Virus record (IMG/VR): IMGVR_UViG_3300025770_001492
Coordinates: 181,523-245,522 of that record
DNA length: 64,000 nucleotides
Direction: 5' to 3' (one strand)
Position numbers and translations under genes: made by a program. The notes beneath the pieces were generated by a model. That model did no database searches. It saw only the letters and a list, made by a program, of their open reading frames with translations, and was not told the origin of the DNA. This document shows positions 1-64,000 of this stretch, piece by piece (positions within the stretch are counted from its first letter, which is position 1; each line of letters opens with the position of its first letter).

Positions 1-263
1 CTGTGGGAGCAGAATTTGTGCTGTTCTTCAGGAAACTCCCAAGCCTTATCATTTGCTTCTTTTATTTCTATTTTTGGATTTTCACTTTTCATTTGATGAA
101 TATAATCGACATCTTCTGGGTTATCGGTATTAAGCCAGATTTGCCACTCATCAATGATGTCGCACTTTTCTACATATTTTCTTAATAGTTTTAAGTTTTT
201 CTTTCGTCCTGCCGGTGTTACGGCAACAACTTTGTATATTTTACTTTTTCCTGAAATAGGCAT
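1..263 (-). CDS. Partial glycosyltransferase-like protein (runs off the left edge; not in ORF track)
   Basis: Manual translation from ATG at 263: MPISGKSKIYKVVAVTPAGRKKNLKLLRKYVEKCDIIDEWQIWLNTDNPED..., open to the edge; VTPAGR and W.NT pattern recalled from phage GT-A-like proteins; overlaps the TylF stop. Confidence 0.55.
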   Translation of the reverse strand, partial: MPISGKSKIYKVVAVTPAGRKKNLKLLRKYVEKCDIIDEWQIWLNTDNPEDVDYIHQMKSENPKIEIKEANDKAWEFPEEQHKFCSH

Positions 264-903
264 GTACTGATCCTTGAAGTGTTTTTACATTTAAATCATT
301 TATTGTTTCTGGTTTGTCGTTTAAAAATTCATCCACGGCTTCTTTTGCTCCAGGAAAATCTATTAAACCATAGTCATCTATCACGCAAACAGAACCCTTT
401 GTCAGTCTAGGATAGACGCCTTCAATGCTTGTCTTAATAGATTCATACAAGTCTCCGTCTAAATGTGCAAAACATATTTGATCGGGAAGATGTTTTGGAA
501 CTGTATTTTCAAACCAGCCTGGAATTACTTTTTTGCATCCTAATAGATCGAATACCGAAAGATTTTTAAGAAGAACGTCTGGTGATGTTGCAAACATGCC
601 GGGTTTTGCCCAAGGATGATTTTCGTATTTCCATGGACCACCTCGGCTAGGCTTGTCTTTTTCGGAAAAATCAGGCAATCCTTGAAATGAATCAAGTAGA
701 TATAGATCTTTGTCAGATTTTTGCCACTCCATTACTGCCGCTATTACTCTTGTGGATAATCCGTCGCATGTCCCCAATTCAGCAACATCGCCTTCCACGC
801 CATATTCCAGCACTTGAGTAACAAGGTGGTAATGGTTCATTAGACGAGAAGAATTCATCCTTGGGTCGTTGATATTTAATAGGGCTTTTATTTTATTGTT
901 CAT
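241..903 (-). CDS. TylF/MycF/NovP-family SAM-dependent sugar O-methyltransferase
   Basis: GDVAELG, DSFQGLP, GWFENT, HLDGDLYES and IDDYG motifs. Confidence 0.9.
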   Translation of the reverse strand: MNNKIKALLNINDPRMNSSRLMNHYHLVTQVLEYGVEGDVAELGTCDGLSTRVIAAVMEWQKSDKDLYLLDSFQGLPDFSEKDKPSRGGPWKYENHPWAKPGMFATSPDVLLKNLSVFDLLGCKKVIPGWFENTVPKHLPDQICFAHLDGDLYESIKTSIEGVYPRLTKGSVCVIDDYGLIDFPGAKEAVDEFLNDKPETINDLNVKTLQGSVHAYFRKK

Positions 904-962
904 TTTTAGATCCTTCGATTTTAAATTAGTAGAATTTCGATTTTAATCATAAATAATGTATC

Positions 963-1391
963 ATGAATTTTAAAGACTTTATTGTATCAGAAGAAGATAT
1001 GGCACCGATGGGAGACCCTATGGGCGGTGGAATGCCGATGGGAGACCCTATGGGCGGTGGAATGCCGATGGACCCTATGGGTGGAGCACCCCCAATGGAC
1101 CCTATGGGAGGGATGGGTGGAGGAGCACCCCCAATGGACCCTATGGGAGGGATGGGTGGAGGAGCACCAGGCGGCGTTCAACCACCAATACAATTTAAAC
1201 CTAATTCTGTTTGGGATGTTTTAGATAAAATATTAAATGGAGAGCCTGTTAACGATAAAGAAGATGAAGAAAAAGAAAAAGAAAAAGAAGTAGATCAATC
1301 TGGACAAGAAAATTTAGATATGTTAAGTTCCCCTCAACAGCAAGAACCGGGAATGGCCCCCACTGGTCAAGTTGAGAATCCTCAGCTTTAA
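963..1391 (+). CDS. Low-complexity Met/Gly/Pro protein with capsid-targeting-like N-terminus
   Basis: MNFKDFIVSEE start; PMDPMGG repeats; TAAATA 7 nt upstream. Confidence 0.7.
   Translation: MNFKDFIVSEEDMAPMGDPMGGGMPMGDPMGGGMPMDPMGGAPPMDPMGGMGGGAPPMDPMGGMGGGAPGGVQPPIQFKPNSVWDVLDKILNGEPVNDKEDEEKEKEKEVDQSGQENLDMLSSPQQQEPGMAPTGQVENPQL
1005..1168 (+). repeat. Coding tandem repeats (30-nt unit x2, then 39-nt unit x2)
   Basis: ccgatgggagaccctatgggcggtggaatg at 1005 and 1035; ggagcacccccaatggaccctatgggagggatgggtgga at 1083 and 1122. Confidence 0.9.
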
Positions 1392-1423
1392 ATAAACATA
1401 TTATTTTTTACTAGTGGTGATAT

Positions 1424-2548
1424 ATGGTGGACAAAACCCCCAATGCAGTTGGAAGAGTTTTGCTGTTTTCTGATTTGCATATCCATCCTCACAAGCGAAA
1501 AACAGAACGTCTTGAGGATTGTCTAAAAGTTTTGGAATGGGTTTTCGATACTGCCATCGAACGAGGAATTGAAAACATTCTCTTTGGCGGCGATCTTTTC
1601 CATGACAGGCAAAAAATAGATGTCTTAACTTATCAGCGAACATTCGAGATATTTGACAAAAAGATATCAGAATGGAGAAAGGGCAACGGCGAAGCCAAAA
1701 TTTGGCTTTTGTTGGGCAATCATGATTTGTGGCACCTTAAAAAACATGATGTGTCTAGCGTGTACCCCCTTGCTGCTATAGATGGCGTTGAAATTATTTC
1801 AGAACCCTGTACTCGAACTATTTGCTCGAACTCTGAGGGAGAAGAATTTCAGGTTAGCTTTCTTCCGTACACGCACAATCCGCCTGAAGATCTTGGAAAA
1901 ATAGAAAATAAGTCTGAGAACAAAGTTTTAGTCGGGCATATAGCAATTGATAATGCTGTCTGGAACAGACTCCACGGAACTCGTTCAGAAGTTTCAATTG
2001 AACACGATGGAGACATGATCAAAGTTGACACTAAAATATTTGACGGATGGAATCAGGTATTTCTAGGACACTACCACGCAGAGCAACAGTTGGATTTCAA
2101 TACTGAGTACATAGGAAGCCCTTTGCAGTTGAGTTTTGGAGAGGCTTTTCAACACAAACACATAGTCCAATTCGATTTAAAAAACAACGACAAAGAATAT
2201 ATCAGAAACACATTCAGTCCTCAGCATTTTATAATTCCAGAAGCCGATTTGGAAAAATATGTTTTAGATAATAATTTTATCAGAGTTCTTGTGGAAGATA
2301 TATCTGATTCTAAAACTATAGAGATGAGGCAAAAGCTGACTGAAGACAACGATGTCGGCAGTTTGGAAATTCAGCAATCATCAAAGAAAAAAGAAGAACA
2401 CATAGTCGAGGATGCTAAGGCTATTTTGTTCAAAGAAGAAGAAATGTTAGATCAATACGTTGATGAAGTAGAGAAGGGTTCTGGTTTGGACACACTGGAA
2501 AAAGAACATCTGCTAGAAATTGGTAAGAATATATTACAGTCAGAGTAA
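1424..2548 (+). CDS. Mre11/SbcD-like metallophosphoesterase nuclease (T4 gp47-like)
   Basis: SDLH, GGDLFH, GNHD, GHYH motifs; next to the Rad50-like ATPase. Confidence 0.92.
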   Translation: MVDKTPNAVGRVLLFSDLHIHPHKRKTERLEDCLKVLEWVFDTAIERGIENILFGGDLFHDRQKIDVLTYQRTFEIFDKKISEWRKGNGEAKIWLLLGNHDLWHLKKHDVSSVYPLAAIDGVEIISEPCTRTICSNSEGEEFQVSFLPYTHNPPEDLGKIENKSENKVLVGHIAIDNAVWNRLHGTRSEVSIEHDGDMIKVDTKIFDGWNQVFLGHYHAEQQLDFNTEYIGSPLQLSFGEAFQHKHIVQFDLKNNDKEYIRNTFSPQHFIIPEADLEKYVLDNNFIRVLVEDISDSKTIEMRQKLTEDNDVGSLEIQQSSKKKEEHIVEDAKAILFKEEEMLDQYVDEVEKGSGLDTLEKEHLLEIGKNILQSE

Positions 2549-2557
2549 GATTTTAAA

Positions 2558-3430
2558 ATGAAAGACGCAATAATTTCTTGGGCTAGTGGTTACGATTTCT
2601 GCCGCTTACCGGAATTCAATATATTTCTAAACTCTATTAGAAGATCTGGCTTCAAGGGCGACGTTGTTCTGTTTAGTCACGATCTCGATGATGAAATCCA
2701 TGACAAATTTTTGTCAATGGACTACAAGATAGTGATGACGGAGAAAGATAGAGTTCATTTGGTTGTAAGAGACAGGTTTTTACTGCTTTATGAATGGCTA
2801 ATAAAGAACGGGGACAATTATGACAACATCATAATGACAGACTCAAAAGACGTACTCTTCCAAAAAAATCCTTCTGACTACTTTTACATGAGGCAACTTT
2901 GTGCAGAAGGTGACAGGCCATTCACGAATCTGGGTGAAGAACAATCAATGAGCCACCAAGAACTTGAGAAATACGTTCTTTTGTGTTGCGAGGGAAGTGT
3001 CCACTACAAAAGCGAATGGAATTCTCAGAATCAAATTCGACTGCAAATGAATGTAGATGAATTCAAAATGCCTTTTATTAAAAGGCCAATAATTAATTCT
3101 GGATTCATCGCAGGAAGTCCAGAAGAATTGAAAAATCTATGTTTATTAATGTGGTCAAATTCTATCAGAACTGTTACAAAATTAAGTGAACAGGCAACTC
3201 TTAATTATCTTTATTTCTTTTTAGAGAAAGACCCCATTTACAAGCTTTATTATCCTCAAGACGATCCGTTTTGCTTGACAGGAGAAGGCGTTAAGCAAGG
3301 GTGGGTTGAATGTACAAAAATGAAAAAAGACGGATTAGTTTACAATTCTGAAACGGATATGCCTTACTTTGCTTTCCACCAATGGGAAAGAACCCAATAT
3401 AGAGATGAAATAATGGAGATGTATTCATGA
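2558..3430 (+). CDS. Putative GT-A-fold glycosyltransferase-like protein
   Basis: IMTDSKDVLFQKNP (DxxD), INSGFIAG, EQATLNY. Confidence 0.55.
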   Translation: MKDAIISWASGYDFCRLPEFNIFLNSIRRSGFKGDVVLFSHDLDDEIHDKFLSMDYKIVMTEKDRVHLVVRDRFLLLYEWLIKNGDNYDNIIMTDSKDVLFQKNPSDYFYMRQLCAEGDRPFTNLGEEQSMSHQELEKYVLLCCEGSVHYKSEWNSQNQIRLQMNVDEFKMPFIKRPIINSGFIAGSPEELKNLCLLMWSNSIRTVTKLSEQATLNYLYFFLEKDPIYKLYYPQDDPFCLTGEGVKQGWVECTKMKKDGLVYNSETDMPYFAFHQWERTQYRDEIMEMYS

Positions 3431-5460
3431 TAGATCTGAAATTTAACTTTGTTGCAGCACAAAACTTTCTTTGTTTTGGGCCTGAAGGTATTGAGGTAGA
3501 CCTTACAGAATACGGAAATATCATTTTGATTCGTGGAGAAAACATGGATGTTTTCGAAGAAGAAGAGAAAGTGTCTTCAAATGGCGTTGGGAAGTCCTCA
3601 ATACCAGAAACGATTGTGTATACCCTTTATGGCAAAACAATAAAGCAACCCAACAAATTAAGTCACAATAATGTGATTAATAATAAGACTGGGAAGAAAT
3701 TAAGAACAGAGGCCAGATGGGATAACTTTAGAGTTATTAGAACTAGAAAGCCTGATTCATTGAGAATTTGGGAGTCTCCAGACGGAGATTGGAGTCAAAT
3801 TGATAATGAAGGATGGGCAGACCAACATGAGATTTCTTTAGGAGGCATGCCCGCTACTCAGAAGTTAATAGAAGAAAAGATTGGTTTAAACTATCAAACA
3901 TTTGTCAATGTGGCTGTCTTTACAGACAATAACTCTGGATCTTTTTTAGAATGCGATACTCCAACTAAACGTCAAATCGTAGAAAACTTATTAAGCTTAG
4001 ACAAATATAGGCATTATTCTGAGACCGCTAAAAAGTCTAGAAATGAATTTAAAGAAAATATAAAATTAATTTCATCTGAGTATGATCGAGTTCTTGGTGA
4101 TAAAACATCGTGCGACAATAGGTTAAAGCAAGCGAAAGAAGAAGAAGTATCTTGGAAAAAAGATAAAGAACAAGAGATAGTCACATTAAAGGCTTTTATA
4201 GAAAAAACAAAGTTAAAATTAGCCGAAACGGATTTGGGCGATGCGATTAATGAATACAGAAGTGCCCAAGAGGAAATAGAGACCATTGATTTGTCAATTA
4301 AAGAAAAAGATTCAGTTCTAGCAAAGGTTAAGACTTTGTTGGACAAGGCTACCGAAAAGTTAAATTCTGAATCTGTTTTAAAAAATGATTCGTTTAATAA
4401 AATAAACTCACTATCAAGCTCTATAGCATCTTTGCAACGAGAAGTTTCTAAAAATGAAAAAACTATAGAAAATTATGAATCTAAGAAGGACACCAAATGC
4501 CCCACATGCTTGGGATTTGTCAAAGAAGAAAATTACATTTCTTTAGTAGATTCATGTAAAGAGATTATATCATCGAAGAATTCAGAGATAAACAATCTCA
4601 CAACGCAAAAGAACACAGAAGATGCGGCTTTTCAAAAACAAGAATCTTCGATATCTAAAATAAACGAAAGCATAAATACTGGACAAAACCATTATCGTTT
4701 ACATTCAAAGCAGATAGACGACTTTAGAAATAGAAGATCTATCTTAGAGAAGATAGAAAAGCCAGAAGGCGATGTTCAAACAGCGGTTTTAACTTCTAAA
4801 ATAGATGAATCAAAAAAACAAATAGTAAATATAGAAGAGCAAATAAAAGGAACGTCTCCCTATGAAGCAATCATCAAGAGATGTAAAGAAGAGTTTTTAA
4901 GCAAAGAAAAGGAATGTTTATCTAAAAGAACAGAATTGAAAAAAGCTGAGAAAGAATTGCCTTACTATGAATTCTGGGTTAAAGCTTTTGGAGATTCTGG
5001 AATTAGGAAGATTGTAGTAGACGGCATAGTGCCAGCACTTAACTCTAGAGTGTCCCATTGGTTACAATTTTTAATTGATGGAAAAATTTCTTTATCTTTC
5101 AACAATCAGTTTGAAGAAACCATTGATAGAAATCCAAAAGATGGCGATCCTTTTGTTTACTACGCAATGAGCGGCGGCGAAAGGAGAAGGCTTAATTTAG
5201 CTGTTTCTCAAGCGTTTGCACACGTCATGATGCTTAACTCTGGGGCTTCACCATCTTTAGTATTTTTGGATGAAGTTACCACAAACATCGACCCAATTGG
5301 TGTCCAAGGCGTCTACAATATGATTGTCGAACTATCGAATCATAAACAAGTCTTTGTTACAACTCATGACCATGATTTATTGGACATGTTATCTGGTTGT
5401 AAAAGTATTAATTTAAAGAAAATTAACGGATTCACAACGCTCTGTGATGACCGTAATTAA
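3427..5460 (+). CDS. Rad50/SbcC-like ABC ATPase (T4 gp46-like)
   Basis: Walker A NGVGKSS, zinc hook CPTC within coiled coil, signature MSGGE, Walker B LVFLDE, H-loop TTH. Confidence 0.93.
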   Translation: MIDLKFNFVAAQNFLCFGPEGIEVDLTEYGNIILIRGENMDVFEEEEKVSSNGVGKSSIPETIVYTLYGKTIKQPNKLSHNNVINNKTGKKLRTEARWDNFRVIRTRKPDSLRIWESPDGDWSQIDNEGWADQHEISLGGMPATQKLIEEKIGLNYQTFVNVAVFTDNNSGSFLECDTPTKRQIVENLLSLDKYRHYSETAKKSRNEFKENIKLISSEYDRVLGDKTSCDNRLKQAKEEEVSWKKDKEQEIVTLKAFIEKTKLKLAETDLGDAINEYRSAQEEIETIDLSIKEKDSVLAKVKTLLDKATEKLNSESVLKNDSFNKINSLSSSIASLQREVSKNEKTIENYESKKDTKCPTCLGFVKEENYISLVDSCKEIISSKNSEINNLTTQKNTEDAAFQKQESSISKINESINTGQNHYRLHSKQIDDFRNRRSILEKIEKPEGDVQTAVLTSKIDESKKQIVNIEEQIKGTSPYEAIIKRCKEEFLSKEKECLSKRTELKKAEKELPYYEFWVKAFGDSGIRKIVVDGIVPALNSRVSHWLQFLIDGKISLSFNNQFEETIDRNPKDGDPFVYYAMSGGERRRLNLAVSQAFAHVMMLNSGASPSLVFLDEVTTNIDPIGVQGVYNMIVELSNHKQVFVTTHDHDLLDMLSGCKSINLKKINGFTTLCDDRN

Positions 5461-5569
5461 TAATGATTTTTTTTTATAAAAAAACAAATCATAAGCTTTA
5501 GATAATGTTCCCCATACACTCAAATATAAAACTTAAATAATTTTTAAAAGAAAAAAAAGAGGACAAAAT

Positions 5570-8500
5570 ATGTCAATTCGTGCATTGCAAGATTATACGT
5601 ATTATTCAAAATACGCACGTTACAACAAAAAAGAAATAAGAAGAGAAACATGGAATGAAGCGAGCGGTAGAGTCGAAGACATGCACATTAGGAAGTACCC
5701 AGAAGTTGAAGAAGACATTAGGTGGGCGTTTAAGATTTCTAAAGATAAAAGAGTATTAGGATCACAAAGAGCATTGCAGTTCGGAGGCACTCCCATAGAA
5801 AAGAAAAATGCAAGAATGTATAATTGCACTGTTTCTTTTTGTGATCGGATGAGATTTTTTCAAGAGTGCTTTTGGCTTTTGCTTTGTGGATGTGGAACAG
5901 GATTTTCTGTTCAAAAACACCACATTGGAAAACTACCCGACTTTGTGGAAAATTTAAATGGTGAACGTGGACTCAGTTCCCGTAAAGAAAGAATATTCAC
6001 AGTCCCAGATACAATTGAAGGCTGGGCAGATTCACTAGGAATTTTGCTGGCCACTTATATGCCTCATCCTGACTACCTCGACTGGAAAGGATGCAATGTT
6101 AAATTTGACTTTTCTCAAATCAGACCCAAAGGAGCACATTTGGCATCAGGAGTTGGAAAAGCTCCTGGTCCAGAACCTCTGATACAAGCTTTGAAAACGA
6201 TTAGGGAAATGCTTGATGAGCGTGTAAAGCAAGGCCACACACGTCTGAGGACAATCGATGCATATGATGTAATTATGCACGCTAGTGATGCGGTTTTGTC
6301 TGGTGGCGTTCGTAGATCTGCAACCATTTGCATTTTCGCACCAGACGATGAAGACATGATTAATGCAAAAACGGGGAATTGGTTTGTCGATAACCCTCAA
6401 CGAGCACGATCTAACAACTCTGCACTGTTGCTAAGAAACGAAACTTCAAAAGATGAATTTGAAAAAATTATGACTGCTGTGAAGCAGTTTGGAGAGCCAG
6501 GTTTTTACTTTAGCGACAGCACGGAACAGCTTCCAAATCCGTGCTTTCATAAAGATACACGTATTGCCACCAAAGATGGACTCGTTGGGATTGAGAGCCT
6601 TTATAAATCTGGCCAGCTTAACGAAGTGGTTGCAGATAATCGGGCTGGTGCCGGTGATGAATTAAACTTAGAAAACACTGGTGTTTCATTACTTCCTGCG
6701 TCAAGAGTCAAGCTGACTCAAAAGAATGCAGATATTTATGAGGTTCGCACCAAGCATGGGCACTCTGTCAAAGTGACATTAAATCATGAATTTCCAACAA
6801 CAAGAGGCAGGCTTCAACTAAAAGATATGGTTGAAGGAGATGAAATTCTCCTTCAATCAGAAGAAGGTTCGTGGGGAGATCGTGGATCTTATTCTCAAGG
6901 GCTTATTCTTGGAATGATCACTGGTGATGGTACTTTTTCCACGAAAGAAAAAAACAACAAACCTTTCAACGAAGCATTTATTGATGTTTGGGAAGATGAC
7001 TTTGGTCAATTAGGGCTTATTCAAAGCGTTGTAAATGACGAGATTATGGAATTGCCCAGCCTAAGCAATGGCGGTAGAAAATACGGCTGCTTAGAGTGGG
7101 TTAATCAAACAACAAACGAAACAACAGACAAAAATAGAATTGGCGGAAGCCGACTTTATAGATTTCTTGTTGAAGTTCTTGGAATTGAAAACCCACGATC
7201 TATAAAAAACAAACTGCCAGAATGTGTTTGGCAAGGCTCTAGAGAGTTTGTTCAAGGATACTTGCAAGGGTTGTTTTTTGCAGATGGCAGTACACAAATG
7301 TCAGGCCATGGAACAAAGGCCACTCTTTCTTATAGGCTGAACCAAAGCAATGAAAAATTGCTTCAGGAAGTGCAGAATATTCTTTCTAATTTTGGAATAG
7401 TTTCAAACATCTGCCTTAGACGTGAGGAAGGACATCGACTTCTTCCCGATGGAAGCGGTGGAAAGAAAGATTATTTTTGCAAAGCAAATTATGACTTGAT
7501 CATGAACCGACCAAATGCAATTGTTTTTGATGAAAAAGTTGATTGGATTGGTCGCAAAAAAGTAATCTGTGAAAGTTTTTGGGAAATCCGAGGTAAGGAT
7601 TGCAGAAAGCCAGAGAGATTTAAAACAAAAATAGAATCAATCGAGTATGATTCTACCGATGATGTTTTTTGTTTGAAACAACCAAAAACCAATACTGTTA
7701 TTGCAAATGGCTGTGTAGTTGGACAGTGCGTTGAAATCGGAATGTGGCCTGTAGATGAAAAAACAGGAGAAAGCGGGTGGCAGTTCTGCAATCTTTGCGA
7801 AATCAATGGTAAAAAAATAAAGTCAAAAGAAGACTTTGAAATAGCAGCGAAAGCAGCGGCTATAATCGGAACGTTGCAGGCAGGATATGCTAGTTTTGAT
7901 TATCTCGGAAAAACTACAGAAAACATTGTCAAAAGAGAAGCTTTGCTTGGGGTCTCTATAACTGGAATGCAAGACAATCCTGACATTATCTTTGATCCTA
8001 AGACTCAAAGAGAAATGGCAAAGTTGGTTGTTAAAGTCAATAAAGAAATGGCTGCTAAAATTGGAATCAATCCAGCCGCAAGATGCACATGTGTAAAACC
8101 AGCAGGAACAACTAGCTGTATGCTTGGGAGTGCAAGCGGAGTCCATCCGCATCATGCCAGAAGATACTTCAGACGAGTTCAAGCAAATTCTTTAGAGCCT
8201 GTTTATCAATATTTCAAGGAAAACAATCCTTGTGCTGTAGAAAAGAGTGCATACAAAAGCACTGATGGTGTGATAACTTTTTGCATAGAGGTTCCAGACG
8301 GTGCAAAAACTAAAAATGACATGCCTGCGTTGAGCTTGTTGGAGTGCGTTAAGTCAACCTATAACAATTGGGTAGAAAGCGGAAAGCAAAAAGAACTTTG
8401 CACTCAAGATTGGTTGACACACAATGTTTCCAATACGATAAATGTTCGCCCTGAAGAGTGGGATGAAGTTTCTGGTTACATATACAAAAACAGAAACTAT

Positions 8501-9037
8501 TTTTCAGGAATCGCTTTACTTCCTCAATCTGGAGATTTAGATTACACTCAGGCACCTATGTTAAATGTTCACACCCCAAGAGAAATTCTTAAAATGTATG
8601 GAGAAGGGTCTTTGATGGCAAGTGGGTTGATTGTAGGTGGTTTGCATGCGTTTGAAGATGATTTATGGAAAGCCTGCAACACTGTTTTAGGATTTGAAAC
8701 TCTTGAAGAGCCTTTGTTCCCAGAGAACTCACAACTAGAAAAAAACACAACTGAGGAATACACCATCGCTGCACTTCAGGCGTGGAAGGAAGAAACTGAA
8801 ATTTATGAGAAGAAAATCGATTGGGTCAGAAGAGTCGAGCAATTTGCAAAGAGATATTGTGAAGACGATGTTCGAAAATGCACTTACCTTTTGAAAGAAG
8901 TAAACAACTGGAAGAAGTGGCTAGACCTTCAGAGAGAGTATAAGGATATTGATTATACTCAACTAATTGAGAAAGAAGATACGACCAAGCCAATGGAAAC
9001 AATTGCCTGTGCTGGTGGTAAATGTGACATTATTTAG
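5570..9037 (+). CDS. nrdJ: Class II (B12-dependent, RTPR-type) ribonucleotide reductase containing an intein
   Basis: GVRRSATI, NPQRARSNNS, GEPGF, NP|CVEI after intein removal, TCVKPAGT, C-terminal CAGGKC redox pair. Confidence 0.92.
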   Translation: MSIRALQDYTYYSKYARYNKKEIRRETWNEASGRVEDMHIRKYPEVEEDIRWAFKISKDKRVLGSQRALQFGGTPIEKKNARMYNCTVSFCDRMRFFQECFWLLLCGCGTGFSVQKHHIGKLPDFVENLNGERGLSSRKERIFTVPDTIEGWADSLGILLATYMPHPDYLDWKGCNVKFDFSQIRPKGAHLASGVGKAPGPEPLIQALKTIREMLDERVKQGHTRLRTIDAYDVIMHASDAVLSGGVRRSATICIFAPDDEDMINAKTGNWFVDNPQRARSNNSALLLRNETSKDEFEKIMTAVKQFGEPGFYFSDSTEQLPNPCFHKDTRIATKDGLVGIESLYKSGQLNEVVADNRAGAGDELNLENTGVSLLPASRVKLTQKNADIYEVRTKHGHSVKVTLNHEFPTTRGRLQLKDMVEGDEILLQSEEGSWGDRGSYSQGLILGMITGDGTFSTKEKNNKPFNEAFIDVWEDDFGQLGLIQSVVNDEIMELPSLSNGGRKYGCLEWVNQTTNETTDKNRIGGSRLYRFLVEVLGIENPRSIKNKLPECVWQGSREFVQGYLQGLFFADGSTQMSGHGTKATLSYRLNQSNEKLLQEVQNILSNFGIVSNICLRREEGHRLLPDGSGGKKDYFCKANYDLIMNRPNAIVFDEKVDWIGRKKVICESFWEIRGKDCRKPERFKTKIESIEYDSTDDVFCLKQPKTNTVIANGCVVGQCVEIGMWPVDEKTGESGWQFCNLCEINGKKIKSKEDFEIAAKAAAIIGTLQAGYASFDYLGKTTENIVKREALLGVSITGMQDNPDIIFDPKTQREMAKLVVKVNKEMAAKIGINPAARCTCVKPAGTTSCMLGSASGVHPHHARRYFRRVQANSLEPVYQYFKENNPCAVEKSAYKSTDGVITFCIEVPDGAKTKNDMPALSLLECVKSTYNNWVESGKQKELCTQDWLTHNVSNTINVRPEEWDEVSGYIYKNRNYFSGIALLPQSGDLDYTQAPMLNVHTPREILKMYGEGSLMASGLIVGGLHAFEDDLWKACNTVLGFETLEEPLFPENSQLEKNTTEEYTIAALQAWKEETEIYEKKIDWVRRVEQFAKRYCEDDVRKCTYLLKEVNNWKKWLDLQREYKDIDYTQLIEKEDTTKPMETIACAGGKCDII
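6542..7726 (+). mobile_element. 395-aa intein with LAGLIDADG homing endonuclease, ending in Gly-Gln
   Basis: Starts CFHKDTRIAT; LILGMITGDG and YLQGLFFADG blocks; ends DVFCLKQPKTNTVIANGCVVGQ before the +1 catalytic Cys. Confidence 0.93.
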
Positions 9038-9060
9038 CTTTATTTAATTTTTCAAAAAGC

Positions 9061-9091
9061 AAAAAGCCCTTCAAAAATTGAAGGGCTTTTT
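9061..9091. terminator. Bidirectional intrinsic terminator
   Basis: aaaaagcccttc-aaaaatt-gaagggcttttt. Confidence 0.85.
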
Positions 9092-9163
9092 TATTTTAAG
9101 CTTGCATAAAACTATAATATTGGCAATAATTTGAAAAATCTAATCAAATAGGAGCGTGATCTT

Positions 9164-10762
9164 TTGAGTAAGTATATCATCGTAGCAGGCGGAGTAATTA
9201 GCGGAACTGGAAAAGGCGTATCCGCAGCATCAATTGGATTACTTCTCAAGCAAAGAGGACACACGGTTGAACTGATAAAGTTTGATCCTTATTTGAACAT
9301 TAATGCTGGAATTTTAGCTCCTCGTGAGCATGGCGAATGTTTTCTGTGCGACGACGGAACAGAAACAGATCTCGATTTGGGGCACTATGAAAGGATCGCA
9401 GGAGTCACAGTAGGGGCTGAAAACATATGCACAGCAGGAACGATATACAAAGAGTTAGTAGAAGAACAAGAGGATGGAAAATGGCTTGGACATACGATTC
9501 AAGTCATGCCTCATGTTACAGATAAGATATCTGAAAGACTTTTGAACTTGGGAAAAAAAGCGGATATCGTAATTGCCGAGATCGGCGGAACTGTTGGAGA
9601 TGTTGAATCTGATCCCTTCTTCAAGGCTGTAGCCAGATTCAAACAAAAGTATGAAAATGACTGCATGGTTGTCATGGTGTCTCCAATTTTGTGGGTTCCC
9701 ACAATCAAGGAGTTTAAAACAAAGCCTCTGCAAAGGTCTCTCATCGACCTCAAGTCTCACGGACTCAACCCAGACATGCTTTTGTGCAGAGTTGATAGGG
9801 ATGTGCCATCAGACATAATAAGAAAGGTATCTGACACCACCGGCGTGCCAATCCAAGCTGTTTTCGACGCACCAGATGTAAAAACAATATATCAGGTTCC
9901 AATTGAGTTTTATAATCGTGAAGTGGACGACATGATTGTAGATAAACTTCGTTTAAAACGAAAAGGTTGTAGAATAGGCCAGTATAGGAAGCTAGTTGAG
10001 AAAGCCAATAATCCAACTAATCGAAATATAACAATTGGAATATTTGGTAAATATGAGAATTGCGATGAGGCTTATATTTCTTTAAAAGAAGCGTTAATGC
10101 ATGCTGGCTTGGCACAAGATGTGAATGTCAACATCGAATGGATCAATTCTTCAGACTTAGAGGCGTGTAAAAATGTTAAAAAATATTTTAAGGATTTAGA
10201 TGGAATCATTGTGCCTGGCGGTTTCGATAAAAGAGGAGTAGAAGGAAAAATAAAAGCAATCAAGTATGCTCGTGAAAACAATGTTCCATTTCTTGGAATA
10301 TGTTTAGGTCTTCAATGTGCTGTAATTGAATATGCTAGAAATGTGATGGGGCTAAAGGGAGCAAGTAGTCTAGAATTTGATAAAAAGTGCGAGCACCCAG
10401 TTATCAACTATGTTGAAGGACAAGAAGATCTTAAGAAAAAGTCTGGAACCATGCGATTGGGAGCATATGATTGCGTTGTGACCGAAAATTCTGTTGCTCA
10501 TTCTCTGTATGGCAAGCAAACAATTAGCGAACGACACAGGCACAGATACGAAGTAAACAATGATTATATTAATGACTTGGAAAAACATGGGATGTTAGTA
10601 TCTGGAGTAAATCCAAAGAGTGGACTGGTTGAAATTGTTGAAATAACAGATCATAAATATTTTATAGCAACCCAAGCCCACCCAGAGTTTAAGAGTTCAA
10701 TTGTGAATCCTGCACCTTTGTTCAAAGGTCTTATTGATAACTGTTTAGCTTTTCGAGTATGA
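9164..10762 (+). CDS. pyrG: CTP synthase
   Basis: GGVISGTGKG, KFDPYLN, DLDLGHYER, EIGGTVGD, GICLGLQ nucleophile, ERHRHRYE, HPE. Confidence 0.97.
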   Translation: MSKYIIVAGGVISGTGKGVSAASIGLLLKQRGHTVELIKFDPYLNINAGILAPREHGECFLCDDGTETDLDLGHYERIAGVTVGAENICTAGTIYKELVEEQEDGKWLGHTIQVMPHVTDKISERLLNLGKKADIVIAEIGGTVGDVESDPFFKAVARFKQKYENDCMVVMVSPILWVPTIKEFKTKPLQRSLIDLKSHGLNPDMLLCRVDRDVPSDIIRKVSDTTGVPIQAVFDAPDVKTIYQVPIEFYNREVDDMIVDKLRLKRKGCRIGQYRKLVEKANNPTNRNITIGIFGKYENCDEAYISLKEALMHAGLAQDVNVNIEWINSSDLEACKNVKKYFKDLDGIIVPGGFDKRGVEGKIKAIKYARENNVPFLGICLGLQCAVIEYARNVMGLKGASSLEFDKKCEHPVINYVEGQEDLKKKSGTMRLGAYDCVVTENSVAHSLYGKQTISERHRHRYEVNNDYINDLEKHGMLVSGVNPKSGLVEIVEITDHKYFIATQAHPEFKSSIVNPAPLFKGLIDNCLAFRV

Positions 10763-11118
10763 AAAATAAATTGAAGAAATCCGACCTTTGCCCAATCTGT
10801 GAAGACTTTATGGATTTAGCAATTGTAAGTTGTAAAAAAACTCCATTCGTAGATGGTAGAAATTACTCTAAAATATGCTTTACATGTTGGCACGTTCCAA
10901 AGGAAGAAGTTCAGAATTATAACGAAGATGGAACTATTGAAAGCATAGATGGACCATTTTACGATCATATCCATCTTAATTCTGCTCAAGAATTAGTAGA
11001 CCAAGGAACTGCCGACTCTTTGAAACAAGCAAGGAAATCTGTAAGGTGTGTAAAAAAGAAATGCAAAGGCTTGAAACAACCAATAAAACACAATAGGCCG
11101 AAGCAAGAGCTTGGGTAA
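10759..11118 (+). CDS. Hypothetical CxxC-containing protein
   Basis: CPIC and CFTC pairs; overlaps the pyrG stop. Confidence 0.6.
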   Translation: MKNKLKKSDLCPICEDFMDLAIVSCKKTPFVDGRNYSKICFTCWHVPKEEVQNYNEDGTIESIDGPFYDHIHLNSAQELVDQGTADSLKQARKSVRCVKKKCKGLKQPIKHNRPKQELG

Positions 11119-11164
11119 AATTGCATTTAAAATGTATATAAGTAAAGCATAAAAGAGATATATC

Positions 11165-11734
11165 ATGAAATTTAGAGAATTTTTACTAAACGAAGACAGC
11201 AAATATTTAAGTGAAAAAATAGGCGGTATTTTGAGCATATTGCACGCTACCCAAGAAGATAAAGACGGACTTGGGAGCAGAGACATTGAAACTTATGCAC
11301 AAAAAGTTATCAATCAAATAAAGCCAATTTTAAACATTTCAAAAGGATCGAAGGATGTGCAACGATCCCTTCAGAAAGTCGCAGTAGCAATATCAATTGC
11401 AATGGAAGAAAAAAAAGGAGACGAACTCTTGGACATTATGTCAAAATCTTCCCAAATTATAGAAAAATTGTTATCTGATATGGGAAGCCCGATTCAAGAT
11501 TTGGGAACCCCTCCTGAGGCCGGAAAGCCACAAGACCAAGATTCGGCACTTCAGCCTCCGATTGAACCAGAAACGCCAGAGCAGCCTCCTGTCGATCCCT
11601 CACAGCCTCAGCAACCTGCTCCTGTCGATCCCTCACAGCCTCAGCAACCTGCTCCTGTCGATCCCTCACAGCCTCAGCAACCTGCTCCTGTCGATCCAAG
11701 ACAAGCACAGCGGCTTTCTTTGCCACAAGGATAG
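11165..11734 (+). CDS. Hypothetical protein with capsid-targeting-like N-terminus and Pro/Gln tail
   Basis: MKFREFLLNED start; TATATA at 11135-11140. Confidence 0.7.
   Translation: MKFREFLLNEDSKYLSEKIGGILSILHATQEDKDGLGSRDIETYAQKVINQIKPILNISKGSKDVQRSLQKVAVAISIAMEEKKGDELLDIMSKSSQIIEKLLSDMGSPIQDLGTPPEAGKPQDQDSALQPPIEPETPEQPPVDPSQPQQPAPVDPSQPQQPAPVDPSQPQQPAPVDPRQAQRLSLPQG
11588..11697 (+). repeat. 33-nt coding tandem repeat (PVDPSQPQQPA), about 3.3 copies
   Basis: cctgtcgatccctcacagcctcagcaacctgct repeated. Confidence 0.9.
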
Positions 11735-11745
11735 AAATTCATAAC

Positions 11746-12177
11746 ATGATAAGTCACAAGCACCTAATGATAAGGGCAGAAGTCCAGAATCCCATAAAAA
11801 CCACTGAATCTGCATTTACTTGGATGGAGAAACTGGTTGATTCGATTGGGATGGTCATTTGCCCAAATGGAGGGCCTCATGTCCACTATGTAAATAAAGA
11901 AAACAACTGCGGCATTGCCGCAGTTGTTATGATTGAAACGAGCCATTGCAGTTTGCATGTTTGGGACAAGGCAGATCCGCCATTGGTTCAGTTTGATGTG
12001 TATTCTTGTTCAGATTATGAAGTTTCAAAGGTACTGGAGCTTTTGAATGAAATGAAACCTACGAAAGTGTGGTGGAAATTATTCAATAGAGAAAGTATAA
12101 TAAAAGAAGAAGATAATAGTTTTAAAGACTATGCCATCACACTCAAGTCAGATGACTGTTTGCGTGAATTATTTTAA
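11746..12177 (+). CDS. speD: Pyruvoyl-dependent S-adenosylmethionine decarboxylase-family proenzyme
   Basis: KHLMI, IAAVVMIETSHCSLHVW, QFDVYSC. Confidence 0.85.
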   Translation: MISHKHLMIRAEVQNPIKTTESAFTWMEKLVDSIGMVICPNGGPHVHYVNKENNCGIAAVVMIETSHCSLHVWDKADPPLVQFDVYSCSDYEVSKVLELLNEMKPTKVWWKLFNRESIIKEEDNSFKDYAITLKSDDCLRELF

Positions 12178-12191
12178 CTTGGAGGTGCATC

Positions 12192-13397
12192 ATTTGCGGC
12201 ATAAGCGGTTATATAGGACAAAGTAAGCATCCTGATATAACATATTCTCTAATTACAAATTTATTTAGTTGTATAGAATCCAGAGGTCGAGATGCTTCTG
12301 GCTTTTGGGGGGTTTCAAAAGATAGCGGAAAAATTCTATATCACAAAGAGCCAATTACTTCTAGCACGTTTATAAAAGGAGAAACTTGGAAAAAAATATC
12401 CAAGATGAATCCTGACATTCTTTTAACTCATGCGAGGGGTGCTTCAAAAGGTGTCGGTGCTCCATTTGTGAACTCCAACAATCATCCCTTCGTAAATAGC
12501 GACAAATCAATAGGTCTGATTCACAACGGCAGGGTGTCAGATTGCCAGTACAGAACTTTAAAAAAGAGGTATGAAGTATCCTCTGGTTGCGATTCAGAAA
12601 TATTGTTAAGAATATTTGAGCACGCACATTTGAATTCAAACAAGAATGATACTTCTGGGTTTATGAACATATGGTCACAAGTTCTTGAGGCCCACATGGC
12701 AATAGCAGTTGGAGAAAAGACGAGCAAGCACGAAAGAAGGTTGTGGATCTCAAGAAACGAGCATCGCCCTAATTGGGTTGTAGATTTAAGAAAGCAATTG
12801 GGGCAATTGTTTTTCGTATCTACCCCAGAAATATGGGCTGAAGCTGTAGACAATTGTTCTTTGTTGAAGAATTTTATAAAAAAATTTAAAATGGTAGAAC
12901 TCCCAACAGAAGAGATTTGGAGATTTAAATTATCAGAAAATAACAAGATAGATTTAAGTAAGTTTAAGGTTCATTTTGAAGGAACCGAAGAATGGGACCA
13001 CACAGAATCCCTTATTCCGATAGTTAAAAATACTGTTAATGATGAAATTTATTCAAACTTAGATGAATCAGAAAATGTTATAAAAAAATACAAACCCAAT
13101 CCAGTCAAATTAAACACAGAGTTAGACAGAAAAGTTGATCCTGTATTTTCCAGTCCTGAAAAGTGCGAAGAAATCGATTGTTTTTACAGTAATGGCATAT
13201 GCACGGACAAAGACGGTTTAGAAAGAATCTGCGACAGTATAAAATCAATTAAGTTTATGCTAGAAGATATAGAAACCCTTGCAGAAAACAAACTTATCGA
13301 GGGATCAATGGAAGAAAGTGAAATGCTTGAATTATTGTACGCACTGGAGTCAACTGGAGTCGATTTAAATGGGACTTTAAGAATTCTTAAGCAATAA
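12192..13397 (+). CDS. Class II (Ntn) glutamine amidotransferase-like protein; start extended to ATT
   Basis: In frame upstream of the track ORF: ATT-CGISGYIG...ESRGRDASG; HARGAS, NNHPF, HNG, DSE motifs; GGAGG at 12181; in-frame TGA at 12165. Confidence 0.8.
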   Translation: MCGISGYIGQSKHPDITYSLITNLFSCIESRGRDASGFWGVSKDSGKILYHKEPITSSTFIKGETWKKISKMNPDILLTHARGASKGVGAPFVNSNNHPFVNSDKSIGLIHNGRVSDCQYRTLKKRYEVSSGCDSEILLRIFEHAHLNSNKNDTSGFMNIWSQVLEAHMAIAVGEKTSKHERRLWISRNEHRPNWVVDLRKQLGQLFFVSTPEIWAEAVDNCSLLKNFIKKFKMVELPTEEIWRFKLSENNKIDLSKFKVHFEGTEEWDHTESLIPIVKNTVNDEIYSNLDESENVIKKYKPNPVKLNTELDRKVDPVFSSPEKCEEIDCFYSNGICTDKDGLERICDSIKSIKFMLEDIETLAENKLIEGSMEESEMLELLYALESTGVDLNGTLRILKQ

Positions 13398-13409
13398 CTC
13401 TATTATTTT

Positions 13410-13982
13410 ATGGACGACTATGAAATTGAACCAATTTGGGAAAATACAAAGCCTAAGAAAATAAAAACAGGGCAAAAAGGGAAAAGGGTTGAAAGAGAGC
13501 TTTGCAAGGCTTTGAATAAGAGATTTGCAAAACTAATTTCCGAAAATCCATCTTGGGGTCAGTTTTCTCGATCTATTGGATCAGGGAATCGATGGGGTCA
13601 AGTGTCCAATCTTCCAAAGCATGCTAAAGATACTTTTTCTGGTGACATAACCTGTCCAGAGAATTTCAAGTTCACAATAGAATCTAAAGGCGGCTATAAC
13701 GATATTGACCTCAATTCCGCTTTTGACAAAGGTCACAAAGAACTAGACACCTTCTTGCAGCAGGCATTGGATGATTCGGAGAGATCTGGAAGGCATCCTA
13801 TGCTTGTGTGGAAAAAAGATAGAAAGCCAAGACTTGTCTTTGTTGAGAGAGACGTAGTAGAATCAGAGTTGACATCTAAACAGATAGTTGCTTCTGATTA
13901 CGTTTTGATTTATAGAGATTGGGTGGCTTTTAATTTAGATAAACTCTTAGGCTTTGATGACAAATTCTTTTTTGATTTTTAA
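13410..13982 (+). CDS. PD-(D/E)XK nuclease, Holliday junction resolvase-like
   Basis: KGKRVERE, GDI, IESK. Confidence 0.75.
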   Translation: MDDYEIEPIWENTKPKKIKTGQKGKRVERELCKALNKRFAKLISENPSWGQFSRSIGSGNRWGQVSNLPKHAKDTFSGDITCPENFKFTIESKGGYNDIDLNSAFDKGHKELDTFLQQALDDSERSGRHPMLVWKKDRKPRLVFVERDVVESELTSKQIVASDYVLIYRDWVAFNLDKLLGFDDKFFFDF

Positions 13983-14221
13983 CTGTTCGCTTTTTTCATC
14001 AATTTCAAGAAAGATTCTCTAGCTTCTTTGTTGTATCCTGCAATAGGATTTGCGGAGTATTTCTTGAATTCTGAAATAGTTGCTTTTTCCCTTTTAGGCT
14101 TTTGCCCATCAATGTACTCTACGAGCATGTAGTTCTTCCATCTTCTCACATTCCCGTGCATGTAAGGGGAAGATTTTTTAGACGCCCAACAAAGTCTTTT
14201 TTTGAATATGTATCTTTTCAT
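13979..14221 (-). CDS. Hypothetical protein
   Basis: Start trimmed to MKRYIF because the longer track ORF runs through a terminator hairpin. Confidence 0.5.
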   Translation of the reverse strand: MKRYIFKKRLCWASKKSSPYMHGNVRRWKNYMLVEYIDGQKPKREKATISEFKKYSANPIAGYNKEARESFLKLMKKANS

Positions 14222-14325
14222 GGTTGTGCCATGATACCATGAAATTTTTGGTTGTAAAGCAAAAAACAGGCTCATAAGTATAAATAATATTGGAGTGCGC
14301 TTGCCATGGAAGGATAACAAGCAGC

Positions 14326-14370
14326 AAAAAGCCCCGTTCAACCTTTGTTGCTCTGAACGGGGCTATTTTT
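14326..14370. terminator. Hairpin with A/T tracts on both sides
   Basis: gccccgttca (14331-40) pairs with tgaacggggc (14354-63). Confidence 0.7.
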
Positions 14371-14372
14371 AT

Positions 14373-14402
14373 AAAAAAACCCCAACAATGCAATTGTCGG
14401 GG
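14373..14402 (-). terminator. Intrinsic terminator after the 14430..15161 gene
   Basis: Minus strand ccccgacaat-tgc-attgttgggg followed by a T7 tract. Confidence 0.75.
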
Positions 14403-14429
14403 CCGGTCGGGCTAAGGAAGAAACCGTCA

Positions 14430-15161
14430 CTAGTATATCTGTACCTGCTGCTTGTCTGAAATATGTACAGTGTCACCAAAATCCATCTGAAACCAAACGT
14501 TATAAATCCCACAATCCATCTCAGTCGTGTCAAGGTAATAGTACCCAACACATTTCTCTCTAAGCTCTACAAGTTCGCAATCTACTACTAATCTGAGGTC
14601 CTGTTCAGCAGGCATACATTCTCCACACTCTTGTTCGATAGACACTTTAAGAGGAGACACTATAGCTAAGTTTTGATAATACCTATTCAGATCGCTAGTC
14701 TTAGGGACATTTGGAGTAATGTCTATTATTAAATAATTTTTTGAACCTTGTCTAATTTTATTTGGTCTAAAAGAAAAATCAAATCCATACACAACAGGAA
14801 CAGGAGAAGTGAACCAAAGGTCAGGAAAGATTTCAAAGCTGTTCTCAATCTGAGCCTCAGTTTCGCCAGATTCAACCTCAACAGTCCAGACATCTGAATA
14901 CCTTCCTATTGTGTAGACTGCTTGCTCCAATTCAACAGATGTTGAATATTGTCCAGTAGAATCAAGGCTAACATCTGCCGACTCTATAGTTTGAACTAAC
15001 CTTTTGCCATCTGGATTCGCTGCTGTTTTTTCGTCATCAAAAGCGTATATTTCCACCTTAGTGACAGAATTAAAATTACGATAGTTATTTGAATTATATG
15101 CAAATACTCGTAATTTTAATTCATCACCGACAACGGGGTTTTGAAATCTTTCTTTAGACAT
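14430..15161 (-). CDS. Hypothetical, probable baseplate/tail beta-sandwich protein
   Basis: Beta-rich and acidic; co-oriented downstream of the chaperone genes. Confidence 0.5.
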   Translation of the reverse strand: MSKERFQNPVVGDELKLRVFAYNSNNYRNFNSVTKVEIYAFDDEKTAANPDGKRLVQTIESADVSLDSTGQYSTSVELEQAVYTIGRYSDVWTVEVESGETEAQIENSFEIFPDLWFTSPVPVVYGFDFSFRPNKIRQGSKNYLIIDITPNVPKTSDLNRYYQNLAIVSPLKVSIEQECGECMPAEQDLRLVVDCELVELREKCVGYYYLDTTEMDCGIYNVWFQMDFGDTVHISDKQQVQIY

Positions 15162-15171
15162 TTAACTAACC

Positions 15172-15333
15172 TTATTTTTTAGCTTTTCTTCTAGCTGCTT
15201 CCATCGCTTCGTTTTCACGATTTTTTTGTTTTATAAATCGCTCAATTATCCACTTCCGTTCATTGACAGGTATTTGCAAACATTGTGCCCTGCCCATCCG
15301 AAGATGATACTGGAAGAAAAATATTTCTTCCAT
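15172..15333 (-). CDS. 53-aa ORF, gp51-like/tail-chaperone C-terminal part (not in ORF track)
   Basis: MEEIFFFQYHLRMGRAQCLQIPVNERKWIIERFIKQKNRENEAMEAARRKAKK; the frame stays open upstream to the slippery site. Confidence 0.75.
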   Translation of the reverse strand: MEEIFFFQYHLRMGRAQCLQIPVNERKWIIERFIKQKNRENEAMEAARRKAKK

Positions 15334-15377
15334 TAAGTTTTCCCAAAGAATAATCGACGGATCAGTTGCTAGTTCAC

Positions 15378-16481
15378 CTACTGGGTCGTTCGGGTTTTCT
15401 TCTTTGCCCTTGGGAAGAAAAAATTTGATTCCAAAGGCAGTTCTACCTCAAATTCCTCCATTGTGAATGGGCTTGTAATTTCAACCGTTGTGTCTACACC
15501 AAAAGGCGGCTCATTCACAGAATTTCTAAGGTAGGAAACATCATTGACTGAAAGTCTCTTGAGCAATTCTAGAATTTCATGCTGATTAGTCAGACCTTCT
15601 AGGTCTGTAATTAAAAGCGAAGTCCTATAGAGAAGAGTATCGTCAGCTTGTTCTACGCCTCCAAATTCCTTGTTCTTTCTTTCTCTGTATTCTTGAACTT
15701 TGATGTCATCCGTTCCAGTTGCCAATCTGTAAGAGAAGTTAAGGCCACTAGTTGGAAGCGTGTCTCCTAAGCTGTTCAAATCAAAGTCATAAGGGCATTC
15801 ATCTACAAACAAGCTGTTTAAATCAATCACGGTGGAAAACTTTTTATTTGTAAAAGGACACGTAAGCTGTACGTCGTATTCTGGCGTATAGGATATGCCT
15901 CTTAGAAACAACAATAGATATGTTCTATCAGAACTGAGCCACTTGGATGTATCGAAATCATCCTGCATGCACTTTCTGAATATCATGTCAATAGCTTTTC
16001 CCTGCTTGACGAATCTCGGAGTGGCTAGAATTTGCTCTTCTGCACCTGTCATCGGACGGACCTTAACAACCCCATCAGTAGGACCATCTGTGCCATCATA
16101 GAATTTTCCCTTTGATGGCAAATTGATTTCTTCATAGTTGAAAGTTGCCCCTGATACAGCACTAATCAACTCTTCCAGCCGATTGCTTCCGGTAGTTCTC
16201 AGATTAGGAGAATCAGAATACTGTTGCTCTGGCCTTGGTTGAGGACCGTTTTTAGAGGGTCCTTGTTCGCCTTTTACGTTTTGCTGCGCTTGTAAAAACT
16301 GCTGAGGGACGCTCCCGGAAATAGAAACTCCTTTATCTCCAGCAGGTTGTTGCGGAGTTTCTCCCGTTTCGGCAGCAACAGCTTCACGAACAGCTTGCCC
16401 TGCATTCATTGGGTTATCACCAGATTCTACGTCTGATGGATTAACTGGTTGTCTGTCTTGACGGAATGTATCTTCTGCCAT
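15378..16481 (-). CDS. T4 gp26-like baseplate hub assembly / tail assembly chaperone
   Basis: INLPSKGKFY, VRPMTGAEEQIL, SDRTYLLLFLRGISY, LTCP. Confidence 0.8.
   Translation of the reverse strand: MAEDTFRQDRQPVNPSDVESGDNPMNAGQAVREAVAAETGETPQQPAGDKGVSISGSVPQQFLQAQQNVKGEQGPSKNGPQPRPEQQYSDSPNLRTTGSNRLEELISAVSGATFNYEEINLPSKGKFYDGTDGPTDGVVKVRPMTGAEEQILATPRFVKQGKAIDMIFRKCMQDDFDTSKWLSSDRTYLLLFLRGISYTPEYDVQLTCPFTNKKFSTVIDLNSLFVDECPYDFDLNSLGDTLPTSGLNFSYRLATGTDDIKVQEYRERKNKEFGGVEQADDTLLYRTSLLITDLEGLTNQHEILELLKRLSVNDVSYLRNSVNEPPFGVDTTVEITSPFTMEEFEVELPLESNFFFPRAKKKTRTTQ
15417..15423 (-). other. Candidate -1 programmed frameshift heptamer T TTT TTC
   Basis: Correctly phased X XXY YYZ; the -1 frame is open into 15172..15333. 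Confidence 0.7.
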
Positions 16482-16534
16482 AATTTTATATCTCCCCTAG
16501 AAATTTCTAGAAATTTATTTTATACTATCATAGT

Positions 16535-16897
16535 ATGCTTAATTTAAATTTGAATAATATTGAAAAATTAGTCTTTGAGAGTGGCGTTATTAAGAAGTTT
16601 CCAGAGTTCAAACACCAATATGATCAATGGAAGCTCTCAAAAATGAGTCCCTCTTTAAGGCAACTTGGGAAACGGACGTTAATTGACTTTGTTAATTGCC
16701 TGCAAAATGAACACATCTCTGCTTTAGAGAACTATTTTAAAACTTCAATTACTATTGATAAATTAGATTATCACACAGCTAAAAACTATAATTTTTCTAC
16801 GTCTAGGTTGGAAATCGATTTGAATGACATTCAAGGACTCGAAAACTTTACGACGTATACGGATGGTTGTCAAACTTATATATCCTTTTGGCGTTAA
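16535..16897 (+). CDS. Hypothetical protein
   Basis: 120-aa ORF at the start of a co-oriented run. Confidence 0.6.
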   Translation: MLNLNLNNIEKLVFESGVIKKFPEFKHQYDQWKLSKMSPSLRQLGKRTLIDFVNCLQNEHISALENYFKTSITIDKLDYHTAKNYNFSTSRLEIDLNDIQGLENFTTYTDGCQTYISFWR

Positions 16898-16919
16898 TTT
16901 TTAATAAGGAGCACTCGCT

Positions 16920-17240
16920 ATGAATTTGTTTTTGTTTTCACTATCGGTGATTGGGATGACTCACATCATTGTTGACTCTAGTATATTTGCCCCTATAAGG
17001 TGGTTATTTGAGAAAATATTACCAAAATATCTTTACAAGATTTTGGAATGTTACCAATGCTCAGGAACTTGGTGCGGATTCGCACTGGGTTGGGCGATAG
17101 TGGACAAAGATCCATTTGTCGTGTTCGCTTGTGGGTGTGCAGGAAGCTTTTTGTCAACGCTTGCGGCCACATTCCTTAACTATCTTGAAGCAAGGTCTGT
17201 TGTTGATATTGATCTTAATGACGATGAAGGCGAAGTTTGA
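16920..17240 (+). CDS. DUF1360-like small membrane protein
   Basis: Hydrophobic helices and LECYQCSGTW; RBS aaggag. Confidence 0.65.
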   Translation: MNLFLFSLSVIGMTHIIVDSSIFAPIRWLFEKILPKYLYKILECYQCSGTWCGFALGWAIVDKDPFVVFACGCAGSFLSTLAATFLNYLEARSVVDIDLNDDEGEV

Positions 17241-17608
17241 TGTATCAATTATATTGTCAAATTTGTAATTGGAAGAAGATAACAGATGGGGGAGATATAA
17301 AAAATTTAACGGAAGTTAAAACCTCGAACATACAAAGAGAAATACCAAAGTTTGACAAAAAAGAGAAAAAAACAATTTTATCAAAAGATAAAATTAGAAA
17401 AAAAAGATTTAAATGCCCCAATTGTGGCAGGGTAGTTTTTCCCAAAAAGATAGATGATCCACAGGCGGATATAGATGCCATTAGAGAAAAAGCTATTTAT
17501 GAAAAAGAAACTCTTGAAGTGAATTTGGAAATTTTAGAACAACAGGAAAACAGAAGAAGAAAATATGAAGAAGATAGGACTGATGGATGTAAAGGCGGCT
17601 CTGAATGA
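17237..17608 (+). CDS. Zinc-ribbon protein
   Basis: CQIC...CPNC. Confidence 0.6.
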   Translation: MMYQLYCQICNWKKITDGGDIKNLTEVKTSNIQREIPKFDKKEKKTILSKDKIRKKRFKCPNCGRVVFPKKIDDPQADIDAIREKAIYEKETLEVNLEILEQQENRRRKYEEDRTDGCKGGSE

Positions 17609-17951
17609 TCACAGGTTCAGAGATGCACTGCCAATAGAGCTTCAAGACGATGTTGTCAAATATCTGTCGAATCCCGGCTGTCCATGCAATGTACCGATTT
17701 ACAAAAAAATAATTAAAAAATGCAAAAAGGAATTGAAAGAGTACTATCCAAATTTATCAATTTCCAAAGTGGATGAAGAAGAAAAGGAAGTTGAGATTCT
17801 TTCCAAAAACAACTTTTCTGTTATAAATTGTCATATAGATGAGCTTGAAGAAAAGCTGAGAACGCTACCGCCTGGAAGAAAACAAATAGCGGTTTGCAGA
17901 TTCGAAGATCAAGCGACTGTTGTCTTAAATGAATTAGATGTTATATACTAA
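17565..17951 (+). CDS. Hypothetical protein
   Basis: 128-aa ORF with PGCPCN; overlaps the upstream gene. Confidence 0.6.
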   Translation: MKKIGLMDVKAALNDHRFRDALPIELQDDVVKYLSNPGCPCNVPIYKKIIKKCKKELKEYYPNLSISKVDEEEKEVEILSKNNFSVINCHIDELEEKLRTLPPGRKQIAVCRFEDQATVVLNELDVIY

Positions 17952-17974
17952 AAAGTAGTTAACGACCTGATTTT

Positions 17975-18472
17975 TCATGCTACTTTCGAGAGCATTTCTT
18001 TTGCTTTATTCTCTATGTTTTTTAAACTCTCTGTTTCTTTTTGTTTTATAGACTCTAGCTCTTCTTCTATTCTTTTTCTCTCTGTGATGCACATCATGGT
18101 TCCATGGAGAGTGTTGTCACAGTTCAGGGATGCGGTGATTGCCACCCATATACGGTCTCCAGCCTTGGCACTAGGGATGCATCCCATTTTGCCTCTTTTG
18201 TTTGATAGCTTAAATTGTACTTCATAATTTTCTAAAGTATTATTATTGTCGCACAAATCAACAAGAAGCTTTTCTCTTGTTGGGCAACCGCAGTATATAT
18301 CTTTTATGTTTGTGCCAATTAATTCTTTTGCACTATTGTAACCAAACATTCTAGCACAGAAATCATTAGCTTTCAAAAAGGTTCCATCAATGGAAGTTTT
18401 ATAAATTCCAATAGGAATACTTTGCATCATTTTTTTACATTCTTGTAATTCTTTAATTTGTTGTACATCCAT
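17975..18472 (-). CDS. Stand-alone PAS-domain protein
   Basis: IPIGIYKTSIDGTFLKANDFCARMFGY...ELIG...IWVAITA...ITERKRIEEEL. Confidence 0.85.
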   Translation of the reverse strand: MDVQQIKELQECKKMMQSIPIGIYKTSIDGTFLKANDFCARMFGYNSAKELIGTNIKDIYCGCPTREKLLVDLCDNNNTLENYEVQFKLSNKRGKMGCIPSAKAGDRIWVAITASLNCDNTLHGTMMCITERKRIEEELESIKQKETESLKNIENKAKEMLSKVA

Positions 18473-18546
18473 GTGCGGTTCCTTCCAAAATTACTAGTAC
18501 TGTATCTATAACAAGCTTTGAACTTTTATGGTTCGTTTGGAAAAAT

Positions 18547-19500
18547 TTAATATACAACTTTAGTTTCTTCTAAGATTTTATTACAACTTGAAATCATTTT
18601 TTTAGGATATTCTTTGTATTTTGTGATGTCCACTGGCCAGTCATCGTTCGATAGTCTTTTTTCCCCCATTAGAATTCCATTTAAGTATAAGCTTTTGGCT
18701 TTTTTATAATTTTTCATTTGATAGTAAATATCAGCCAGTAGACACCAAAACTCTGCCATTAACGGCCTTACCGCCAAGCACGGTAAAATTTGTTGAATTG
18801 ATTTTTTATAATCTTTTTCATGAGTTAAAAAAACAATTGCCATATAGTATTTCATCATGACGACTGATTTTCCTTGACCTTCTTGGAAAAGGTATCGGTT
18901 TGCTTCATTTATAAAATGTTCATACTCTCCCATTCGCAACAAGTTGCATGCTTTGTAGTAAATGGGACCTGATAGTGTGGGACTGTCTTTCATCCAATTT
19001 TCTACAATTTCAAGTTTCTCTTTAGGATTTTGAATTTCCTGCGAGAACACTACAACAGGTATCAGGTTCGAGCATTGTATGTCAACATGTTCGTGAACAG
19101 GGTTTTTGTACTTCAAGGATTTATCTTCATTCCATATTCGAACTTCTTTGGTTATGTTTTTATTTTGCATAACTTGAATTAAATACGCAGTAGAAGCGGC
19201 ATCTTCTTCGTTTAGCAACTGAATTTTGTCATGCCCTTTAACCAAGAACTCCCAAGGCTCTAGAAAAAATATCCATTTTGATTTTGTTTTTTCTATTAAT
19301 TTGTTTTTAGCCTTGCTGAAATCTTTTTCCCACTTAATTTTGTATATGTCGCAATTAAATTTTTTGCATATTTTTAAAGTGTCATCTGTGCTTCCCAAAT
19401 CTCCTATTACTATTTGGCAATCAATTGAAAATATAGATGTTAAGCATTTTTCTATAGTTTTACTATTGTTTTTTGTCAGCAGGCAGATCGACAACGACAT
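18547..19500 (-). CDS. GT2-family glycosyltransferase with TPR-like C-terminus
   Basis: SICLLTKN, DLGSTDDT, WEKDFSKAKN; DxD position reads LEPWE. Confidence 0.8.
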   Translation of the reverse strand: MSLSICLLTKNNSKTIEKCLTSIFSIDCQIVIGDLGSTDDTLKICKKFNCDIYKIKWEKDFSKAKNKLIEKTKSKWIFFLEPWEFLVKGHDKIQLLNEEDAASTAYLIQVMQNKNITKEVRIWNEDKSLKYKNPVHEHVDIQCSNLIPVVVFSQEIQNPKEKLEIVENWMKDSPTLSGPIYYKACNLLRMGEYEHFINEANRYLFQEGQGKSVVMMKYYMAIVFLTHEKDYKKSIQQILPCLAVRPLMAEFWCLLADIYYQMKNYKKAKSLYLNGILMGEKRLSNDDWPVDITKYKEYPKKMISSCNKILEETKVVY

Positions 19501-19648
19501 TGAACCTCTCCTTTAACAAGTGAGACAGACCAATAGACTCTGGGGACATTTCCATAGAATCATAGTGTTTCTTCAAGTCTATATAACATTTTTCAGCGTC
19601 TGGACTCTCTAATAATCTTAGGTAATGTTGAATTATTTCATCTTTCAT
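19463..19648 (-). CDS. Hypothetical protein
   Basis: 61-aa ORF overlapping the GT2 start. Confidence 0.45.
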   Translation of the reverse strand: MKDEIIQHYLRLLESPDAEKCYIDLKKHYDSMEMSPESIGLSHLLKERFNVVVDLPADKKQ

Positions 19649-19937
19649 AAAATTATTATAGAAAGTTGCATCACTTTAAGAAAGGTGTAGAAATTATATC
19701 TGATAAAAAAACAAAGTTTCTCCCTATCTTATAGGATCAGAACAGGAATGTACAATAAGCAACAATTAACCAACCAACTAACAAAGGGTTGAAAATGTTT
19801 TAGATCTTGCAAGGGATTCTGGAATTGATCTTTATAATTATAAAGATCAAGGAGGTCTAATTGACGCTGTAACAGGTAAGCGGATGTTTCAAGAACAACG
19901 TCTACAAATTGCAAGATACGAATTAATATGAGGTAAA

Positions 19938-20483
19938 ATGTCCACAGAATATTTAAACAATAAAACTTTTGAAGTAATGATATGTAAATTTCAAGGGTCT
20001 AAAAGAAATAAAGCAAGATATGAATTAATTTTAGAAGATTTAAAAGACAAAAGAAAAAGAAAAAATAAAAGAAAAGCAAACACAAAAGAAGACAACAAGT
20101 CATTAAATCAGAATGTGAAATTATACGACCAAGCAAGTCAAGACTATAGCGACTCACAAGTAGACTTGGCAAATGCTTTTTACAAGCTTTCTGAGAACAT
20201 TGTGAGATATGCCAAATTCAATCTAATTGATGTAGACGATGCTGTTCAAGAAGGCGTAATGATTTGTTTTGACAAAATAGATCGTTTTGACCCCCAAAAA
20301 GGAAAAGCTTTCAACTACATGACGACGTGTATATTAAATCACTTCCGACAGCTTTATAGGACTGCTAGAAATTATAATGAATTAAAGAAAAAATATCATG
20401 ATTTTCTAAATATTCAACTGTATTCCCCCGCCTTTAGAAACGGGAAAGATCTCAGGACAAACTCGTGGAATGATAGAAGATAG
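19938..20483 (+). CDS. T4 gp55-like late sigma factor (sigma70 region 2 type)
   Basis: DDAVQEGVMICFDKIDRFDPQKGKAFNYMTTCILNHF; RBS gaggt. Confidence 0.75.
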   Translation: MSTEYLNNKTFEVMICKFQGSKRNKARYELILEDLKDKRKRKNKRKANTKEDNKSLNQNVKLYDQASQDYSDSQVDLANAFYKLSENIVRYAKFNLIDVDDAVQEGVMICFDKIDRFDPQKGKAFNYMTTCILNHFRQLYRTARNYNELKKKYHDFLNIQLYSPAFRNGKDLRTNSWNDRR

Positions 20484-20552
20484 ATTTATTTTTAAAACAT
20501 GCATTGAAATGAGTGAATGGTTTTTATATATTTGATGTTGTAAGGATAAACT

Positions 20553-20810
20553 ATGCAAAACACAGACATGATAGACATTCTTGAAAGACAAGAAGTTATA
20601 GACAAGCTTGTTGATAAAGGATATGGAGAACTGGTTGAGGCATTTCTTTTAAATGAGTCAACAGTGTATACAAAAAAAGGTAGACTTAACAAGTGTGGAG
20701 CTTGCAGGGTTCTCGGGTGGAAAACCAAGAAATTAGAGGATGCCCTAGCAGAGTGCAGAGAAATACTTGCTTCTGAATTTGACGACTTAGTCGAAGAAGA
20801 TGAAGATTAA
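20553..20810 (+). CDS. Hypothetical protein
   Basis: TATATA at 20525 and RBS aagga upstream. Confidence 0.6.
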   Translation: MQNTDMIDILERQEVIDKLVDKGYGELVEAFLLNESTVYTKKGRLNKCGACRVLGWKTKKLEDALAECREILASEFDDLVEEDED

Positions 20811-20904
20811 GATCATCCGCCGTTGCATCTTAGCAAGCCCTTTGCCGCTTAGAGCGAGTTTCTCGATTGAGGACTGGACTGAAGGTTATTGGAAGGTGAT
20901 TGTG

Positions 20905-21417
20905 TTATTGTGTTATTATGTAAGCTCTGTCGTATCTTAAGGTTAATTCGCAAACCACATGTTCGGAATCACCATAATCTAAATCTCCAAAGTCTACGCT
21001 TTGAGGATATAGGTTTTCGTATCGCCATATTTCTATAGGGTCGCCACAGCCACTTAGCATTGAAAGGTCCCCATTCTTTTTGAATCCTTCATTTGGCACG
21101 TCCCATTCCCCATTGTTGTTTCCGCCAGGGTTGTATATCTCCTGAATCCAGCCAAATATTGGATGATATTGTTTTGCCAAATCATATAACACTAGTGTTA
21201 TAGGTTTCCAATCGGGTTTCACGGGGTAATATATTGTTTCATTTAGATGTTGAGCTTCCTGTTCTTTGAAGTCTATAGAGGGCCTAGCAGATTTACTTGG
21301 AGGCAATGAGTTAACGCCTGATTGAGATATTCCTGGTATAGAAAACTCCCATCTAAACTTTTGCTTCCAGCATAAGCTTTTTCTTTCAAGTCCAAAATCA
21401 AGTCCCATATTAGCCAT
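20905..21417 (-). CDS. Tail tube protein (T4 gp19-like), paralog 2
   Basis: KFRWEF, ARPSI, WKPITLVLYD, YPQSVDFGDLDY, LTLRYD. Confidence 0.88.
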   Translation of the reverse strand: MANMGLDFGLERKSLCWKQKFRWEFSIPGISQSGVNSLPPSKSARPSIDFKEQEAQHLNETIYYPVKPDWKPITLVLYDLAKQYHPIFGWIQEIYNPGGNNNGEWDVPNEGFKKNGDLSMLSGCGDPIEIWRYENLYPQSVDFGDLDYGDSEHVVCELTLRYDRAYIITQ

Positions 21418-22201
21418 TTTTGTATCCCAATTCTTGCATGTAAGTTTTTAATTTTGAGTATTTTTCAAACATCTCGTTTTTTCTTTTGTCGCCAAGTTTA
21501 AAATCTCTTTCATCATCTGGAGAAGCTTTATGGATAACTTTCCATTCTGAGATAAATTTATCTGTTTCAGTCGTTTTTAGTTCTCCTAAAAATCTTAAAA
21601 GATCGCAAATTATTTCTTCTTTTTCTTCATTGCTTTTTTGCGACAACTTATCTATTTGAAACAAAAAAGATTCATTATTGCTTTTGTAAAATTCATAAGA
21701 TTTTATCCAAAGATCTATCCATTCTTCTAGATTTTGTTTTTTTACAAAAGTATTTTTTTGAGATTCAAAGGATAAAAAAGGATCTCTAATGCAAACTATC
21801 CACTTTGCGTTGTTCCAAACTCTTTTAAGAGTCTCAACTTCTTTTTTTCTTGCGCATAGCCATAATGCTTTGTGCCCCCATTTTGTTTGTCCTGGTTTTT
21901 GATTTCCGTATCCTGAAATAAATTCATAAATCATTTTTCTCCAAATTGATTCACACCTTTGCGGATTACTACCGGAGTAGTGTGGAATTGCATAGTCTTT
22001 AACCGTTTTGCTCTTGTTTGATTTTTCCCCCCACTCTCCAGCTTGTATCATTTTATCAAGCCATTGTGTACTTTCTTTCCAAGATAACTTAGGCTCTTGC
22101 CCGTGTATGTATATGTTGGGGTGAGAGCATAAAAAAAATTGCATCCATGTGGTTCCACTTCGAGGCGGTCCAGTTATGACTATAGGGTTATCGTATTGCA
22201 T
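21410..22201 (-). CDS. Sulfotransferase-family protein
   Basis: 5'-PSB ITGPPRSGTT; 3'-PB CIRDPFLS. Confidence 0.85.
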   Translation of the reverse strand: MQYDNPIVITGPPRSGTTWMQFFLCSHPNIYIHGQEPKLSWKESTQWLDKMIQAGEWGEKSNKSKTVKDYAIPHYSGSNPQRCESIWRKMIYEFISGYGNQKPGQTKWGHKALWLCARKKEVETLKRVWNNAKWIVCIRDPFLSFESQKNTFVKKQNLEEWIDLWIKSYEFYKSNNESFLFQIDKLSQKSNEEKEEIICDLLRFLGELKTTETDKFISEWKVIHKASPDDERDFKLGDKRKNEMFEKYSKLKTYMQELGYKNG

Positions 22202-22214
22202 GTGTTTATATAGT

Positions 22215-22250
22215 AAAAAAAGCCTGTGTTTGAAAAAACACAGGCTTTTC
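22215..22250. terminator. Intrinsic terminator after tube paralog 1
   Basis: agcctgtgttt-gaaa-aaacacaggct flanked by A/T tracts. Confidence 0.8.
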
Positions 22251-22283
22251 TTATGGCCGGAAGTAAAACATGTTGTAGGAGTT

Positions 22284-22877
22284 CTAGCTAACTGTTCCTA
22301 GTACAGTTCCTCCAGATGTACCAGTACAAGGACCACAACAGCTTTGTGGCGTGTAACCAGGACAAACTGATCTATAATCAACCGAAGCATATCTCAACGT
22401 TAGCTCGATTGTTGACTCTTCGGAACTAGAATAGTCTAGTTCTCCAAAGTTCATGGCTGTTGGCCACATATCGTTCAATACCCAAGTTTCGAGAACGTTT
22501 CCACAACCGTCAAACAGGTTGAGCGTTCCACGACCAGAGTAGTGAATTCTTTGAGATCCCTGCTTAAGGGCGACAGGATCTGTAAATTCATAGACACTGG
22601 CAAGCCAGTTCCATAAAGGTGCGTTATCTATAGTAGCAACGTCATAGTATGTTACTGTAATTGTTTCCCAAGTCGCTTTGCCTGGAATAAAGGTCTTAGC
22701 GTTTTGGAAATTAATTTCCGTTTCTTCAATTGATAGGTTTGGTCTCGAAGCGATTTTAACAAAGTGTTCTTCAACGGATTGTCCACCGCAAATTTCATCT
22801 ACACGAAAAGTCCAACGGAACTTTCTCTTGAAGATCAATTGAGAACCACCTAATTTTCCAATTCCCATGTTTGCCAT
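22284..22877 (-). CDS. Tail tube protein (T4 gp19-like), paralog 1
   Basis: KFRWTF, SRPNL, WETITVTYYD, WPTAMNFGELDY, LTLRY; Cys-rich C-terminal tail. Confidence 0.92.
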   Translation of the reverse strand: MANMGIGKLGGSQLIFKRKFRWTFRVDEICGGQSVEEHFVKIASRPNLSIEETEINFQNAKTFIPGKATWETITVTYYDVATIDNAPLWNWLASVYEFTDPVALKQGSQRIHYSGRGTLNLFDGCGNVLETWVLNDMWPTAMNFGELDYSSSEESTIELTLRYASVDYRSVCPGYTPQSCCGPCTGTSGGTVLGTVS

Positions 22878-22924
22878 AATGTTAATTCTCCTAAATATTT
22901 AGATGATTTTTATTTCAACAAATA

Positions 22925-22949
22925 CCCCCTGCTCAGGACGAGCAGGGGG
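22925..22949. terminator. GC-rich hairpin between sheath and tube genes
   Basis: ccccctgctc-aggac-gagcaggggg; weak U tract. Confidence 0.6.
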
Positions 22950-22963
22950 GATCTATCTATTTT

Positions 22964-25321
22964 TTAGAACGTGTCAGCATTCTCTGCGAAGCTGCCAGTT
23001 CTGTGAACGCTGAATTCTATAAACATAAATTCAACGGCTCTTGTTGGTTGAACACCGATTCTCGCTCGGAACTCATTTCGATCTATTACATCTGGTGTGT
23101 TAAGCTCTTCATCGGCTTGGATGATGAAGTCGGTTAAACCACGACCAATTTGAACTTCTCTAAGAATTTCAGTTGAAATGTCAACAAATCTTTGTCTAAA
23201 GACTTCGTCATGTGGATCGAAAAGTAAACCTCTCGAAGCTTGTCTAATTCTCTTTTCAAGAACAAAGAGAAGCCTTCTGACATTAACACGATCCAGTGCT
23301 GTAGGTCTTCTTTGAAGAGTCTTTTGACCCCATACAAGGAAACCATCAAAATCGCTAAAGTTCACGATAGGATTAACAGCGTTTCTATTTCCGTACATTA
23401 AGTCTCTTTCTTCAAGAGTTGGACGGGAATAAACATCTGAAATTCCAGGAACGATACCACGATTTGCACCAGCGGGAGCAAACCAAGGTTCTGCTAATTG
23501 ATCACTTCTTGCATAAACTGCCATCACTGACCCAGATGGTGGAACCCAAACATCTACTCTATTGAAGTTGTCTCTTACCTTGACCCAAGGCCAGTAAAGA
23601 GCACCAAAGTCACTATCAAATCTAGTAGTGTTTAGAGGGTGAGCACCGTTCTGCCATTGAACTATTTCATCAACAGTTAGACCGAATGGTGGGTCTATCA
23701 ACGCCAGACAATCCTGTCTAAAGTTTTCACAAACGTCCAGCATAGCAAGAACGATTGATGTAGATGGATGACCTGGAACAGCAATCAAATCAATGTCGAT
23801 TTGCTCTGGCTCAGATAAGGCATAAAGCCCACTGTATGACAGAGAGTTTCCAATGATTAGAGCATCTTGATCGTCTGGATCTGATGGAATTCCATCACTA
23901 CCGCCTGCAAGGCTGTATGTTCCATCCAGTGGCGGTGCAAGAGTGGCTGTGTTGTCTTGAACACGAACCCAATCTGATACCAATGTCAGGAATGTTTCTA
24001 CGTAGAACCTACTAGAGGAATCTTTAACAAGGTTGCCCCAAGATTCTACTTGATTGGAATCATTGTAGACATCCATAGTGAAAACGCCTTCTCTAGTATC
24101 GTTTTTAATAACGACTTGAGTTGCGTTTCCATCAACACCAGCACTATCTGCTGTAAGGGTGAAACTGTTAGTACTGGCAACAGAGTTTCCAGTTACAATT
24201 CCGTATGTTTCAACAGCAGCATCTCCGCTTACACCAGATGGGCTTGCACCCTCTGCTGTGACACCATCAAAATCAAACAATGAAGCAGCGGTGCTTTCTG
24301 TTTTGATTAAGAGTCGTGCGTCTCGTCCGTGATGCAGAGTTTGAAGCGTTAGGTTGTCACCAGTTGCAACAGCTTCAAATCCGCCAGGAATATCTCCATT
24401 AGTAATTTGAAGATTGATTTCCGTTAGAACTTCAAGAGTTGTTTTTTCTGCACCTTCTAGAACGGCCAAGTCAACAACTTGAACCACATTGTCGATAAGA
24501 ACATTGTCTGTTCCGTCAACAACAATTAAAAGCTGAAGATTAGAAAGACCAGTGAAGTCCCATTCTCCTGGTCCTTGATATCCATCTACTGGATATCTGT
24601 CTTCGCCAGAAGTAGAAGCAGCAATAGTCATTCCTGTTCCTAGTCCTGTTACAGAACTAGAACCACCATAGATAGCATCTTGAACAGATACCAGTTCTAA
24701 AGAAGCGTCTGGTCCATATGCGAATGTGCTTTCGACTGCAATTCTATTTGATCCGTCGCATGTGAACTGAATTCCGTCAACTGTTGAATCGAGTTGATCA
24801 TTTAAAGCTTCTGCCAGATCTTCACATGTGTATGGGCCTGGTGTTGTTCTGTTGGCGTCTGCCAACACAACCAAAGTTTTAGATGCTAAAACTCCATTCA
24901 GTTTCCAGCGGAAAAATGAATCGTCGCCAAACGAATATGTTTCTGCTGTGTCTGATTGAATTATGATTTGACCACCTGCAACAGGTACGTCAAATTCAGC
25001 AGTAGTGGCACGTTCGTCACTGACTGCGTCTTGGTCGCCAACTCTAACTACGTATAGTTCGTTAGCAACTAATAAATATTGCTCGGCAGCGTAAATCAAG
25101 TAGGGATCACCACTCTCAGGATGTGGATATCCAAATACTGTGTGTAGTTCTCTACTTGTTCTCACAACAGTAGGAATATTAATTGGGCCTTTACTTGCAA
25201 ACCCAACTAATCCTGCTCTGTGAAAAGACTGCTCAGGAGCAATAAAAGATAAATCTTTTTCAGCAATTCGAACGCTTGGTGAAATTGTGTTCGAAGGCGG
25301 AAATCCCCTTAATATCGCCAT
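22964..25321 (-). CDS. Contractile tail sheath protein (T4 gp18-like)
   Basis: SPSVRIAEKDLS, LYWPWVKV, VPPSG, WFAPAG, GQKTL, RVNVRRL, PTRAVEF. Confidence 0.95.
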   Translation of the reverse strand: MAILRGFPPSNTISPSVRIAEKDLSFIAPEQSFHRAGLVGFASKGPINIPTVVRTSRELHTVFGYPHPESGDPYLIYAAEQYLLVANELYVVRVGDQDAVSDERATTAEFDVPVAGGQIIIQSDTAETYSFGDDSFFRWKLNGVLASKTLVVLADANRTTPGPYTCEDLAEALNDQLDSTVDGIQFTCDGSNRIAVESTFAYGPDASLELVSVQDAIYGGSSSVTGLGTGMTIAASTSGEDRYPVDGYQGPGEWDFTGLSNLQLLIVVDGTDNVLIDNVVQVVDLAVLEGAEKTTLEVLTEINLQITNGDIPGGFEAVATGDNLTLQTLHHGRDARLLIKTESTAASLFDFDGVTAEGASPSGVSGDAAVETYGIVTGNSVASTNSFTLTADSAGVDGNATQVVIKNDTREGVFTMDVYNDSNQVESWGNLVKDSSSRFYVETFLTLVSDWVRVQDNTATLAPPLDGTYSLAGGSDGIPSDPDDQDALIIGNSLSYSGLYALSEPEQIDIDLIAVPGHPSTSIVLAMLDVCENFRQDCLALIDPPFGLTVDEIVQWQNGAHPLNTTRFDSDFGALYWPWVKVRDNFNRVDVWVPPSGSVMAVYARSDQLAEPWFAPAGANRGIVPGISDVYSRPTLEERDLMYGNRNAVNPIVNFSDFDGFLVWGQKTLQRRPTALDRVNVRRLLFVLEKRIRQASRGLLFDPHDEVFRQRFVDISTEILREVQIGRGLTDFIIQADEELNTPDVIDRNEFRARIGVQPTRAVEFMFIEFSVHRTGSFAENADTF

Positions 25322-25325
25322 AGTG

Positions 25326-25547
25326 TTATTCTCCCTTACTCAATTTGTCTGATATTTTTCGTGTTGAAATCAAGCCATCTTGTTCTGCTTTGTCAACATA
25401 ATCTGTTTTTCTTTCGTCTGCTAAGAATCTAACATTTTGATTTTTACCAATTCCAGGAATGTTAAGGCATGTGAAAGAGTTAGTTTTTTTCGTAGAACGA
25501 ACTACTAACTGTACCGGCCATCTTTTCTTATTGGTTATTTCAATCAT
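25326..25547 (-). CDS. Hypothetical tail-region protein
   Basis: 73-aa ORF coupled between gp15-like and sheath genes. Confidence 0.6.
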   Translation of the reverse strand: MIEITNKKRWPVQLVVRSTKKTNSFTCLNIPGIGKNQNVRFLADERKTDYVDKAEQDGLISTRKISDKLSKGE

Positions 25548-26536
25548 GATAATTCCTCAACAGCATCTTCTAGCCTATTGAATACCTCAGTAATTTCTTC
25601 TTGCTTGGTGCTGTTGAAAATATTTGTTTTAGTTTTCAACACTGCCTTGCGTCTAGTAATAGGCTGAGGTATATATGTTTCAGCCGTCAGATTAAATTGA
25701 TATTTTACAACTCTAATGTTTTGATCTCCTGGTTCAACGTCTAAATTGTTAGCTATTGAATCTAGTTTTACCCCCGTTTCCCACGGGACTCCTCGTACTT
25801 TTATATATGCAATTGGACTAAATTTCAAAAGTAATTGCTCTATAATTTGATTCATGTCCTCAATGTATAGGGTCCACGCATACAGGGTGAAGCCAACATC
25901 AATCGGAATCCCCCTTGCAGTCCCAAACACAGTATCTCTCTCATGCTTTTCATTCGTTGTAAATCCAGGCTTTCTGTCTGGTCTGTATCTTCTCATCCAA
26001 TCTAGGGCTTTGTGATATGTGTATCTGTCTTGATTGAATTGCAAATCTGATGAGTATATTGCGAGCATAGGGAGCTTGATTCTGTCTACGACTAGACTGT
26101 TGTCTTTTCTAACATTGTCCTGCATCATTGCTGCAACAGCCCTTTCTTGCGATGCCCAAATGATTGGAACGGGATGAGACTTTCCATCCTCATCGATTAC
26201 GACTATATCTTCAAAGAGTTGCTTGACCGCTTCGTCTGCACCTCTTAGCCCTTTTGCATATCTAACTATTGTGTTTCTATCTGGGTTGTCTAAGTCATTT
26301 ACAATATTCCCGCTTTGCATCGGGTCGCAGTTTGCCGATTCTCCAATGCCGGTTTTCTTGTTGCTTGCATCTTCTAGCCAACTCACATCAGTTCTGTCAT
26401 TGATCGATCTATCGTGTTCATCTGCACAATATTCTGGTGGTACATCATTCAAAATGCTTGCCTGTTTAATTGGCTTCTCATTGCATTCGTTTAATGATTT
26501 TTGATTTTGATTTCCTGAGTTGATTATTTTTGCCAT
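25544..26536 (-). CDS. Tail sheath stabilizer/terminator (T4 gp15-like)
   Basis: VPIIWASQER, IKLPMLAI, PIDVGFTL, MNQIIEQLLLKFSP, FNLTAETY. Confidence 0.8.
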   Translation of the reverse strand: MAKIINSGNQNQKSLNECNEKPIKQASILNDVPPEYCADEHDRSINDRTDVSWLEDASNKKTGIGESANCDPMQSGNIVNDLDNPDRNTIVRYAKGLRGADEAVKQLFEDIVVIDEDGKSHPVPIIWASQERAVAAMMQDNVRKDNSLVVDRIKLPMLAIYSSDLQFNQDRYTYHKALDWMRRYRPDRKPGFTTNEKHERDTVFGTARGIPIDVGFTLYAWTLYIEDMNQIIEQLLLKFSPIAYIKVRGVPWETGVKLDSIANNLDVEPGDQNIRVVKYQFNLTAETYIPQPITRRKAVLKTKTNIFNSTKQEEITEVFNRLEDAVEELS

Positions 26537-26577
26537 ACCTGATAACCTTTTAGTTAGTTATGCTTTCATTTACATAA

Positions 26578-27423
26578 ATGAGAATCCAAATGGATAAATT
26601 AGAAATTAAATATAGAACATATTTCAAAGGAGTTCCTCCCAAGAAGATTAAACTCAAGATACCAGGCTGGTCTGGGAGCAAGGAACATGGCGATGGGTCA
26701 AAACCTCAGCCTTGGCACTGTGTTCCATTTGTCGAAGGGTCTACTTATGGTTTGGAATTGATTTATCCATTTGAGACGGAATGTGTAGTTACAAAAAAAG
26801 ATGGAAAAATTAAATTTTTAGGAGACTTTTCCAATGAGTCTCCTTGGAGCGAAAGCGGAGATCCTCCATTTTCATCCTTTGCGCAGGACCACTATGGGTT
26901 CACGTCCTCTTTAAATTTAAAACCTCCCGAAGGGTTCTCAATTAGAATCGAACCACACCCTAGATTTTTCACAGATACTTCTGGCACAGTTCCTATTGCT
27001 GTGCCAGGGCATATACAGAGGTGGTGGCCAAGAATATTTTTTGTAGTTTTTAAATCTCCAAAAGAAGGAGAAAAGCATATATTTAAATGTGGAGAGCCTT
27101 ATGCAAGTTTGTTAGTTGTTCCAAGCAAGATTGATTACGATCTTAAGAAGATGAGCGAAAAAGAAGTTAATTCTATGAATTTGCGTGATAGTAGAATTGT
27201 AAATTCAAAAAAAAGTATTTGCAAACATAATTGGCATGACCATGTTGGAAACAATTTTGATGACAAGTATAAACAGTTGAATAAAATATGCGGCATTCAC
27301 GGGGAAGAACATTTAGACGAATACTTAAGAAGCATCCAGTGCCCTAAAAGAAATACTAAGTTAATAGGAAATTTTGTAAAAGTAAAAAATGAGACACTTC
27401 AAAATAAAAAAAAGAAAAAATAG
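26578..27423 (+). CDS. Hypothetical protein, DUF6065-like
   Basis: WHCVPFVEGSTYGLELIYP and FKCGEPYASLLVVP resemble DUF6065 as recalled. Confidence 0.5.
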   Translation: MRIQMDKLEIKYRTYFKGVPPKKIKLKIPGWSGSKEHGDGSKPQPWHCVPFVEGSTYGLELIYPFETECVVTKKDGKIKFLGDFSNESPWSESGDPPFSSFAQDHYGFTSSLNLKPPEGFSIRIEPHPRFFTDTSGTVPIAVPGHIQRWWPRIFFVVFKSPKEGEKHIFKCGEPYASLLVVPSKIDYDLKKMSEKEVNSMNLRDSRIVNSKKSICKHNWHDHVGNNFDDKYKQLNKICGIHGEEHLDEYLRSIQCPKRNTKLIGNFVKVKNETLQNKKKKK

Positions 27424-27541
27424 GAAACCAGTTTTTATATGGGGAAATAGAGGAAGTCTGGCCAATCCAAAATTTCCTAGAATAATTTTTTGGAAGATTA
27501 ACAAGCCAGAATTTTTTGTTGAATTTACATTTAAAAATTAA
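27389..27541 (+). CDS. Possible 50-aa basic peptide (not in ORF track)
   Basis: MRHFKIKKRKNRKPVFIWG...; fills an otherwise empty gap. Confidence 0.35.
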   Translation: MRHFKIKKRKNRKPVFIWGNRGSLANPKFPRIIFWKINKPEFFVEFTFKN

Positions 27542-28170
27542 GCAGCTTGTTTCATTGCTTGAGCATATGAAATAATTGTTTCTGCATCCGTGTCTTCGGG
27601 TAAATGTTTCTCTAAGTTCATGACATGCTTTTTAAGACTCTCAATATCTACTACTGAAAACAAACCAAATGCATCTTCCATGTCTTTTGGTCTGCCTGTT
27701 GTGAGTTTCATAATCGCAAGCACAGACGGATCTGCTACTTTAAATTTTACTCCTCCAATGCTTGCCGTTTGAGATGTGTCCATTAAATATTTATTCAAAC
27801 CTGCGTTGCCAACATTTGCGTCTAAAAAGTCAGCATCTAACTCTGGTGCCTGTATTCCTCCAAAATCGTTTCCCGTAAGTGGAGCGTGAATCATGTTGTT
27901 TCTTCCAAGGGCTTCTTTGACTTTTTCTATATTATCTGTTAAAAAATCAACGTCAGTTTTATTTGGTCGATCTATATGATGATGGCTGTATGCCATACCT
28001 CCAATCAATACCCCAGATAGTTGGTTGTCTACTATAAATTGCATTGCACTTTGTGTTTTCTTCAAAGCGTCTGGATTTTGAATTGCCATCTCTTTGTATA
28101 AACTTTTTGAATCAAACAAAAAAGAAGTTGACAAATCTACTTGAGATTCTATAAAATTTCTAAAACTCAT
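27538..28170 (-). CDS. Nucleotidyltransferase (AbiEii/DUF6036-like) with capsid-targeting-like N-terminus
   Basis: LIGGMAY...RPNKTDVDFL and KLTTGRPKDMED; starts MSFRNFIES. Confidence 0.75.
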   Translation of the reverse strand: MSFRNFIESQVDLSTSFLFDSKSLYKEMAIQNPDALKKTQSAMQFIVDNQLSGVLIGGMAYSHHHIDRPNKTDVDFLTDNIEKVKEALGRNNMIHAPLTGNDFGGIQAPELDADFLDANVGNAGLNKYLMDTSQTASIGGVKFKVADPSVLAIMKLTTGRPKDMEDAFGLFSVVDIESLKKHVMNLEKHLPEDTDAETIISYAQAMKQAA

Positions 28171-28712
28171 TGTCCAAACTCATTTATCTTAAAATCGGGT
28201 TTCTTTTGAGTAACCTTGCCTTCTCCTGTTGTCGTAGATTCTTGGAATCTTTGACATAAGATTTGCAGACGAAGCGAACCCCATAGCTTGTATTCGCCTG
28301 TCATTCTTTGAACGATAACCCAGTCCTCACGCAAGTGGGGGGTATGTAATCTGGACCCTATTTTTGGAGGATGTCCGATCTGTCTGAGTACGGATTTATA
28401 ATTAAATTCAAACATCATCTCGTCGGGAGAGTCAAAACCAAACGCACTCATGTAATTCTGTGAAGGAATGGGTTCATATATCCCGTAAAGTTGTATAGGG
28501 TTGTTAGAGAAAATCTTTCCTCTATCTTCCCAATACAAAGGGTCAACAGTTCCAGACTGGATAAACACTTCATGATAAAGGATGGGAGATCCGCCCATGC
28601 GTATAATTTCCTCGTCCCACATGTTGAAAAGATCATGTTCTGGGTTTTCTGGGTCAAATTGTTGAATGTCTCCAACAGGCTTGTAAGGCGTTCCGTCTTG
28701 ATTTCTTAACAT
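28167..28712 (-). CDS. Neck/head-closure protein (T4 gp14-like)
   Basis: EIIRMGGSPILY, DPLYWED, FGFDSPDEM, PKIGSRL; start trimmed to MLRNQ. Confidence 0.8.
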   Translation of the reverse strand: MLRNQDGTPYKPVGDIQQFDPENPEHDLFNMWDEEIIRMGGSPILYHEVFIQSGTVDPLYWEDRGKIFSNNPIQLYGIYEPIPSQNYMSAFGFDSPDEMMFEFNYKSVLRQIGHPPKIGSRLHTPHLREDWVIVQRMTGEYKLWGSLRLQILCQRFQESTTTGEGKVTQKKPDFKINEFGQ

Positions 28713-28717
28713 GAAAG

Positions 28718-28723
28718 TATATA
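28718..28723. promoter_or_regulatory. Palindromic TATATA, candidate bidirectional late -10 box
   Basis: Exactly 5 nt from the ATG at 28712 (-) and 5 nt from the ATG at 28729 (+). Confidence 0.6.
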
Positions 28724-28728
28724 TGATT

Positions 28729-28950
28729 ATGAGTAGCAAAACAGTTCAAAGAAGAAGACACTTGGCAAAAGCTGTGACTTGGAGAATTATAGCCACGTCC
28801 ACAACGTTTGTAGTTAGCTGGATTTTTACCAACGATGTAAAATTTAGTGCAGGAATCGCAACTATAGATTCTTTTCTAAAGTTTTTCTTTTACTACTTTC
28901 ATGAAAGAACTTGGCTTAAGTCCAAGTGGGGCATTATAGAAAGGAAATGA
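28729..28950 (+). CDS. DUF2061 small membrane protein
   Basis: HLAKAVTWRIIAT...FYYFHERTW. Confidence 0.85.
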   Translation: MSSKTVQRRRHLAKAVTWRIIATSTTFVVSWIFTNDVKFSAGIATIDSFLKFFFYYFHERTWLKSKWGIIERK

Positions 28951-29336
28951 TCATGTTGACCCTTGGGTACTTTGCAATAGCTATACTTGCAATTAGTCAT
29001 TGGCTACAGGTCTGGAAAATTCACAAACACAAGGAAGTCAGAGATATATCTGTTTGGACTTATGTGTTTTTGCTTTGTGGATATTTCATACTGGCTACAA
29101 AAGCTTATTTAGACTATTCTCAAGGTAATGGCGACATTCTTTGGTTTTTTAGACAAATGGCCACCATTGCACCTGTTTCAATTGTGATATTCCAGATTCG
29201 GTTCCACAGGAAAGATCGCTGGCATGACGATCTAGACCCATATTGTGCTGGTTGCGGGCAAGAAATGGAACTAGATTGGGAACATTGCCCTTGGTGCTCT
29301 TGTAGCGACAGGCATCGCATCAAGATTAAGTCTTAG
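28947..29336 (+). CDS. PQ-loop/SemiSWEET-like membrane protein with C-terminal zinc ribbon
   Basis: WLQVWKIHKHKEVRDIS, three TM segments, CAGC...CPWC. Confidence 0.65.
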   Translation: MIMLTLGYFAIAILAISHWLQVWKIHKHKEVRDISVWTYVFLLCGYFILATKAYLDYSQGNGDILWFFRQMATIAPVSIVIFQIRFHRKDRWHDDLDPYCAGCGQEMELDWEHCPWCSCSDRHRIKIKS

Positions 29337-29338
29337 GC

Positions 29339-30478
29339 TTACATGTAGCGATAGTCTGGCAACTTATCCGACATGCTCAATGCTTGTGCAATTACTTGGT
29401 GCATGTCATAATACATATAGCTCCCAAGGCGACCCCCAAGAATAATGTTGCTTTCTTTAGCTTGCTTTTTGTATTTTTCATATATTTTAACATTCTTAGA
29501 ATCCCTCACAGGATAATATGGAGTTTTACTTTTGTCATATGTGTCTGGGTATTCATGAGTGATTACACTTTTTTTACTTTCTTTAAATTCGAAATGTTTG
29601 TGTTCAACAATTCTTGTATAAGGGATGTCCTCATCTGTGTAATTCATAACAGAGCACCCTTGAAAGTTTCCGTTCTTTGCAAATTGGTTGTTATTTCCGA
29701 ATTCCGAAACAATTTCATGAGAAAACTTTAAAGATCTGTATTCCAACTCTCCATGTCTATAGTCAAAAAGTTTATCAGGCATTCCTGTGAATATTATTTT
29801 CTTTGCAGCAGAATCTAATTCTTTTCTGTTCTCAAAGTAATCTACATTTGTTTGAATTTCAATTTTTTCATGATCAATCATGTTTTCAAACATGGCAGTA
29901 TATCCATTGGATGGTATGCCTTGATACTTGTCGTTGAAATACCTGTCGTCATAGTTTAAACGAATTGGTAGTCTTTTTATTATGAAACTAGGAAGTTCTG
30001 AAGGTGGTCTTCCCCACTGTTTGGTTGTATATCCCTTTACAAATTTTTCGTATAATTCTTCCCCCACCTGAGAAAGAATCCAATCTTCTAAGTTTGGATT
30101 AGATTTGCTGCAAGGGATTTTAACCTCTTCCAACCGTTCAGCCGCTGCTCCAGGAGTTTGAACTCCCCAAAGCTGATTTAAAGTTAGAAGGTTAATTGGA
30201 AATGAAAAGACTTGTCCATTTGACTTAACTCTTCCGTGATGTTGATATCCGTTAAATTCAGAGAATCTATTTACAAATTTCCAAACCTTATTGTTGTTGG
30301 TGTGGAATATATGAGGGCCATATTTGTGAACATTAATTCCTTCAATGTTTTCAGTGTAGCAATTACCGCCAATATGATTTCTTTTGTCTATTACTAAAGA
30401 TGAATGCCCCCTCTCCGCAGCATTTCTTGCGAACACACTTCCAAATAAACCAGATCCTATAATTAAAAAGTCATACAT
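29339..30478 (-). CDS. glf: UDP-galactopyranose mutase
   Basis: GSGLFG, HIGGNCY, YGPHIFHT, YTTKQWG, YQGIP, PYYP, GRLGSYMYYDMHQ. Confidence 0.96.
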   Translation of the reverse strand: MYDFLIIGSGLFGSVFARNAAERGHSSLVIDKRNHIGGNCYTENIEGINVHKYGPHIFHTNNNKVWKFVNRFSEFNGYQHHGRVKSNGQVFSFPINLLTLNQLWGVQTPGAAAERLEEVKIPCSKSNPNLEDWILSQVGEELYEKFVKGYTTKQWGRPPSELPSFIIKRLPIRLNYDDRYFNDKYQGIPSNGYTAMFENMIDHEKIEIQTNVDYFENRKELDSAAKKIIFTGMPDKLFDYRHGELEYRSLKFSHEIVSEFGNNNQFAKNGNFQGCSVMNYTDEDIPYTRIVEHKHFEFKESKKSVITHEYPDTYDKSKTPYYPVRDSKNVKIYEKYKKQAKESNIILGGRLGSYMYYDMHQVIAQALSMSDKLPDYRYM

Positions 30479-30503
30479 ATTTTTATTTTAGCCAAATTAA
30501 AAA

Positions 30504-30534
30504 AAAAGACAACAGCTTTTGGCTGTTGTCTTTT
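30504..30534. terminator. Intrinsic terminator
   Basis: aaaagacaacagc...gctgttgtctttt. Confidence 0.8.
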
Positions 30535-30563
30535 GTGTCAATATCCTTTGCAATTTTTCTTAA

Positions 30564-30962
30564 TCAATCTAATGTGATTTTTGATGTGATTGCAATTGTT
30601 CCTCCACCGGAAGGTAGAGTAAACGGTGCTCCTGAAAACTCCTCAAGCCAAAGCAAGTTGTCCGATGTATCAGTTACATAATAACCATACAATGATGCTC
30701 CGGTAGTGAATGCAAATGTCTGCTCTGAATACTCAGCAGTTGTGACTCCGCCAGACTGAACAGTTGTCCAACTTCCCCCTGTCAGAGTGATGGCAGCATA
30801 TCCTGCTGCGGAGGCTTCAGTAATATCAGCAATCGTGACTGAATCAGTAATTGTCAAGTCAGTATTGTTATACAAGTGTAAAACAGGATCAGTTGCTGGA
30901 GTCATGTTTACGATATATTGAAGCAATAGGATTTCACCTTCGTCTGGTGCTACTAGTGGCAT
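30564..30962 (-). CDS. Probable virion structural (tail/baseplate) beta protein
   Basis: LHLYNN, EASAAGYAAITL, EQTF, YGYYVT; pattern typical of phage minor tail proteins. Confidence 0.55.
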   Translation of the reverse strand: MPLVAPDEGEILLLQYIVNMTPATDPVLHLYNNTDLTITDSVTIADITEASAAGYAAITLTGGSWTTVQSGGVTTAEYSEQTFAFTTGASLYGYYVTDTSDNLLWLEEFSGAPFTLPSGGGTIAITSKITLD

Positions 30963-31030
30963 AATTTTTACCTCATTAAAAAAGATTTATACAAAGGTAT
31001 CTAAGCAACAAAAATTATTTTTTTAACACT

Positions 31031-31063
31031 ATAATACTTTGACAAAAATAATACTTTGACAAA
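31031..31063 (+). repeat. Perfect 16-nt direct repeat ATAATACTTTGACAAA x2
   Basis: 31031-31046 and 31048-31063, just before the HTH gene. Confidence 0.85.
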
Positions 31064-31067
31064 TTAT

Positions 31068-31406
31068 ATGAGAAAATCAAAACCACATCGAGAAGAGCTT
31101 GATAAATATGCCGATGACATAAAAGGAGCGGCGTTGAAATGGGGCGTAAGTGAACGCACCATTAGAAGGTGGCTTCAGAGTTATGGTTCATATCGTCCTC
31201 GAAAAGGTTATGGACCTGGAAAGTTAGATAAATTTGAGGTTGTTAAAATTAGAGATCTAATTAAAACCCATACCCAAACTGAAATAGCAGGCATGTTTGG
31301 GGTATCACAAGCTACCGTTGGAAGAGTGGTGAACAACATTTCCCATTCAACAGACATGAGGCTAAAAGGAAAAGCAGACGTTAAATTTTTCATTAAACCA
31401 ACTTAA
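31068..31406 (+). CDS. Double helix-turn-helix DNA-binding protein
   Basis: AALKWGVSERTIRRWL and TQTEIAGMFGVSQATVGRVV. Confidence 0.8.
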   Translation: MRKSKPHREELDKYADDIKGAALKWGVSERTIRRWLQSYGSYRPRKGYGPGKLDKFEVVKIRDLIKTHTQTEIAGMFGVSQATVGRVVNNISHSTDMRLKGKADVKFFIKPT

Positions 31407-31413
31407 ATACATC

Positions 31414-32064
31414 ATGGCAATTAAAAACAAAGACGGAACAGTATACAAGCTTCAAGAACCAAATCCTTTGACTAAAGATCAAGAGTGGGATTTGTTGGAG
31501 TCCGATTTTGTCTTTCACAATTTCGACTGGGCTAGTAAGACGATAGCAAACGACTCATTGTCTTCTGGATTAAATAGTGATTTCAACGTGAAGGATTCAG
31601 TTATATCAGATTTTCCTGAAATAAAAGTTGAACCCAAGCCAGAGGTTGTACTAAAAGAGCCAGAGCCAGAGGTTGTACTAAAAGATCCAGAGCCTCTGAA
31701 TCCTGAGCCGAAGATTGAAAGTAATCCAAAAACAAAAGCTAAATTAAAAAACGTAGTATTAATGCATTGCTCCCCAGCAGAGATCAGAGAAAGACAAGAC
31801 GAATTGTATGGCGATACTTATAAGAGCATACAATATGGTGAGAAATTCACTTTTGAGGCTGTTATTGTAGAAAGGAATGATTTGTATATGAGATTTTGGA
31901 CTAATATTAAACTCTCTGAAGGATCTGTTGTCTTTCCTTCAAAATATAGAGATGGAGTCAAGTTTGGTGAGCACCGTTGGTGGAGGGTGAACCAACTTGT
32001 CGAAAAATCTGGCGGACACCTAACACAAGCGGTAGTGTCTGACTATCATCCTGATTTTACTTAG
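31414..32064 (+). CDS. Hypothetical, probably late/structural protein
   Basis: TAAATA 4 nt before ATG; PEPEVVLK linker repeat. Confidence 0.6.
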   Translation: MAIKNKDGTVYKLQEPNPLTKDQEWDLLESDFVFHNFDWASKTIANDSLSSGLNSDFNVKDSVISDFPEIKVEPKPEVVLKEPEPEVVLKDPEPLNPEPKIESNPKTKAKLKNVVLMHCSPAEIRERQDELYGDTYKSIQYGEKFTFEAVIVERNDLYMRFWTNIKLSEGSVVFPSKYRDGVKFGEHRWWRVNQLVEKSGGHLTQAVVSDYHPDFT

Positions 32065-32375
32065 TCTGGGAATATTTTAGGCGAGTTATCTTTCTTTTCT
32101 GGAGATATGGGTGAAGTAATATTCACGTCTAGTCCCATTTTCTCGAATTGTTCTTTTTGTTGCTCTAAGGCTGTGCTGAATCCTTTTTCATAAACATCAA
32201 CAATTAACTGCCCAAACGCTTGATAGTCTTTTTCCGACATTATAGTGTCAGACACTCTGGTTATAATGTCTTCATTTCTAGAATATCTTTCCTGAAGCAT
32301 TTCGAACATATATTTTTTAATCCCCCAGCTTAGTGGGTTGCTTAAATTTCTTAACCAGTTTGCTCCAAGTGACAT
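32061..32375 (-). CDS. Hypothetical protein
   Basis: 104-aa ORF coupled through a TAATG overlap. Confidence 0.6.
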   Translation of the reverse strand: MSLGANWLRNLSNPLSWGIKKYMFEMLQERYSRNEDIITRVSDTIMSEKDYQAFGQLIVDVYEKGFSTALEQQKEQFEKMGLDVNITSPISPEKKDNSPKIFPD

Positions 32376-32544
32376 TATTTTTTATTCCTCTTTTTCTTTT
32401 TCTTTTTCTTACCAAATACAAGCTTGCCGCTGCCGCCTAATCCAGAAGTGTCTCCTGGAGCACCCCAGTAATTAAAAGTATCTGTCTTTTTTCTTTTAGG
32501 ATTTGTACCTGCAACTATTTCGCCTTCTATCCACTTTCTAAAGT

Positions 32545-32548
<4 letters not shown>
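32375..32548 (-). CDS. 57-aa basic peptide with capsid-targeting-like N-terminus (not in ORF track)
   Basis: GTG start: MNFRKWIEGE...FGKKKKKKKRNKK; overlaps both neighbours. Confidence 0.7.
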
Positions 32549-35532
<2,984 letters not shown>

Positions 35533-35583
35533 TTTGATTCCTTAATTTCATTTTAATTAGGCATTAATCTATATACCAACGTT

Positions 35584-36477
35584 ATGAGTAATTGTAGTAA
35601 TAATACTTTAGTTATTGGTCGTCCAACCAAAAATGCTATGGCGTCAACCCAGTGTTCTTCTGCTTGTTCCGATTTAGGACATGTAGACCCTTTGAATAAG
35701 AACGAATTGGGTCCACGTAAAAATAGGGACAAAGTCAGAGAACAAATTAGGGATTACATCCTCCACATGATGGGTGCGCCTGCTATTAAGCTTGAGTGTG
35801 ACGAGCAAAATGTAGATTTTGCTATAGATCAAGCTTTAAAAATAGTAGAGGATTACGCTCCAAGAGAGTTTTTTAGTTATTATGTGTTTTTAACTACGCC
35901 CGGAAAAAGTGTTTATGAGATGCCGCCTGATGTAGGGTATGTCAGAAATGTATTTTACAAAGAGCAAGGAACATTCGGGTTTCAGGCATCTGATTTAGAC
36001 GGCGCAATACCTATTGAATACTTTTATCCTGGCGGTAGCTACGCATCTATCCAAGGCGGACTAATTGATCCCATCCAGCCAATTTGGGGACGAATGGGAG
36101 AGTGGGTTTTATACAAACAGTACGAACAGATGTACTCAAGAACAAGTTCGAATTTAGGAGGCTGGGAGTGGGTTGGAGGATATAGAAATATTAAACTTTA
36201 CCCAATTCCTTACAAATCCTCGCAAGTTATTGTTCATTACATGGAAAAGTGTAAAGACTGGCAAGAGGTTACTCAAGCAATGCAAGAAGGTGCTTTAACC
36301 TATCTTAAAGAAATAGTAGGCAGAATAAGGTCTAAATATCCAGCACCTCCTGGACCTGGTGGCGGTATGCAATTGGATGGACAGTCTCTCATTCAAGAGG
36401 CAAGAGAAGATCGCCAAAAATGGTTTGAAGATTTAATTTACAAATTTGGAGACATACTCCCAATTAATTTGGATTGA
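35584..36477 (+). CDS. Neck/adaptor protein (T4 gp13-like)
   Basis: MGAPAIKLECDEQNVDFAIDQAL; PGPGGGMQLDGQSL. Confidence 0.85.
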   Translation: MSNCSNNTLVIGRPTKNAMASTQCSSACSDLGHVDPLNKNELGPRKNRDKVREQIRDYILHMMGAPAIKLECDEQNVDFAIDQALKIVEDYAPREFFSYYVFLTTPGKSVYEMPPDVGYVRNVFYKEQGTFGFQASDLDGAIPIEYFYPGGSYASIQGGLIDPIQPIWGRMGEWVLYKQYEQMYSRTSSNLGGWEWVGGYRNIKLYPIPYKSSQVIVHYMEKCKDWQEVTQAMQEGALTYLKEIVGRIRSKYPAPPGPGGGMQLDGQSLIQEAREDRQKWFEDLIYKFGDILPINLD

Positions 36478-36992
36478 TAAATATGGATTTTAAAAATTGG
36501 TTAAAACTGGAAAGTATTGACGAGAACACTTCCTTATCTGAGTGGTTTGAGAGCAACCTGTCGGAAGCAAAAGGAACCAGATATAGTGTAGAAGTCAACT
36601 ACAGGAGCAAAGCATCAGAAGCTTTGGACGCCTTTGCTAAGATTGCACTAGGTTATGTGAGTGCAGCTATGAAGAAAAACGATTACCACGTTAAGCATGT
36701 GTTTGATGAAAATCCAATGAGAATATTGGTGTCAAGTAGAAACTGGGACGATGGTGAATGGGTAGGTGTAGTTCACTTTAACCCAGATCACGGGTGTTTT
36801 GTTATATCTAAGAGCTTTTACAATAAATTAAGAAAGACAGTTTCCTTAAAAGGAAGTAAAAAATGCAGCGGAGACTCTGCGTCTGAAATAGCAAAAGATT
36901 TAAAGAATCTAATGCATTCTTTAAAAGATAAACCCGATAGACATAAAGAAAAGCTAAAGAGCGTTCCTTTGAAGCGTGGGCCTAAAAGATAA
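36474..36992 (+). CDS. Hypothetical protein with capsid-targeting-like N-terminus
   Basis: MDFKNWLKLESIDE...LSE...LSE. Confidence 0.65.
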   Translation: MINMDFKNWLKLESIDENTSLSEWFESNLSEAKGTRYSVEVNYRSKASEALDAFAKIALGYVSAAMKKNDYHVKHVFDENPMRILVSSRNWDDGEWVGVVHFNPDHGCFVISKSFYNKLRKTVSLKGSKKCSGDSASEIAKDLKNLMHSLKDKPDRHKEKLKSVPLKRGPKR

Positions 36993-37417
36993 TGCATATT
37001 TCGTTTATCAATTGGCTAGAGAACAGAAAATTGGATAACAGGGACACAGAGAAAACTGCTGGAATATTTTTTACTAATGGCAAAAAGGTTTTATTGCTTC
37101 AAAAACCAAACAAGAAGTGGCAATTGCCTGGGGGTCATGGAAAAAAAGGAGAAACCGCTCATGAAACCGCAAAAAGAGAATGTCTAGAAGAATGCGGAAG
37201 TGTAGAGGGTAAAAGTTTAGGATCAATAAAAAACGACAACTGGACTGCCTTCTTCTATAAAGTTGAAAAACTTTTTGACTGCAATTTAAGCGATGAGCAC
37301 ATAGACTGGGAATGGACTGACTTGGACAAGATCAAAGATATCAATTTGACAAAAAAGTTTAAAATCAATTTAGAAGAACATTTGAAATTTTTAAAATCCT
37401 TGAGAGAACGCTTTTGA
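36992..37417 (+). CDS. Nudix hydrolase
   Basis: GGHGKKGETAHETAKRECLEECG; starts MHISFINWLEN. Confidence 0.92.
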   Translation: MHISFINWLENRKLDNRDTEKTAGIFFTNGKKVLLLQKPNKKWQLPGGHGKKGETAHETAKRECLEECGSVEGKSLGSIKNDNWTAFFYKVEKLFDCNLSDEHIDWEWTDLDKIKDINLTKKFKINLEEHLKFLKSLRERF

Positions 37418-38008
37418 TGGAACCTGCTTTAGCTCAGGTATTCGAACAGCAATGTTATTCCAGTTTGTTTTGACCCAATTCATAAACTTGGCCTCAGCTT
37501 GTCTTGGTCCTGTTTCGTCTGTTCTTCCGAGAGTTTGTCTCTCTAATTCGTGTGTTGCTTCATGAACTATTGTGCTTGCTATTTCTAAAATAGCTTCAAG
37601 ACTATCTCCATGTTCCTGAACATGCCTTCTTATGTTGACCCGAATAGTGTCAGACGGATTGATTTGATTTAGATCTATGTCTGGAACATATTGCTTAATT
37701 ACCACATTGGGAATGCTATTTATTTTATTTGAATTCATCACATCGTCTCCAAATCTCATTCTTAATTTGTTTAGGACGGAAGATCCAATTTGTTTTTTAT
37801 CTTCAGAAGATGTATAAAGCCCATAAGCTCCAGAGTTCAGCGTTGCTATTGTGCTTATGTTTGCCAGCAAAGACTGATTAGTCATTGAATCGTACATCCT
37901 GACCAGTTTTACAGCATATTTAGCTTTGTCATAGGCTGCATCTATCTGAGATTCGTCAACATCTTCGGTGCCTATTGTGTTTAATTCGAGCCAATTTTTA
38001 AAATTCAT
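37391..38008 (-). CDS. HExxH zincin-like metallopeptidase with capsid-targeting-like N-terminus
   Basis: TIVHEATHELE...QAEAK; starts MNFKNWLELN; TAAATA 5 nt upstream. Confidence 0.65.
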   Translation of the reverse strand: MNFKNWLELNTIGTEDVDESQIDAAYDKAKYAVKLVRMYDSMTNQSLLANISTIATLNSGAYGLYTSSEDKKQIGSSVLNKLRMRFGDDVMNSNKINSIPNVVIKQYVPDIDLNQINPSDTIRVNIRRHVQEHGDSLEAILEIASTIVHEATHELERQTLGRTDETGPRQAEAKFMNWVKTNWNNIAVRIPELKQVPSKAFSQGF

Positions 38009-38016
38009 ATAATTAT

Positions 38017-38511
38017 TTATGAATCAAGCCACAAATTTATAGAATTTATAGTTCGAGTATTTAAGCCTGCTTTTTTAAAATCATCTTCACTCGTGAAGCG
38101 ATCACTTTCTAAAAAAGACAACAAGATGTCACAGGTTTTTCTTCCTACGCCTTTAATTGACAATATCTCTTCTTCTGTGGCTTCGTTTATCTTGGCAAAT
38201 CTGTAAGAAGTTTTCCCACATCTATCCACTTGGACATCCGGTTCCAAATCAAAATCGTGAGCCTCTTCAGTTCTGCACTTAATACAAGTTGCGTTTCTTT
38301 CGCCATTTGGATCATTATCGACGTGTGGCATATACGGTTCGTTACAGCCTATGCATCGATCCTTAATCATTGGGTTTTCGCAATTTTCATAAAGCCCAAG
38401 TTCCTGAGCTTGCTTGACTAGCTCATCCAACGCCTTCGATGCTTCGGGATTGCTTACAATCTTGTCTGCTCTTTTTCCCGCTCTAAAATCCTTCCAATTC
38501 AACAAAGCCAT
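38017..38511 (-). CDS. Zinc-finger plus helix-hairpin-helix protein
   Basis: CIGC...CIKC; ILSIKGVGRKTCDIL. Confidence 0.7.
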   Translation of the reverse strand: MALLNWKDFRAGKRADKIVSNPEASKALDELVKQAQELGLYENCENPMIKDRCIGCNEPYMPHVDNDPNGERNATCIKCRTEEAHDFDLEPDVQVDRCGKTSYRFAKINEATEEEILSIKGVGRKTCDILLSFLESDRFTSEDDFKKAGLNTRTINSINLWLDS

Positions 38512-38512
38512 A

Positions 38513-39256
38513 TTATTCTCCCTTTTGAAGTGATGCTATCTTGTTCGCAGCATTCAAATAGCCTTCAAAACATTCACCACAGTCGGCCCACCATCCGTCA
38601 ATTTTGTAGGCTTTCAATTGATCTCTTTTTAAGTAATAATTATTGACATCTGTGATCTCTAGCTCTCCACGATTACTGGGCTTTAGTCTGTCTATTAAAG
38701 ACCAAACCTCAGAGTCGTACATGTAGAGACCTGTGGCGATTAAATTTGACTTTGGTTGACTTGGTTTCTCTTCGATGGTTGCAACTTTACCATTTTCGCC
38801 CATCTCCACAACGCCGTAATGTTGTGGATTCTCAACCTCGGTCAAAAATACTCTGGCTCCTGATGGATCATTCGAAAACTCAGAGACTTGCTTTGAAAAG
38901 TCATTTTCGAATACGTTGTCGGCTAGTATCACACACATAGGGTCGTTGCCAACAAATTCACGAGCAAGCCCAAGTGCGTGAGCAATTCCATTGGCTTCTT
39001 GTTGGTATGTGTAGTGAAGTCGTTTTAGGCCGAATTCTTCTCCATTGCCCAATATTCGAAGAAATTCACCCGCAGAATTACCACCACATACTAACAGGAT
39101 GTCATCAATTCCCGAATCAACCAATGATTGTATTGGATAATATATCATTGGTTTGTTATAAACTGGGAGCAAGCACTTGTTCGTTACATGGGTCAAAGGC
39201 CACAATCTCGTTCCTAAGCCGCCAGCTAGAATTACACCCTTCATATTTTTCTCCAT
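38513..39256 (-). CDS. rmlA: Glucose-1-phosphate thymidylyltransferase (short sugar-phosphate nucleotidyltransferase)
   Basis: GVILAGGLGTRLWPLT, KCLLPVYNKPMIYY, EEKP, SNRGELEITD. Confidence 0.9.
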   Translation of the reverse strand: MEKNMKGVILAGGLGTRLWPLTHVTNKCLLPVYNKPMIYYPIQSLVDSGIDDILLVCGGNSAGEFLRILGNGEEFGLKRLHYTYQQEANGIAHALGLAREFVGNDPMCVILADNVFENDFSKQVSEFSNDPSGARVFLTEVENPQHYGVVEMGENGKVATIEEKPSQPKSNLIATGLYMYDSEVWSLIDRLKPSNRGELEITDVNNYYLKRDQLKAYKIDGWWADCGECFEGYLNAANKIASLQKGE

Positions 39257-39266
39257 TGTAGATATA

Positions 39267-39428
39267 TCAACTAATAGAGTGTACTGAAATTAAGAATTTA
39301 AATATTTTATCGCTTACCACTTCAACTAGTCGGCGGATTAAGGCTGGGTTCATGTAGTTCCCAGTTATTGATTCGAAGTCCTTTGTGCAATTTAAAACTC
39401 CATCTACGTCTAGAAATATAACTTTCAC
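39267..39428 (-). pseudogene. Truncated HAD-family (HAD_SAK_2-like) fragment
   Basis: KVIFLDVDGVLN motif I only; ORF ends after about 53 aa. Confidence 0.55.
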
Positions 39429-39432
39429 CGTT

Positions 39433-39780
39433 TTATCTCGCATGAACAGAAGGATTTTCTGCCAACTCAACCACTTCAACCCTAAAGTCTACATAATCTT
39501 TTACTTTATTCTGCCATTCGAAAAAACGGATGTTCCAGCCTCTTTCTTCAACAAATTCCACATCTTGTTCTGTTAAGAAACAACATCCGTTTGGCATCCA
39601 CTCTTTTGAAAGATTCCTTTTCATCCATTTTTGACACACTTCTTCAGTTTTGAACAAAGGAACAACAGTTCGTCCTTCGAACTCATACACTACCAGCGGC
39701 ACCCAAGCCTCTTTGCCACATTCATTTTGTATATCCAGATAAGACATATCTCCAGCGGTTGTTACTGCGGCTATAAACAT
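39433..39780 (-). CDS. Hypothetical protein
   Basis: RBS ggag before MFIAAV. Confidence 0.6.
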   Translation of the reverse strand: MFIAAVTTAGDMSYLDIQNECGKEAWVPLVVYEFEGRTVVPLFKTEEVCQKWMKRNLSKEWMPNGCCFLTEQDVEFVEERGWNIRFFEWQNKVKDYVDFRVEVVELAENPSVHAR

Positions 39781-39793
39781 AATCAAACTCCAT

Positions 39794-40918
39794 TTACGAT
39801 TTTGGTGGTAGAACTGCATTCAGGGACTTTTGGTACTCGCCAGTCAAAAGCTTTTCTCGACCACATAGGCAGATTGGAATGACTTTTCTGGGGTCATCCA
39901 ATCCTTTGTCGTCGATACAGTAAGACAAAGTTGGTTCAATCCAGTTTGTGTCACCGTTGATTCTTTCAACTTCTCGAAGAAGAATTTTTTCCATAACTGC
40001 TCTGGATGGGCGAGGACAGTAAATTTCATGAGCAAACCGAGAAGCTAAGGCACCGCTCATGCTATTCTTGAATAAATTCAGATCATTCACTGTGGCCAAG
40101 CAAAGCATTTTCACATTTCTAGCCTTGTTTCCAATCCTGAAGTTCGTTCTTCGAATTTCTGCCCTATGATCCAAGATACCCAGTAGCCACCTGAGGTGAT
40201 TCTCTGGGGCTTTTTCTATTTCTTCCACAATCAATACTGGCGGAATAAACTCCGATTCTAAGAGCAATTTAGAAACACCTGCCTCAGTCATGCTGGTTGC
40301 GTCAAACTTGATAAACGCTTCATTTTCTGGCCCAAGCATTTTGCTTACTGAAATCAGAATGTCAGATTTTCCGCAACCAGGCGGGCCGTGTAAAACACAG
40401 TGAAATCTATTCTTCATGTTGGAGTCTTTAAATGCTTCCAATGCTGAATAAACTATATTTACATGGTGCTTTCTTTCGTAGATGTGATCAAAAAACCCAT
40501 TTTTTTCAAGCTCTATTTGACCATAGTCTTTTGGCTGGTTGTTTTTTTTGGACTCTTTGTCCTTTTTCGTCGCAATGCCTAAAAGATCACTAGCAGACTT
40601 AATTTTCCACGGAAACTTACCATAGGCAGAAGATTTAGACTTTTCATCTATCGCAGAAACAATTTTAGCCCACTGTGAATCTTTGGTGCTTGCGAAGCCC
40701 CTGCTTCGATCAAACTTTATTGTTTTGGACCACTTCCACACGCCATCGAAGATTTGAGGACCTTTGCTAGAAGCTACAGAATAGGACCAATTCCTTCCAC
40801 GATTTCCAGACAAGGATCTCTCAATCAGTTTTTTGACAGATTCTTCAATTTTTTGACTATTCGTTCTCTGTGTGCAAGATCTCTCAAGCACGATTTTGTA
40901 CGACATGTTCCACTCCAA
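39794..40918 (-). CDS. AAA+ ATPase
   Basis: HGPPGCGKS, LIVEEIEK, sensor-1 LATVN, ASRF arginine finger. Confidence 0.88.
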   Translation of the reverse strand: MEWNMSYKIVLERSCTQRTNSQKIEESVKKLIERSLSGNRGRNWSYSVASSKGPQIFDGVWKWSKTIKFDRSRGFASTKDSQWAKIVSAIDEKSKSSAYGKFPWKIKSASDLLGIATKKDKESKKNNQPKDYGQIELEKNGFFDHIYERKHHVNIVYSALEAFKDSNMKNRFHCVLHGPPGCGKSDILISVSKMLGPENEAFIKFDATSMTEAGVSKLLLESEFIPPVLIVEEIEKAPENHLRWLLGILDHRAEIRRTNFRIGNKARNVKMLCLATVNDLNLFKNSMSGALASRFAHEIYCPRPSRAVMEKILLREVERINGDTNWIEPTLSYCIDDKGLDDPRKVIPICLCGREKLLTGEYQKSLNAVLPPKS

Positions 40919-40986
40919 GTCTCAATAGTTGAAAGATTTCACTTACATCATACTGAAAATTTTGGAGGTGTAAATCAAAAATCTTG

Positions 40987-41427
40987 CTAATCGATAATGA
41001 TTTCTACGCCATCCATCGGATCTTCATTTAAGAGAACATCTTCTTGAGAATCTTGGACAGGCTGTCCTTCATTGAGTTTTTTTTCGGTTTCGTCCACCAC
41101 AACCTGCTCTACAGTTCCTTCGGTAGTCACCACATCTGGTTGGTCCATGATTAATTTGTCGGTCATTTTATCTTTCCTTTCTGGATGCGAAATTGTTTTA
41201 ACCAAGCGAGCTTCATTCTTTTTTACCAACAGCATGAAGTAATTGTCGCCTCGCCATTCTCCGTTTACAGGAACACGTCTTGCTCCATCAAAGGATGCTT
41301 TTGGGAGATCAAGTGTCCCTTTTGTGTTATTTCTATATAGATACTCGCCGTCACCTCTTAAGGCGTGTTCTAGCTTTTTTTTTCTAGCGGCTTTAGCCTC
41401 ATATTGATTTTTAAGTTTTCTTTTCAT
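40987..41427 (-). CDS. Hypothetical protein
   Basis: 146-aa ORF with acidic C-terminus. Confidence 0.6.
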   Translation of the reverse strand: MKRKLKNQYEAKAARKKKLEHALRGDGEYLYRNNTKGTLDLPKASFDGARRVPVNGEWRGDNYFMLLVKKNEARLVKTISHPERKDKMTDKLIMDQPDVVTTEGTVEQVVVDETEKKLNEGQPVQDSQEDVLLNEDPMDGVEIIID

Positions 41428-41535
41428 TCTTCATTCTCTCTTTCTGTGAATTCTTGTTCAAAAATTCTATTTACTTATTCTTTTAATGTAGTTAGAATTC
41501 AAACTTATTTAGAAGATTTCAAGGATAATGGAAAA

Positions 41536-41931
41536 ATGAGCAAAAAAAATCATCCGCATAAATGGGTAAATATCTATCCTCAAGGCACGAAAGAGGGAGA
41601 CGAGGAACAAAAGTTCTTTATCGCACTGGCTCGTCATCCTAAGTATGTGTGGAGAAGCACTTCTGCTCTTGCAAAGGAGTCGGGTCTCTCGTCGGAAAGA
41701 GTTGATGAGATCATAGTCAAATATTATAACAAGGGAATGATATTTCAAAATCCGAAGAATGAAGACCAGTGGGGATATTGGGAGCGTTGTCCATCATCTT
41801 TTTACGACAATAAGAAAAATTCTATAGCAAAAGTAGATCAGGAATCTAGAATAGACAGTGTTTCGTCAGCAATTTGGGACTGGTCCACGGTTTCTAAGAT
41901 TACTGCCGAACATCACCGTGGTCTTATCTAA
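41536..41931 (+). CDS. Hypothetical protein (possible winged helix)
   Basis: WRSTSALAKESGLSSERVDEII; start trimmed to MSKKNH. Confidence 0.55.
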   Translation: MSKKNHPHKWVNIYPQGTKEGDEEQKFFIALARHPKYVWRSTSALAKESGLSSERVDEIIVKYYNKGMIFQNPKNEDQWGYWERCPSSFYDNKKNSIAKVDQESRIDSVSSAIWDWSTVSKITAEHHRGLI

Positions 41932-41986
41932 CAGACGAGCACCCGATGCGATCAGCACGGCTAATCACTCAACATCTCATAAAAAG

Positions 41987-42012
41987 AAAAAGCCCGCTAT
42001 AGCGGGCTTTTT
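41987..42012. terminator. Perfect 26-nt palindrome, bidirectional terminator
   Basis: aaaaagcccgctatagcgggcttttt between convergent genes. Confidence 0.88.
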
Positions 42013-42038
42013 CAATATAAAAACAAATGAACTTATGA

Positions 42039-42281
42039 TTATTTTTTTGTTCTTCCCATTTGTGCTGCGTCGAGATCGTGAGTTGATTTTTTAGGAGCAA
42101 CCCAGAGATTCGGGTATTGTGCAGAGAAGTATGCAGGAGGATAATTTGCACTCCATCCTGTTCTTGCACGATTTTCGTCCGTGGTCTTTTCAGACGTTGG
42201 CTCTTCTACAACAAAGTTAGTTTCGAACGGTACAGGTAAAGAATTATCGTCTGCCCACTGTGTGAATGTCTTTAAACTCAT
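42039..42281 (-). CDS. Small protein with capsid-targeting-like N-terminus
   Basis: MSLKTFTQWADDN; RBS gagga; TATATA at 42319-42324. Confidence 0.65.
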   Translation of the reverse strand: MSLKTFTQWADDNSLPVPFETNFVVEEPTSEKTTDENRARTGWSANYPPAYFSAQYPNLWVAPKKSTHDLDAAQMGRTKK

Positions 42282-42391
42282 AATATTTTCCTCTGCAAAT
42301 AGTATTGCTGACTTATCTTATATAGTTTCCTCCATTGATTTTTTTATTTTTCTTATTTAAAATCAATGTCGTATTTCAAGGTATTTATGAT

Positions 42392-43069
42392 ATGAGTGAC
42401 AAAAATATTAAACAAAATATTCGTTTGATACCAATTGATCCAGAAGATAAGCATTCTGGAGCATTGGCCAAAAACGTCCATTGTAAGTGCGAGTTTTGCA
42501 ATAAGACATCATTGTTTGACTCCTTTTCTATTGAAATCTGTGAAAGGATGTCGGGAAACTCCTTCTATTGCCCGTTTTGCTTGAGGAATGGATACGATAA
42601 AAAAAACAACAAACACATTTTAATTTTAAGCTTTAAAGCTATATCTGCACATTGGTTCTACAAACTGCACAAGGGAAGAAATGAAATATGGCTTTCTGAA
42701 ATTAAGGATCAATTAAAAAAACATGAAGCCGTTGGTCTCATGAATCCGGCGTTCAATTATGACCCAGAAACCTTTCTTTGGTTTATCGATTTCTCCAAAG
42801 TTGGAAAAGGAAAAAGAGTAAAGCTGTCCGAGGTGCTTTTTACCGTTGATTCAATGATGCCTTGTTTCGGTTTAGAGAAACATGTTTCTCTAAATTCGAT
42901 CAAGTTACTCAGAGACAAATATAGAGACGCCATTGAAAAGTTTCATTCCAAACGATACAGGCCGAAAAATAGGCCACAATTAATTCCAACTCTGTCCTTG
43001 GCAGGCCAGTCAAAGAGCAGTTCTAGCTTGAGAAACTTTTCTATGGATAATTTGAAAATTAAATTGTAA
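42392..43069 (+). CDS. Hypothetical zinc-finger protein
   Basis: CEFC...CPFC. Confidence 0.6.
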   Translation: MSDKNIKQNIRLIPIDPEDKHSGALAKNVHCKCEFCNKTSLFDSFSIEICERMSGNSFYCPFCLRNGYDKKNNKHILILSFKAISAHWFYKLHKGRNEIWLSEIKDQLKKHEAVGLMNPAFNYDPETFLWFIDFSKVGKGKRVKLSEVLFTVDSMMPCFGLEKHVSLNSIKLLRDKYRDAIEKFHSKRYRPKNRPQLIPTLSLAGQSKSSSSLRNFSMDNLKIKL

Positions 43070-43075
43070 ATCACG

Positions 43076-43104
43076 TTGACTAATCTTAATTTAATCACTA
43101 AAGT
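43076..43104 (+). promoter_or_regulatory. Sigma70-like promoter
   Basis: TTGACT-17-TAAAGT. Confidence 0.5.
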
Positions 43105-43147
43105 AAAAAACATACAAACTAAGGACTCTTTTTTAGGAGAAAACCAC

Positions 43148-43387
43148 ATGAGTCAAATGCCAGTAAAAGTTTCTACACGTACCGTGGAAGGAGCTTCTGT
43201 TTATGAAGCAACTGTACAAATTCCAGAAATTCGACCAACTAAGTTAGTTCGAAAAGCAGATGGCTCAACGAGATTCCCATCTCGCAGTGCCGCTCTAACT
43301 TCTGCCCGAAGCCTTGCTAAAAAGCTTGGATATGTTGATGGAGTTGAAGACACTGGTAATACTGCCAAGAACAGAAAAACCAAGTAA
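43148..43387 (+). CDS. Hypothetical small basic protein
   Basis: RBS aggaga; followed by a terminator. Confidence 0.65.
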   Translation: MSQMPVKVSTRTVEGASVYEATVQIPEIRPTKLVRKADGSTRFPSRSAALTSARSLAKKLGYVDGVEDTGNTAKNRKTK

Positions 43388-43446
43388 TTAATATGCCTCC
43401 TATCATGTTGGACTCGATGGCATCATGCACTCGGATTCAAATATGA

Positions 43447-43482
43447 GAAAAAGACAAGCTCTTTGAGCTTGTCTTTTTTTTT
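43447..43482. terminator. Intrinsic terminator
   Basis: aaaagacaagctc-ttt-gagcttgtctttt plus T tract. Confidence 0.85.
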
Positions 43483-43541
43483 GCTAAAATCTCACTACAG
43501 TTTTATTATTTTTTGCACTCATGGTGCATAGGTTATTTTGT

Positions 43542-43772
43542 CTACGGCCTGCCTAACGCTTTCAACACGGCTTGTCTTCTTTTTCTTTCTACTTCTCTTC
43601 TCTTTTTAGAAAGTCCGCTAACGCTTAAAGATTGAGACGACACATTGTTTTGAAGGGCTTGTTGTCGTATTTGAGCAGGCGAGGAACCATTGCTCAAAAC
43701 CCCCCTTTTTGCAGGACCAGCTATTGGCCTTCTTCCTACTCCTCTTTTCCCTTTTCCGCAACCACATCCCAT
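43542..43772 (-). CDS. Small basic protein with N-terminal MGCGCGK
   Basis: RBS aggaggtg; Arg/Lys rich. Confidence 0.7.
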   Translation of the reverse strand: MGCGCGKGKRGVGRRPIAGPAKRGVLSNGSSPAQIRQQALQNNVSSQSLSVSGLSKKRREVERKRRQAVLKALGRP

Positions 43773-43782
43773 TTTTCACCTC

Positions 43783-43908
43783 CTAAAGAAAGACTTTTTT
43801 AATTGCTGGCTTGATTTTTTGCTTGATTCGCAACTTTTTTTTTCTACATCCGCAAGGTTTGCGTTTTTTTTGAGTTGGTCTTACTTTTTTAACTTTGACA
43901 ATACTCAT
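43783..43908 (-). CDS. 41-aa Lys-rich peptide with CGC motif (not in ORF track)
   Basis: MSIVKVKKVRPTQKKRKPCGCRKKKLRIKQKIKPAIKKVFL; TATATA 5 nt upstream. Confidence 0.6.
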   Translation of the reverse strand: MSIVKVKKVRPTQKKRKPCGCRKKKLRIKQKIKPAIKKVFL

Positions 43909-43923
43909 AAAATTATATAGAAT
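43895..43923 (+). promoter_or_regulatory. Near-consensus sigma70 promoter for the TPR-GT operon
   Basis: TTGACA-17-TAGAAT. Confidence 0.7.
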
Positions 43924-43952
43924 TTATTAGTTATTATTCTAAGGAGCCAAAG

Positions 43953-45449
43953 ATGCAAAAAGAAGAATTAGAAGAACTTTTAAAAGATAGTCTTCATAAA
44001 TCTGAATGTTTATTTAACCACAAAAGGTTTAAGGAATCTGAAATAGTTCTGAGTCAACTTTTGAAGGTCGATCCTGAAAACTTCAAAGCTATGCAGCTTC
44101 TCGGATTGTGCCACTATAGAAAGGGCGAAAACGAAGAAGCTATAGAAAAATTTTCTGAATCTTTAAAAATAGATCCATCTAATTCAGAAAATCACAACAA
44201 CTTATCGTTGTGTTACGGCAAAACTGGCAAGGTAGAAAAAGCTATCAAACACATGGAAAAAGCTATAGAATTAAATCCCAATAAGGAGAATTACTATAGC
44301 AACTTAGGCATGCTGTGCAGGCAGGGTGGAGATACTGGAAAAGCTATAGAGCTTTATAAAAAGTCCATAAAAATAAATCCTAATTCTCAACATTCTTGGA
44401 TCAACTTAGGTTCTGCTTATGGGATCTTAAAGGAATTAGATAAAGCAATCGAATGTTTCGAGAAGGCTATAGAGATAGATGACAAGCCTCAGTATCACGT
44501 TGACCTTGCATACGCCTACCATCTTAAAGGCGAAATGAAGAAGGGATGGAAAGAATACGAACACAGACTGAGCTACTTCCCGCAATTGAGAAAAGTAAGA
44601 AAGGCATATGATGAAGAAAAAAGATGGACAGGGCAAGACATAGAGGGCAAGAAAATAGTTGTATATGGCGAGCAGGGCAAAGGAGACTTAATTCAATTTT
44701 CTAGATTTATACCAAAACTATGCGAACTAAGTCCAAGTTCAATCGTTTTTGTAGTACCAGAAGGTACAGAAAGTCTATTTGAATTTGGATGTTCTTTTGT
44801 CACCATCACATGCGAAGATGTAAAAGATTATGATCATCATTGCTCCGTCGTCAGTTTGCCAAGTTTACTCGAAATTAAAGATCTCAGCTTACCACCAAGT
44901 GAATCTTTCAGAATAAATCAGAATAAAAAAATTGATTTGAGTGTAGATAATGAACTCTTCAAAGTCGGAATAGTTTGGGCAGGCAACCCTCAGCATCCTA
45001 ACGACCTAAACAGATCTTTTCCTTTGAGGTTTTTCAAGCCTATCGAAGAAGTTCCAAATGTAAAATTGTTTTCTATGCAAAAAGACTTAAGAAAGAGGGC
45101 GTACCCACATCACCCAGATCCTATCGATCTAACTCAAGGTGCTGATGATATGAAAATTATAGACATGTCTAAAACTATGGAAACTTTTGAAGACACAGCT
45201 TCAATTATTAGAGAGTTAGACTTAGTTATAACAGCAGATACTTCTGTGGCACATCTCGCCGGAACAATTGGCAAAGAAACCTGGACATTGCTTCCTTTTA
45301 ATCCTGATTGGAGATGGAAGCTGGAAGGTGAGCAGACTGAGTGGTATCCAAACATGAGGCTTTTCAGACAGCAAGCATTTGGTGACTGGGATGGTTTGTT
45401 TAAAGATGTTCAAAAAGAATTAATTGAAAAAGTAAAGGAATCGAAATGA
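43953..45449 (+). CDS. TPR-repeat protein with C-terminal GT-B (GT9-like) glycosyltransferase
   Basis: About 5-6 TPRs; EQGKGDLIQF, GIVWAGNP, LDLVITADTSVAHLAG, DWRW. Confidence 0.88.
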   Translation: MQKEELEELLKDSLHKSECLFNHKRFKESEIVLSQLLKVDPENFKAMQLLGLCHYRKGENEEAIEKFSESLKIDPSNSENHNNLSLCYGKTGKVEKAIKHMEKAIELNPNKENYYSNLGMLCRQGGDTGKAIELYKKSIKINPNSQHSWINLGSAYGILKELDKAIECFEKAIEIDDKPQYHVDLAYAYHLKGEMKKGWKEYEHRLSYFPQLRKVRKAYDEEKRWTGQDIEGKKIVVYGEQGKGDLIQFSRFIPKLCELSPSSIVFVVPEGTESLFEFGCSFVTITCEDVKDYDHHCSVVSLPSLLEIKDLSLPPSESFRINQNKKIDLSVDNELFKVGIVWAGNPQHPNDLNRSFPLRFFKPIEEVPNVKLFSMQKDLRKRAYPHHPDPIDLTQGADDMKIIDMSKTMETFEDTASIIRELDLVITADTSVAHLAGTIGKETWTLLPFNPDWRWKLEGEQTEWYPNMRLFRQQAFGDWDGLFKDVQKELIEKVKESK

Positions 45450-46159
45450 TTGGAATATTAGGGTTTTATAAAGAAATAAATGATCTTCGCTACAACGCTC
45501 CGTTAATCTACGGATTAGATAGAGTTGCGGAAACAGTTAAAGAGAGAAAAGAAGATTGTACCAACATGTATGATCCAGAAGTTACTTTTGACTATGCAAA
45601 GTCTAGAGTTTCCGAAGAGGCTTTAAAAGAGGCTCAAAAAGGCGACGTAGAAGTCGCTACAAAAGATTCTAATCTCTTTACATTTGACAATTTTTCATTT
45701 AATACTGTTAGTGAGGAAGTGGGAAAAGTTTTCAAAGGGTACAAGGGCGGAATTGGCCTAAGCGGAAGGATATGGTATCCACCAGCAGGGTACATGGGCT
45801 GGCACACCAACAGTAACAGCACAGGATATAGATTGTATTGTTCACATTCAGCCGTTGGAGGAGCTTCCTTCTTCAGATTTTTTGACCCCATAAACAAAGA
45901 AATTGTTACTAGCTGGGACGAGCCAGGATGGAACTTCAGGATGTTTCACGTAAATGAAGATGTTAATTTTTGGCACTGCGTATACTCAGAAACCGATAGA
46001 ATAAGTATAGGATATAATTTAAATCTGGGAGATGTTTCGCCATCCAGCGATAAAGAGCAAGAGCAAGAGCAAGAGCAAGAGCAAGAGCAAGAGCAAGAGC
46101 AAGAGCAAGAGCAAGAGCAAGAGCAAGAGCAAGAGCAAGAGCAAGAGCAAAGTTCGTAG
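45446..46159 (+). CDS. Putative 2OG-Fe(II)/cupin-fold oxygenase with (EQ)16 tail
   Basis: YPPAGYMGWHTN...FWHCV...RISIG. Confidence 0.6.
   Translation: MIGILGFYKEINDLRYNAPLIYGLDRVAETVKERKEDCTNMYDPEVTFDYAKSRVSEEALKEAQKGDVEVATKDSNLFTFDNFSFNTVSEEVGKVFKGYKGGIGLSGRIWYPPAGYMGWHTNSNSTGYRLYCSHSAVGGASFFRFFDPINKEIVTSWDEPGWNFRMFHVNEDVNFWHCVYSETDRISIGYNLNLGDVSPSSDKEQEQEQEQEQEQEQEQEQEQEQEQEQEQEQEQSS
46055..46150 (+). repeat. (GAGCAA)16 perfect hexanucleotide repeat
   Basis: 96 nt encoding (EQ)16. Confidence 0.95.
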
Positions 46160-46177
46160 GATCAGTCTGGCGTTTAA

Positions 46178-46840
46178 ATGAAAAAGTCTAAAAACAAAAT
46201 CATGAAACCAACGAAAGTTTTGCCGCCTTTGATTTTTGGATTTTTGTTTTCATTGTTTATAATATCTCTAATTCTAAAAACGACCAATGATTACAGTTAT
46301 CCAGAGAGTTATCTTGTCAAAGACTTCCCTCTACTGGAGCAACCAGATCAAATAACATGCGGCCCAACCAGTTGCGCCATGCTGATAAATCATTATGGTC
46401 ACGAAGTCACAATACAAAGTGTAAGCAAAGAAACTAAAACAAAGTGGATTTCTTACAAGAACGAAAACATAGGAATGACATCGCCAGACTATATCCAAAT
46501 AGCCTTGAAAAAATTTGGCATTAGATCAAAAGTTAAAACAGGAAACTTAGACCAACTTGAACACTACGTGAGCCAAGATAGGTTGCCAATTGTTTTACTT
46601 AGGAGCGGAGAGAAAACGTGGCACTATGTAGTCGCCATGGGATACAATGATAAAGAAGTATTTCTCGCAGATCCTGGTTGGGGAGAAGTGAGAAAAATCA
46701 AAAATGAAGTTTTCCTAAGATCTTGGGAATTCGCAGGGGACATGCGAGGAAACACCCTCCCGACTGACGATGTAATTTCTTTTTTGGTGCTAATGGCAGA
46801 CGTTCAGAAGAAAACTATGATAGTACCGGATAAGCAATGA
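46178..46840 (+). CDS. C39-family cysteine peptidase with N-terminal TM segment
   Basis: QPDQITCGPTSCAM, WHYVV, ADPG. Confidence 0.88.
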   Translation: MKKSKNKIMKPTKVLPPLIFGFLFSLFIISLILKTTNDYSYPESYLVKDFPLLEQPDQITCGPTSCAMLINHYGHEVTIQSVSKETKTKWISYKNENIGMTSPDYIQIALKKFGIRSKVKTGNLDQLEHYVSQDRLPIVLLRSGEKTWHYVVAMGYNDKEVFLADPGWGEVRKIKNEVFLRSWEFAGDMRGNTLPTDDVISFLVLMADVQKKTMIVPDKQ

Positions 46841-47769
46841 TTAATATTTACTATAGAATAAGCAGCAATAGTTACAAAAAGGGAAAACTTCCTGGTTGTA
46901 CCAAGGAACTTTGTCTTAAAAATTTTCTAGAGAATGTATATGAGCCTTCTCTGTCCTATTGTGGTGTGGGTCTGCCCTATGTAAATTCTGACATAAATAT
47001 GAGGATCATAGCTGACAACTGTTCTAGCGAACTAATTGGTTGCATCAATGCCGCATGCTCCCCTTATGAAAAGGTTGAAGTTAGAGAGACGAGCAATGGT
47101 AATGCTGGATCTTTTATTTATTGTGTAGAAGATGCAATATCACATGTGGCCACAATAGATACTGCATCGAACGTTCGGTTTGGGGATAAAGAAGACATAG
47201 TTTATTTTGTCGAGGATGATTATCTTCATAAATGCCATGACTATGAAAACCCAAATCATCCAAAACTCTTAGACACTCTGAAAGAAGGTTTGAGCATTGC
47301 CGACTACTCCACTCTGTACGATCACCCAGATAAATATATGGCACAATATGAGTTTGGGGAATTTTCGAAAGTTTTAAAGACAACTTCATCTCATTGGAAG
47401 CACAGCATTAGTACAACTATGACATTTGCTTCTAAAGTTAAAACTCTCACAGAAGATTTGGAAATATGGAAAAAATGGACGGATGGAAATCACCCTCGTG
47501 ATCATTCGGCCTTTGAAGAGCTTGCTTCGAAGGGCAGGAATCTATCAGTAGCCATTCCTGGACTCGCTGTCCATACCGACCTCACTCACTCAGAGCACAC
47601 CTACAACGAACATAGTGGCTCTATTTTGATCGACACATGGGCGATCAATCTTGTTGAGAGGGAAATTTTAAAGGATGTGAAAGATCCTCCTTGGCATGTA
47701 TTTGAAAAAGCAGAAACGCCTCTCAATAGACTTATGATGATTGAAGCCTTTGCTTTTTTGAATAAGTAA
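46837..47769 (+). CDS. Putative GT-A glycosyltransferase
   Basis: IIADNCS, YFVEDDYLH, LYDHPDKY, STTMTFA. Confidence 0.6.
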   Translation: MINIYYRISSNSYKKGKLPGCTKELCLKNFLENVYEPSLSYCGVGLPYVNSDINMRIIADNCSSELIGCINAACSPYEKVEVRETSNGNAGSFIYCVEDAISHVATIDTASNVRFGDKEDIVYFVEDDYLHKCHDYENPNHPKLLDTLKEGLSIADYSTLYDHPDKYMAQYEFGEFSKVLKTTSSHWKHSISTTMTFASKVKTLTEDLEIWKKWTDGNHPRDHSAFEELASKGRNLSVAIPGLAVHTDLTHSEHTYNEHSGSILIDTWAINLVEREILKDVKDPPWHVFEKAETPLNRLMMIEAFAFLNK

Positions 47770-47786
47770 GATGAATTTTAGAACAA

Positions 47787-48611
47787 TTACATTTCTGCCA
47801 TATTGATTCTATCAATATTTTTTGGCATGGTAAAATTGCTCTCGTGAATGTGTGAATTTACTTTAATTTTTTTAATTGACCACTCCATTACAAAATTCTC
47901 TTCATGCCATATTGTTTTTATTTTAGAAGGTATCAGTGACCCTCCTACTTCTTTAAATTTCAGTATTTCTGTGCTGATTATTATGTTCCCGTTCATTCTG
48001 TGAAGATAGTTCCCTATAACTCTTTCAGTTTCAGGATCTATTAGGGTGGTTCTTTTTACTATGCCCTCACTAGTTTGGATAATTTTTCTTATGTAGACAA
48101 ACTTTTCATGATATCCAGTTTGCACTGCTTCTTTATTTATTTCGCTTACCCCTATGCAGGATTTTAGCCATATTGGATTGAGTGGAGATTTTAATCTTGT
48201 TTTTCCCACATCCTCATTTTTGGCATAGTACAAAGATGACGGCTTCATTCTCTTCGACCAAAACCAGAAATTCTCCTGATTCATACCTATATCAAGCTCT
48301 TTTCCGGCGATTGAATTGCTTATCATTCTGAAGTTGTTTTCTTTTTCATAGTTTAAGTTGGCTCTAGCGTCAAAAGGGCTTCCTTTTATATCTATTTTGA
48401 AATTTTCGTATGTTATGCTTTTTATTTTGGAGTTATCGATGTTAATTGAGTCAATTAATTTGCTTATTTCTTGATCGATTTCAGGATCGTTCTTGATTTC
48501 TTTTTCTTCAATAATTGGGGGAATGTATATTGGATCTGGCACCTTTTGTCTATTTGACAAGAGCACCACGGTCAAGCAGCTTAGAATGCCTATTGCAAGT
48601 ATTTTTTTCAT
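47787..48611 (-). CDS. Membrane-anchored protein, possible LolA-like fold
   Basis: N-terminal hydrophobic anchor; ELDIGMNQENFWFW...PLNPIWL; beta-rich. Confidence 0.5.
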   Translation of the reverse strand: MKKILAIGILSCLTVVLLSNRQKVPDPIYIPPIIEEKEIKNDPEIDQEISKLIDSINIDNSKIKSITYENFKIDIKGSPFDARANLNYEKENNFRMISNSIAGKELDIGMNQENFWFWSKRMKPSSLYYAKNEDVGKTRLKSPLNPIWLKSCIGVSEINKEAVQTGYHEKFVYIRKIIQTSEGIVKRTTLIDPETERVIGNYLHRMNGNIIISTEILKFKEVGGSLIPSKIKTIWHEENFVMEWSIKKIKVNSHIHESNFTMPKNIDRINMAEM

Positions 48612-48699
48612 TTTATAATCTATTGAAAAAATGTAGATTTATAACGTATATAGTTTAAATGGGCTATTAATGGCCATGCTATTGAAATGGAGAATAAAA

Positions 48700-49551
48700 A
48701 TGCAAAACTATAAAGAGTGGAAGAAAATTAATGATTTGATGAATGAATCTTTTTCAACAAATCTAGGGGTTTCTTCACGTTCCACCGTTGGCGGTATCGT
48801 CAGCCAATTCCAGACATTTTCAGACCTCAGCGATGAGGATGTACTTGAGGAAATGAAAAAAAGAATGAAGAAGAAGAAGAAGAAGAAGGAAGATGAAGAA
48901 GATGAAGAAGATGCCGAAACTGGAGATGGAGAAATCGTAGATGGCGATGATGCTCCTCCAAAGGACAAACCTAAAGACGACGATAAAGACGACGATAAAG
49001 ACGACGATAAAGACCTTTCTTTCTATGAAAAAATGAAAAAAGCTAAATTGAAAAAAATGAAAGGCATGAAGAGAAAAATGTCAAAGAAGATGAAGGAGCA
49101 TGTTGAACTGGAAAACATGATCGAAGAAATGGAAGACATTTTATCCGAAGTCAAAAAAATGAAGAAGTCCATGGATGACGAAATGGACACAGAAGAAGAA
49201 GAAATCGAAATCGAAGTTGACGACGATGACGATGACGACAAGTGTATAAAAGATTCAAAAGATTCAAAAGATTCAGAAGAAGATTCAGAAGAAGATTCAG
49301 AAGAAGAAATGAAGATGATGAAAAAGAAATCCGGCAAAAAGATGAAAAAGGGTATGAAAGAATCTTCTGAGGAAGAATCTTGGTTGAATAGCGTCGAAAC
49401 AATGACTACCTTTACCAATACTAAAAATTGGGACGGCATGCCTATCGAAGAAGACATGCTCATCCAGACTCAACGAGACGAGTCAGGTGCTACTGAAGAG
49501 CCAGGCCCTGGAGAGGTAGGACACGCTCCACAGCAAAGATTTGGATTTTAA
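48700..49551 (+). CDS. Highly charged K/D/E/M low-complexity protein, candidate core/scaffold protein
   Basis: MQNYKEWKKINDLMNE; RBS ggaga; alternating acidic and KKMK blocks; TATATA at 48647. Confidence 0.65.
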   Translation: MQNYKEWKKINDLMNESFSTNLGVSSRSTVGGIVSQFQTFSDLSDEDVLEEMKKRMKKKKKKKEDEEDEEDAETGDGEIVDGDDAPPKDKPKDDDKDDDKDDDKDLSFYEKMKKAKLKKMKGMKRKMSKKMKEHVELENMIEEMEDILSEVKKMKKSMDDEMDTEEEEIEIEVDDDDDDDKCIKDSKDSKDSEEDSEEDSEEEMKMMKKKSGKKMKKGMKESSEEESWLNSVETMTTFTNTKNWDGMPIEEDMLIQTQRDESGATEEPGPGEVGHAPQQRFGF

Positions 49552-50471
49552 ACGTAGTTTATAAAATCCTTTATTCCATTTTTTATATTCCATTTAGAGC
49601 GGAAACCCAATTGGGTTTCCGCTTTTTTCATATCACACTCAGTGTGTCCTTGAAACGAGTCCATAAACGGACAGTCAATGTATTCTGGCTTGAATCCCTC
49701 TTTTAACTTCCCTTCTTGCACAAGAGCATCGCTTATCAATTTTATGATTTCATTAAAAGTAGTGGCAACTCCAGTGCCCATGTTGAAAATTCCACTGTTT
49801 CCCTTTGAGACATAGTCCAAAGCCATCATATTGGCTTCAACTACATCTTTAACATATATCCAGTCTCTTTTTTGTTCTCCATCTTTAAATATTTTTGGAT
49901 TACTTCCTTCTTTCATCTGTTTGATTAATTGATAAATCATGCTTGCCCTTTTGCCTTTGTGGTACTCTCCTGGGCCGTAAACATTGCAATATCTAAGACC
50001 TGCTACACTTGCCTCATTTTGAGAAGCCCATTCAAGAACCCATTTTTCAAATTCTAATTTTGATTCCGCATAAAATGTTAAAGGGTTTGGCTTTATTGGA
50101 GAGTCCTCCAAATAAGGAGCAGGATTGTCTCCGTAGATTGCAGTAGAAGACGCAAACACAAACTTGCGGCATCCTTGCTCGTACATTCTTTCAAACAACT
50201 CTATAGCAGACCAGACGTTTGCTTTAAACATTTCTCTGTAGTCTTTGCTTTGTGTGTCATTATCAGCAGCTTGATGAAATACAACATCTATTCCATTCAA
50301 GAAAGGCCAATCCAATCCGTTTAAATGAGTGGTCAAAACTTTTACATTGCCACTGGGGTTCGATTCTGTTTTGTTCCCAGTTACTACAACGCAATTACTT
50401 GAATCTTGAACCAATGCGTTTGTCAAATTTGATCCTACAAATCCAGTTCCGCCAGTAACTAATATTTTCAT
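49548..50471 (-). CDS. hldD: ADP-L-glycero-D-manno-heptose 6-epimerase-like extended SDR
   Basis: GGTGFVG, FASSTAIYG, YAESK, RYCNVYGPGEYHKGKRASM, RDWIYVKD. Confidence 0.82.
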   Translation of the reverse strand: MKILVTGGTGFVGSNLTNALVQDSSNCVVVTGNKTESNPSGNVKVLTTHLNGLDWPFLNGIDVVFHQAADNDTQSKDYREMFKANVWSAIELFERMYEQGCRKFVFASSTAIYGDNPAPYLEDSPIKPNPLTFYAESKLEFEKWVLEWASQNEASVAGLRYCNVYGPGEYHKGKRASMIYQLIKQMKEGSNPKIFKDGEQKRDWIYVKDVVEANMMALDYVSKGNSGIFNMGTGVATTFNEIIKLISDALVQEGKLKEGFKPEYIDCPFMDSFQGHTECDMKKAETQLGFRSKWNIKNGIKDFINYV

Positions 50472-50545
50472 TTTTAACCTTTTATTTCTATTGTGTATTT
50501 TTTATTCTTTGATAAAATTACTAGAATCATTTAAGAGGATTCATT

Positions 50546-50686
50546 ATGGATGTTTTTGTAAATTACTGGAAAAAAGAAAAAGAACATATAATAATAAAAA
50601 TAGTAGATTGGGCACATAGAAACAATATAAAAGTAGAAGATTTGAAAAAAAATGAAATCAGGCAGGCAATCAAAGGAAGGCCGTGA
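50546..50686 (+). CDS. 46-aa hypothetical peptide (not in ORF track)
   Basis: RBS gagga; MDVFVNYWKKEKEH... Confidence 0.45.
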   Translation: MDVFVNYWKKEKEHIIIKIVDWAHRNNIKVEDLKKNEIRQAIKGRP

Positions 50687-50839
50687 CATCAAGTATATGT
50701 CCTAGAGGGTCTTACTACAGGCTTTAGTCGCTTTTTTAAGGCAATTCTTTTCTTCTTTGACTTGTCAAACTTGATATCATATTTTAGACTGTTATCTTCA
50801 AGCCATTTTTTAAAACTTGTTTTTTCCATAGTACTATTT

Positions 50840-51610
50840 ATGTTTTCAAGCAGAGATTTTGTAAATGCATATTTGAAGCATGGTCTTAAGCCAATACCGC
50901 TTTATTGGGGAACTAAGAAACCAATAGGGAAACAGTGGAATGTTGGGTGGTCTAGGAAAAGGTGCCAAGAATCGTTCAAAAAGTATCCTGGAGCAAATAT
51001 TGGAGTGCTTCTGGGAGAGGTAATGGACGTAGAAGGCGACTCTCCTGAAGCAAATAAGCTATTAAACGAAGTTTGCAGCGGGATAGATCACCCCAAATAT
51101 AAAAGCCTAAAGTCAGTTCACCACTTGTTTCGGAGTCCAGATCCTAAGATAACGATTGCCCATTTTAAGAAGATAGAATTTAGAGGATCAAATCACCAGT
51201 CTGTATTCCCTCCAAGTCAGCACGAAAGTGGAAAGAGATACGAATGGATTGAGTGGTGTGAAGAAATCCCTGAAATGCCGAAAGAGCTTAGGGATGTATT
51301 GAAAATATCAAAGATAAAAAAGAAAAAGTCAACTAAAGAAAAAGTAAAGTTCAACGTAAATCATGTCTCTAAAATCATTCCTACGGCTCAATACCTAAAA
51401 AACAATTTAAAATTTAACTACGACGTGAAGCCAGGACACTCGAAACTTTGGTGTCCTGTTTGTGAAAATATACAATTTTTACACTCTAAAAGATTGCATT
51501 TTGAATTCATTGCCTTTAAGACTCTAGGCTTTGATTGGTCATGTTCAAGTTGTAGAGATGTTGACGTTAGAGGGCTTGTGAGAAATCTCAGAAAAGAAAC
51601 AATAGTCTAA
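50840..51610 (+). CDS. Bifunctional primase-polymerase (Prim-Pol) domain protein with C-terminal zinc ribbon
   Basis: PIPL...KKP, ANIGVLLG, DVEG, HHLF, IEFRG..HQSVFPPS.H.SG..YEW; CPVC/CSSC. Confidence 0.85.
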   Translation: MFSSRDFVNAYLKHGLKPIPLYWGTKKPIGKQWNVGWSRKRCQESFKKYPGANIGVLLGEVMDVEGDSPEANKLLNEVCSGIDHPKYKSLKSVHHLFRSPDPKITIAHFKKIEFRGSNHQSVFPPSQHESGKRYEWIEWCEEIPEMPKELRDVLKISKIKKKKSTKEKVKFNVNHVSKIIPTAQYLKNNLKFNYDVKPGHSKLWCPVCENIQFLHSKRLHFEFIAFKTLGFDWSCSSCRDVDVRGLVRNLRKETIV

Positions 51611-52219
51611 AACTTGTTTTACATGATTTCCATGTTGTTCGAGAATTGTGTGGTTCCCAAAAGTTGACTCATAGGAATTTGTGTTGTATCTTTTTGTAAT
51701 TAAAGTATTTTTCATGGGAACATATCTTTCATCCCACGAGAACACTTCGTCATCTTTTTGGTGATATAACCAAATCGGCATATTTTTCTTTTCTTCACTG
51801 CATTCTTTAACGCCTTCTGTGTCCAAAATCGCTCCTGCATGACAAATAACACCAGCAAATGGACTTTCTGTTCTAGAAGCAAGCTCTAGAGCCATAACAC
51901 CACCAGCAGAAAATCCAGATAAAACAATTCTGTTTCTTGGAACATCTTGCAGATCGTTATCGAGTAGACGTTCAAGCCATTCAGCAGCCTTTTGTATCCC
52001 TTGAACAGATCTTCTCTGATCTTTTAAACCGTTTGGTAAAGGATACCACTCAAAATCTTTTGGAGTGGGAGCAACTATTGCAGTATTTTTTGTTACTTTA
52101 GATGAATAATAATCTGCAATTATCCGCCCATGCTGCCCCCTGCCCGGAATGCAAAGAACACAAGAATCACAATTTGTAGACAAGCCGCTGCGGTAAATGT
52201 TTAACACGTAATTCCCCAT
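51545..52219 (-). CDS. Phospholipase/carboxylesterase (alpha/beta hydrolase)
   Basis: GFSAGG nucleophile elbow, DEV, NH. Confidence 0.85.
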   Translation of the reverse strand: MGNYVLNIYRSGLSTNCDSCVLCIPGRGQHGRIIADYYSSKVTKNTAIVAPTPKDFEWYPLPNGLKDQRRSVQGIQKAAEWLERLLDNDLQDVPRNRIVLSGFSAGGVMALELASRTESPFAGVICHAGAILDTEGVKECSEEKKNMPIWLYHQKDDEVFSWDERYVPMKNTLITKRYNTNSYESTFGNHTILEQHGNHVKQVLDYCFFSEISHKPSNVNISTT

Positions 52220-53151
52220 TCAAACAAGTTTTCAGAAACCTTACTATAGCCAATATGTTTCGATATTCTTTCGTAAAGGTGTTTAGGAAGTTCATTTTCT
52301 AAAATCTTCAAAAAACCGCCTTCTATCGCCGTTGATTTATTGGATTTTTTTATAGCATCCCGAAGTCTTTTAGAACTGTATCCAGTACAAGAGTGGCAAT
52401 TTACTGGATCGCCGTCTTCATTCCAAAACTCATCACTCTCTAGTTTTTTATAATCTATATTCCAGTATTTTTCGTCCCTGTTGTCTTTCACAAATTCAAC
52501 TGTAAAATTTGAAAGATCATACATTAAGCCAACAAGCTCTGGAGTCGCTAACCAAAAATTACTTAAGGTTCTATATTCTAATCCGTGCAAAGGCTCACGA
52601 AACCTTCCAGCTTCTCCGTATATTTTTTTTCTTTCTTTGCTTGCTTTGTCACCATCTAAGAAAATAGATGGAATTCCCAAGAACAAATCCATCATCCTGA
52701 CAGTTCTTATTCTTACCAATTGATTTTTTAGAATTTCATGACCCAGATGAATATGTCCCCCTGCCGTCCTTAAGTTGCTTCTGTGGAAAAAAGTCTCATC
52801 TGGCTCAACCCAATCAAGCTCGTATGCACATGCTTCTCTTTTGCATCCCATTTCAAGAGCTTCTGGGTGCTTTAATGCTTCGCTTGGAAATCGAGCACTT
52901 GATTTACACCAAAGCTCATATGGTTTCACAAGTTCGGAATACAATTGAAAGCATTCTCTAAAGTTTTCAATTGCTTCTTCCTTGCTATAGGCTGGCTTTA
53001 TCGAGCACTCTGCGAGTACGTTGTCATGAAAAAAAGAATGACCTTCTGCTTTGTGCCTTTTTTCTTTGCTGCCTGGCACAATCCCAATTGCACTCTGAAT
53101 GCCTGCATTACTTTTGAGGATAAACTCAGGATCACTTCCAAACGAAATCAT
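52201..53151 (-). CDS. phiEco32-like COOH.NH2 ligase type 2
   Basis: SFGSDPEF, HDNVLAE, LRTAGGHIHLG, YGEAGRFR...GLEYRTLSNFW. Confidence 0.9.
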   Translation of the reverse strand: MISFGSDPEFILKSNAGIQSAIGIVPGSKEKRHKAEGHSFFHDNVLAECSIKPAYSKEEAIENFRECFQLYSELVKPYELWCKSSARFPSEALKHPEALEMGCKREACAYELDWVEPDETFFHRSNLRTAGGHIHLGHEILKNQLVRIRTVRMMDLFLGIPSIFLDGDKASKERKKIYGEAGRFREPLHGLEYRTLSNFWLATPELVGLMYDLSNFTVEFVKDNRDEKYWNIDYKKLESDEFWNEDGDPVNCHSCTGYSSKRLRDAIKKSNKSTAIEGGFLKILENELPKHLYERISKHIGYSKVSENLFEWGITC

Positions 53152-53161
53152 ATTTTTCCTA

Positions 53162-53944
53162 TCATTTAAAAAGCCTATACCAGTGTGGCATTTTCTCACA
53201 CGCAACATTCGAAGAAAAAGCACTTATTCCCATTTTATTATGCATGGTGTGAATGTCTATATCACTTGGATAATTATCTTCTATTTTTCTGTGAAATATC
53301 TTTTTGTCTCCATGCACTAGAATTCTGTAAAACCCTTTCTTGGCGGTTCTGAGTCTAAACTTATCAACGGATTGGTATGTTGGCCTTTCGTTTTCGCATA
53401 TGTCGTGAATCGTGGCCATGAAACTTTCGTCGGGCTTATGTGAAAATCCAACTCTAATAAGCAAAGCGTAAAGAGAAATCATTGGAGGGCTTTTTAGCCA
53501 CCTTTTGCTTCCTGTAAAAACCCAAGCCTTTTCATTTAGATACTTCTTTTCTGGATTTGATACGCATCGAGCGACTGTCTTTTTTATCCCTAGTCGGTCT
53601 TCGATTTGATTCAAGAACATCAAGCATTTGGGCACGTTGTCTTTAAAGTTTTTGTCTTTATCATGTGCTACTAGCAATTTGCATTTTTCTATGCAAATTT
53701 TAGGATGCACTTCTGGGTCGTAAACGAAACCATATTTCTTCTTTTTCTTGTTTAAAAGATGTGCCTGTATTGCGTCTTGTAAGTAATCTTTACAATACGC
53801 AAGGGGCATGCATTGCTCATTTTTTTGAGAAACAAATGCAAATTGAAGCCCTTTTTTAACGCCTTGCAACAATCTTTGCTTCTCGGAAAACCACTTTATT
53901 TTAACTTTATTTTTCATAATTTTCATTATTGGGTCCTCATGCAT
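53162..53944 (-). CDS. Hypothetical protein co-transcribed with the ligase
   Basis: 260-aa ORF; CKDYLQD, SPPMISLYALLIR. Confidence 0.6.
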   Translation of the reverse strand: MHEDPIMKIMKNKVKIKWFSEKQRLLQGVKKGLQFAFVSQKNEQCMPLAYCKDYLQDAIQAHLLNKKKKKYGFVYDPEVHPKICIEKCKLLVAHDKDKNFKDNVPKCLMFLNQIEDRLGIKKTVARCVSNPEKKYLNEKAWVFTGSKRWLKSPPMISLYALLIRVGFSHKPDESFMATIHDICENERPTYQSVDKFRLRTAKKGFYRILVHGDKKIFHRKIEDNYPSDIDIHTMHNKMGISAFSSNVACEKMPHWYRLFK

Positions 53945-54005
53945 AATCTAAATTTAAATCATTATGATGAATAGAAAATATTATGAAAACCCTAAATAAA
54001 GTGTT

Positions 54006-54305
54006 ATGTTGAATTTTAGAGAATTTATTTTAAACGAAAACTACCAATTTCATGATGTAGAGATTGCAAATATGTACATGCATCAACCAAGCTTAAAGGT
54101 TAAAGAAATATCTGAAAAAACTGGGAAATCTGTAGCTGAAATATATAGAGTACTTCAGAGAAGCGGCATGCCTGCGAACAGAATGCCTATCAACCACGAA
54201 TCTGTCTTTTCTCTCTCTGACGCTGGGTTTAATGTAAGACATATTGCAGAACTAACTGGATATACACCTAGAAACATTAGGTACATATTGAAAAAAGGAA
54301 ACTAA
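54006..54305 (+). CDS. Double-HTH protein with capsid-targeting-like N-terminus
   Basis: MLNFREFILNE; VKEISEKTGKSVAEIYRVL; VRHIAELTGYTPRNIRYIL; TAAATA 7 nt upstream. Confidence 0.75.
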   Translation: MLNFREFILNENYQFHDVEIANMYMHQPSLKVKEISEKTGKSVAEIYRVLQRSGMPANRMPINHESVFSLSDAGFNVRHIAELTGYTPRNIRYILKKGN

Positions 54306-54306
54306 T

Positions 54307-55134
54307 ATGGCAATTGTGTCAGGAGACATCGTATACTTTATGTCTGGTGGGTCGGGCAATTCGAACCCGAGCAATTCCATTGGAGGAGACCCTTCTAGTT
54401 CTCCTATTTCGGGATTAGTGAACAATTTGTTCGATAACATCTCACCAGAAGAAACTGTTGCTGGAAAAACCGACTATAGGTGCTTTTACATATTTAATCA
54501 GAATGGAATAGACTCTCTTTATAATACAATCTTTTACTTAAACTCTCAAATATCTGGTGGATCTGGAATAACCATTGGAGTCAAAGAAGCTACTGATGTT
54601 CAACAGATAAATATATCGGGAATCGATGGCTTGCCTGGCACTTTTACTATAGCTTATGAAGGAGACCCAGTAACTGTAGCCTATGACTCCGATTTGGCAG
54701 TGTGGAGTGCAAACTTACAAGATGGGATAAATAACAATACTTCCTTAAGTGGAGTTGTATCAAACGCATCATCTAGTGCTTCTGGGAGTGCGTCTTTTTC
54801 TTTAAGCTTTGAAGGGGAAGACAATAATCGATACCATGAATTGATAACTTTAGTTAGCAATGACATGTCTGGTGCCACAACTTTTTCCATTTCTAAAATA
54901 ACGAACGGATCGCCAGTAAATTCAATTGCTGACTTGTTAGACTTTGACACAAATGCTCCAAATGATGTTGTTTTTGTGAATCCAACATTTGAGTCTCCAA
55001 TCGTTGCAAACACTTTCTATGCTTCTGATGGCATTCCAATTTGGGTCAGGAGAGTCACAGCAGCGGGCGCAACGCCTATTGAACCTGACGGGTTTCAGTT
55101 TGCAGTTTATGGAAACCCTACTCCTACTATATGA
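54307..55134 (+). CDS. Probable virion structural beta protein
   Basis: SGGSGNSNPSNSIGG, NNLFDNIS, DYRCFYI, IWVRR; G/S/T rich. Confidence 0.55.
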   Translation: MAIVSGDIVYFMSGGSGNSNPSNSIGGDPSSSPISGLVNNLFDNISPEETVAGKTDYRCFYIFNQNGIDSLYNTIFYLNSQISGGSGITIGVKEATDVQQINISGIDGLPGTFTIAYEGDPVTVAYDSDLAVWSANLQDGINNNTSLSGVVSNASSSASGSASFSLSFEGEDNNRYHELITLVSNDMSGATTFSISKITNGSPVNSIADLLDFDTNAPNDVVFVNPTFESPIVANTFYASDGIPIWVRRVTAAGATPIEPDGFQFAVYGNPTPTI

Positions 55135-55146
55135 TAAAGGATTTTT

Positions 55147-55770
55147 ATGTTTATGCTTAGATTTACACTTTTTTTATTCATGTTCTTTGTGTCTACGAAC
55201 GCAAGCGGGCAGATTATAATTATAAACCCAAATGAATCCGTTAATAAAGTCATTCAAGAGGCACCAAAACCTTTAGTTAAGCACTTTGGCGAAGCTTTAA
55301 AGCAGTACGAAAATTGGGTAAACAATGTCTCGAATGAAGAAGTTTATAAGAGTTTAAAAATCAGGGACAGAACCACTGGAGAAATAGTAGATTTTAAGGA
55401 CCTATCTGATCTTAAAAAGGACTTATTCTACCTTTGGCAATCTGAGCTTTGTGGAAATAAAATGTCCTCTTTAGAATCAAAGTGGTTTAACTCTTATAAT
55501 AACGCAGAGGATTTGTCAGAAGAAGGAGAAGGAGAAGGAGAAGGAGAAGGAGAAGATCTGAATCGTCTTGCAAACAAAAAAGATATATCAAAGTATGGAA
55601 AATCTCTTAGGACATTAAGAGAAAAGCATGCAAAAAATTATGAAAATCTAATTAAGAAAATTTTTGAAAAACATAAAGATGTAATTCCTGAAAAAGATCA
55701 AGAAGCTTATTTGAAAAGAATACAAGATTGGAATTCTAAAGAAAAATTAATCAAAGAGGAAAATAGATGA
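55147..55770 (+). CDS. Secreted/membrane-anchored hypothetical protein with (EG)5 tract
   Basis: Signal-peptide-like N-terminus; gaagga repeat at 55522-55554. Confidence 0.6.
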   Translation: MFMLRFTLFLFMFFVSTNASGQIIIINPNESVNKVIQEAPKPLVKHFGEALKQYENWVNNVSNEEVYKSLKIRDRTTGEIVDFKDLSDLKKDLFYLWQSELCGNKMSSLESKWFNSYNNAEDLSEEGEGEGEGEGEDLNRLANKKDISKYGKSLRTLREKHAKNYENLIKKIFEKHKDVIPEKDQEAYLKRIQDWNSKEKLIKEENR

Positions 55771-56531
55771 AGTCTGACAAATTTATTTGTCCTATTTCTG
55801 GAAAAATCTGCTTTCAAAAGAAAGAAATATTTGTCACATGTATAGATGGAAAATTCGGAAATTTTCCCCTATGTTCTGACTGTTCTTCAAAAATTAGACA
55901 AGACAGTGTGGCACAAGAAGATATGTCAAAAATAAAAAATTTTATAAACGCTTTGTCAAAAATTTTAGGCAATTCTAAGTCTGTAGAAAGCATAGACGGG
56001 GACTCTAAAAAAAACAAAGCTAAAATTTGCCCTGAATGTGAGTGCTCATTTGCAGAAATTGCAAAAGAATCAAAGATGGGATGCTCCAATTGTTTGTCTT
56101 TCTTCAAAGAAGAAATTGAAATTGCACTTGATATAATTGAATCCAACAAGGAGCATTTAGGAAAATTACCTACTCAATGTTTTGAATCAAACAATGTAAA
56201 TTATTTTAATGAGATTAAAAGAGCATTCAACGACAGTCATTTTTACCTAAACGATTTAATGGATGAGGCTGTTAGTATCGAAAATTATGAATTAGCTGCT
56301 AAAATTAGAGACTCTATCAGGATGTTAAGAGGCTGTCTTGAAAAAGCGGCATTCTTAAAAGAAGACATGCAAAAAATAGAACAAGAATTGAATAAAGAAG
56401 ACATCTCTAGAGATTTAAAATTAGTAAAACAGCATATAAACAGTTTAGAGAATAATTTCTTAGAGCTTAAAGATATATTCAGGATATCTCAAGAGATTAT
56501 AAAAGAATATAAAAACAAAGGACGACAGTAG
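55767..56531 (+). CDS. McsA-like zinc-binding UvrB/UvrC-motif protein
   Basis: LCSDC, CPECECSFAEIAKESKMGCSNC, HLGKLP, AVSIENYELAAKIRDSI. Confidence 0.85.
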   Translation: MKSDKFICPISGKICFQKKEIFVTCIDGKFGNFPLCSDCSSKIRQDSVAQEDMSKIKNFINALSKILGNSKSVESIDGDSKKNKAKICPECECSFAEIAKESKMGCSNCLSFFKEEIEIALDIIESNKEHLGKLPTQCFESNNVNYFNEIKRAFNDSHFYLNDLMDEAVSIENYELAAKIRDSIRMLRGCLEKAAFLKEDMQKIEQELNKEDISRDLKLVKQHINSLENNFLELKDIFRISQEIIKEYKNKGRQ

Positions 56532-56554
56532 TCGCCCTTTGTTTTTGTTCGTTT

Positions 56555-57499
56555 TTAATGAGTGTTGGCCCATTCCGTAAATTTTCTTGGATCTATAATT
56601 CCAAATCCCTCAAAAAACTTTTTACCTGCATAGTTTTTATTCTTTATAGGAATTGTTCCTTGTTTCAACAATTCTCTATAATCATTTACACTTTTAATTT
56701 CTATTTTTGAATTGCTCTTTCTTGAACAAGACAAAAGCAGTGCAGCGACCCCTACAGCAAATGGACAAGCCATTGATGTACCAGATAGGAAGGCGTACCA
56801 ATTGTCGGGAACAGTAGAAAATATTTTTCCACCAGGCGACATGAAGTCCAAATTCTTTCCAGTATTGCTGAAGTCTGATCTTTTAAAGTTTGAATCTATA
56901 GATCCAATTGCTATAGTTTCTGGATAGGCAGCGGGATAGAAAACCTCTTTCGTTTTCCCTGCGTTCCCAGCAGCCACGAAGCAAGGCACGCCTTTTTTGT
57001 AGGCGTATTGAATAGACTTTCTAACGGATTGAAGAGGTCTTGGTGCGCCTAAAGACATAGTTATTATATCTGCCCCATTGTCCACTGCCCATCGAATCCC
57101 TTTTGATACATTCGATAAACTTCCATTCCCGTTCTTGTCCAGCACTTTGACTGGGATTATCTTAGACTTTGGAGCTACTCCAACCATCCCAATATCATTA
57201 TTCACAGCCGAAATTATGCCAGAAACATGTGTCCCGTGCTGGTTGTCATCATGGGCAGTCAACTTAGGGTTTATCATATTCATACCCGGCAACAGGTTTG
57301 CAGCTAAATCTGGGTGATCTAGATCGCAACCGCTATCGAGAACGGCAATTTTAACTCCTTCTCCCTGTGTTGTTTCCCAAGCCTTGGGAAGATCAAATGC
57401 GGTGATTCCCCATCCAATCTTCTGTTCAGCCGACTGAAGAGATACTACCTCTTCAACGTCGTAAGGCAAAAGACTACACTTTCCATCCTGTTTTGTCAT
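56555..57499 (-). CDS. Subtilisin-like S8 serine protease
   Basis: AVLDSG, HGTHVSG, AAGN, SGTSMACP. Confidence 0.95.
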   Translation of the reverse strand: MTKQDGKCSLLPYDVEEVVSLQSAEQKIGWGITAFDLPKAWETTQGEGVKIAVLDSGCDLDHPDLAANLLPGMNMINPKLTAHDDNQHGTHVSGIISAVNNDIGMVGVAPKSKIIPVKVLDKNGNGSLSNVSKGIRWAVDNGADIITMSLGAPRPLQSVRKSIQYAYKKGVPCFVAAGNAGKTKEVFYPAAYPETIAIGSIDSNFKRSDFSNTGKNLDFMSPGGKIFSTVPDNWYAFLSGTSMACPFAVGVAALLLSCSRKSNSKIEIKSVNDYRELLKQGTIPIKNKNYAGKKFFEGFGIIDPRKFTEWANTH

Positions 57500-57525
57500 T
57501 TTACACCTCCTTGTGTTTTTGTTTT

Positions 57526-58005
57526 TTATTCTGCCTTTACTTCTACCTCGATCTCTTCAATTGCTCCATCTAAGTCGCTTCTCCAATTTCCGTTTCGATA
57601 TTTATCGACTATAAAATCAATTGATGAAGATAATACAACATTGATTATTAGATTTTTTATTGAAGGAGATAAAGGCTTTAACCAGATAGGCATTGCTTCC
57701 TTAATGACATGATCATAAAGCTTCTCTACAGATGCTAAAACAGTTGCTTTTTTATCTGGTCCACTTTCCAACTTGTCATCTATGTAATTGACAAGATTGT
57801 CTAGAGCCACAAGTAGGAAATTAGTAACGGCTACAAGTCCTAATTTAGAACTCTTCCAAAACATCCACCATGATTTCTTTTCAGTACTTTCTTTTTTTTC
57901 GTCCCAAGTTATAGCTAACGCATTAACCAAGTTGTCAATTTCTTTGATTTCTTGAGCTTCGCCAACCGGATTCGGTTCTGCTGATAACATTTTAATTAAA
58001 CTCAT
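57526..58005 (-). CDS. Hypothetical protein
   Basis: RBS ggagg; amphipathic helices. Confidence 0.6.
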   Translation of the reverse strand: MSLIKMLSAEPNPVGEAQEIKEIDNLVNALAITWDEKKESTEKKSWWMFWKSSKLGLVAVTNFLLVALDNLVNYIDDKLESGPDKKATVLASVEKLYDHVIKEAMPIWLKPLSPSIKNLIINVVLSSSIDFIVDKYRNGNWRSDLDGAIEEIEVEVKAE

Positions 58006-58020
58006 AATATGGCCTCCTAA

Positions 58021-58359
58021 CTAACCGCATAATTTTCTTAATTCTTCTAACGCTAAATCTGCTTGTAATTGATAGTAATCCTCTGCTAATTGAAGAGCCG
58101 TTGCCTCGTCCACTAGTTCTTCTTCAAGATATACTGCATTAAAGGTATCAGCGTAGTTAATTACATACACACCTCCTGTGCTTAAATTATTTACTACGTT
58201 GATCTTTTTTATAACAAGTTTTTCCAACTTGCCCTTTCGTGCCAATCTTTCTTCATATGCAACATCTCCTTCTTTAAATTTAGTGCGTAAAAATATTGTC
58301 TTTGTTGTAATTGAACAACCTACGGCATTTAAGCCGCCAGTAGCAACATGTGCAAACAT
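58021..58359 (-). CDS. Hypothetical protein
   Basis: 112-aa ORF coupled to the upstream gene. Confidence 0.6.
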   Translation of the reverse strand: MFAHVATGGLNAVGCSITTKTIFLRTKFKEGDVAYEERLARKGKLEKLVIKKINVVNNLSTGGVYVINYADTFNAVYLEEELVDEATALQLAEDYYQLQADLALEELRKLCG

Positions 58360-58360
58360 A

Positions 58361-59959
58361 TTAAACCTCTACTTTTCCACCCTCTGGAGATGTTGGACTG
58401 ATTTTTTTTAAATTTTCAATCTGGTCTAAAGCATTCTGTCTTTCTTGCGATAATCCGAATGATGCATCGCCTCCCTTGGACTCAACCTCAAACAAGCCTG
58501 ATTCAACTGGTGTTGGAATTGTTCCAACTATGGTATTTAGTTTTGTTAAGTTTTTATTCAATGCATCGTTGAAATTTAAAAGCCCATTATCCGAGTTTTC
58601 TGTTATGGCAAATAAACTTCCTTCTGATGGTATGGGGCTTATTTCTCTGATTTTTTTAATTTCAGATAATGCTATTTCTGCCGCTTGGTCTAGATCAATT
58701 ATTTCTTCTTCTTCAGATATGGCATATATCGAACCTTGTGCAGGAACAGGAATTATGTTCCTTAAGGCTTCTGCATTTCTTTTAGATATTTCTGCGAATT
58801 GTGCGAGTATGTTTCCAAAATCAGATGAAAGAACTGGAATTTCAAATACATCACCCTCAGAGGTTTGACCCGTTTGGTTTTTGAGTTTGTTGTATATTCT
58901 TAAAGACTCTTTGTATATTTTGTTATACAATGTACGTTGTCTGGCATTGTAGGCAGAAATGTGATATGCCTGATCTTCTCTGTACACAGTTCCAAGAGTG
59001 GAGAGGTCTCCAAAAACAGGTGAAGGACCTGTTACATAATAGTTATCTACTCCATCGTAGTAGATGGCCTTGATTTCTTGGAATGGTATTTTATCTCCTA
59101 TTTCAAATGTGCTTTCCCATATTCTTCCAAGGAATCTAAATGTAGCGTCAACGGATGCAATTCCGCTTAAGATCAATCCTCCGCTAGATTCGTAAGAATA
59201 GAATTGTGCAGAAACCCGAACGTCAGACTCCCCAGAAACATCAATGCCGCCTGTGGCCTCATAGCTATACTCAGAAAGAGCCACTTCTACTTCGGCTTGT
59301 CCTTCAATTAATATTGGAACAGATGCATCGGCTTCATAGATGAATTCCGGTCCTACTACGAATGTAGCATCGGCTTCTCCGCTAACTATGACCCCGCCTC
59401 CAGCCACAGACTCAAAGTTGAACGTGAGTGCAGTCTGAGACTCACCTCCGAGTATTACTCCGCCCTCTCCTGTGAACGCTAGTGCGGCTATTTCAAACGT
59501 TTGAGAAAGTATGCCGGATTCGAAAAACAGAGCCTCTCCGCTTACTATGGAGCTTACATCTGCGAAGTAAAACCCTCCATTGGACTCAAAAAGGTTTCCA
59601 GATTGTAAAACCGATCCACTTAAAGTGTATATTTCGTATGGCTGGACTATTCTAGTCCTGTATTTGGGGTCTACATAGAATACTTTCTGATCAGGATTTC
59701 CTACCCTCATAACATACGGGGCAGTACTTTCTCCTTCTACAGAGGCTTTTACAAGTAGATAGATGTCTTTATCTGGGGTTGTGATATCAAGATAATAAAT
59801 TCCCTTATCGCCTATCTCCCCGTCAGCAACAATATTAGACTCTAATTGCGCACCAGTATCATCCCATATGTTAAAAATAACATTTCTATCGCTTAGTAGG
59901 TTGTCTGACTTGTAGTAGATTCTGACAACCGTGCTTTTGTTGACTAATTTGATGCTCAC
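58361..59959 (-). CDS. Probable virion structural protein with internal repeats
   Basis: TATAAATA 4 nt upstream of GTG; GG-x-x-SG repeats; C-terminal repeats of about 36 aa. Confidence 0.6.
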   Translation of the reverse strand: MSIKLVNKSTVVRIYYKSDNLLSDRNVIFNIWDDTGAQLESNIVADGEIGDKGIYYLDITTPDKDIYLLVKASVEGESTAPYVMRVGNPDQKVFYVDPKYRTRIVQPYEIYTLSGSVLQSGNLFESNGGFYFADVSSIVSGEALFFESGILSQTFEIAALAFTGEGGVILGGESQTALTFNFESVAGGGVIVSGEADATFVVGPEFIYEADASVPILIEGQAEVEVALSEYSYEATGGIDVSGESDVRVSAQFYSYESSGGLILSGIASVDATFRFLGRIWESTFEIGDKIPFQEIKAIYYDGVDNYYVTGPSPVFGDLSTLGTVYREDQAYHISAYNARQRTLYNKIYKESLRIYNKLKNQTGQTSEGDVFEIPVLSSDFGNILAQFAEISKRNAEALRNIIPVPAQGSIYAISEEEEIIDLDQAAEIALSEIKKIREISPIPSEGSLFAITENSDNGLLNFNDALNKNLTKLNTIVGTIPTPVESGLFEVESKGGDASFGLSQERQNALDQIENLKKISPTSPEGGKVEV

Positions 59960-59980
59960 ATTGTATTTATAGCTTTTGCA

Positions 59981-60454
59981 TCAAATACATATCTGATCAT
60001 TTGAAACATATGGATATATTTCAAAAAACCAAGGCTTCAGCAGTCCTGTTACATTTGCTGAATAAAAGCCTGCGATGATTGGAGTCATGTCCCCAGACGC
60101 CAGAATGATAGGAACATCGTCATAGACTTCATATTCTAAAACAATATTTGACTTGAATTTTTTATCTATATAAAATACTTTTTCTTGAGCCGGATTTCCA
60201 ACTTTTACTACTGTTCCCCTTGCGCCGGACCCAAAAGTTGTTTCTCCTTTTACCAAAAGGTATCCATCGTAGTCTGGGACATTAAAAGTTAAATAATAGA
60301 CTCCTTGAGAATTTATCTCTGATGTAGCAAGCTGGTCAGACGCTAATTGATTCCCAGAATCATTCCATATGTTAAATTTAACTAGCTCTCCAGAATTTAA
60401 GTCATCTGCTTTATAGTAGAAATTATTTTGTATATTTTTCTCTATGCATTTCAT
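59981..60454 (-). CDS. Paralog of the N-terminal domain of the 58361..59959 protein
   Basis: YYKADDL..FNIWNDSG..QGVYYL vs YYKSDNL..FNIWDDTG..KGIYYL. Confidence 0.7.
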   Translation of the reverse strand: MKCIEKNIQNNFYYKADDLNSGELVKFNIWNDSGNQLASDQLATSEINSQGVYYLTFNVPDYDGYLLVKGETTFGSGARGTVVKVGNPAQEKVFYIDKKFKSNIVLEYEVYDDVPIILASGDMTPIIAGFYSANVTGLLKPWFFEIYPYVSNDQICI

Positions 60455-61767
60455 TATACATCCTTGTTTAACAAATTATTATTGACTTTCCCCGAATGCC
60501 CCATCAGTTCTGAAAGATCATTTAAAACATCTTGTATTTTTAAAGACTTAAAAAGGTTTTTACTGTGTTCAATTTTTTCACTAGCGTCTGGGTCGTGTAC
60601 TTCAACCTTATGACAGTCTTTGAGGATTCCATTTTCCTCTAGCAGCACTCCTTTTACAAACGGGTAGTTTTCGCATCTTTTAGAAGGATCTATTGTGCTA
60701 AATATGGCTACCGTAGGGGTTGAAAAAGCATCTGCTAAATGGTAGGCGCAGGTGTCTACTGTAATAGCCGCATCAACCTCAGATATGATGCTTGCAAAGT
60801 CGTCTAGATCGCTGGAATATTGGTTTAGATTTAAAAATCTTTCATGTTCAAAATCCAATCCAGTCGCTGACACTACAAAGAAATTCGAATTTTCTAAAAT
60901 TTCTTCAATATGTTTTTTTGCTAAAGAGTTGGGGATGCTCCTTAATGGCGTGGTTGACAAATTGTGATATAGCAGTATCGGGTTGTCCGGCGACCGGCCT
61001 GATTCATCGACAGGATTGGATTTTTTCCTTACTATATTCATCAATGATCTTATTTTCTTCTTTGATTGATCATTTGGTTTGTAAATAATTCTTTTTTTGT
61101 CTTTGTCTATATTCAAAGATTTGATGGACAAAACTTCTTCGAAAAAGCTCATTAAAGGTTGTTTATCAAAACTTTCATATAATAAAAATCCCCCTAAATC
61201 GAACAAAACATCGTGCGAAAGTAAAACGTCTAAACTGGATGGCATTATAAATACATTTTGCCAAACCCCTTTCCATTGTTCTGTAATCTGCCTCAATTTG
61301 TATGGACTTAGTTGAAATAAATTTATAGTTATTTTGTCATCTGGAATGTGTTTTGACAGTTCTTCTCTGAAGTTTCTTAAAGCAATCATTCCTATCATAT
61401 GATCACCAATTGCATTCGACATTGCGTTTGTTATTGCAATTGATATTTCTCCTTCTTCAATATACTTTTTAAACGTTTCCTCAAATGGTTTTTTGCTAAA
61501 TCCCAATCTTTCGGGGAAGTTGGGTATTCTTTCGATATCCTTGGCAAGTATAGGCTGGAACGACGGGTTTTTACCAGTTTTAATTAAGTTGTTTTTATGA
61601 TTTGTGAAATCATTTGAAGTAGAAAAGTAGGTTTTGTTAAATGAAATCCTACCAGATTTCCGATCCTCTTCGGTAATTGAAGAGAAAGAGTACCTAGTTG
61701 GGTTCGATCCGCTATATCCAATAGGATCAGTTAGGACATCCTCAGTACAATACCAAAATGTTAACAT
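60454..61767 (-). CDS. GT9 (heptosyltransferase-like) glycosyltransferase
   Basis: NAIGDHMI, TPLRSIP, FASIISEVDAAITVDTCAYHLADAFSTPTVAIF. Confidence 0.82.
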   Translation of the reverse strand: MLTFWYCTEDVLTDPIGYSGSNPTRYSFSSITEEDRKSGRISFNKTYFSTSNDFTNHKNNLIKTGKNPSFQPILAKDIERIPNFPERLGFSKKPFEETFKKYIEEGEISIAITNAMSNAIGDHMIGMIALRNFREELSKHIPDDKITINLFQLSPYKLRQITEQWKGVWQNVFIMPSSLDVLLSHDVLFDLGGFLLYESFDKQPLMSFFEEVLSIKSLNIDKDKKRIIYKPNDQSKKKIRSLMNIVRKKSNPVDESGRSPDNPILLYHNLSTTPLRSIPNSLAKKHIEEILENSNFFVVSATGLDFEHERFLNLNQYSSDLDDFASIISEVDAAITVDTCAYHLADAFSTPTVAIFSTIDPSKRCENYPFVKGVLLEENGILKDCHKVEVHDPDASEKIEHSKNLFKSLKIQDVLNDLSELMGHSGKVNNNLLNKDV

Positions 61768-62498
61768 TGCATTTCCTTGGGTTTTAATTCTATTTCATAT
61801 TCAAACTTGCTCATTAATTCAATATCTAAATGAGAGTTTACGTAGCCCAACATTTCTGGGGTGTAGTATTTTAAATACTCTTTATCTGTATAGTATTTCA
61901 ATTTGTCCCATGGGTTGTTAGAGACTTGAACTTCTTCTCCTGATGGCACGAATTCATTTGAACAATTTGAAAATGTTAGATTATTGCTCGAAGGCATAAT
62001 TTCAAATTCATTTGATAGACCTAGCATTACATTTTCAAATTGAGACAATAAAGCTTCATAAGTTAAAAGACAAATTTTCTTATCTTGCGACACTATTGAG
62101 TGATAATGATAGTTCATGTTATTCCAATATTGTATTGGATTTTCTGCTCTGAAAAGGAATGGGACTCCTTTCTGTTTTTCAAATATTGCACGACTTTTTA
62201 TGAAGTCTTCAAAAGACACGTCTTTAAGATTTGGGCCTATATTTTTTTTTCTATTTGGCCCCCAATATTCGTAAACGCTTCTCAGCCACGCATATGGATT
62301 TTTTACCATGCATACGCAATGAACTTCCCGACCTAGGCAAAATGGAACATTGTACGTTCCATGTTTCCACCCACCAGCATTTACTAAAACTTTTATGTTT
62401 TGAAAGTTTGTGTTCAACAGGTGGGTTATGTAGTTTGTGCCTGATCTTTGAAGGCCATATATCTTTATTAACTCAGGACTTTCTTCTTTTATGGTCAT
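61761..62498 (-). CDS. Sulfotransferase-like protein
   Basis: IYGLQRSGTNY, WKHG, VKNPYAWLRS, LTYEALL. Confidence 0.72.
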   Translation of the reverse strand: MTIKEESPELIKIYGLQRSGTNYITHLLNTNFQNIKVLVNAGGWKHGTYNVPFCLGREVHCVCMVKNPYAWLRSVYEYWGPNRKKNIGPNLKDVSFEDFIKSRAIFEKQKGVPFLFRAENPIQYWNNMNYHYHSIVSQDKKICLLTYEALLSQFENVMLGLSNEFEIMPSSNNLTFSNCSNEFVPSGEEVQVSNNPWDKLKYYTDKEYLKYYTPEMLGYVNSHLDIELMSKFEYEIELKPKEMQC

Positions 62499-62513
62499 AT
62501 TAAGTTCCTGTTT

Positions 62514-62539
62514 ACTAACTAACTAACTAACTAACTAAC
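62514..62539. repeat. Intergenic (AACT)6.5 microsatellite
   Basis: actaactaactaactaactaactaac. Confidence 0.9.
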
Positions 62540-62545
62540 ATAGTA

Positions 62546-62968
62546 TTAAACAAATATACTTGCATTGTTTTCGTCAAGATTGGGTTTCTCAACCAGCGTA
62601 GATCTTTGAATAGTAACCAGTTGAGCACCACCTGCTAGTACGAAAGGGCTAGTGCCATCATCGGCAAATAAGTTTCCAACGAAGTTTACCCCATGGTCGA
62701 TGTAGATTTTCCAGTCGTTAATTGTGAAAAAAGTTCTTCCCAGAGCGTCTCCTCCTGGCAAAGGGTCTCCACCAACCGAACGCATAGCGGCAACCCATTT
62801 TAGATAGTCTCTTTGTTGTGACCACTCTTTCCAAGCACTGTAGATGTCTACGGCAACATCTATTTCATCTTCATTGCTATTTATGATAATTAGCTTATTG
62901 TAGCCATCAAAGGTGACTTTATGATAAAGCTGCCAAAGGTCATCGCCCCAGATCTGCCACAACAACAT
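62546..62968 (-). CDS. Hypothetical, probable tail-associated protein
   Basis: VTFDGYNKLI, DIYSAWKEW, VGGDPLPGG; start coupled to the upstream stop. Confidence 0.55.
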   Translation of the reverse strand: MLLWQIWGDDLWQLYHKVTFDGYNKLIIINSNEDEIDVAVDIYSAWKEWSQQRDYLKWVAAMRSVGGDPLPGGDALGRTFFTINDWKIYIDHGVNFVGNLFADDGTSPFVLAGGAQLVTIQRSTLVEKPNLDENNASIFV

Positions 62969-64000
62969 TAGATATGTTCCTTCCAACCGATGGTTGAGGC
63001 AATGCTTATAGATTTCTTTTCTGTGTTTTGCAACTGTATGGTTAAAACTTGATTTTGTTGCATGTTTTGAAAATGAGTATTGTTGAAAGCAATATCAACA
63101 TCGTCGGACTGGTCTCCACCAAAGCTCCAGTCTGCCCATTCGCCATAGTGCGACTTCCACCACCATCCATGTCCCCAAGCAACAGAGGCGACAAATACAG
63201 CAGAAGAGCCTGTGGTGCTAGAAAACCCAACACCGTTGGCTTTATGTCCAACTACAGAACTGCTAAACTTGCCATTGTAAGATCCATAGTTAGCATTTGA
63301 CGAACCATCTACCTCTGTACCATGCCCAGCCGATGTGGGTGCTATTCTAACTCTGGTGATCACTCCTGCGTTCACTTCACACACTTCAAGAACGGCCTCT
63401 CTGTGGTTTGCAATCCCTCCATCTAGTTCTAAGATATCACCCACTGTATATCCGGTTCCACCAGAACCAATTGTAATAAGTTCTCCTATTTGGAATCCGG
63501 TCATTCCATCGCTCCACTCTGTGTTACTGACGTTAGCGTTGTGCGGTCTCCAGACAGCATCTGCAACATGAGAACTTTTTCTTATTCTCAACAAAGCAGG
63601 ACCAGCAGCCAGACCAACAATCTTGTGATTGAGAACCCCGGCAGCAATGTTGATTTCTGTTCCTTCAAGTGCATCCATATAGGTTGAAGCAAGTTTTATA
63701 TCATTGTCGTCAACAACAATTGCATAGTAAATTCCATAGTCAGTTAGTCCGCTTAAAGCAGTGTTTCCATTTGCTCGATAAAATACAGGTGTCCCCGTTG
63801 TTAAGCCATGATTGGTAATGGTTATTTGCTCAGTGCCAGCATCAACATCGGCAGAGGCGTCAAAAGTTCTATCAATTCTATCGTCTAAGTTGGAAACCTG
63901 AATAGATTCTAACTGCGTGTAAGATCTGTTGACATCTGCTATCGGACCTCTGGCGGCCATAGCTTTTACTCCCATTATTGGTATCTCACCGGCTGTGGCA
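62968..64000 (-). CDS. Partial tail-fibre/baseplate-like protein (start lies beyond the right edge)
   Basis: Frame open to position 64000; ITITNHGLTTGTPVFY and GSGGTGYTVGD motifs typical of phage fibre proteins. Confidence 0.6.
   Translation of the reverse strand, partial: ATAGEIPIMGVKAMAARGPIADVNRSYTQLESIQVSNLDDRIDRTFDASADVDAGTEQITITNHGLTTGTPVFYRANGNTALSGLTDYGIYYAIVVDDNDIKLASTYMDALEGTEINIAAGVLNHKIVGLAAGPALLRIRKSSHVADAVWRPHNANVSNTEWSDGMTGFQIGELITIGSGGTGYTVGDILELDGGIANHREAVLEVCEVNAGVITRVRIAPTSAGHGTEVDGSSNANYGSYNGKFSSSVVGHKANGVGFSSTTGSSAVFVASVAWGHGWWWKSHYGEWADWSFGGDQSDDVDIAFNNTHFQNMQQNQVLTIQLQNTEKKSISIASTIGWKEHI

Follow-up and report, generated by a model that had tools for sequence, protein, structure and literature searches.

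What does an enzyme with the fold of a bacterial toxin do when it is encoded by a phage, with no antitoxin gene beside it? Nucleotidyltransferases (NTases) of the MenT/AbiEii type are familiar as the toxins that bacteria use in toxin-antitoxin and abortive-infection systems, i.e., as anti-phage weapons. The question is raised by an NTase coding sequence of 210 aa (27538..28170, minus strand, ATG start) in the window, by which we mean the whole stretch of 64,000 nucleotides analyzed here, positions 181,523 to 245,522 of IMG/VR record IMGVR_UViG_3300025770_001492. The product belongs to DUF6036/DUF2204 by sequence and is MenT1-like by predicted fold, and it starts with MSFRNFIES; this reading frame and its start had been read in the same way in the original prediction, and the gene lies on the minus strand. 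A toxin-fold NTase is found here without antitoxin, in contexts that all look phage-like, and with an N-terminal leader that resembles the capsid-loading signal of T4.

At the level of sequence, the NTase is matched by two Pfam families of the NTP_transf clan to which no function has been assigned, DUF6036 (E 5e-6, 26.8 bits against a gathering cut-off of 23.6) and DUF2204 (E 1e-4, 22.5 bits against a cut-off of 20.3), so that the gathering threshold is passed, though weakly (22–27 bits). Each of the two models matches 43 of 53 members of the NTase family. The AbiEii model PF08843 (AbiEii/DUF1814) did not match the NTase of the window at E <= 1 and gave weak matches in only two of the 53 members (best 5e-4), and the family profile, when searched against PDB sequences, did not retrieve the MenT chains. 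PHROGs, NCBIfam and PADLOC matched nothing to the NTase, none of 50,697 deposited phage genomes was matched by tblastn, and PDB chains, searched by sequence and by profile, contained no significant match (best 5uvd, E 0.57).

The two motifs on which the original prediction had relied, GG...R...DVD and K...RPKD..D, are conserved in the 53 homologues. The first spans residues 57–75 (27946..28002, minus strand), with G57-G58 as motif I, D73-V-D75 as motif II and R68 in the interval, as assigned from conservation and model; the second is the C-terminal K...D-x-x-D motif, K-L-T-T-G-R-P-K-D-M-E-D (residues 155–166, 27673..27708, minus strand), in which K155, R160-P-K-D163 and D166 are assigned from conservation and can be compared to K137...D149-x-x-D152 of MenT1. 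G57, D73, D75, G105, D114, L151, K155 and D166 are invariant, while G58, R68, R160, K162 and D163 are conserved in at least 90% of the homologues. In the predicted structure, the GG pair sits at a strand-to-helix turn (E53-56/H57-64), DVD on strand E74-78 and D114 on strand E113-117, which agrees with the layout of Pol-beta NTases, where an hG[GS] turn is followed by a strand that carries [DE]x[DE] and, later on, by another that supplies the third carboxylate. Because this layout is canonical, D114 of a D-A-D stretch (residues 112–114, 27829..27837, minus strand; conservation and model) is the candidate third metal-binding carboxylate. The position matching the phospho-acceptor of MenT is a Thr in most family members and a Lys (K71) in the clade of the window, with T72 adjacent. 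By its sequence and its predicted structure, the product of the ORF is an intact nucleotidyltransferase of the Pol-beta superfamily.

The relationship to the toxins emerges from the fold. The AlphaFold (AF2) model of the NTase has a pLDDT of 93.8 and a pTM of 0.89, and the Foldseek search that had been proposed as a check returned MenT1 as the best match (E 5e-6, TM 0.61/0.68). MenT1 was also the best match in VIA, with Z 15.7 and an rmsd of 2.9 Å over 166 of 184 residues, ahead of the next matches at Z 10–11; other MenT structures scored lower (MenT3 Z 10.4, MenT4 Z 8.1). The nearest AFDB clusters are named "Nucleotidyltransferase family" and "AbiEii/AbiGii toxin family," the latter name being carried by nine of the best 30 clusters (TM 0.5–0.64), and the viral structure library BFVD contained only distant matches (TM <= about 0.5). 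The earlier assignment to AbiEii/MenT-type NTases is thus borne out at the level of fold, where MenT1 is the closest solved structure, but not at the level of sequence, where the affiliation is with DUF6036/DUF2204 instead of AbiEii/DUF1814.

MenT1 is a toxin that puts CMP on the 3'-CCA ends of tRNA. It is a short member of the MenT/AbiEii group from M. tuberculosis (Rv0078A; about 190 aa compared to the 210 aa of the NTase), and the two proteins have two lobes in common, an NTase sheet and a helical bundle. The catalytic residues of MenT1 are T39, D41, D43, K137, D149 and D152 (PMC10435456, PMC11375011). Judged by motif order and fold, the family pattern T-P-D73-x-D75, K155 and D163-x-x-D166 corresponds to the [T]-x-D-x-D, Lys and D-x-x-D of MenT1, whereas identity is only 16–20% and the NTase of the window falls outside PF08843. 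Unlike MenT1, the NTase is phage-encoded and solitary, without a MenA-like antitoxin, has 32 additional N-terminal residues that include the leader, and in the clade of the window carries Lys at the phospho-acceptor position. Motifs and model together make it highly probable that the protein is an active MenT1-like NTase.

The same structural comparison bears on a different reading, in which the target of the NTase is not RNA but a protein or small molecule: it might mimic MNT-type antitoxins and AMPylate a HEPN toxin of the host, or be an ANT/Lnu-like enzyme that nucleotidylylates a small-molecule signal or an antibiotic. ANT(2'')-Ia and LnuA are indeed structural neighbors (Z 9.4–10), and DUF2204 and DUF6036, for which no functional literature was found, are families without an assigned substrate. 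However, MenT1 stands at Z 15.7 compared to about 10, with a near-full-length alignment that includes the helical lobe, and neither PADLOC nor NCBIfam gave a match. In HEPN-MNT systems, a minimal MNT fold (about 130 aa) is encoded next to a HEPN toxin; here, neither HEPN nor any other partner was found encoded near the NTase at any locus examined, again with no PADLOC match, and no MNT chain occurs among the 50 structural matches listed. A protein or small-molecule target is hence quite improbable.

The family is small, with 12 clusters at 90% identity in a search of 5.8 billion proteins and 55 representatives at E < 1e-3 among 1.8 billion proteins, and all seven homologue neighborhoods that were examined (7/7) have a phage-like setting. 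An all-versus-all comparison of the neighbors at eight divergent loci revealed no conserved partner or antitoxin within ±4 kb, which agrees with the earlier remark that no antitoxin gene is adjacent.

The immediate surroundings are those of a T4-type tail and neck. Upstream of the NTase lies a gp14-type neck protein gene (28167..28712, minus strand; 181 aa from the ATG, with the mechanically called ORF reaching a TTG at 28739), the product of which is 63% identical to its orthologue in LR756511, a 595-kb relative. The Pfam T4 neck-protein model did not match this gene, while PF11649 is present in an Atlas neighbor cluster of it. Its gp14-like label had been given earlier and holds at the level of fold, since the predicted structure best matches the T4 portal-neck-tail complex (Foldseek, 9mkb_0, E 1.7e-7) and T4 gp13/gp14 assemblies (9lu4-7). 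Downstream, the slot is bounded by a gp15-like tail sheath stabilizer/terminator (25544..26536, minus strand; Pfam T4-gp15_tss E 3.5e-19, PHROG 227), and beyond it lies the tail sheath gene (22964..25321, minus strand; Pfam Phage_sheath_1 and Phage_sheath_1C, PHROG 23 E 9e-78).

It is the slot between gp14 and gp15 that varies. In LR756511, gp15 directly follows gp14 and the slot is empty, and no NTase homologue exists in the whole of that genome. At 11 of 39 gp15 loci the gap is 87–208 nt long, and the NTase is confined to the clade of the window, while other relatives have different small ORFs with leader-like starts in the same slot. The NTase is therefore lineage-specific cargo in a variable gp14-gp15 slot, and since this slot is empty in many relatives, the gene is no native member of the neck operon in which the original prediction had placed it. 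The slot of the window holds, in addition, a convergent DUF6065-like ORF without assigned function (26578..27423, plus strand, 281 aa; 0.97 to DUF6065 clusters in the Atlas feature search). About a dozen related loci have this ORF but not the NTase, and it is missing near distant NTase homologues; it is a separate, more widespread insertion in the slot. As a candidate partner of the NTase it was dropped, as the two are unlinked at the distant homologues and the ORF often occurs alone.

A gene with such a distribution could be a selfish or decaying passenger without present function. The NTase is missing in many relatives, so that it must be dispensable for the virion, and it evolves faster than its flanks, with an amino-acid identity of 89% compared to 98% for the flanking genes. 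Against this, dN/dS between the NTase and its 89% orthologue is 0.14, the frame is unbroken, all catalytic positions are kept, and at least 16 DNA runs from seawater, spanning 2012–2025, contained near-identical sequence of the locus, which makes a passenger very improbable. The host of the gene is a widespread marine huge phage.

When the NTase is made is suggested by its start, which overlaps the stop codon of the gp14-type gene, as had been stated, by 4 nt (ATGA, 28167–28170). Such an overlap suggests that translation of the NTase is coupled to that of gp14, and if this coupling is real, the NTase would be made late, alongside the structural proteins. No convincing terminator was seen in the interval from gp14 to the NTase, and sigma-70-like promoter matches are no commoner than in shuffled sequence. 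RNA-library contigs from two runs bridge the gp14/NTase junction; DNA carry-over could account for them, and they are too thin a basis for transcription.

The N-terminus of the NTase connects it to other proteins of the same phage. Its first eight codons, M-S-F-R-N-F-I-E (28147..28170, minus strand), form a leader that ends in Glu, resembles the T4 capsid-targeting sequence, and lies outside the NTase core that aligns with MenT1 (residues 33–202). The leader motif can be written as M-x-F-[RK]-x-F-I-E, with two aromatic residues at i and i+3, then Ile or Leu, then Glu. About 10 ORFs of the contig have this leader in common without detectable mutual similarity, as do 12–19 ORFs in LR756511, and its frequency exceeds chance more than 10-fold. 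The strict motif had five matches at first starts (0.10 expected) and none at 1244 internal Met positions (0/1244), and the loose motif occurred at 10 ORF starts of the contig (0.43 expected); applied unaltered to LR756511 as a replicate, the loose motif gave 12 matches where 0.97 were expected, and the maximum in 1000 shuffles was five. A Glu follows at +2 to +5 in 27 of 30 leader-bearing ORFs, compared to a background of 23–24% (p 3e-14). The leader is kept in six of seven orthologous pairs, while the leader-bearing proteins within one genome are mutually unrelated; in the NTase family it is optional, being present in 13 of 53 members. Conservation within the leader is by residue class, with F/W/Y and K/R interchanging and Glu thereafter, which points to selection on the peptide, not on the nucleotides. 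Judged from these sequence statistics, the leader is very probably a genuine shared signal.

The leader was also found on other ORFs of the window. On the plus strand these are an ORF of 142 aa without a Pfam domain (963..1391; MNFKDFIVSEE), one of 189 aa (11165..11734; MKFREFLLNED), the LR756511 orthologue of which starts with MEFKKFLITEQ, an ORF that was mechanically called as 172 aa and reads MDFKNWLKLES from its fourth codon (36474..36992), with 66% identity to a leader-bearing orthologue in LR756511 (MLNFKDYVEE), and one of 99 aa with weak, sub-threshold HTH matches (54006..54305; MLNFREFILNE), the LR756511 orthologue of which is leader-bearing too. On the minus strand, an ORF of 205 aa starts with MNFKNWLEL (37391..38008) and likewise has no Pfam domain. 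More generally, the alternative cargo of the slot and the large leader-bearing proteins contain no informative Pfam domain. Four leader-bearing genes have ATAAATA 4–7 nt upstream of the ATG. This element was also considered as a general late promoter of structural genes, a role that was rejected, as only 22 of 340 ORFs have it upstream, the sheath gene and gp15 not among them.

The T4 leaders, taken from NC_000866, are MKTYQEFIAE in IPII/IPIII and MKTFKEF in IPI. In IPIII, targeting needs residues 4 and 7, and processing needs residues 8 and 10 (PMC9026906), within a leader that in T4-type internal head proteins has about 10–19 residues. F3 and F6 of the NTase correspond to residues 4 and 7 of IPIII with an offset of one residue, and are followed by I7 and E8. 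As with IPI, IPII and IPIII, a short N-terminal leader is carried by otherwise unrelated proteins of one phage, the phage lineage has gp13, gp14, gp15 and sheath genes of T4 type, and the cargo is encoded, like the T4 internal proteins, at hypervariable positions. There are also differences. In most leaders of this phage the first aromatic residue is one residue nearer to the Met than in T4, the Glu of the NTase follows F-I and not I-A as in IPIII (L/I-x-E pattern), and the cargo is an enzyme of toxin-like fold, the packaging of which is putative, and not a small, basic, DNA-associated protein.

If the leader is processed as in T4, a protease of the matching type is expected, and LR756511 encodes a T4-type prohead protease (Peptidase_S77, E 7e-28) plus a paralogue. 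The Pfam models for the gp21 protease and the gp23 capsid protein had no match on the contig of the window, which is only about 49% complete; T4 itself gave a positive match in this search. The tag that was named in the original prediction is, contrary to expectation, a real signal on unrelated proteins, in this phage and in its 595-kb relative, with a following Glu and with similarity to IPI, IPII and IPIII, whereas the capsid-targeting part of the claim rests on that resemblance. By analogy, the leader may direct loading into the capsid, a proposition to which we give slightly less than an even chance.

Under the proposed explanation, the leader would dock the NTase in the prohead during assembly and be cut off after Glu8 by a prohead protease of T4 type; the mature enzyme would then leave the capsid along with the DNA and enter the next host, where it would add nucleotides to the 3' ends of RNA, most likely tRNA acceptor ends, in the service of takeover or counter-defense. 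A precedent for the principle is Alt of T4, a packaged ADP-ribosyltransferase: propeptides bring it into the head, and after injection it modifies components of the host (PMC9026906, PMC5694885). Since the fold and the chemistry of Alt differ from those of the NTase (an ADP-ribosyltransferase compared to a Pol-beta NTase fold, without homology), the concept alone is common to both and the comparison is an analogy. A packaged, leader-clipped and injected NTase that acts on RNA ends is the best explanation we can offer as a whole, though we hold it tentatively and just short of evenly balanced; that its substrate is specifically tRNA appears rather doubtful. A tRNA-blocking toxin at the start of infection, it may be noted against injection, would threaten the phage's own translation.

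If the NTase is packaged, it would be the phage itself that delivers the enzyme, and sequestration in the capsid would replace the antitoxin. In a broader form of this explanation, huge marine phages with neck and tail genes of T4 type would load about 10–20 diverse, rapidly exchanged, leader-bearing cargo proteins, the slot behind gp14 would serve as a site of cargo exchange, and the solitary MenT1-like NTase, held by the capsid instead of an antitoxin, would be injected to modify the 3' ends of host RNA at the start of infection; we consider this general picture possible rather than probable. The leader would, if it is a capsid signal, extend the T4 principle of capsid targeting to genomes of around 500–600 kb, and it provides a simple sequence rule by which candidate injected proteins can be nominated in uncultured huge phages, at about 10–20 ORFs per genome. 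In the literature searched, no description of this was found.

The genomic setting of the distant homologues can also be understood without packaging. These lie in non-structural, early-looking arrays of small accessory genes, with an RNA ligase at one locus, RlaP and a PheRS-like gene at a second, Lar and Pyr_excise at a third (L007, L009 and L013, respectively), and ArdC-N, HNH and methylases at loci L006–L008. As an observation against packaging, such arrays look early or non-structural, and a packaged protein would have to be present late. The NTase could accordingly be an unpackaged, intracellular accessory enzyme for the repair or remodeling of RNA 3' ends, e.g., tRNA repair after a host nuclease, or for counter-defense, with the leader serving translation initiation on short-leader mRNAs, another localization or assembly, or turnover. 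In jumbo phages, RNA ends are known to be repaired by template-independent NTases, RlaP among them (PMC7824862), the phages considered here have many tRNAs (six on the half contig of the window, where none lies inside the window, and 63 in LR756511), and with ATAAATA before four leader genes, the 5' cassette could serve as a signal for expression. Furthermore, when T4 was searched as a control, the motif was also found on gene 61.1, on gene 57B and in a few chance matches, which are not known as packaged head proteins. RlaP and the CCA-adding enzymes of jumbo phages are likewise template-independent Pol-beta NTases of large phages and act on RNA 3' ends (PMC7824862), but the NTase has no RlaP Pfam match, and its linkage to RNA ligase and other RNA-repair genes is loose, at a distance of kilobases and not conserved among loci. 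The residue-class conservation of the leader, too, speaks against an expression signal, and at the locus in the window the NTase is apparently coupled to a late neck gene. An accessory enzyme of this kind has an appreciable but minor probability; the best fold match of the NTase is a tRNA-blocking toxin, whereas CCA-adding repair enzymes reach only Z of about 6 and align with the N-terminal lobe only.

The nucleotidyltransferase-like protein (NTase; 210 aa, N-terminus MSFRNFIES) is encoded at 27538..28170 on the minus strand from an ATG start, which overlaps the stop codon of the upstream ORF by 4 bases (ATGA), so that the ORF and its overlap with a gp14-like gene are as originally predicted. 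The two motifs read from the sequence also hold, with GG...R...DVD corresponding to G57-G58, R68 and D73-V-D75, and K...RPKD..D to K155, R160-P-K-D163 and D166. In an alignment of 53 homologues (the family), G57, D73, D75, G105, D114, L151, K155 and D166 are invariant, and G58, R68, R160, K162 and D163 are conserved in at least 90%, hence the motifs are not chance occurrences. With a dN/dS of 0.14 relative to an orthologue of 89% identity, the gene is under purifying selection; that it is a decaying passenger is the least likely of the alternatives.

By sequence, the NTase gives weak matches, above the curated cut-offs, to the Pfam families DUF6036 and DUF2204, each of which is matched by 43 of the 53 family members, and no literature on the function of either was found. 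PHROGs, NCBIfam and PADLOC gave no match, nor did tblastn against 50,697 deposited phage genomes. The family is small, with 12 clusters among 5.8 billion proteins and 55 representatives (E below 1e-3) among 1.8 billion. AlphaFold, given the 53-sequence alignment, produced a confident model (pLDDT 93.8, pTM 0.89), and the Foldseek search proposed as a check returned the Mycobacterium tuberculosis toxin MenT1 as the best solved match (E 5e-6, TM 0.61/0.68). Alignment to MenT1 (VIA-align) yields a Z of 15.7 and an rmsd of 2.9 A over 166/184 residues, clearly ahead of TM1012 (10.8), MenT3 (10.4), ANT(2'')-Ia (10.0) and MenT4 (8.1), while the nearest AlphaFold DB clusters are annotated as "Nucleotidyltransferase family" and "AbiEii/AbiGii toxin family" proteins. 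The earlier assignment to an AbiEii/MenT type is thus borne out for the MenT1-like fold but not for the sequence family, as AbiEii/DUF1814 is touched by only 2/53 members.

MenT1 adds CMP to the 3'-CCA ends of tRNA and requires D41, K137 and D152 for activity, while D43 and D149 take part in metal and ribose contacts and T39 is a regulatory phospho-acceptor (PMC10435456, PMC11375011). The corresponding pattern in the family is T-P-D73-x-D75, K155 and D163-x-x-D166, with the equivalences judged by motif order and fold rather than by residue-level superposition; in the clade of the window, K71-T72 replaces the T71-P72 of most other members at the position of the MenT1 phospho-acceptor. The model shows an intact, predicted nucleotidyltransferase of MenT1-like fold, which would transfer a nucleotide onto RNA 3' ends, most likely those of tRNA; a protein or small molecule as acceptor is less likely.

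The window is the final 64 kb of a 245.5-kb IMG/VR viral contig with a CheckV completeness of 49%, implying a huge-phage genome of about 500 kb, and at least 16 DNA runs from seawater or marine samples, dated 2012 to 2025, contain near-identical sequence of the NTase locus. Downstream (3') of the NTase lie a gp15-type gene (Pfam T4-gp15_tss, E 3.5e-19) and a tail sheath gene. For the upstream gene, neither Pfam nor PHROG gave a match; however, a structural search with its model (18 orthologues, pLDDT 71.5) ranks chains from the T4 portal-neck-tail complex and the T4 gp13/gp14 neck assemblies first and neck proteins from other phages next, which confirms the gp14-like designation at the level of the predicted fold. 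Membership of the NTase in a neck operon, in contrast, did not stand. In LR756511, a related 595-kb phage genome, gp15 directly follows gp14 and no NTase homologue was found anywhere. Of 39 gp15-bearing IMG/VR loci, gp14 and gp15 are separated by just 87-208 nt in 11, a convergent DUF6065-like ORF is the sole content of this slot in many, and the NTase is limited to the window's own clade. Homologues of 82-100% identity share the order gp14, NTase, convergent ORF, gp15, and those of 35-52% identity lie among accessory genes (RNA ligase, RlaP, ArdC-N, methylases, Lar, HNH). All seven neighborhoods examined look phage-like, with long co-directional arrays of small ORFs (one contig of 269 kb), and an all-vs-all comparison within 4 kb on either side found no conserved neighbor but the NTase itself, and neither an antitoxin, as originally noted, nor a HEPN partner. 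Between the window and the close relative L003 (NTase at 8001-8636), dS is 0.44 for the NTase and 0.32 for the DUF6065-like ORF, compared with 0.13-0.17 for the flanking gp14 and gp15 genes, suggesting a separate history for the NTase; values two to three times those of the flanks suggest that cargo alleles have been exchanged by recombination between related phages. The NTase gene is therefore lineage-specific cargo in a variable slot rather than a native neck gene. The DUF6065-like ORF (window 26578-27423, plus strand, with a terminal poly-Lys tail) is a separate and far more widespread insertion, present without the NTase in about a dozen related loci.

The N-terminus of the NTase (residues 1-8) carries a leader consisting of M, 1-2 residues, an aromatic, a basic/amide, an acidic/amide, a second aromatic and I/L. 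At the first starts of the 327 ORFs of the window's contig, a strict form of the motif was observed 5 times (expected 0.10, shuffle maximum 2) and at none of 1244 internal Met positions, and a loose form 10 times (expected 0.43). The same loose pattern, applied unchanged to LR756511, matched 12 first starts (19 including alternative starts) against 0.97, with a maximum of 5 in 1000 shuffles; many of these read MKTF[KNR][DEQ][FW]. Glu, which is not part of the search pattern, follows the second aromatic by 2-5 residues in 27/30 leaders, compared with 23-24% of background ORFs (Fisher p 3e-14). The leader-bearing proteins of one genome have no detectable mutual similarity, yet of 7 orthologue pairs shared by the two phages (29-66% identity), 6 keep the leader or a near-variant, and the interchange of F/W/Y and of K/R indicates selection on the peptide rather than the nucleotides. 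Not every member of the NTase family has the leader (13/53 do), and leaderless members have 0-28 unrelated residues ahead of the conserved F-D-S core; in the NTase of the window, the leader lies outside the MenT1-aligned region (residues 33-202). Other relatives have different small ORFs with leader-like starts (MKNFNEWRE, MKKFNEWREE, MEFAKFKNWLDQ, MNFYKL) directly 3' of gp14; in L064 (4109-4941), whose gp14 is 88% identical, a 76-aa ORF (MKNFNEWRE) occupies the NTase position and its end overlaps a 201-aa ORF; Pfam gave no domain for these two. A 995-aa protein (window 32545-35532, minus strand) has the leader-like start MIDISFSKFIEGVE, and its syntenic LR756511 counterpart (L001, 2078-5197, plus strand; 1039 aa) reads MLKFKEFLDNS when begun at an internal ATG; Pfam finds no domain in either, and both may be large internal or ejection proteins.

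In T4, the internal proteins IPII and IPIII start with MKTYQEFIAE and IPI with MKTFKEF. The first 10 residues of IPIII suffice for head loading, residues 4 and 7 being the main determinants of targeting and 8 and 10 of processing, and the gp21 protease cleaves after Glu (PMC9026906, PMC5694885). The leader likewise has two aromatics three residues apart, then I/L, with Glu nearby. Sequence comparison shows a genuine shared N-terminal signal resembling the T4 capsid-targeting sequence. In LR756511, a search with T4 itself as positive control found a T4-type prohead protease (Peptidase_S77, E 7e-28) together with a paralogue; neither a prohead protease nor a capsid gene was found in the window's half-complete contig. 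Among the huge- and jumbo-phage papers listed, none uses the term "capsid targeting sequence". On T4 as a control, the leader pattern also matched genes 61.1 and 57B and a few probable chance cases; neither gene product is known as a head protein. In T4 (NC_000866), gene 61.1 (18966-19130) starts MKTFKEFIKED, and gene 57B (73952-74410), which adjoins ipI, starts MMEFKDF. Of the original capsid-targeting tag, the shared leader therefore stands, while as a mark of capsid targeting it is suggestive, not diagnostic.

The ATGA overlap suggests that NTase translation is coupled to the late gp14 gene. No convincing terminator was seen between the two genes, and one contig from each of two RNA-type libraries bridges their junction (28088-28309 and 28105-28325) without differences from the window, although DNA carry-over is possible. 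We propose that the NTase would be loaded into the prohead, clipped after Glu8 and ejected into the host, where it would act on RNA. The strongest competing reading is an accessory enzyme that is not packaged and acts, for instance, in RNA-end repair, as has been described for other jumbo-phage NTases (PMC7824862), with the leader serving another purpose. The finding joins a MenT1-like NTase that stands alone and was seen in phage-like contexts only to a T4-like leader system of huge phages.

An element (C)ATAAATA(A), resembling the T4 late-promoter box, ends 4-7 nt 5' of the ATG of four leader-bearing genes (whole-contig coordinates 46395, 171905, 182485 and 219530, the last two being window 963 and 38008), a position that would yield nearly leaderless mRNAs; it precedes only 22/340 ORFs and is absent before the sheath and gp15 genes. 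A UDP-galactopyranose mutase gene (TIGR00031, E 1e-114) adjoins genes for a SemiSWEET/PQ-loop-like membrane protein and a DUF2061-like product (together at 29339-30478, minus strand, and 28926-29336 and 28711-28950, plus strand); the three form an insertion that separates the gp14-like gene from the next conserved one, are absent there in LR756511 and may be an auxiliary sugar-metabolism module. In L003 (13304-15297), two gp19-like tail-tube genes flank one that is sulfotransferase-like (263 aa; Pfam Sulfotransfer_3), and the syntenic window region (20905-22877, minus strand) has ORFs of matching sizes. ARAGORN finds 63 tRNA genes in LR756511, one of which has a CTA anticodon (labelled tRNA-Pyl, amber-reading) and another a four-base anticodon call; the window's contig encodes 6 tRNAs, all located outside the window.
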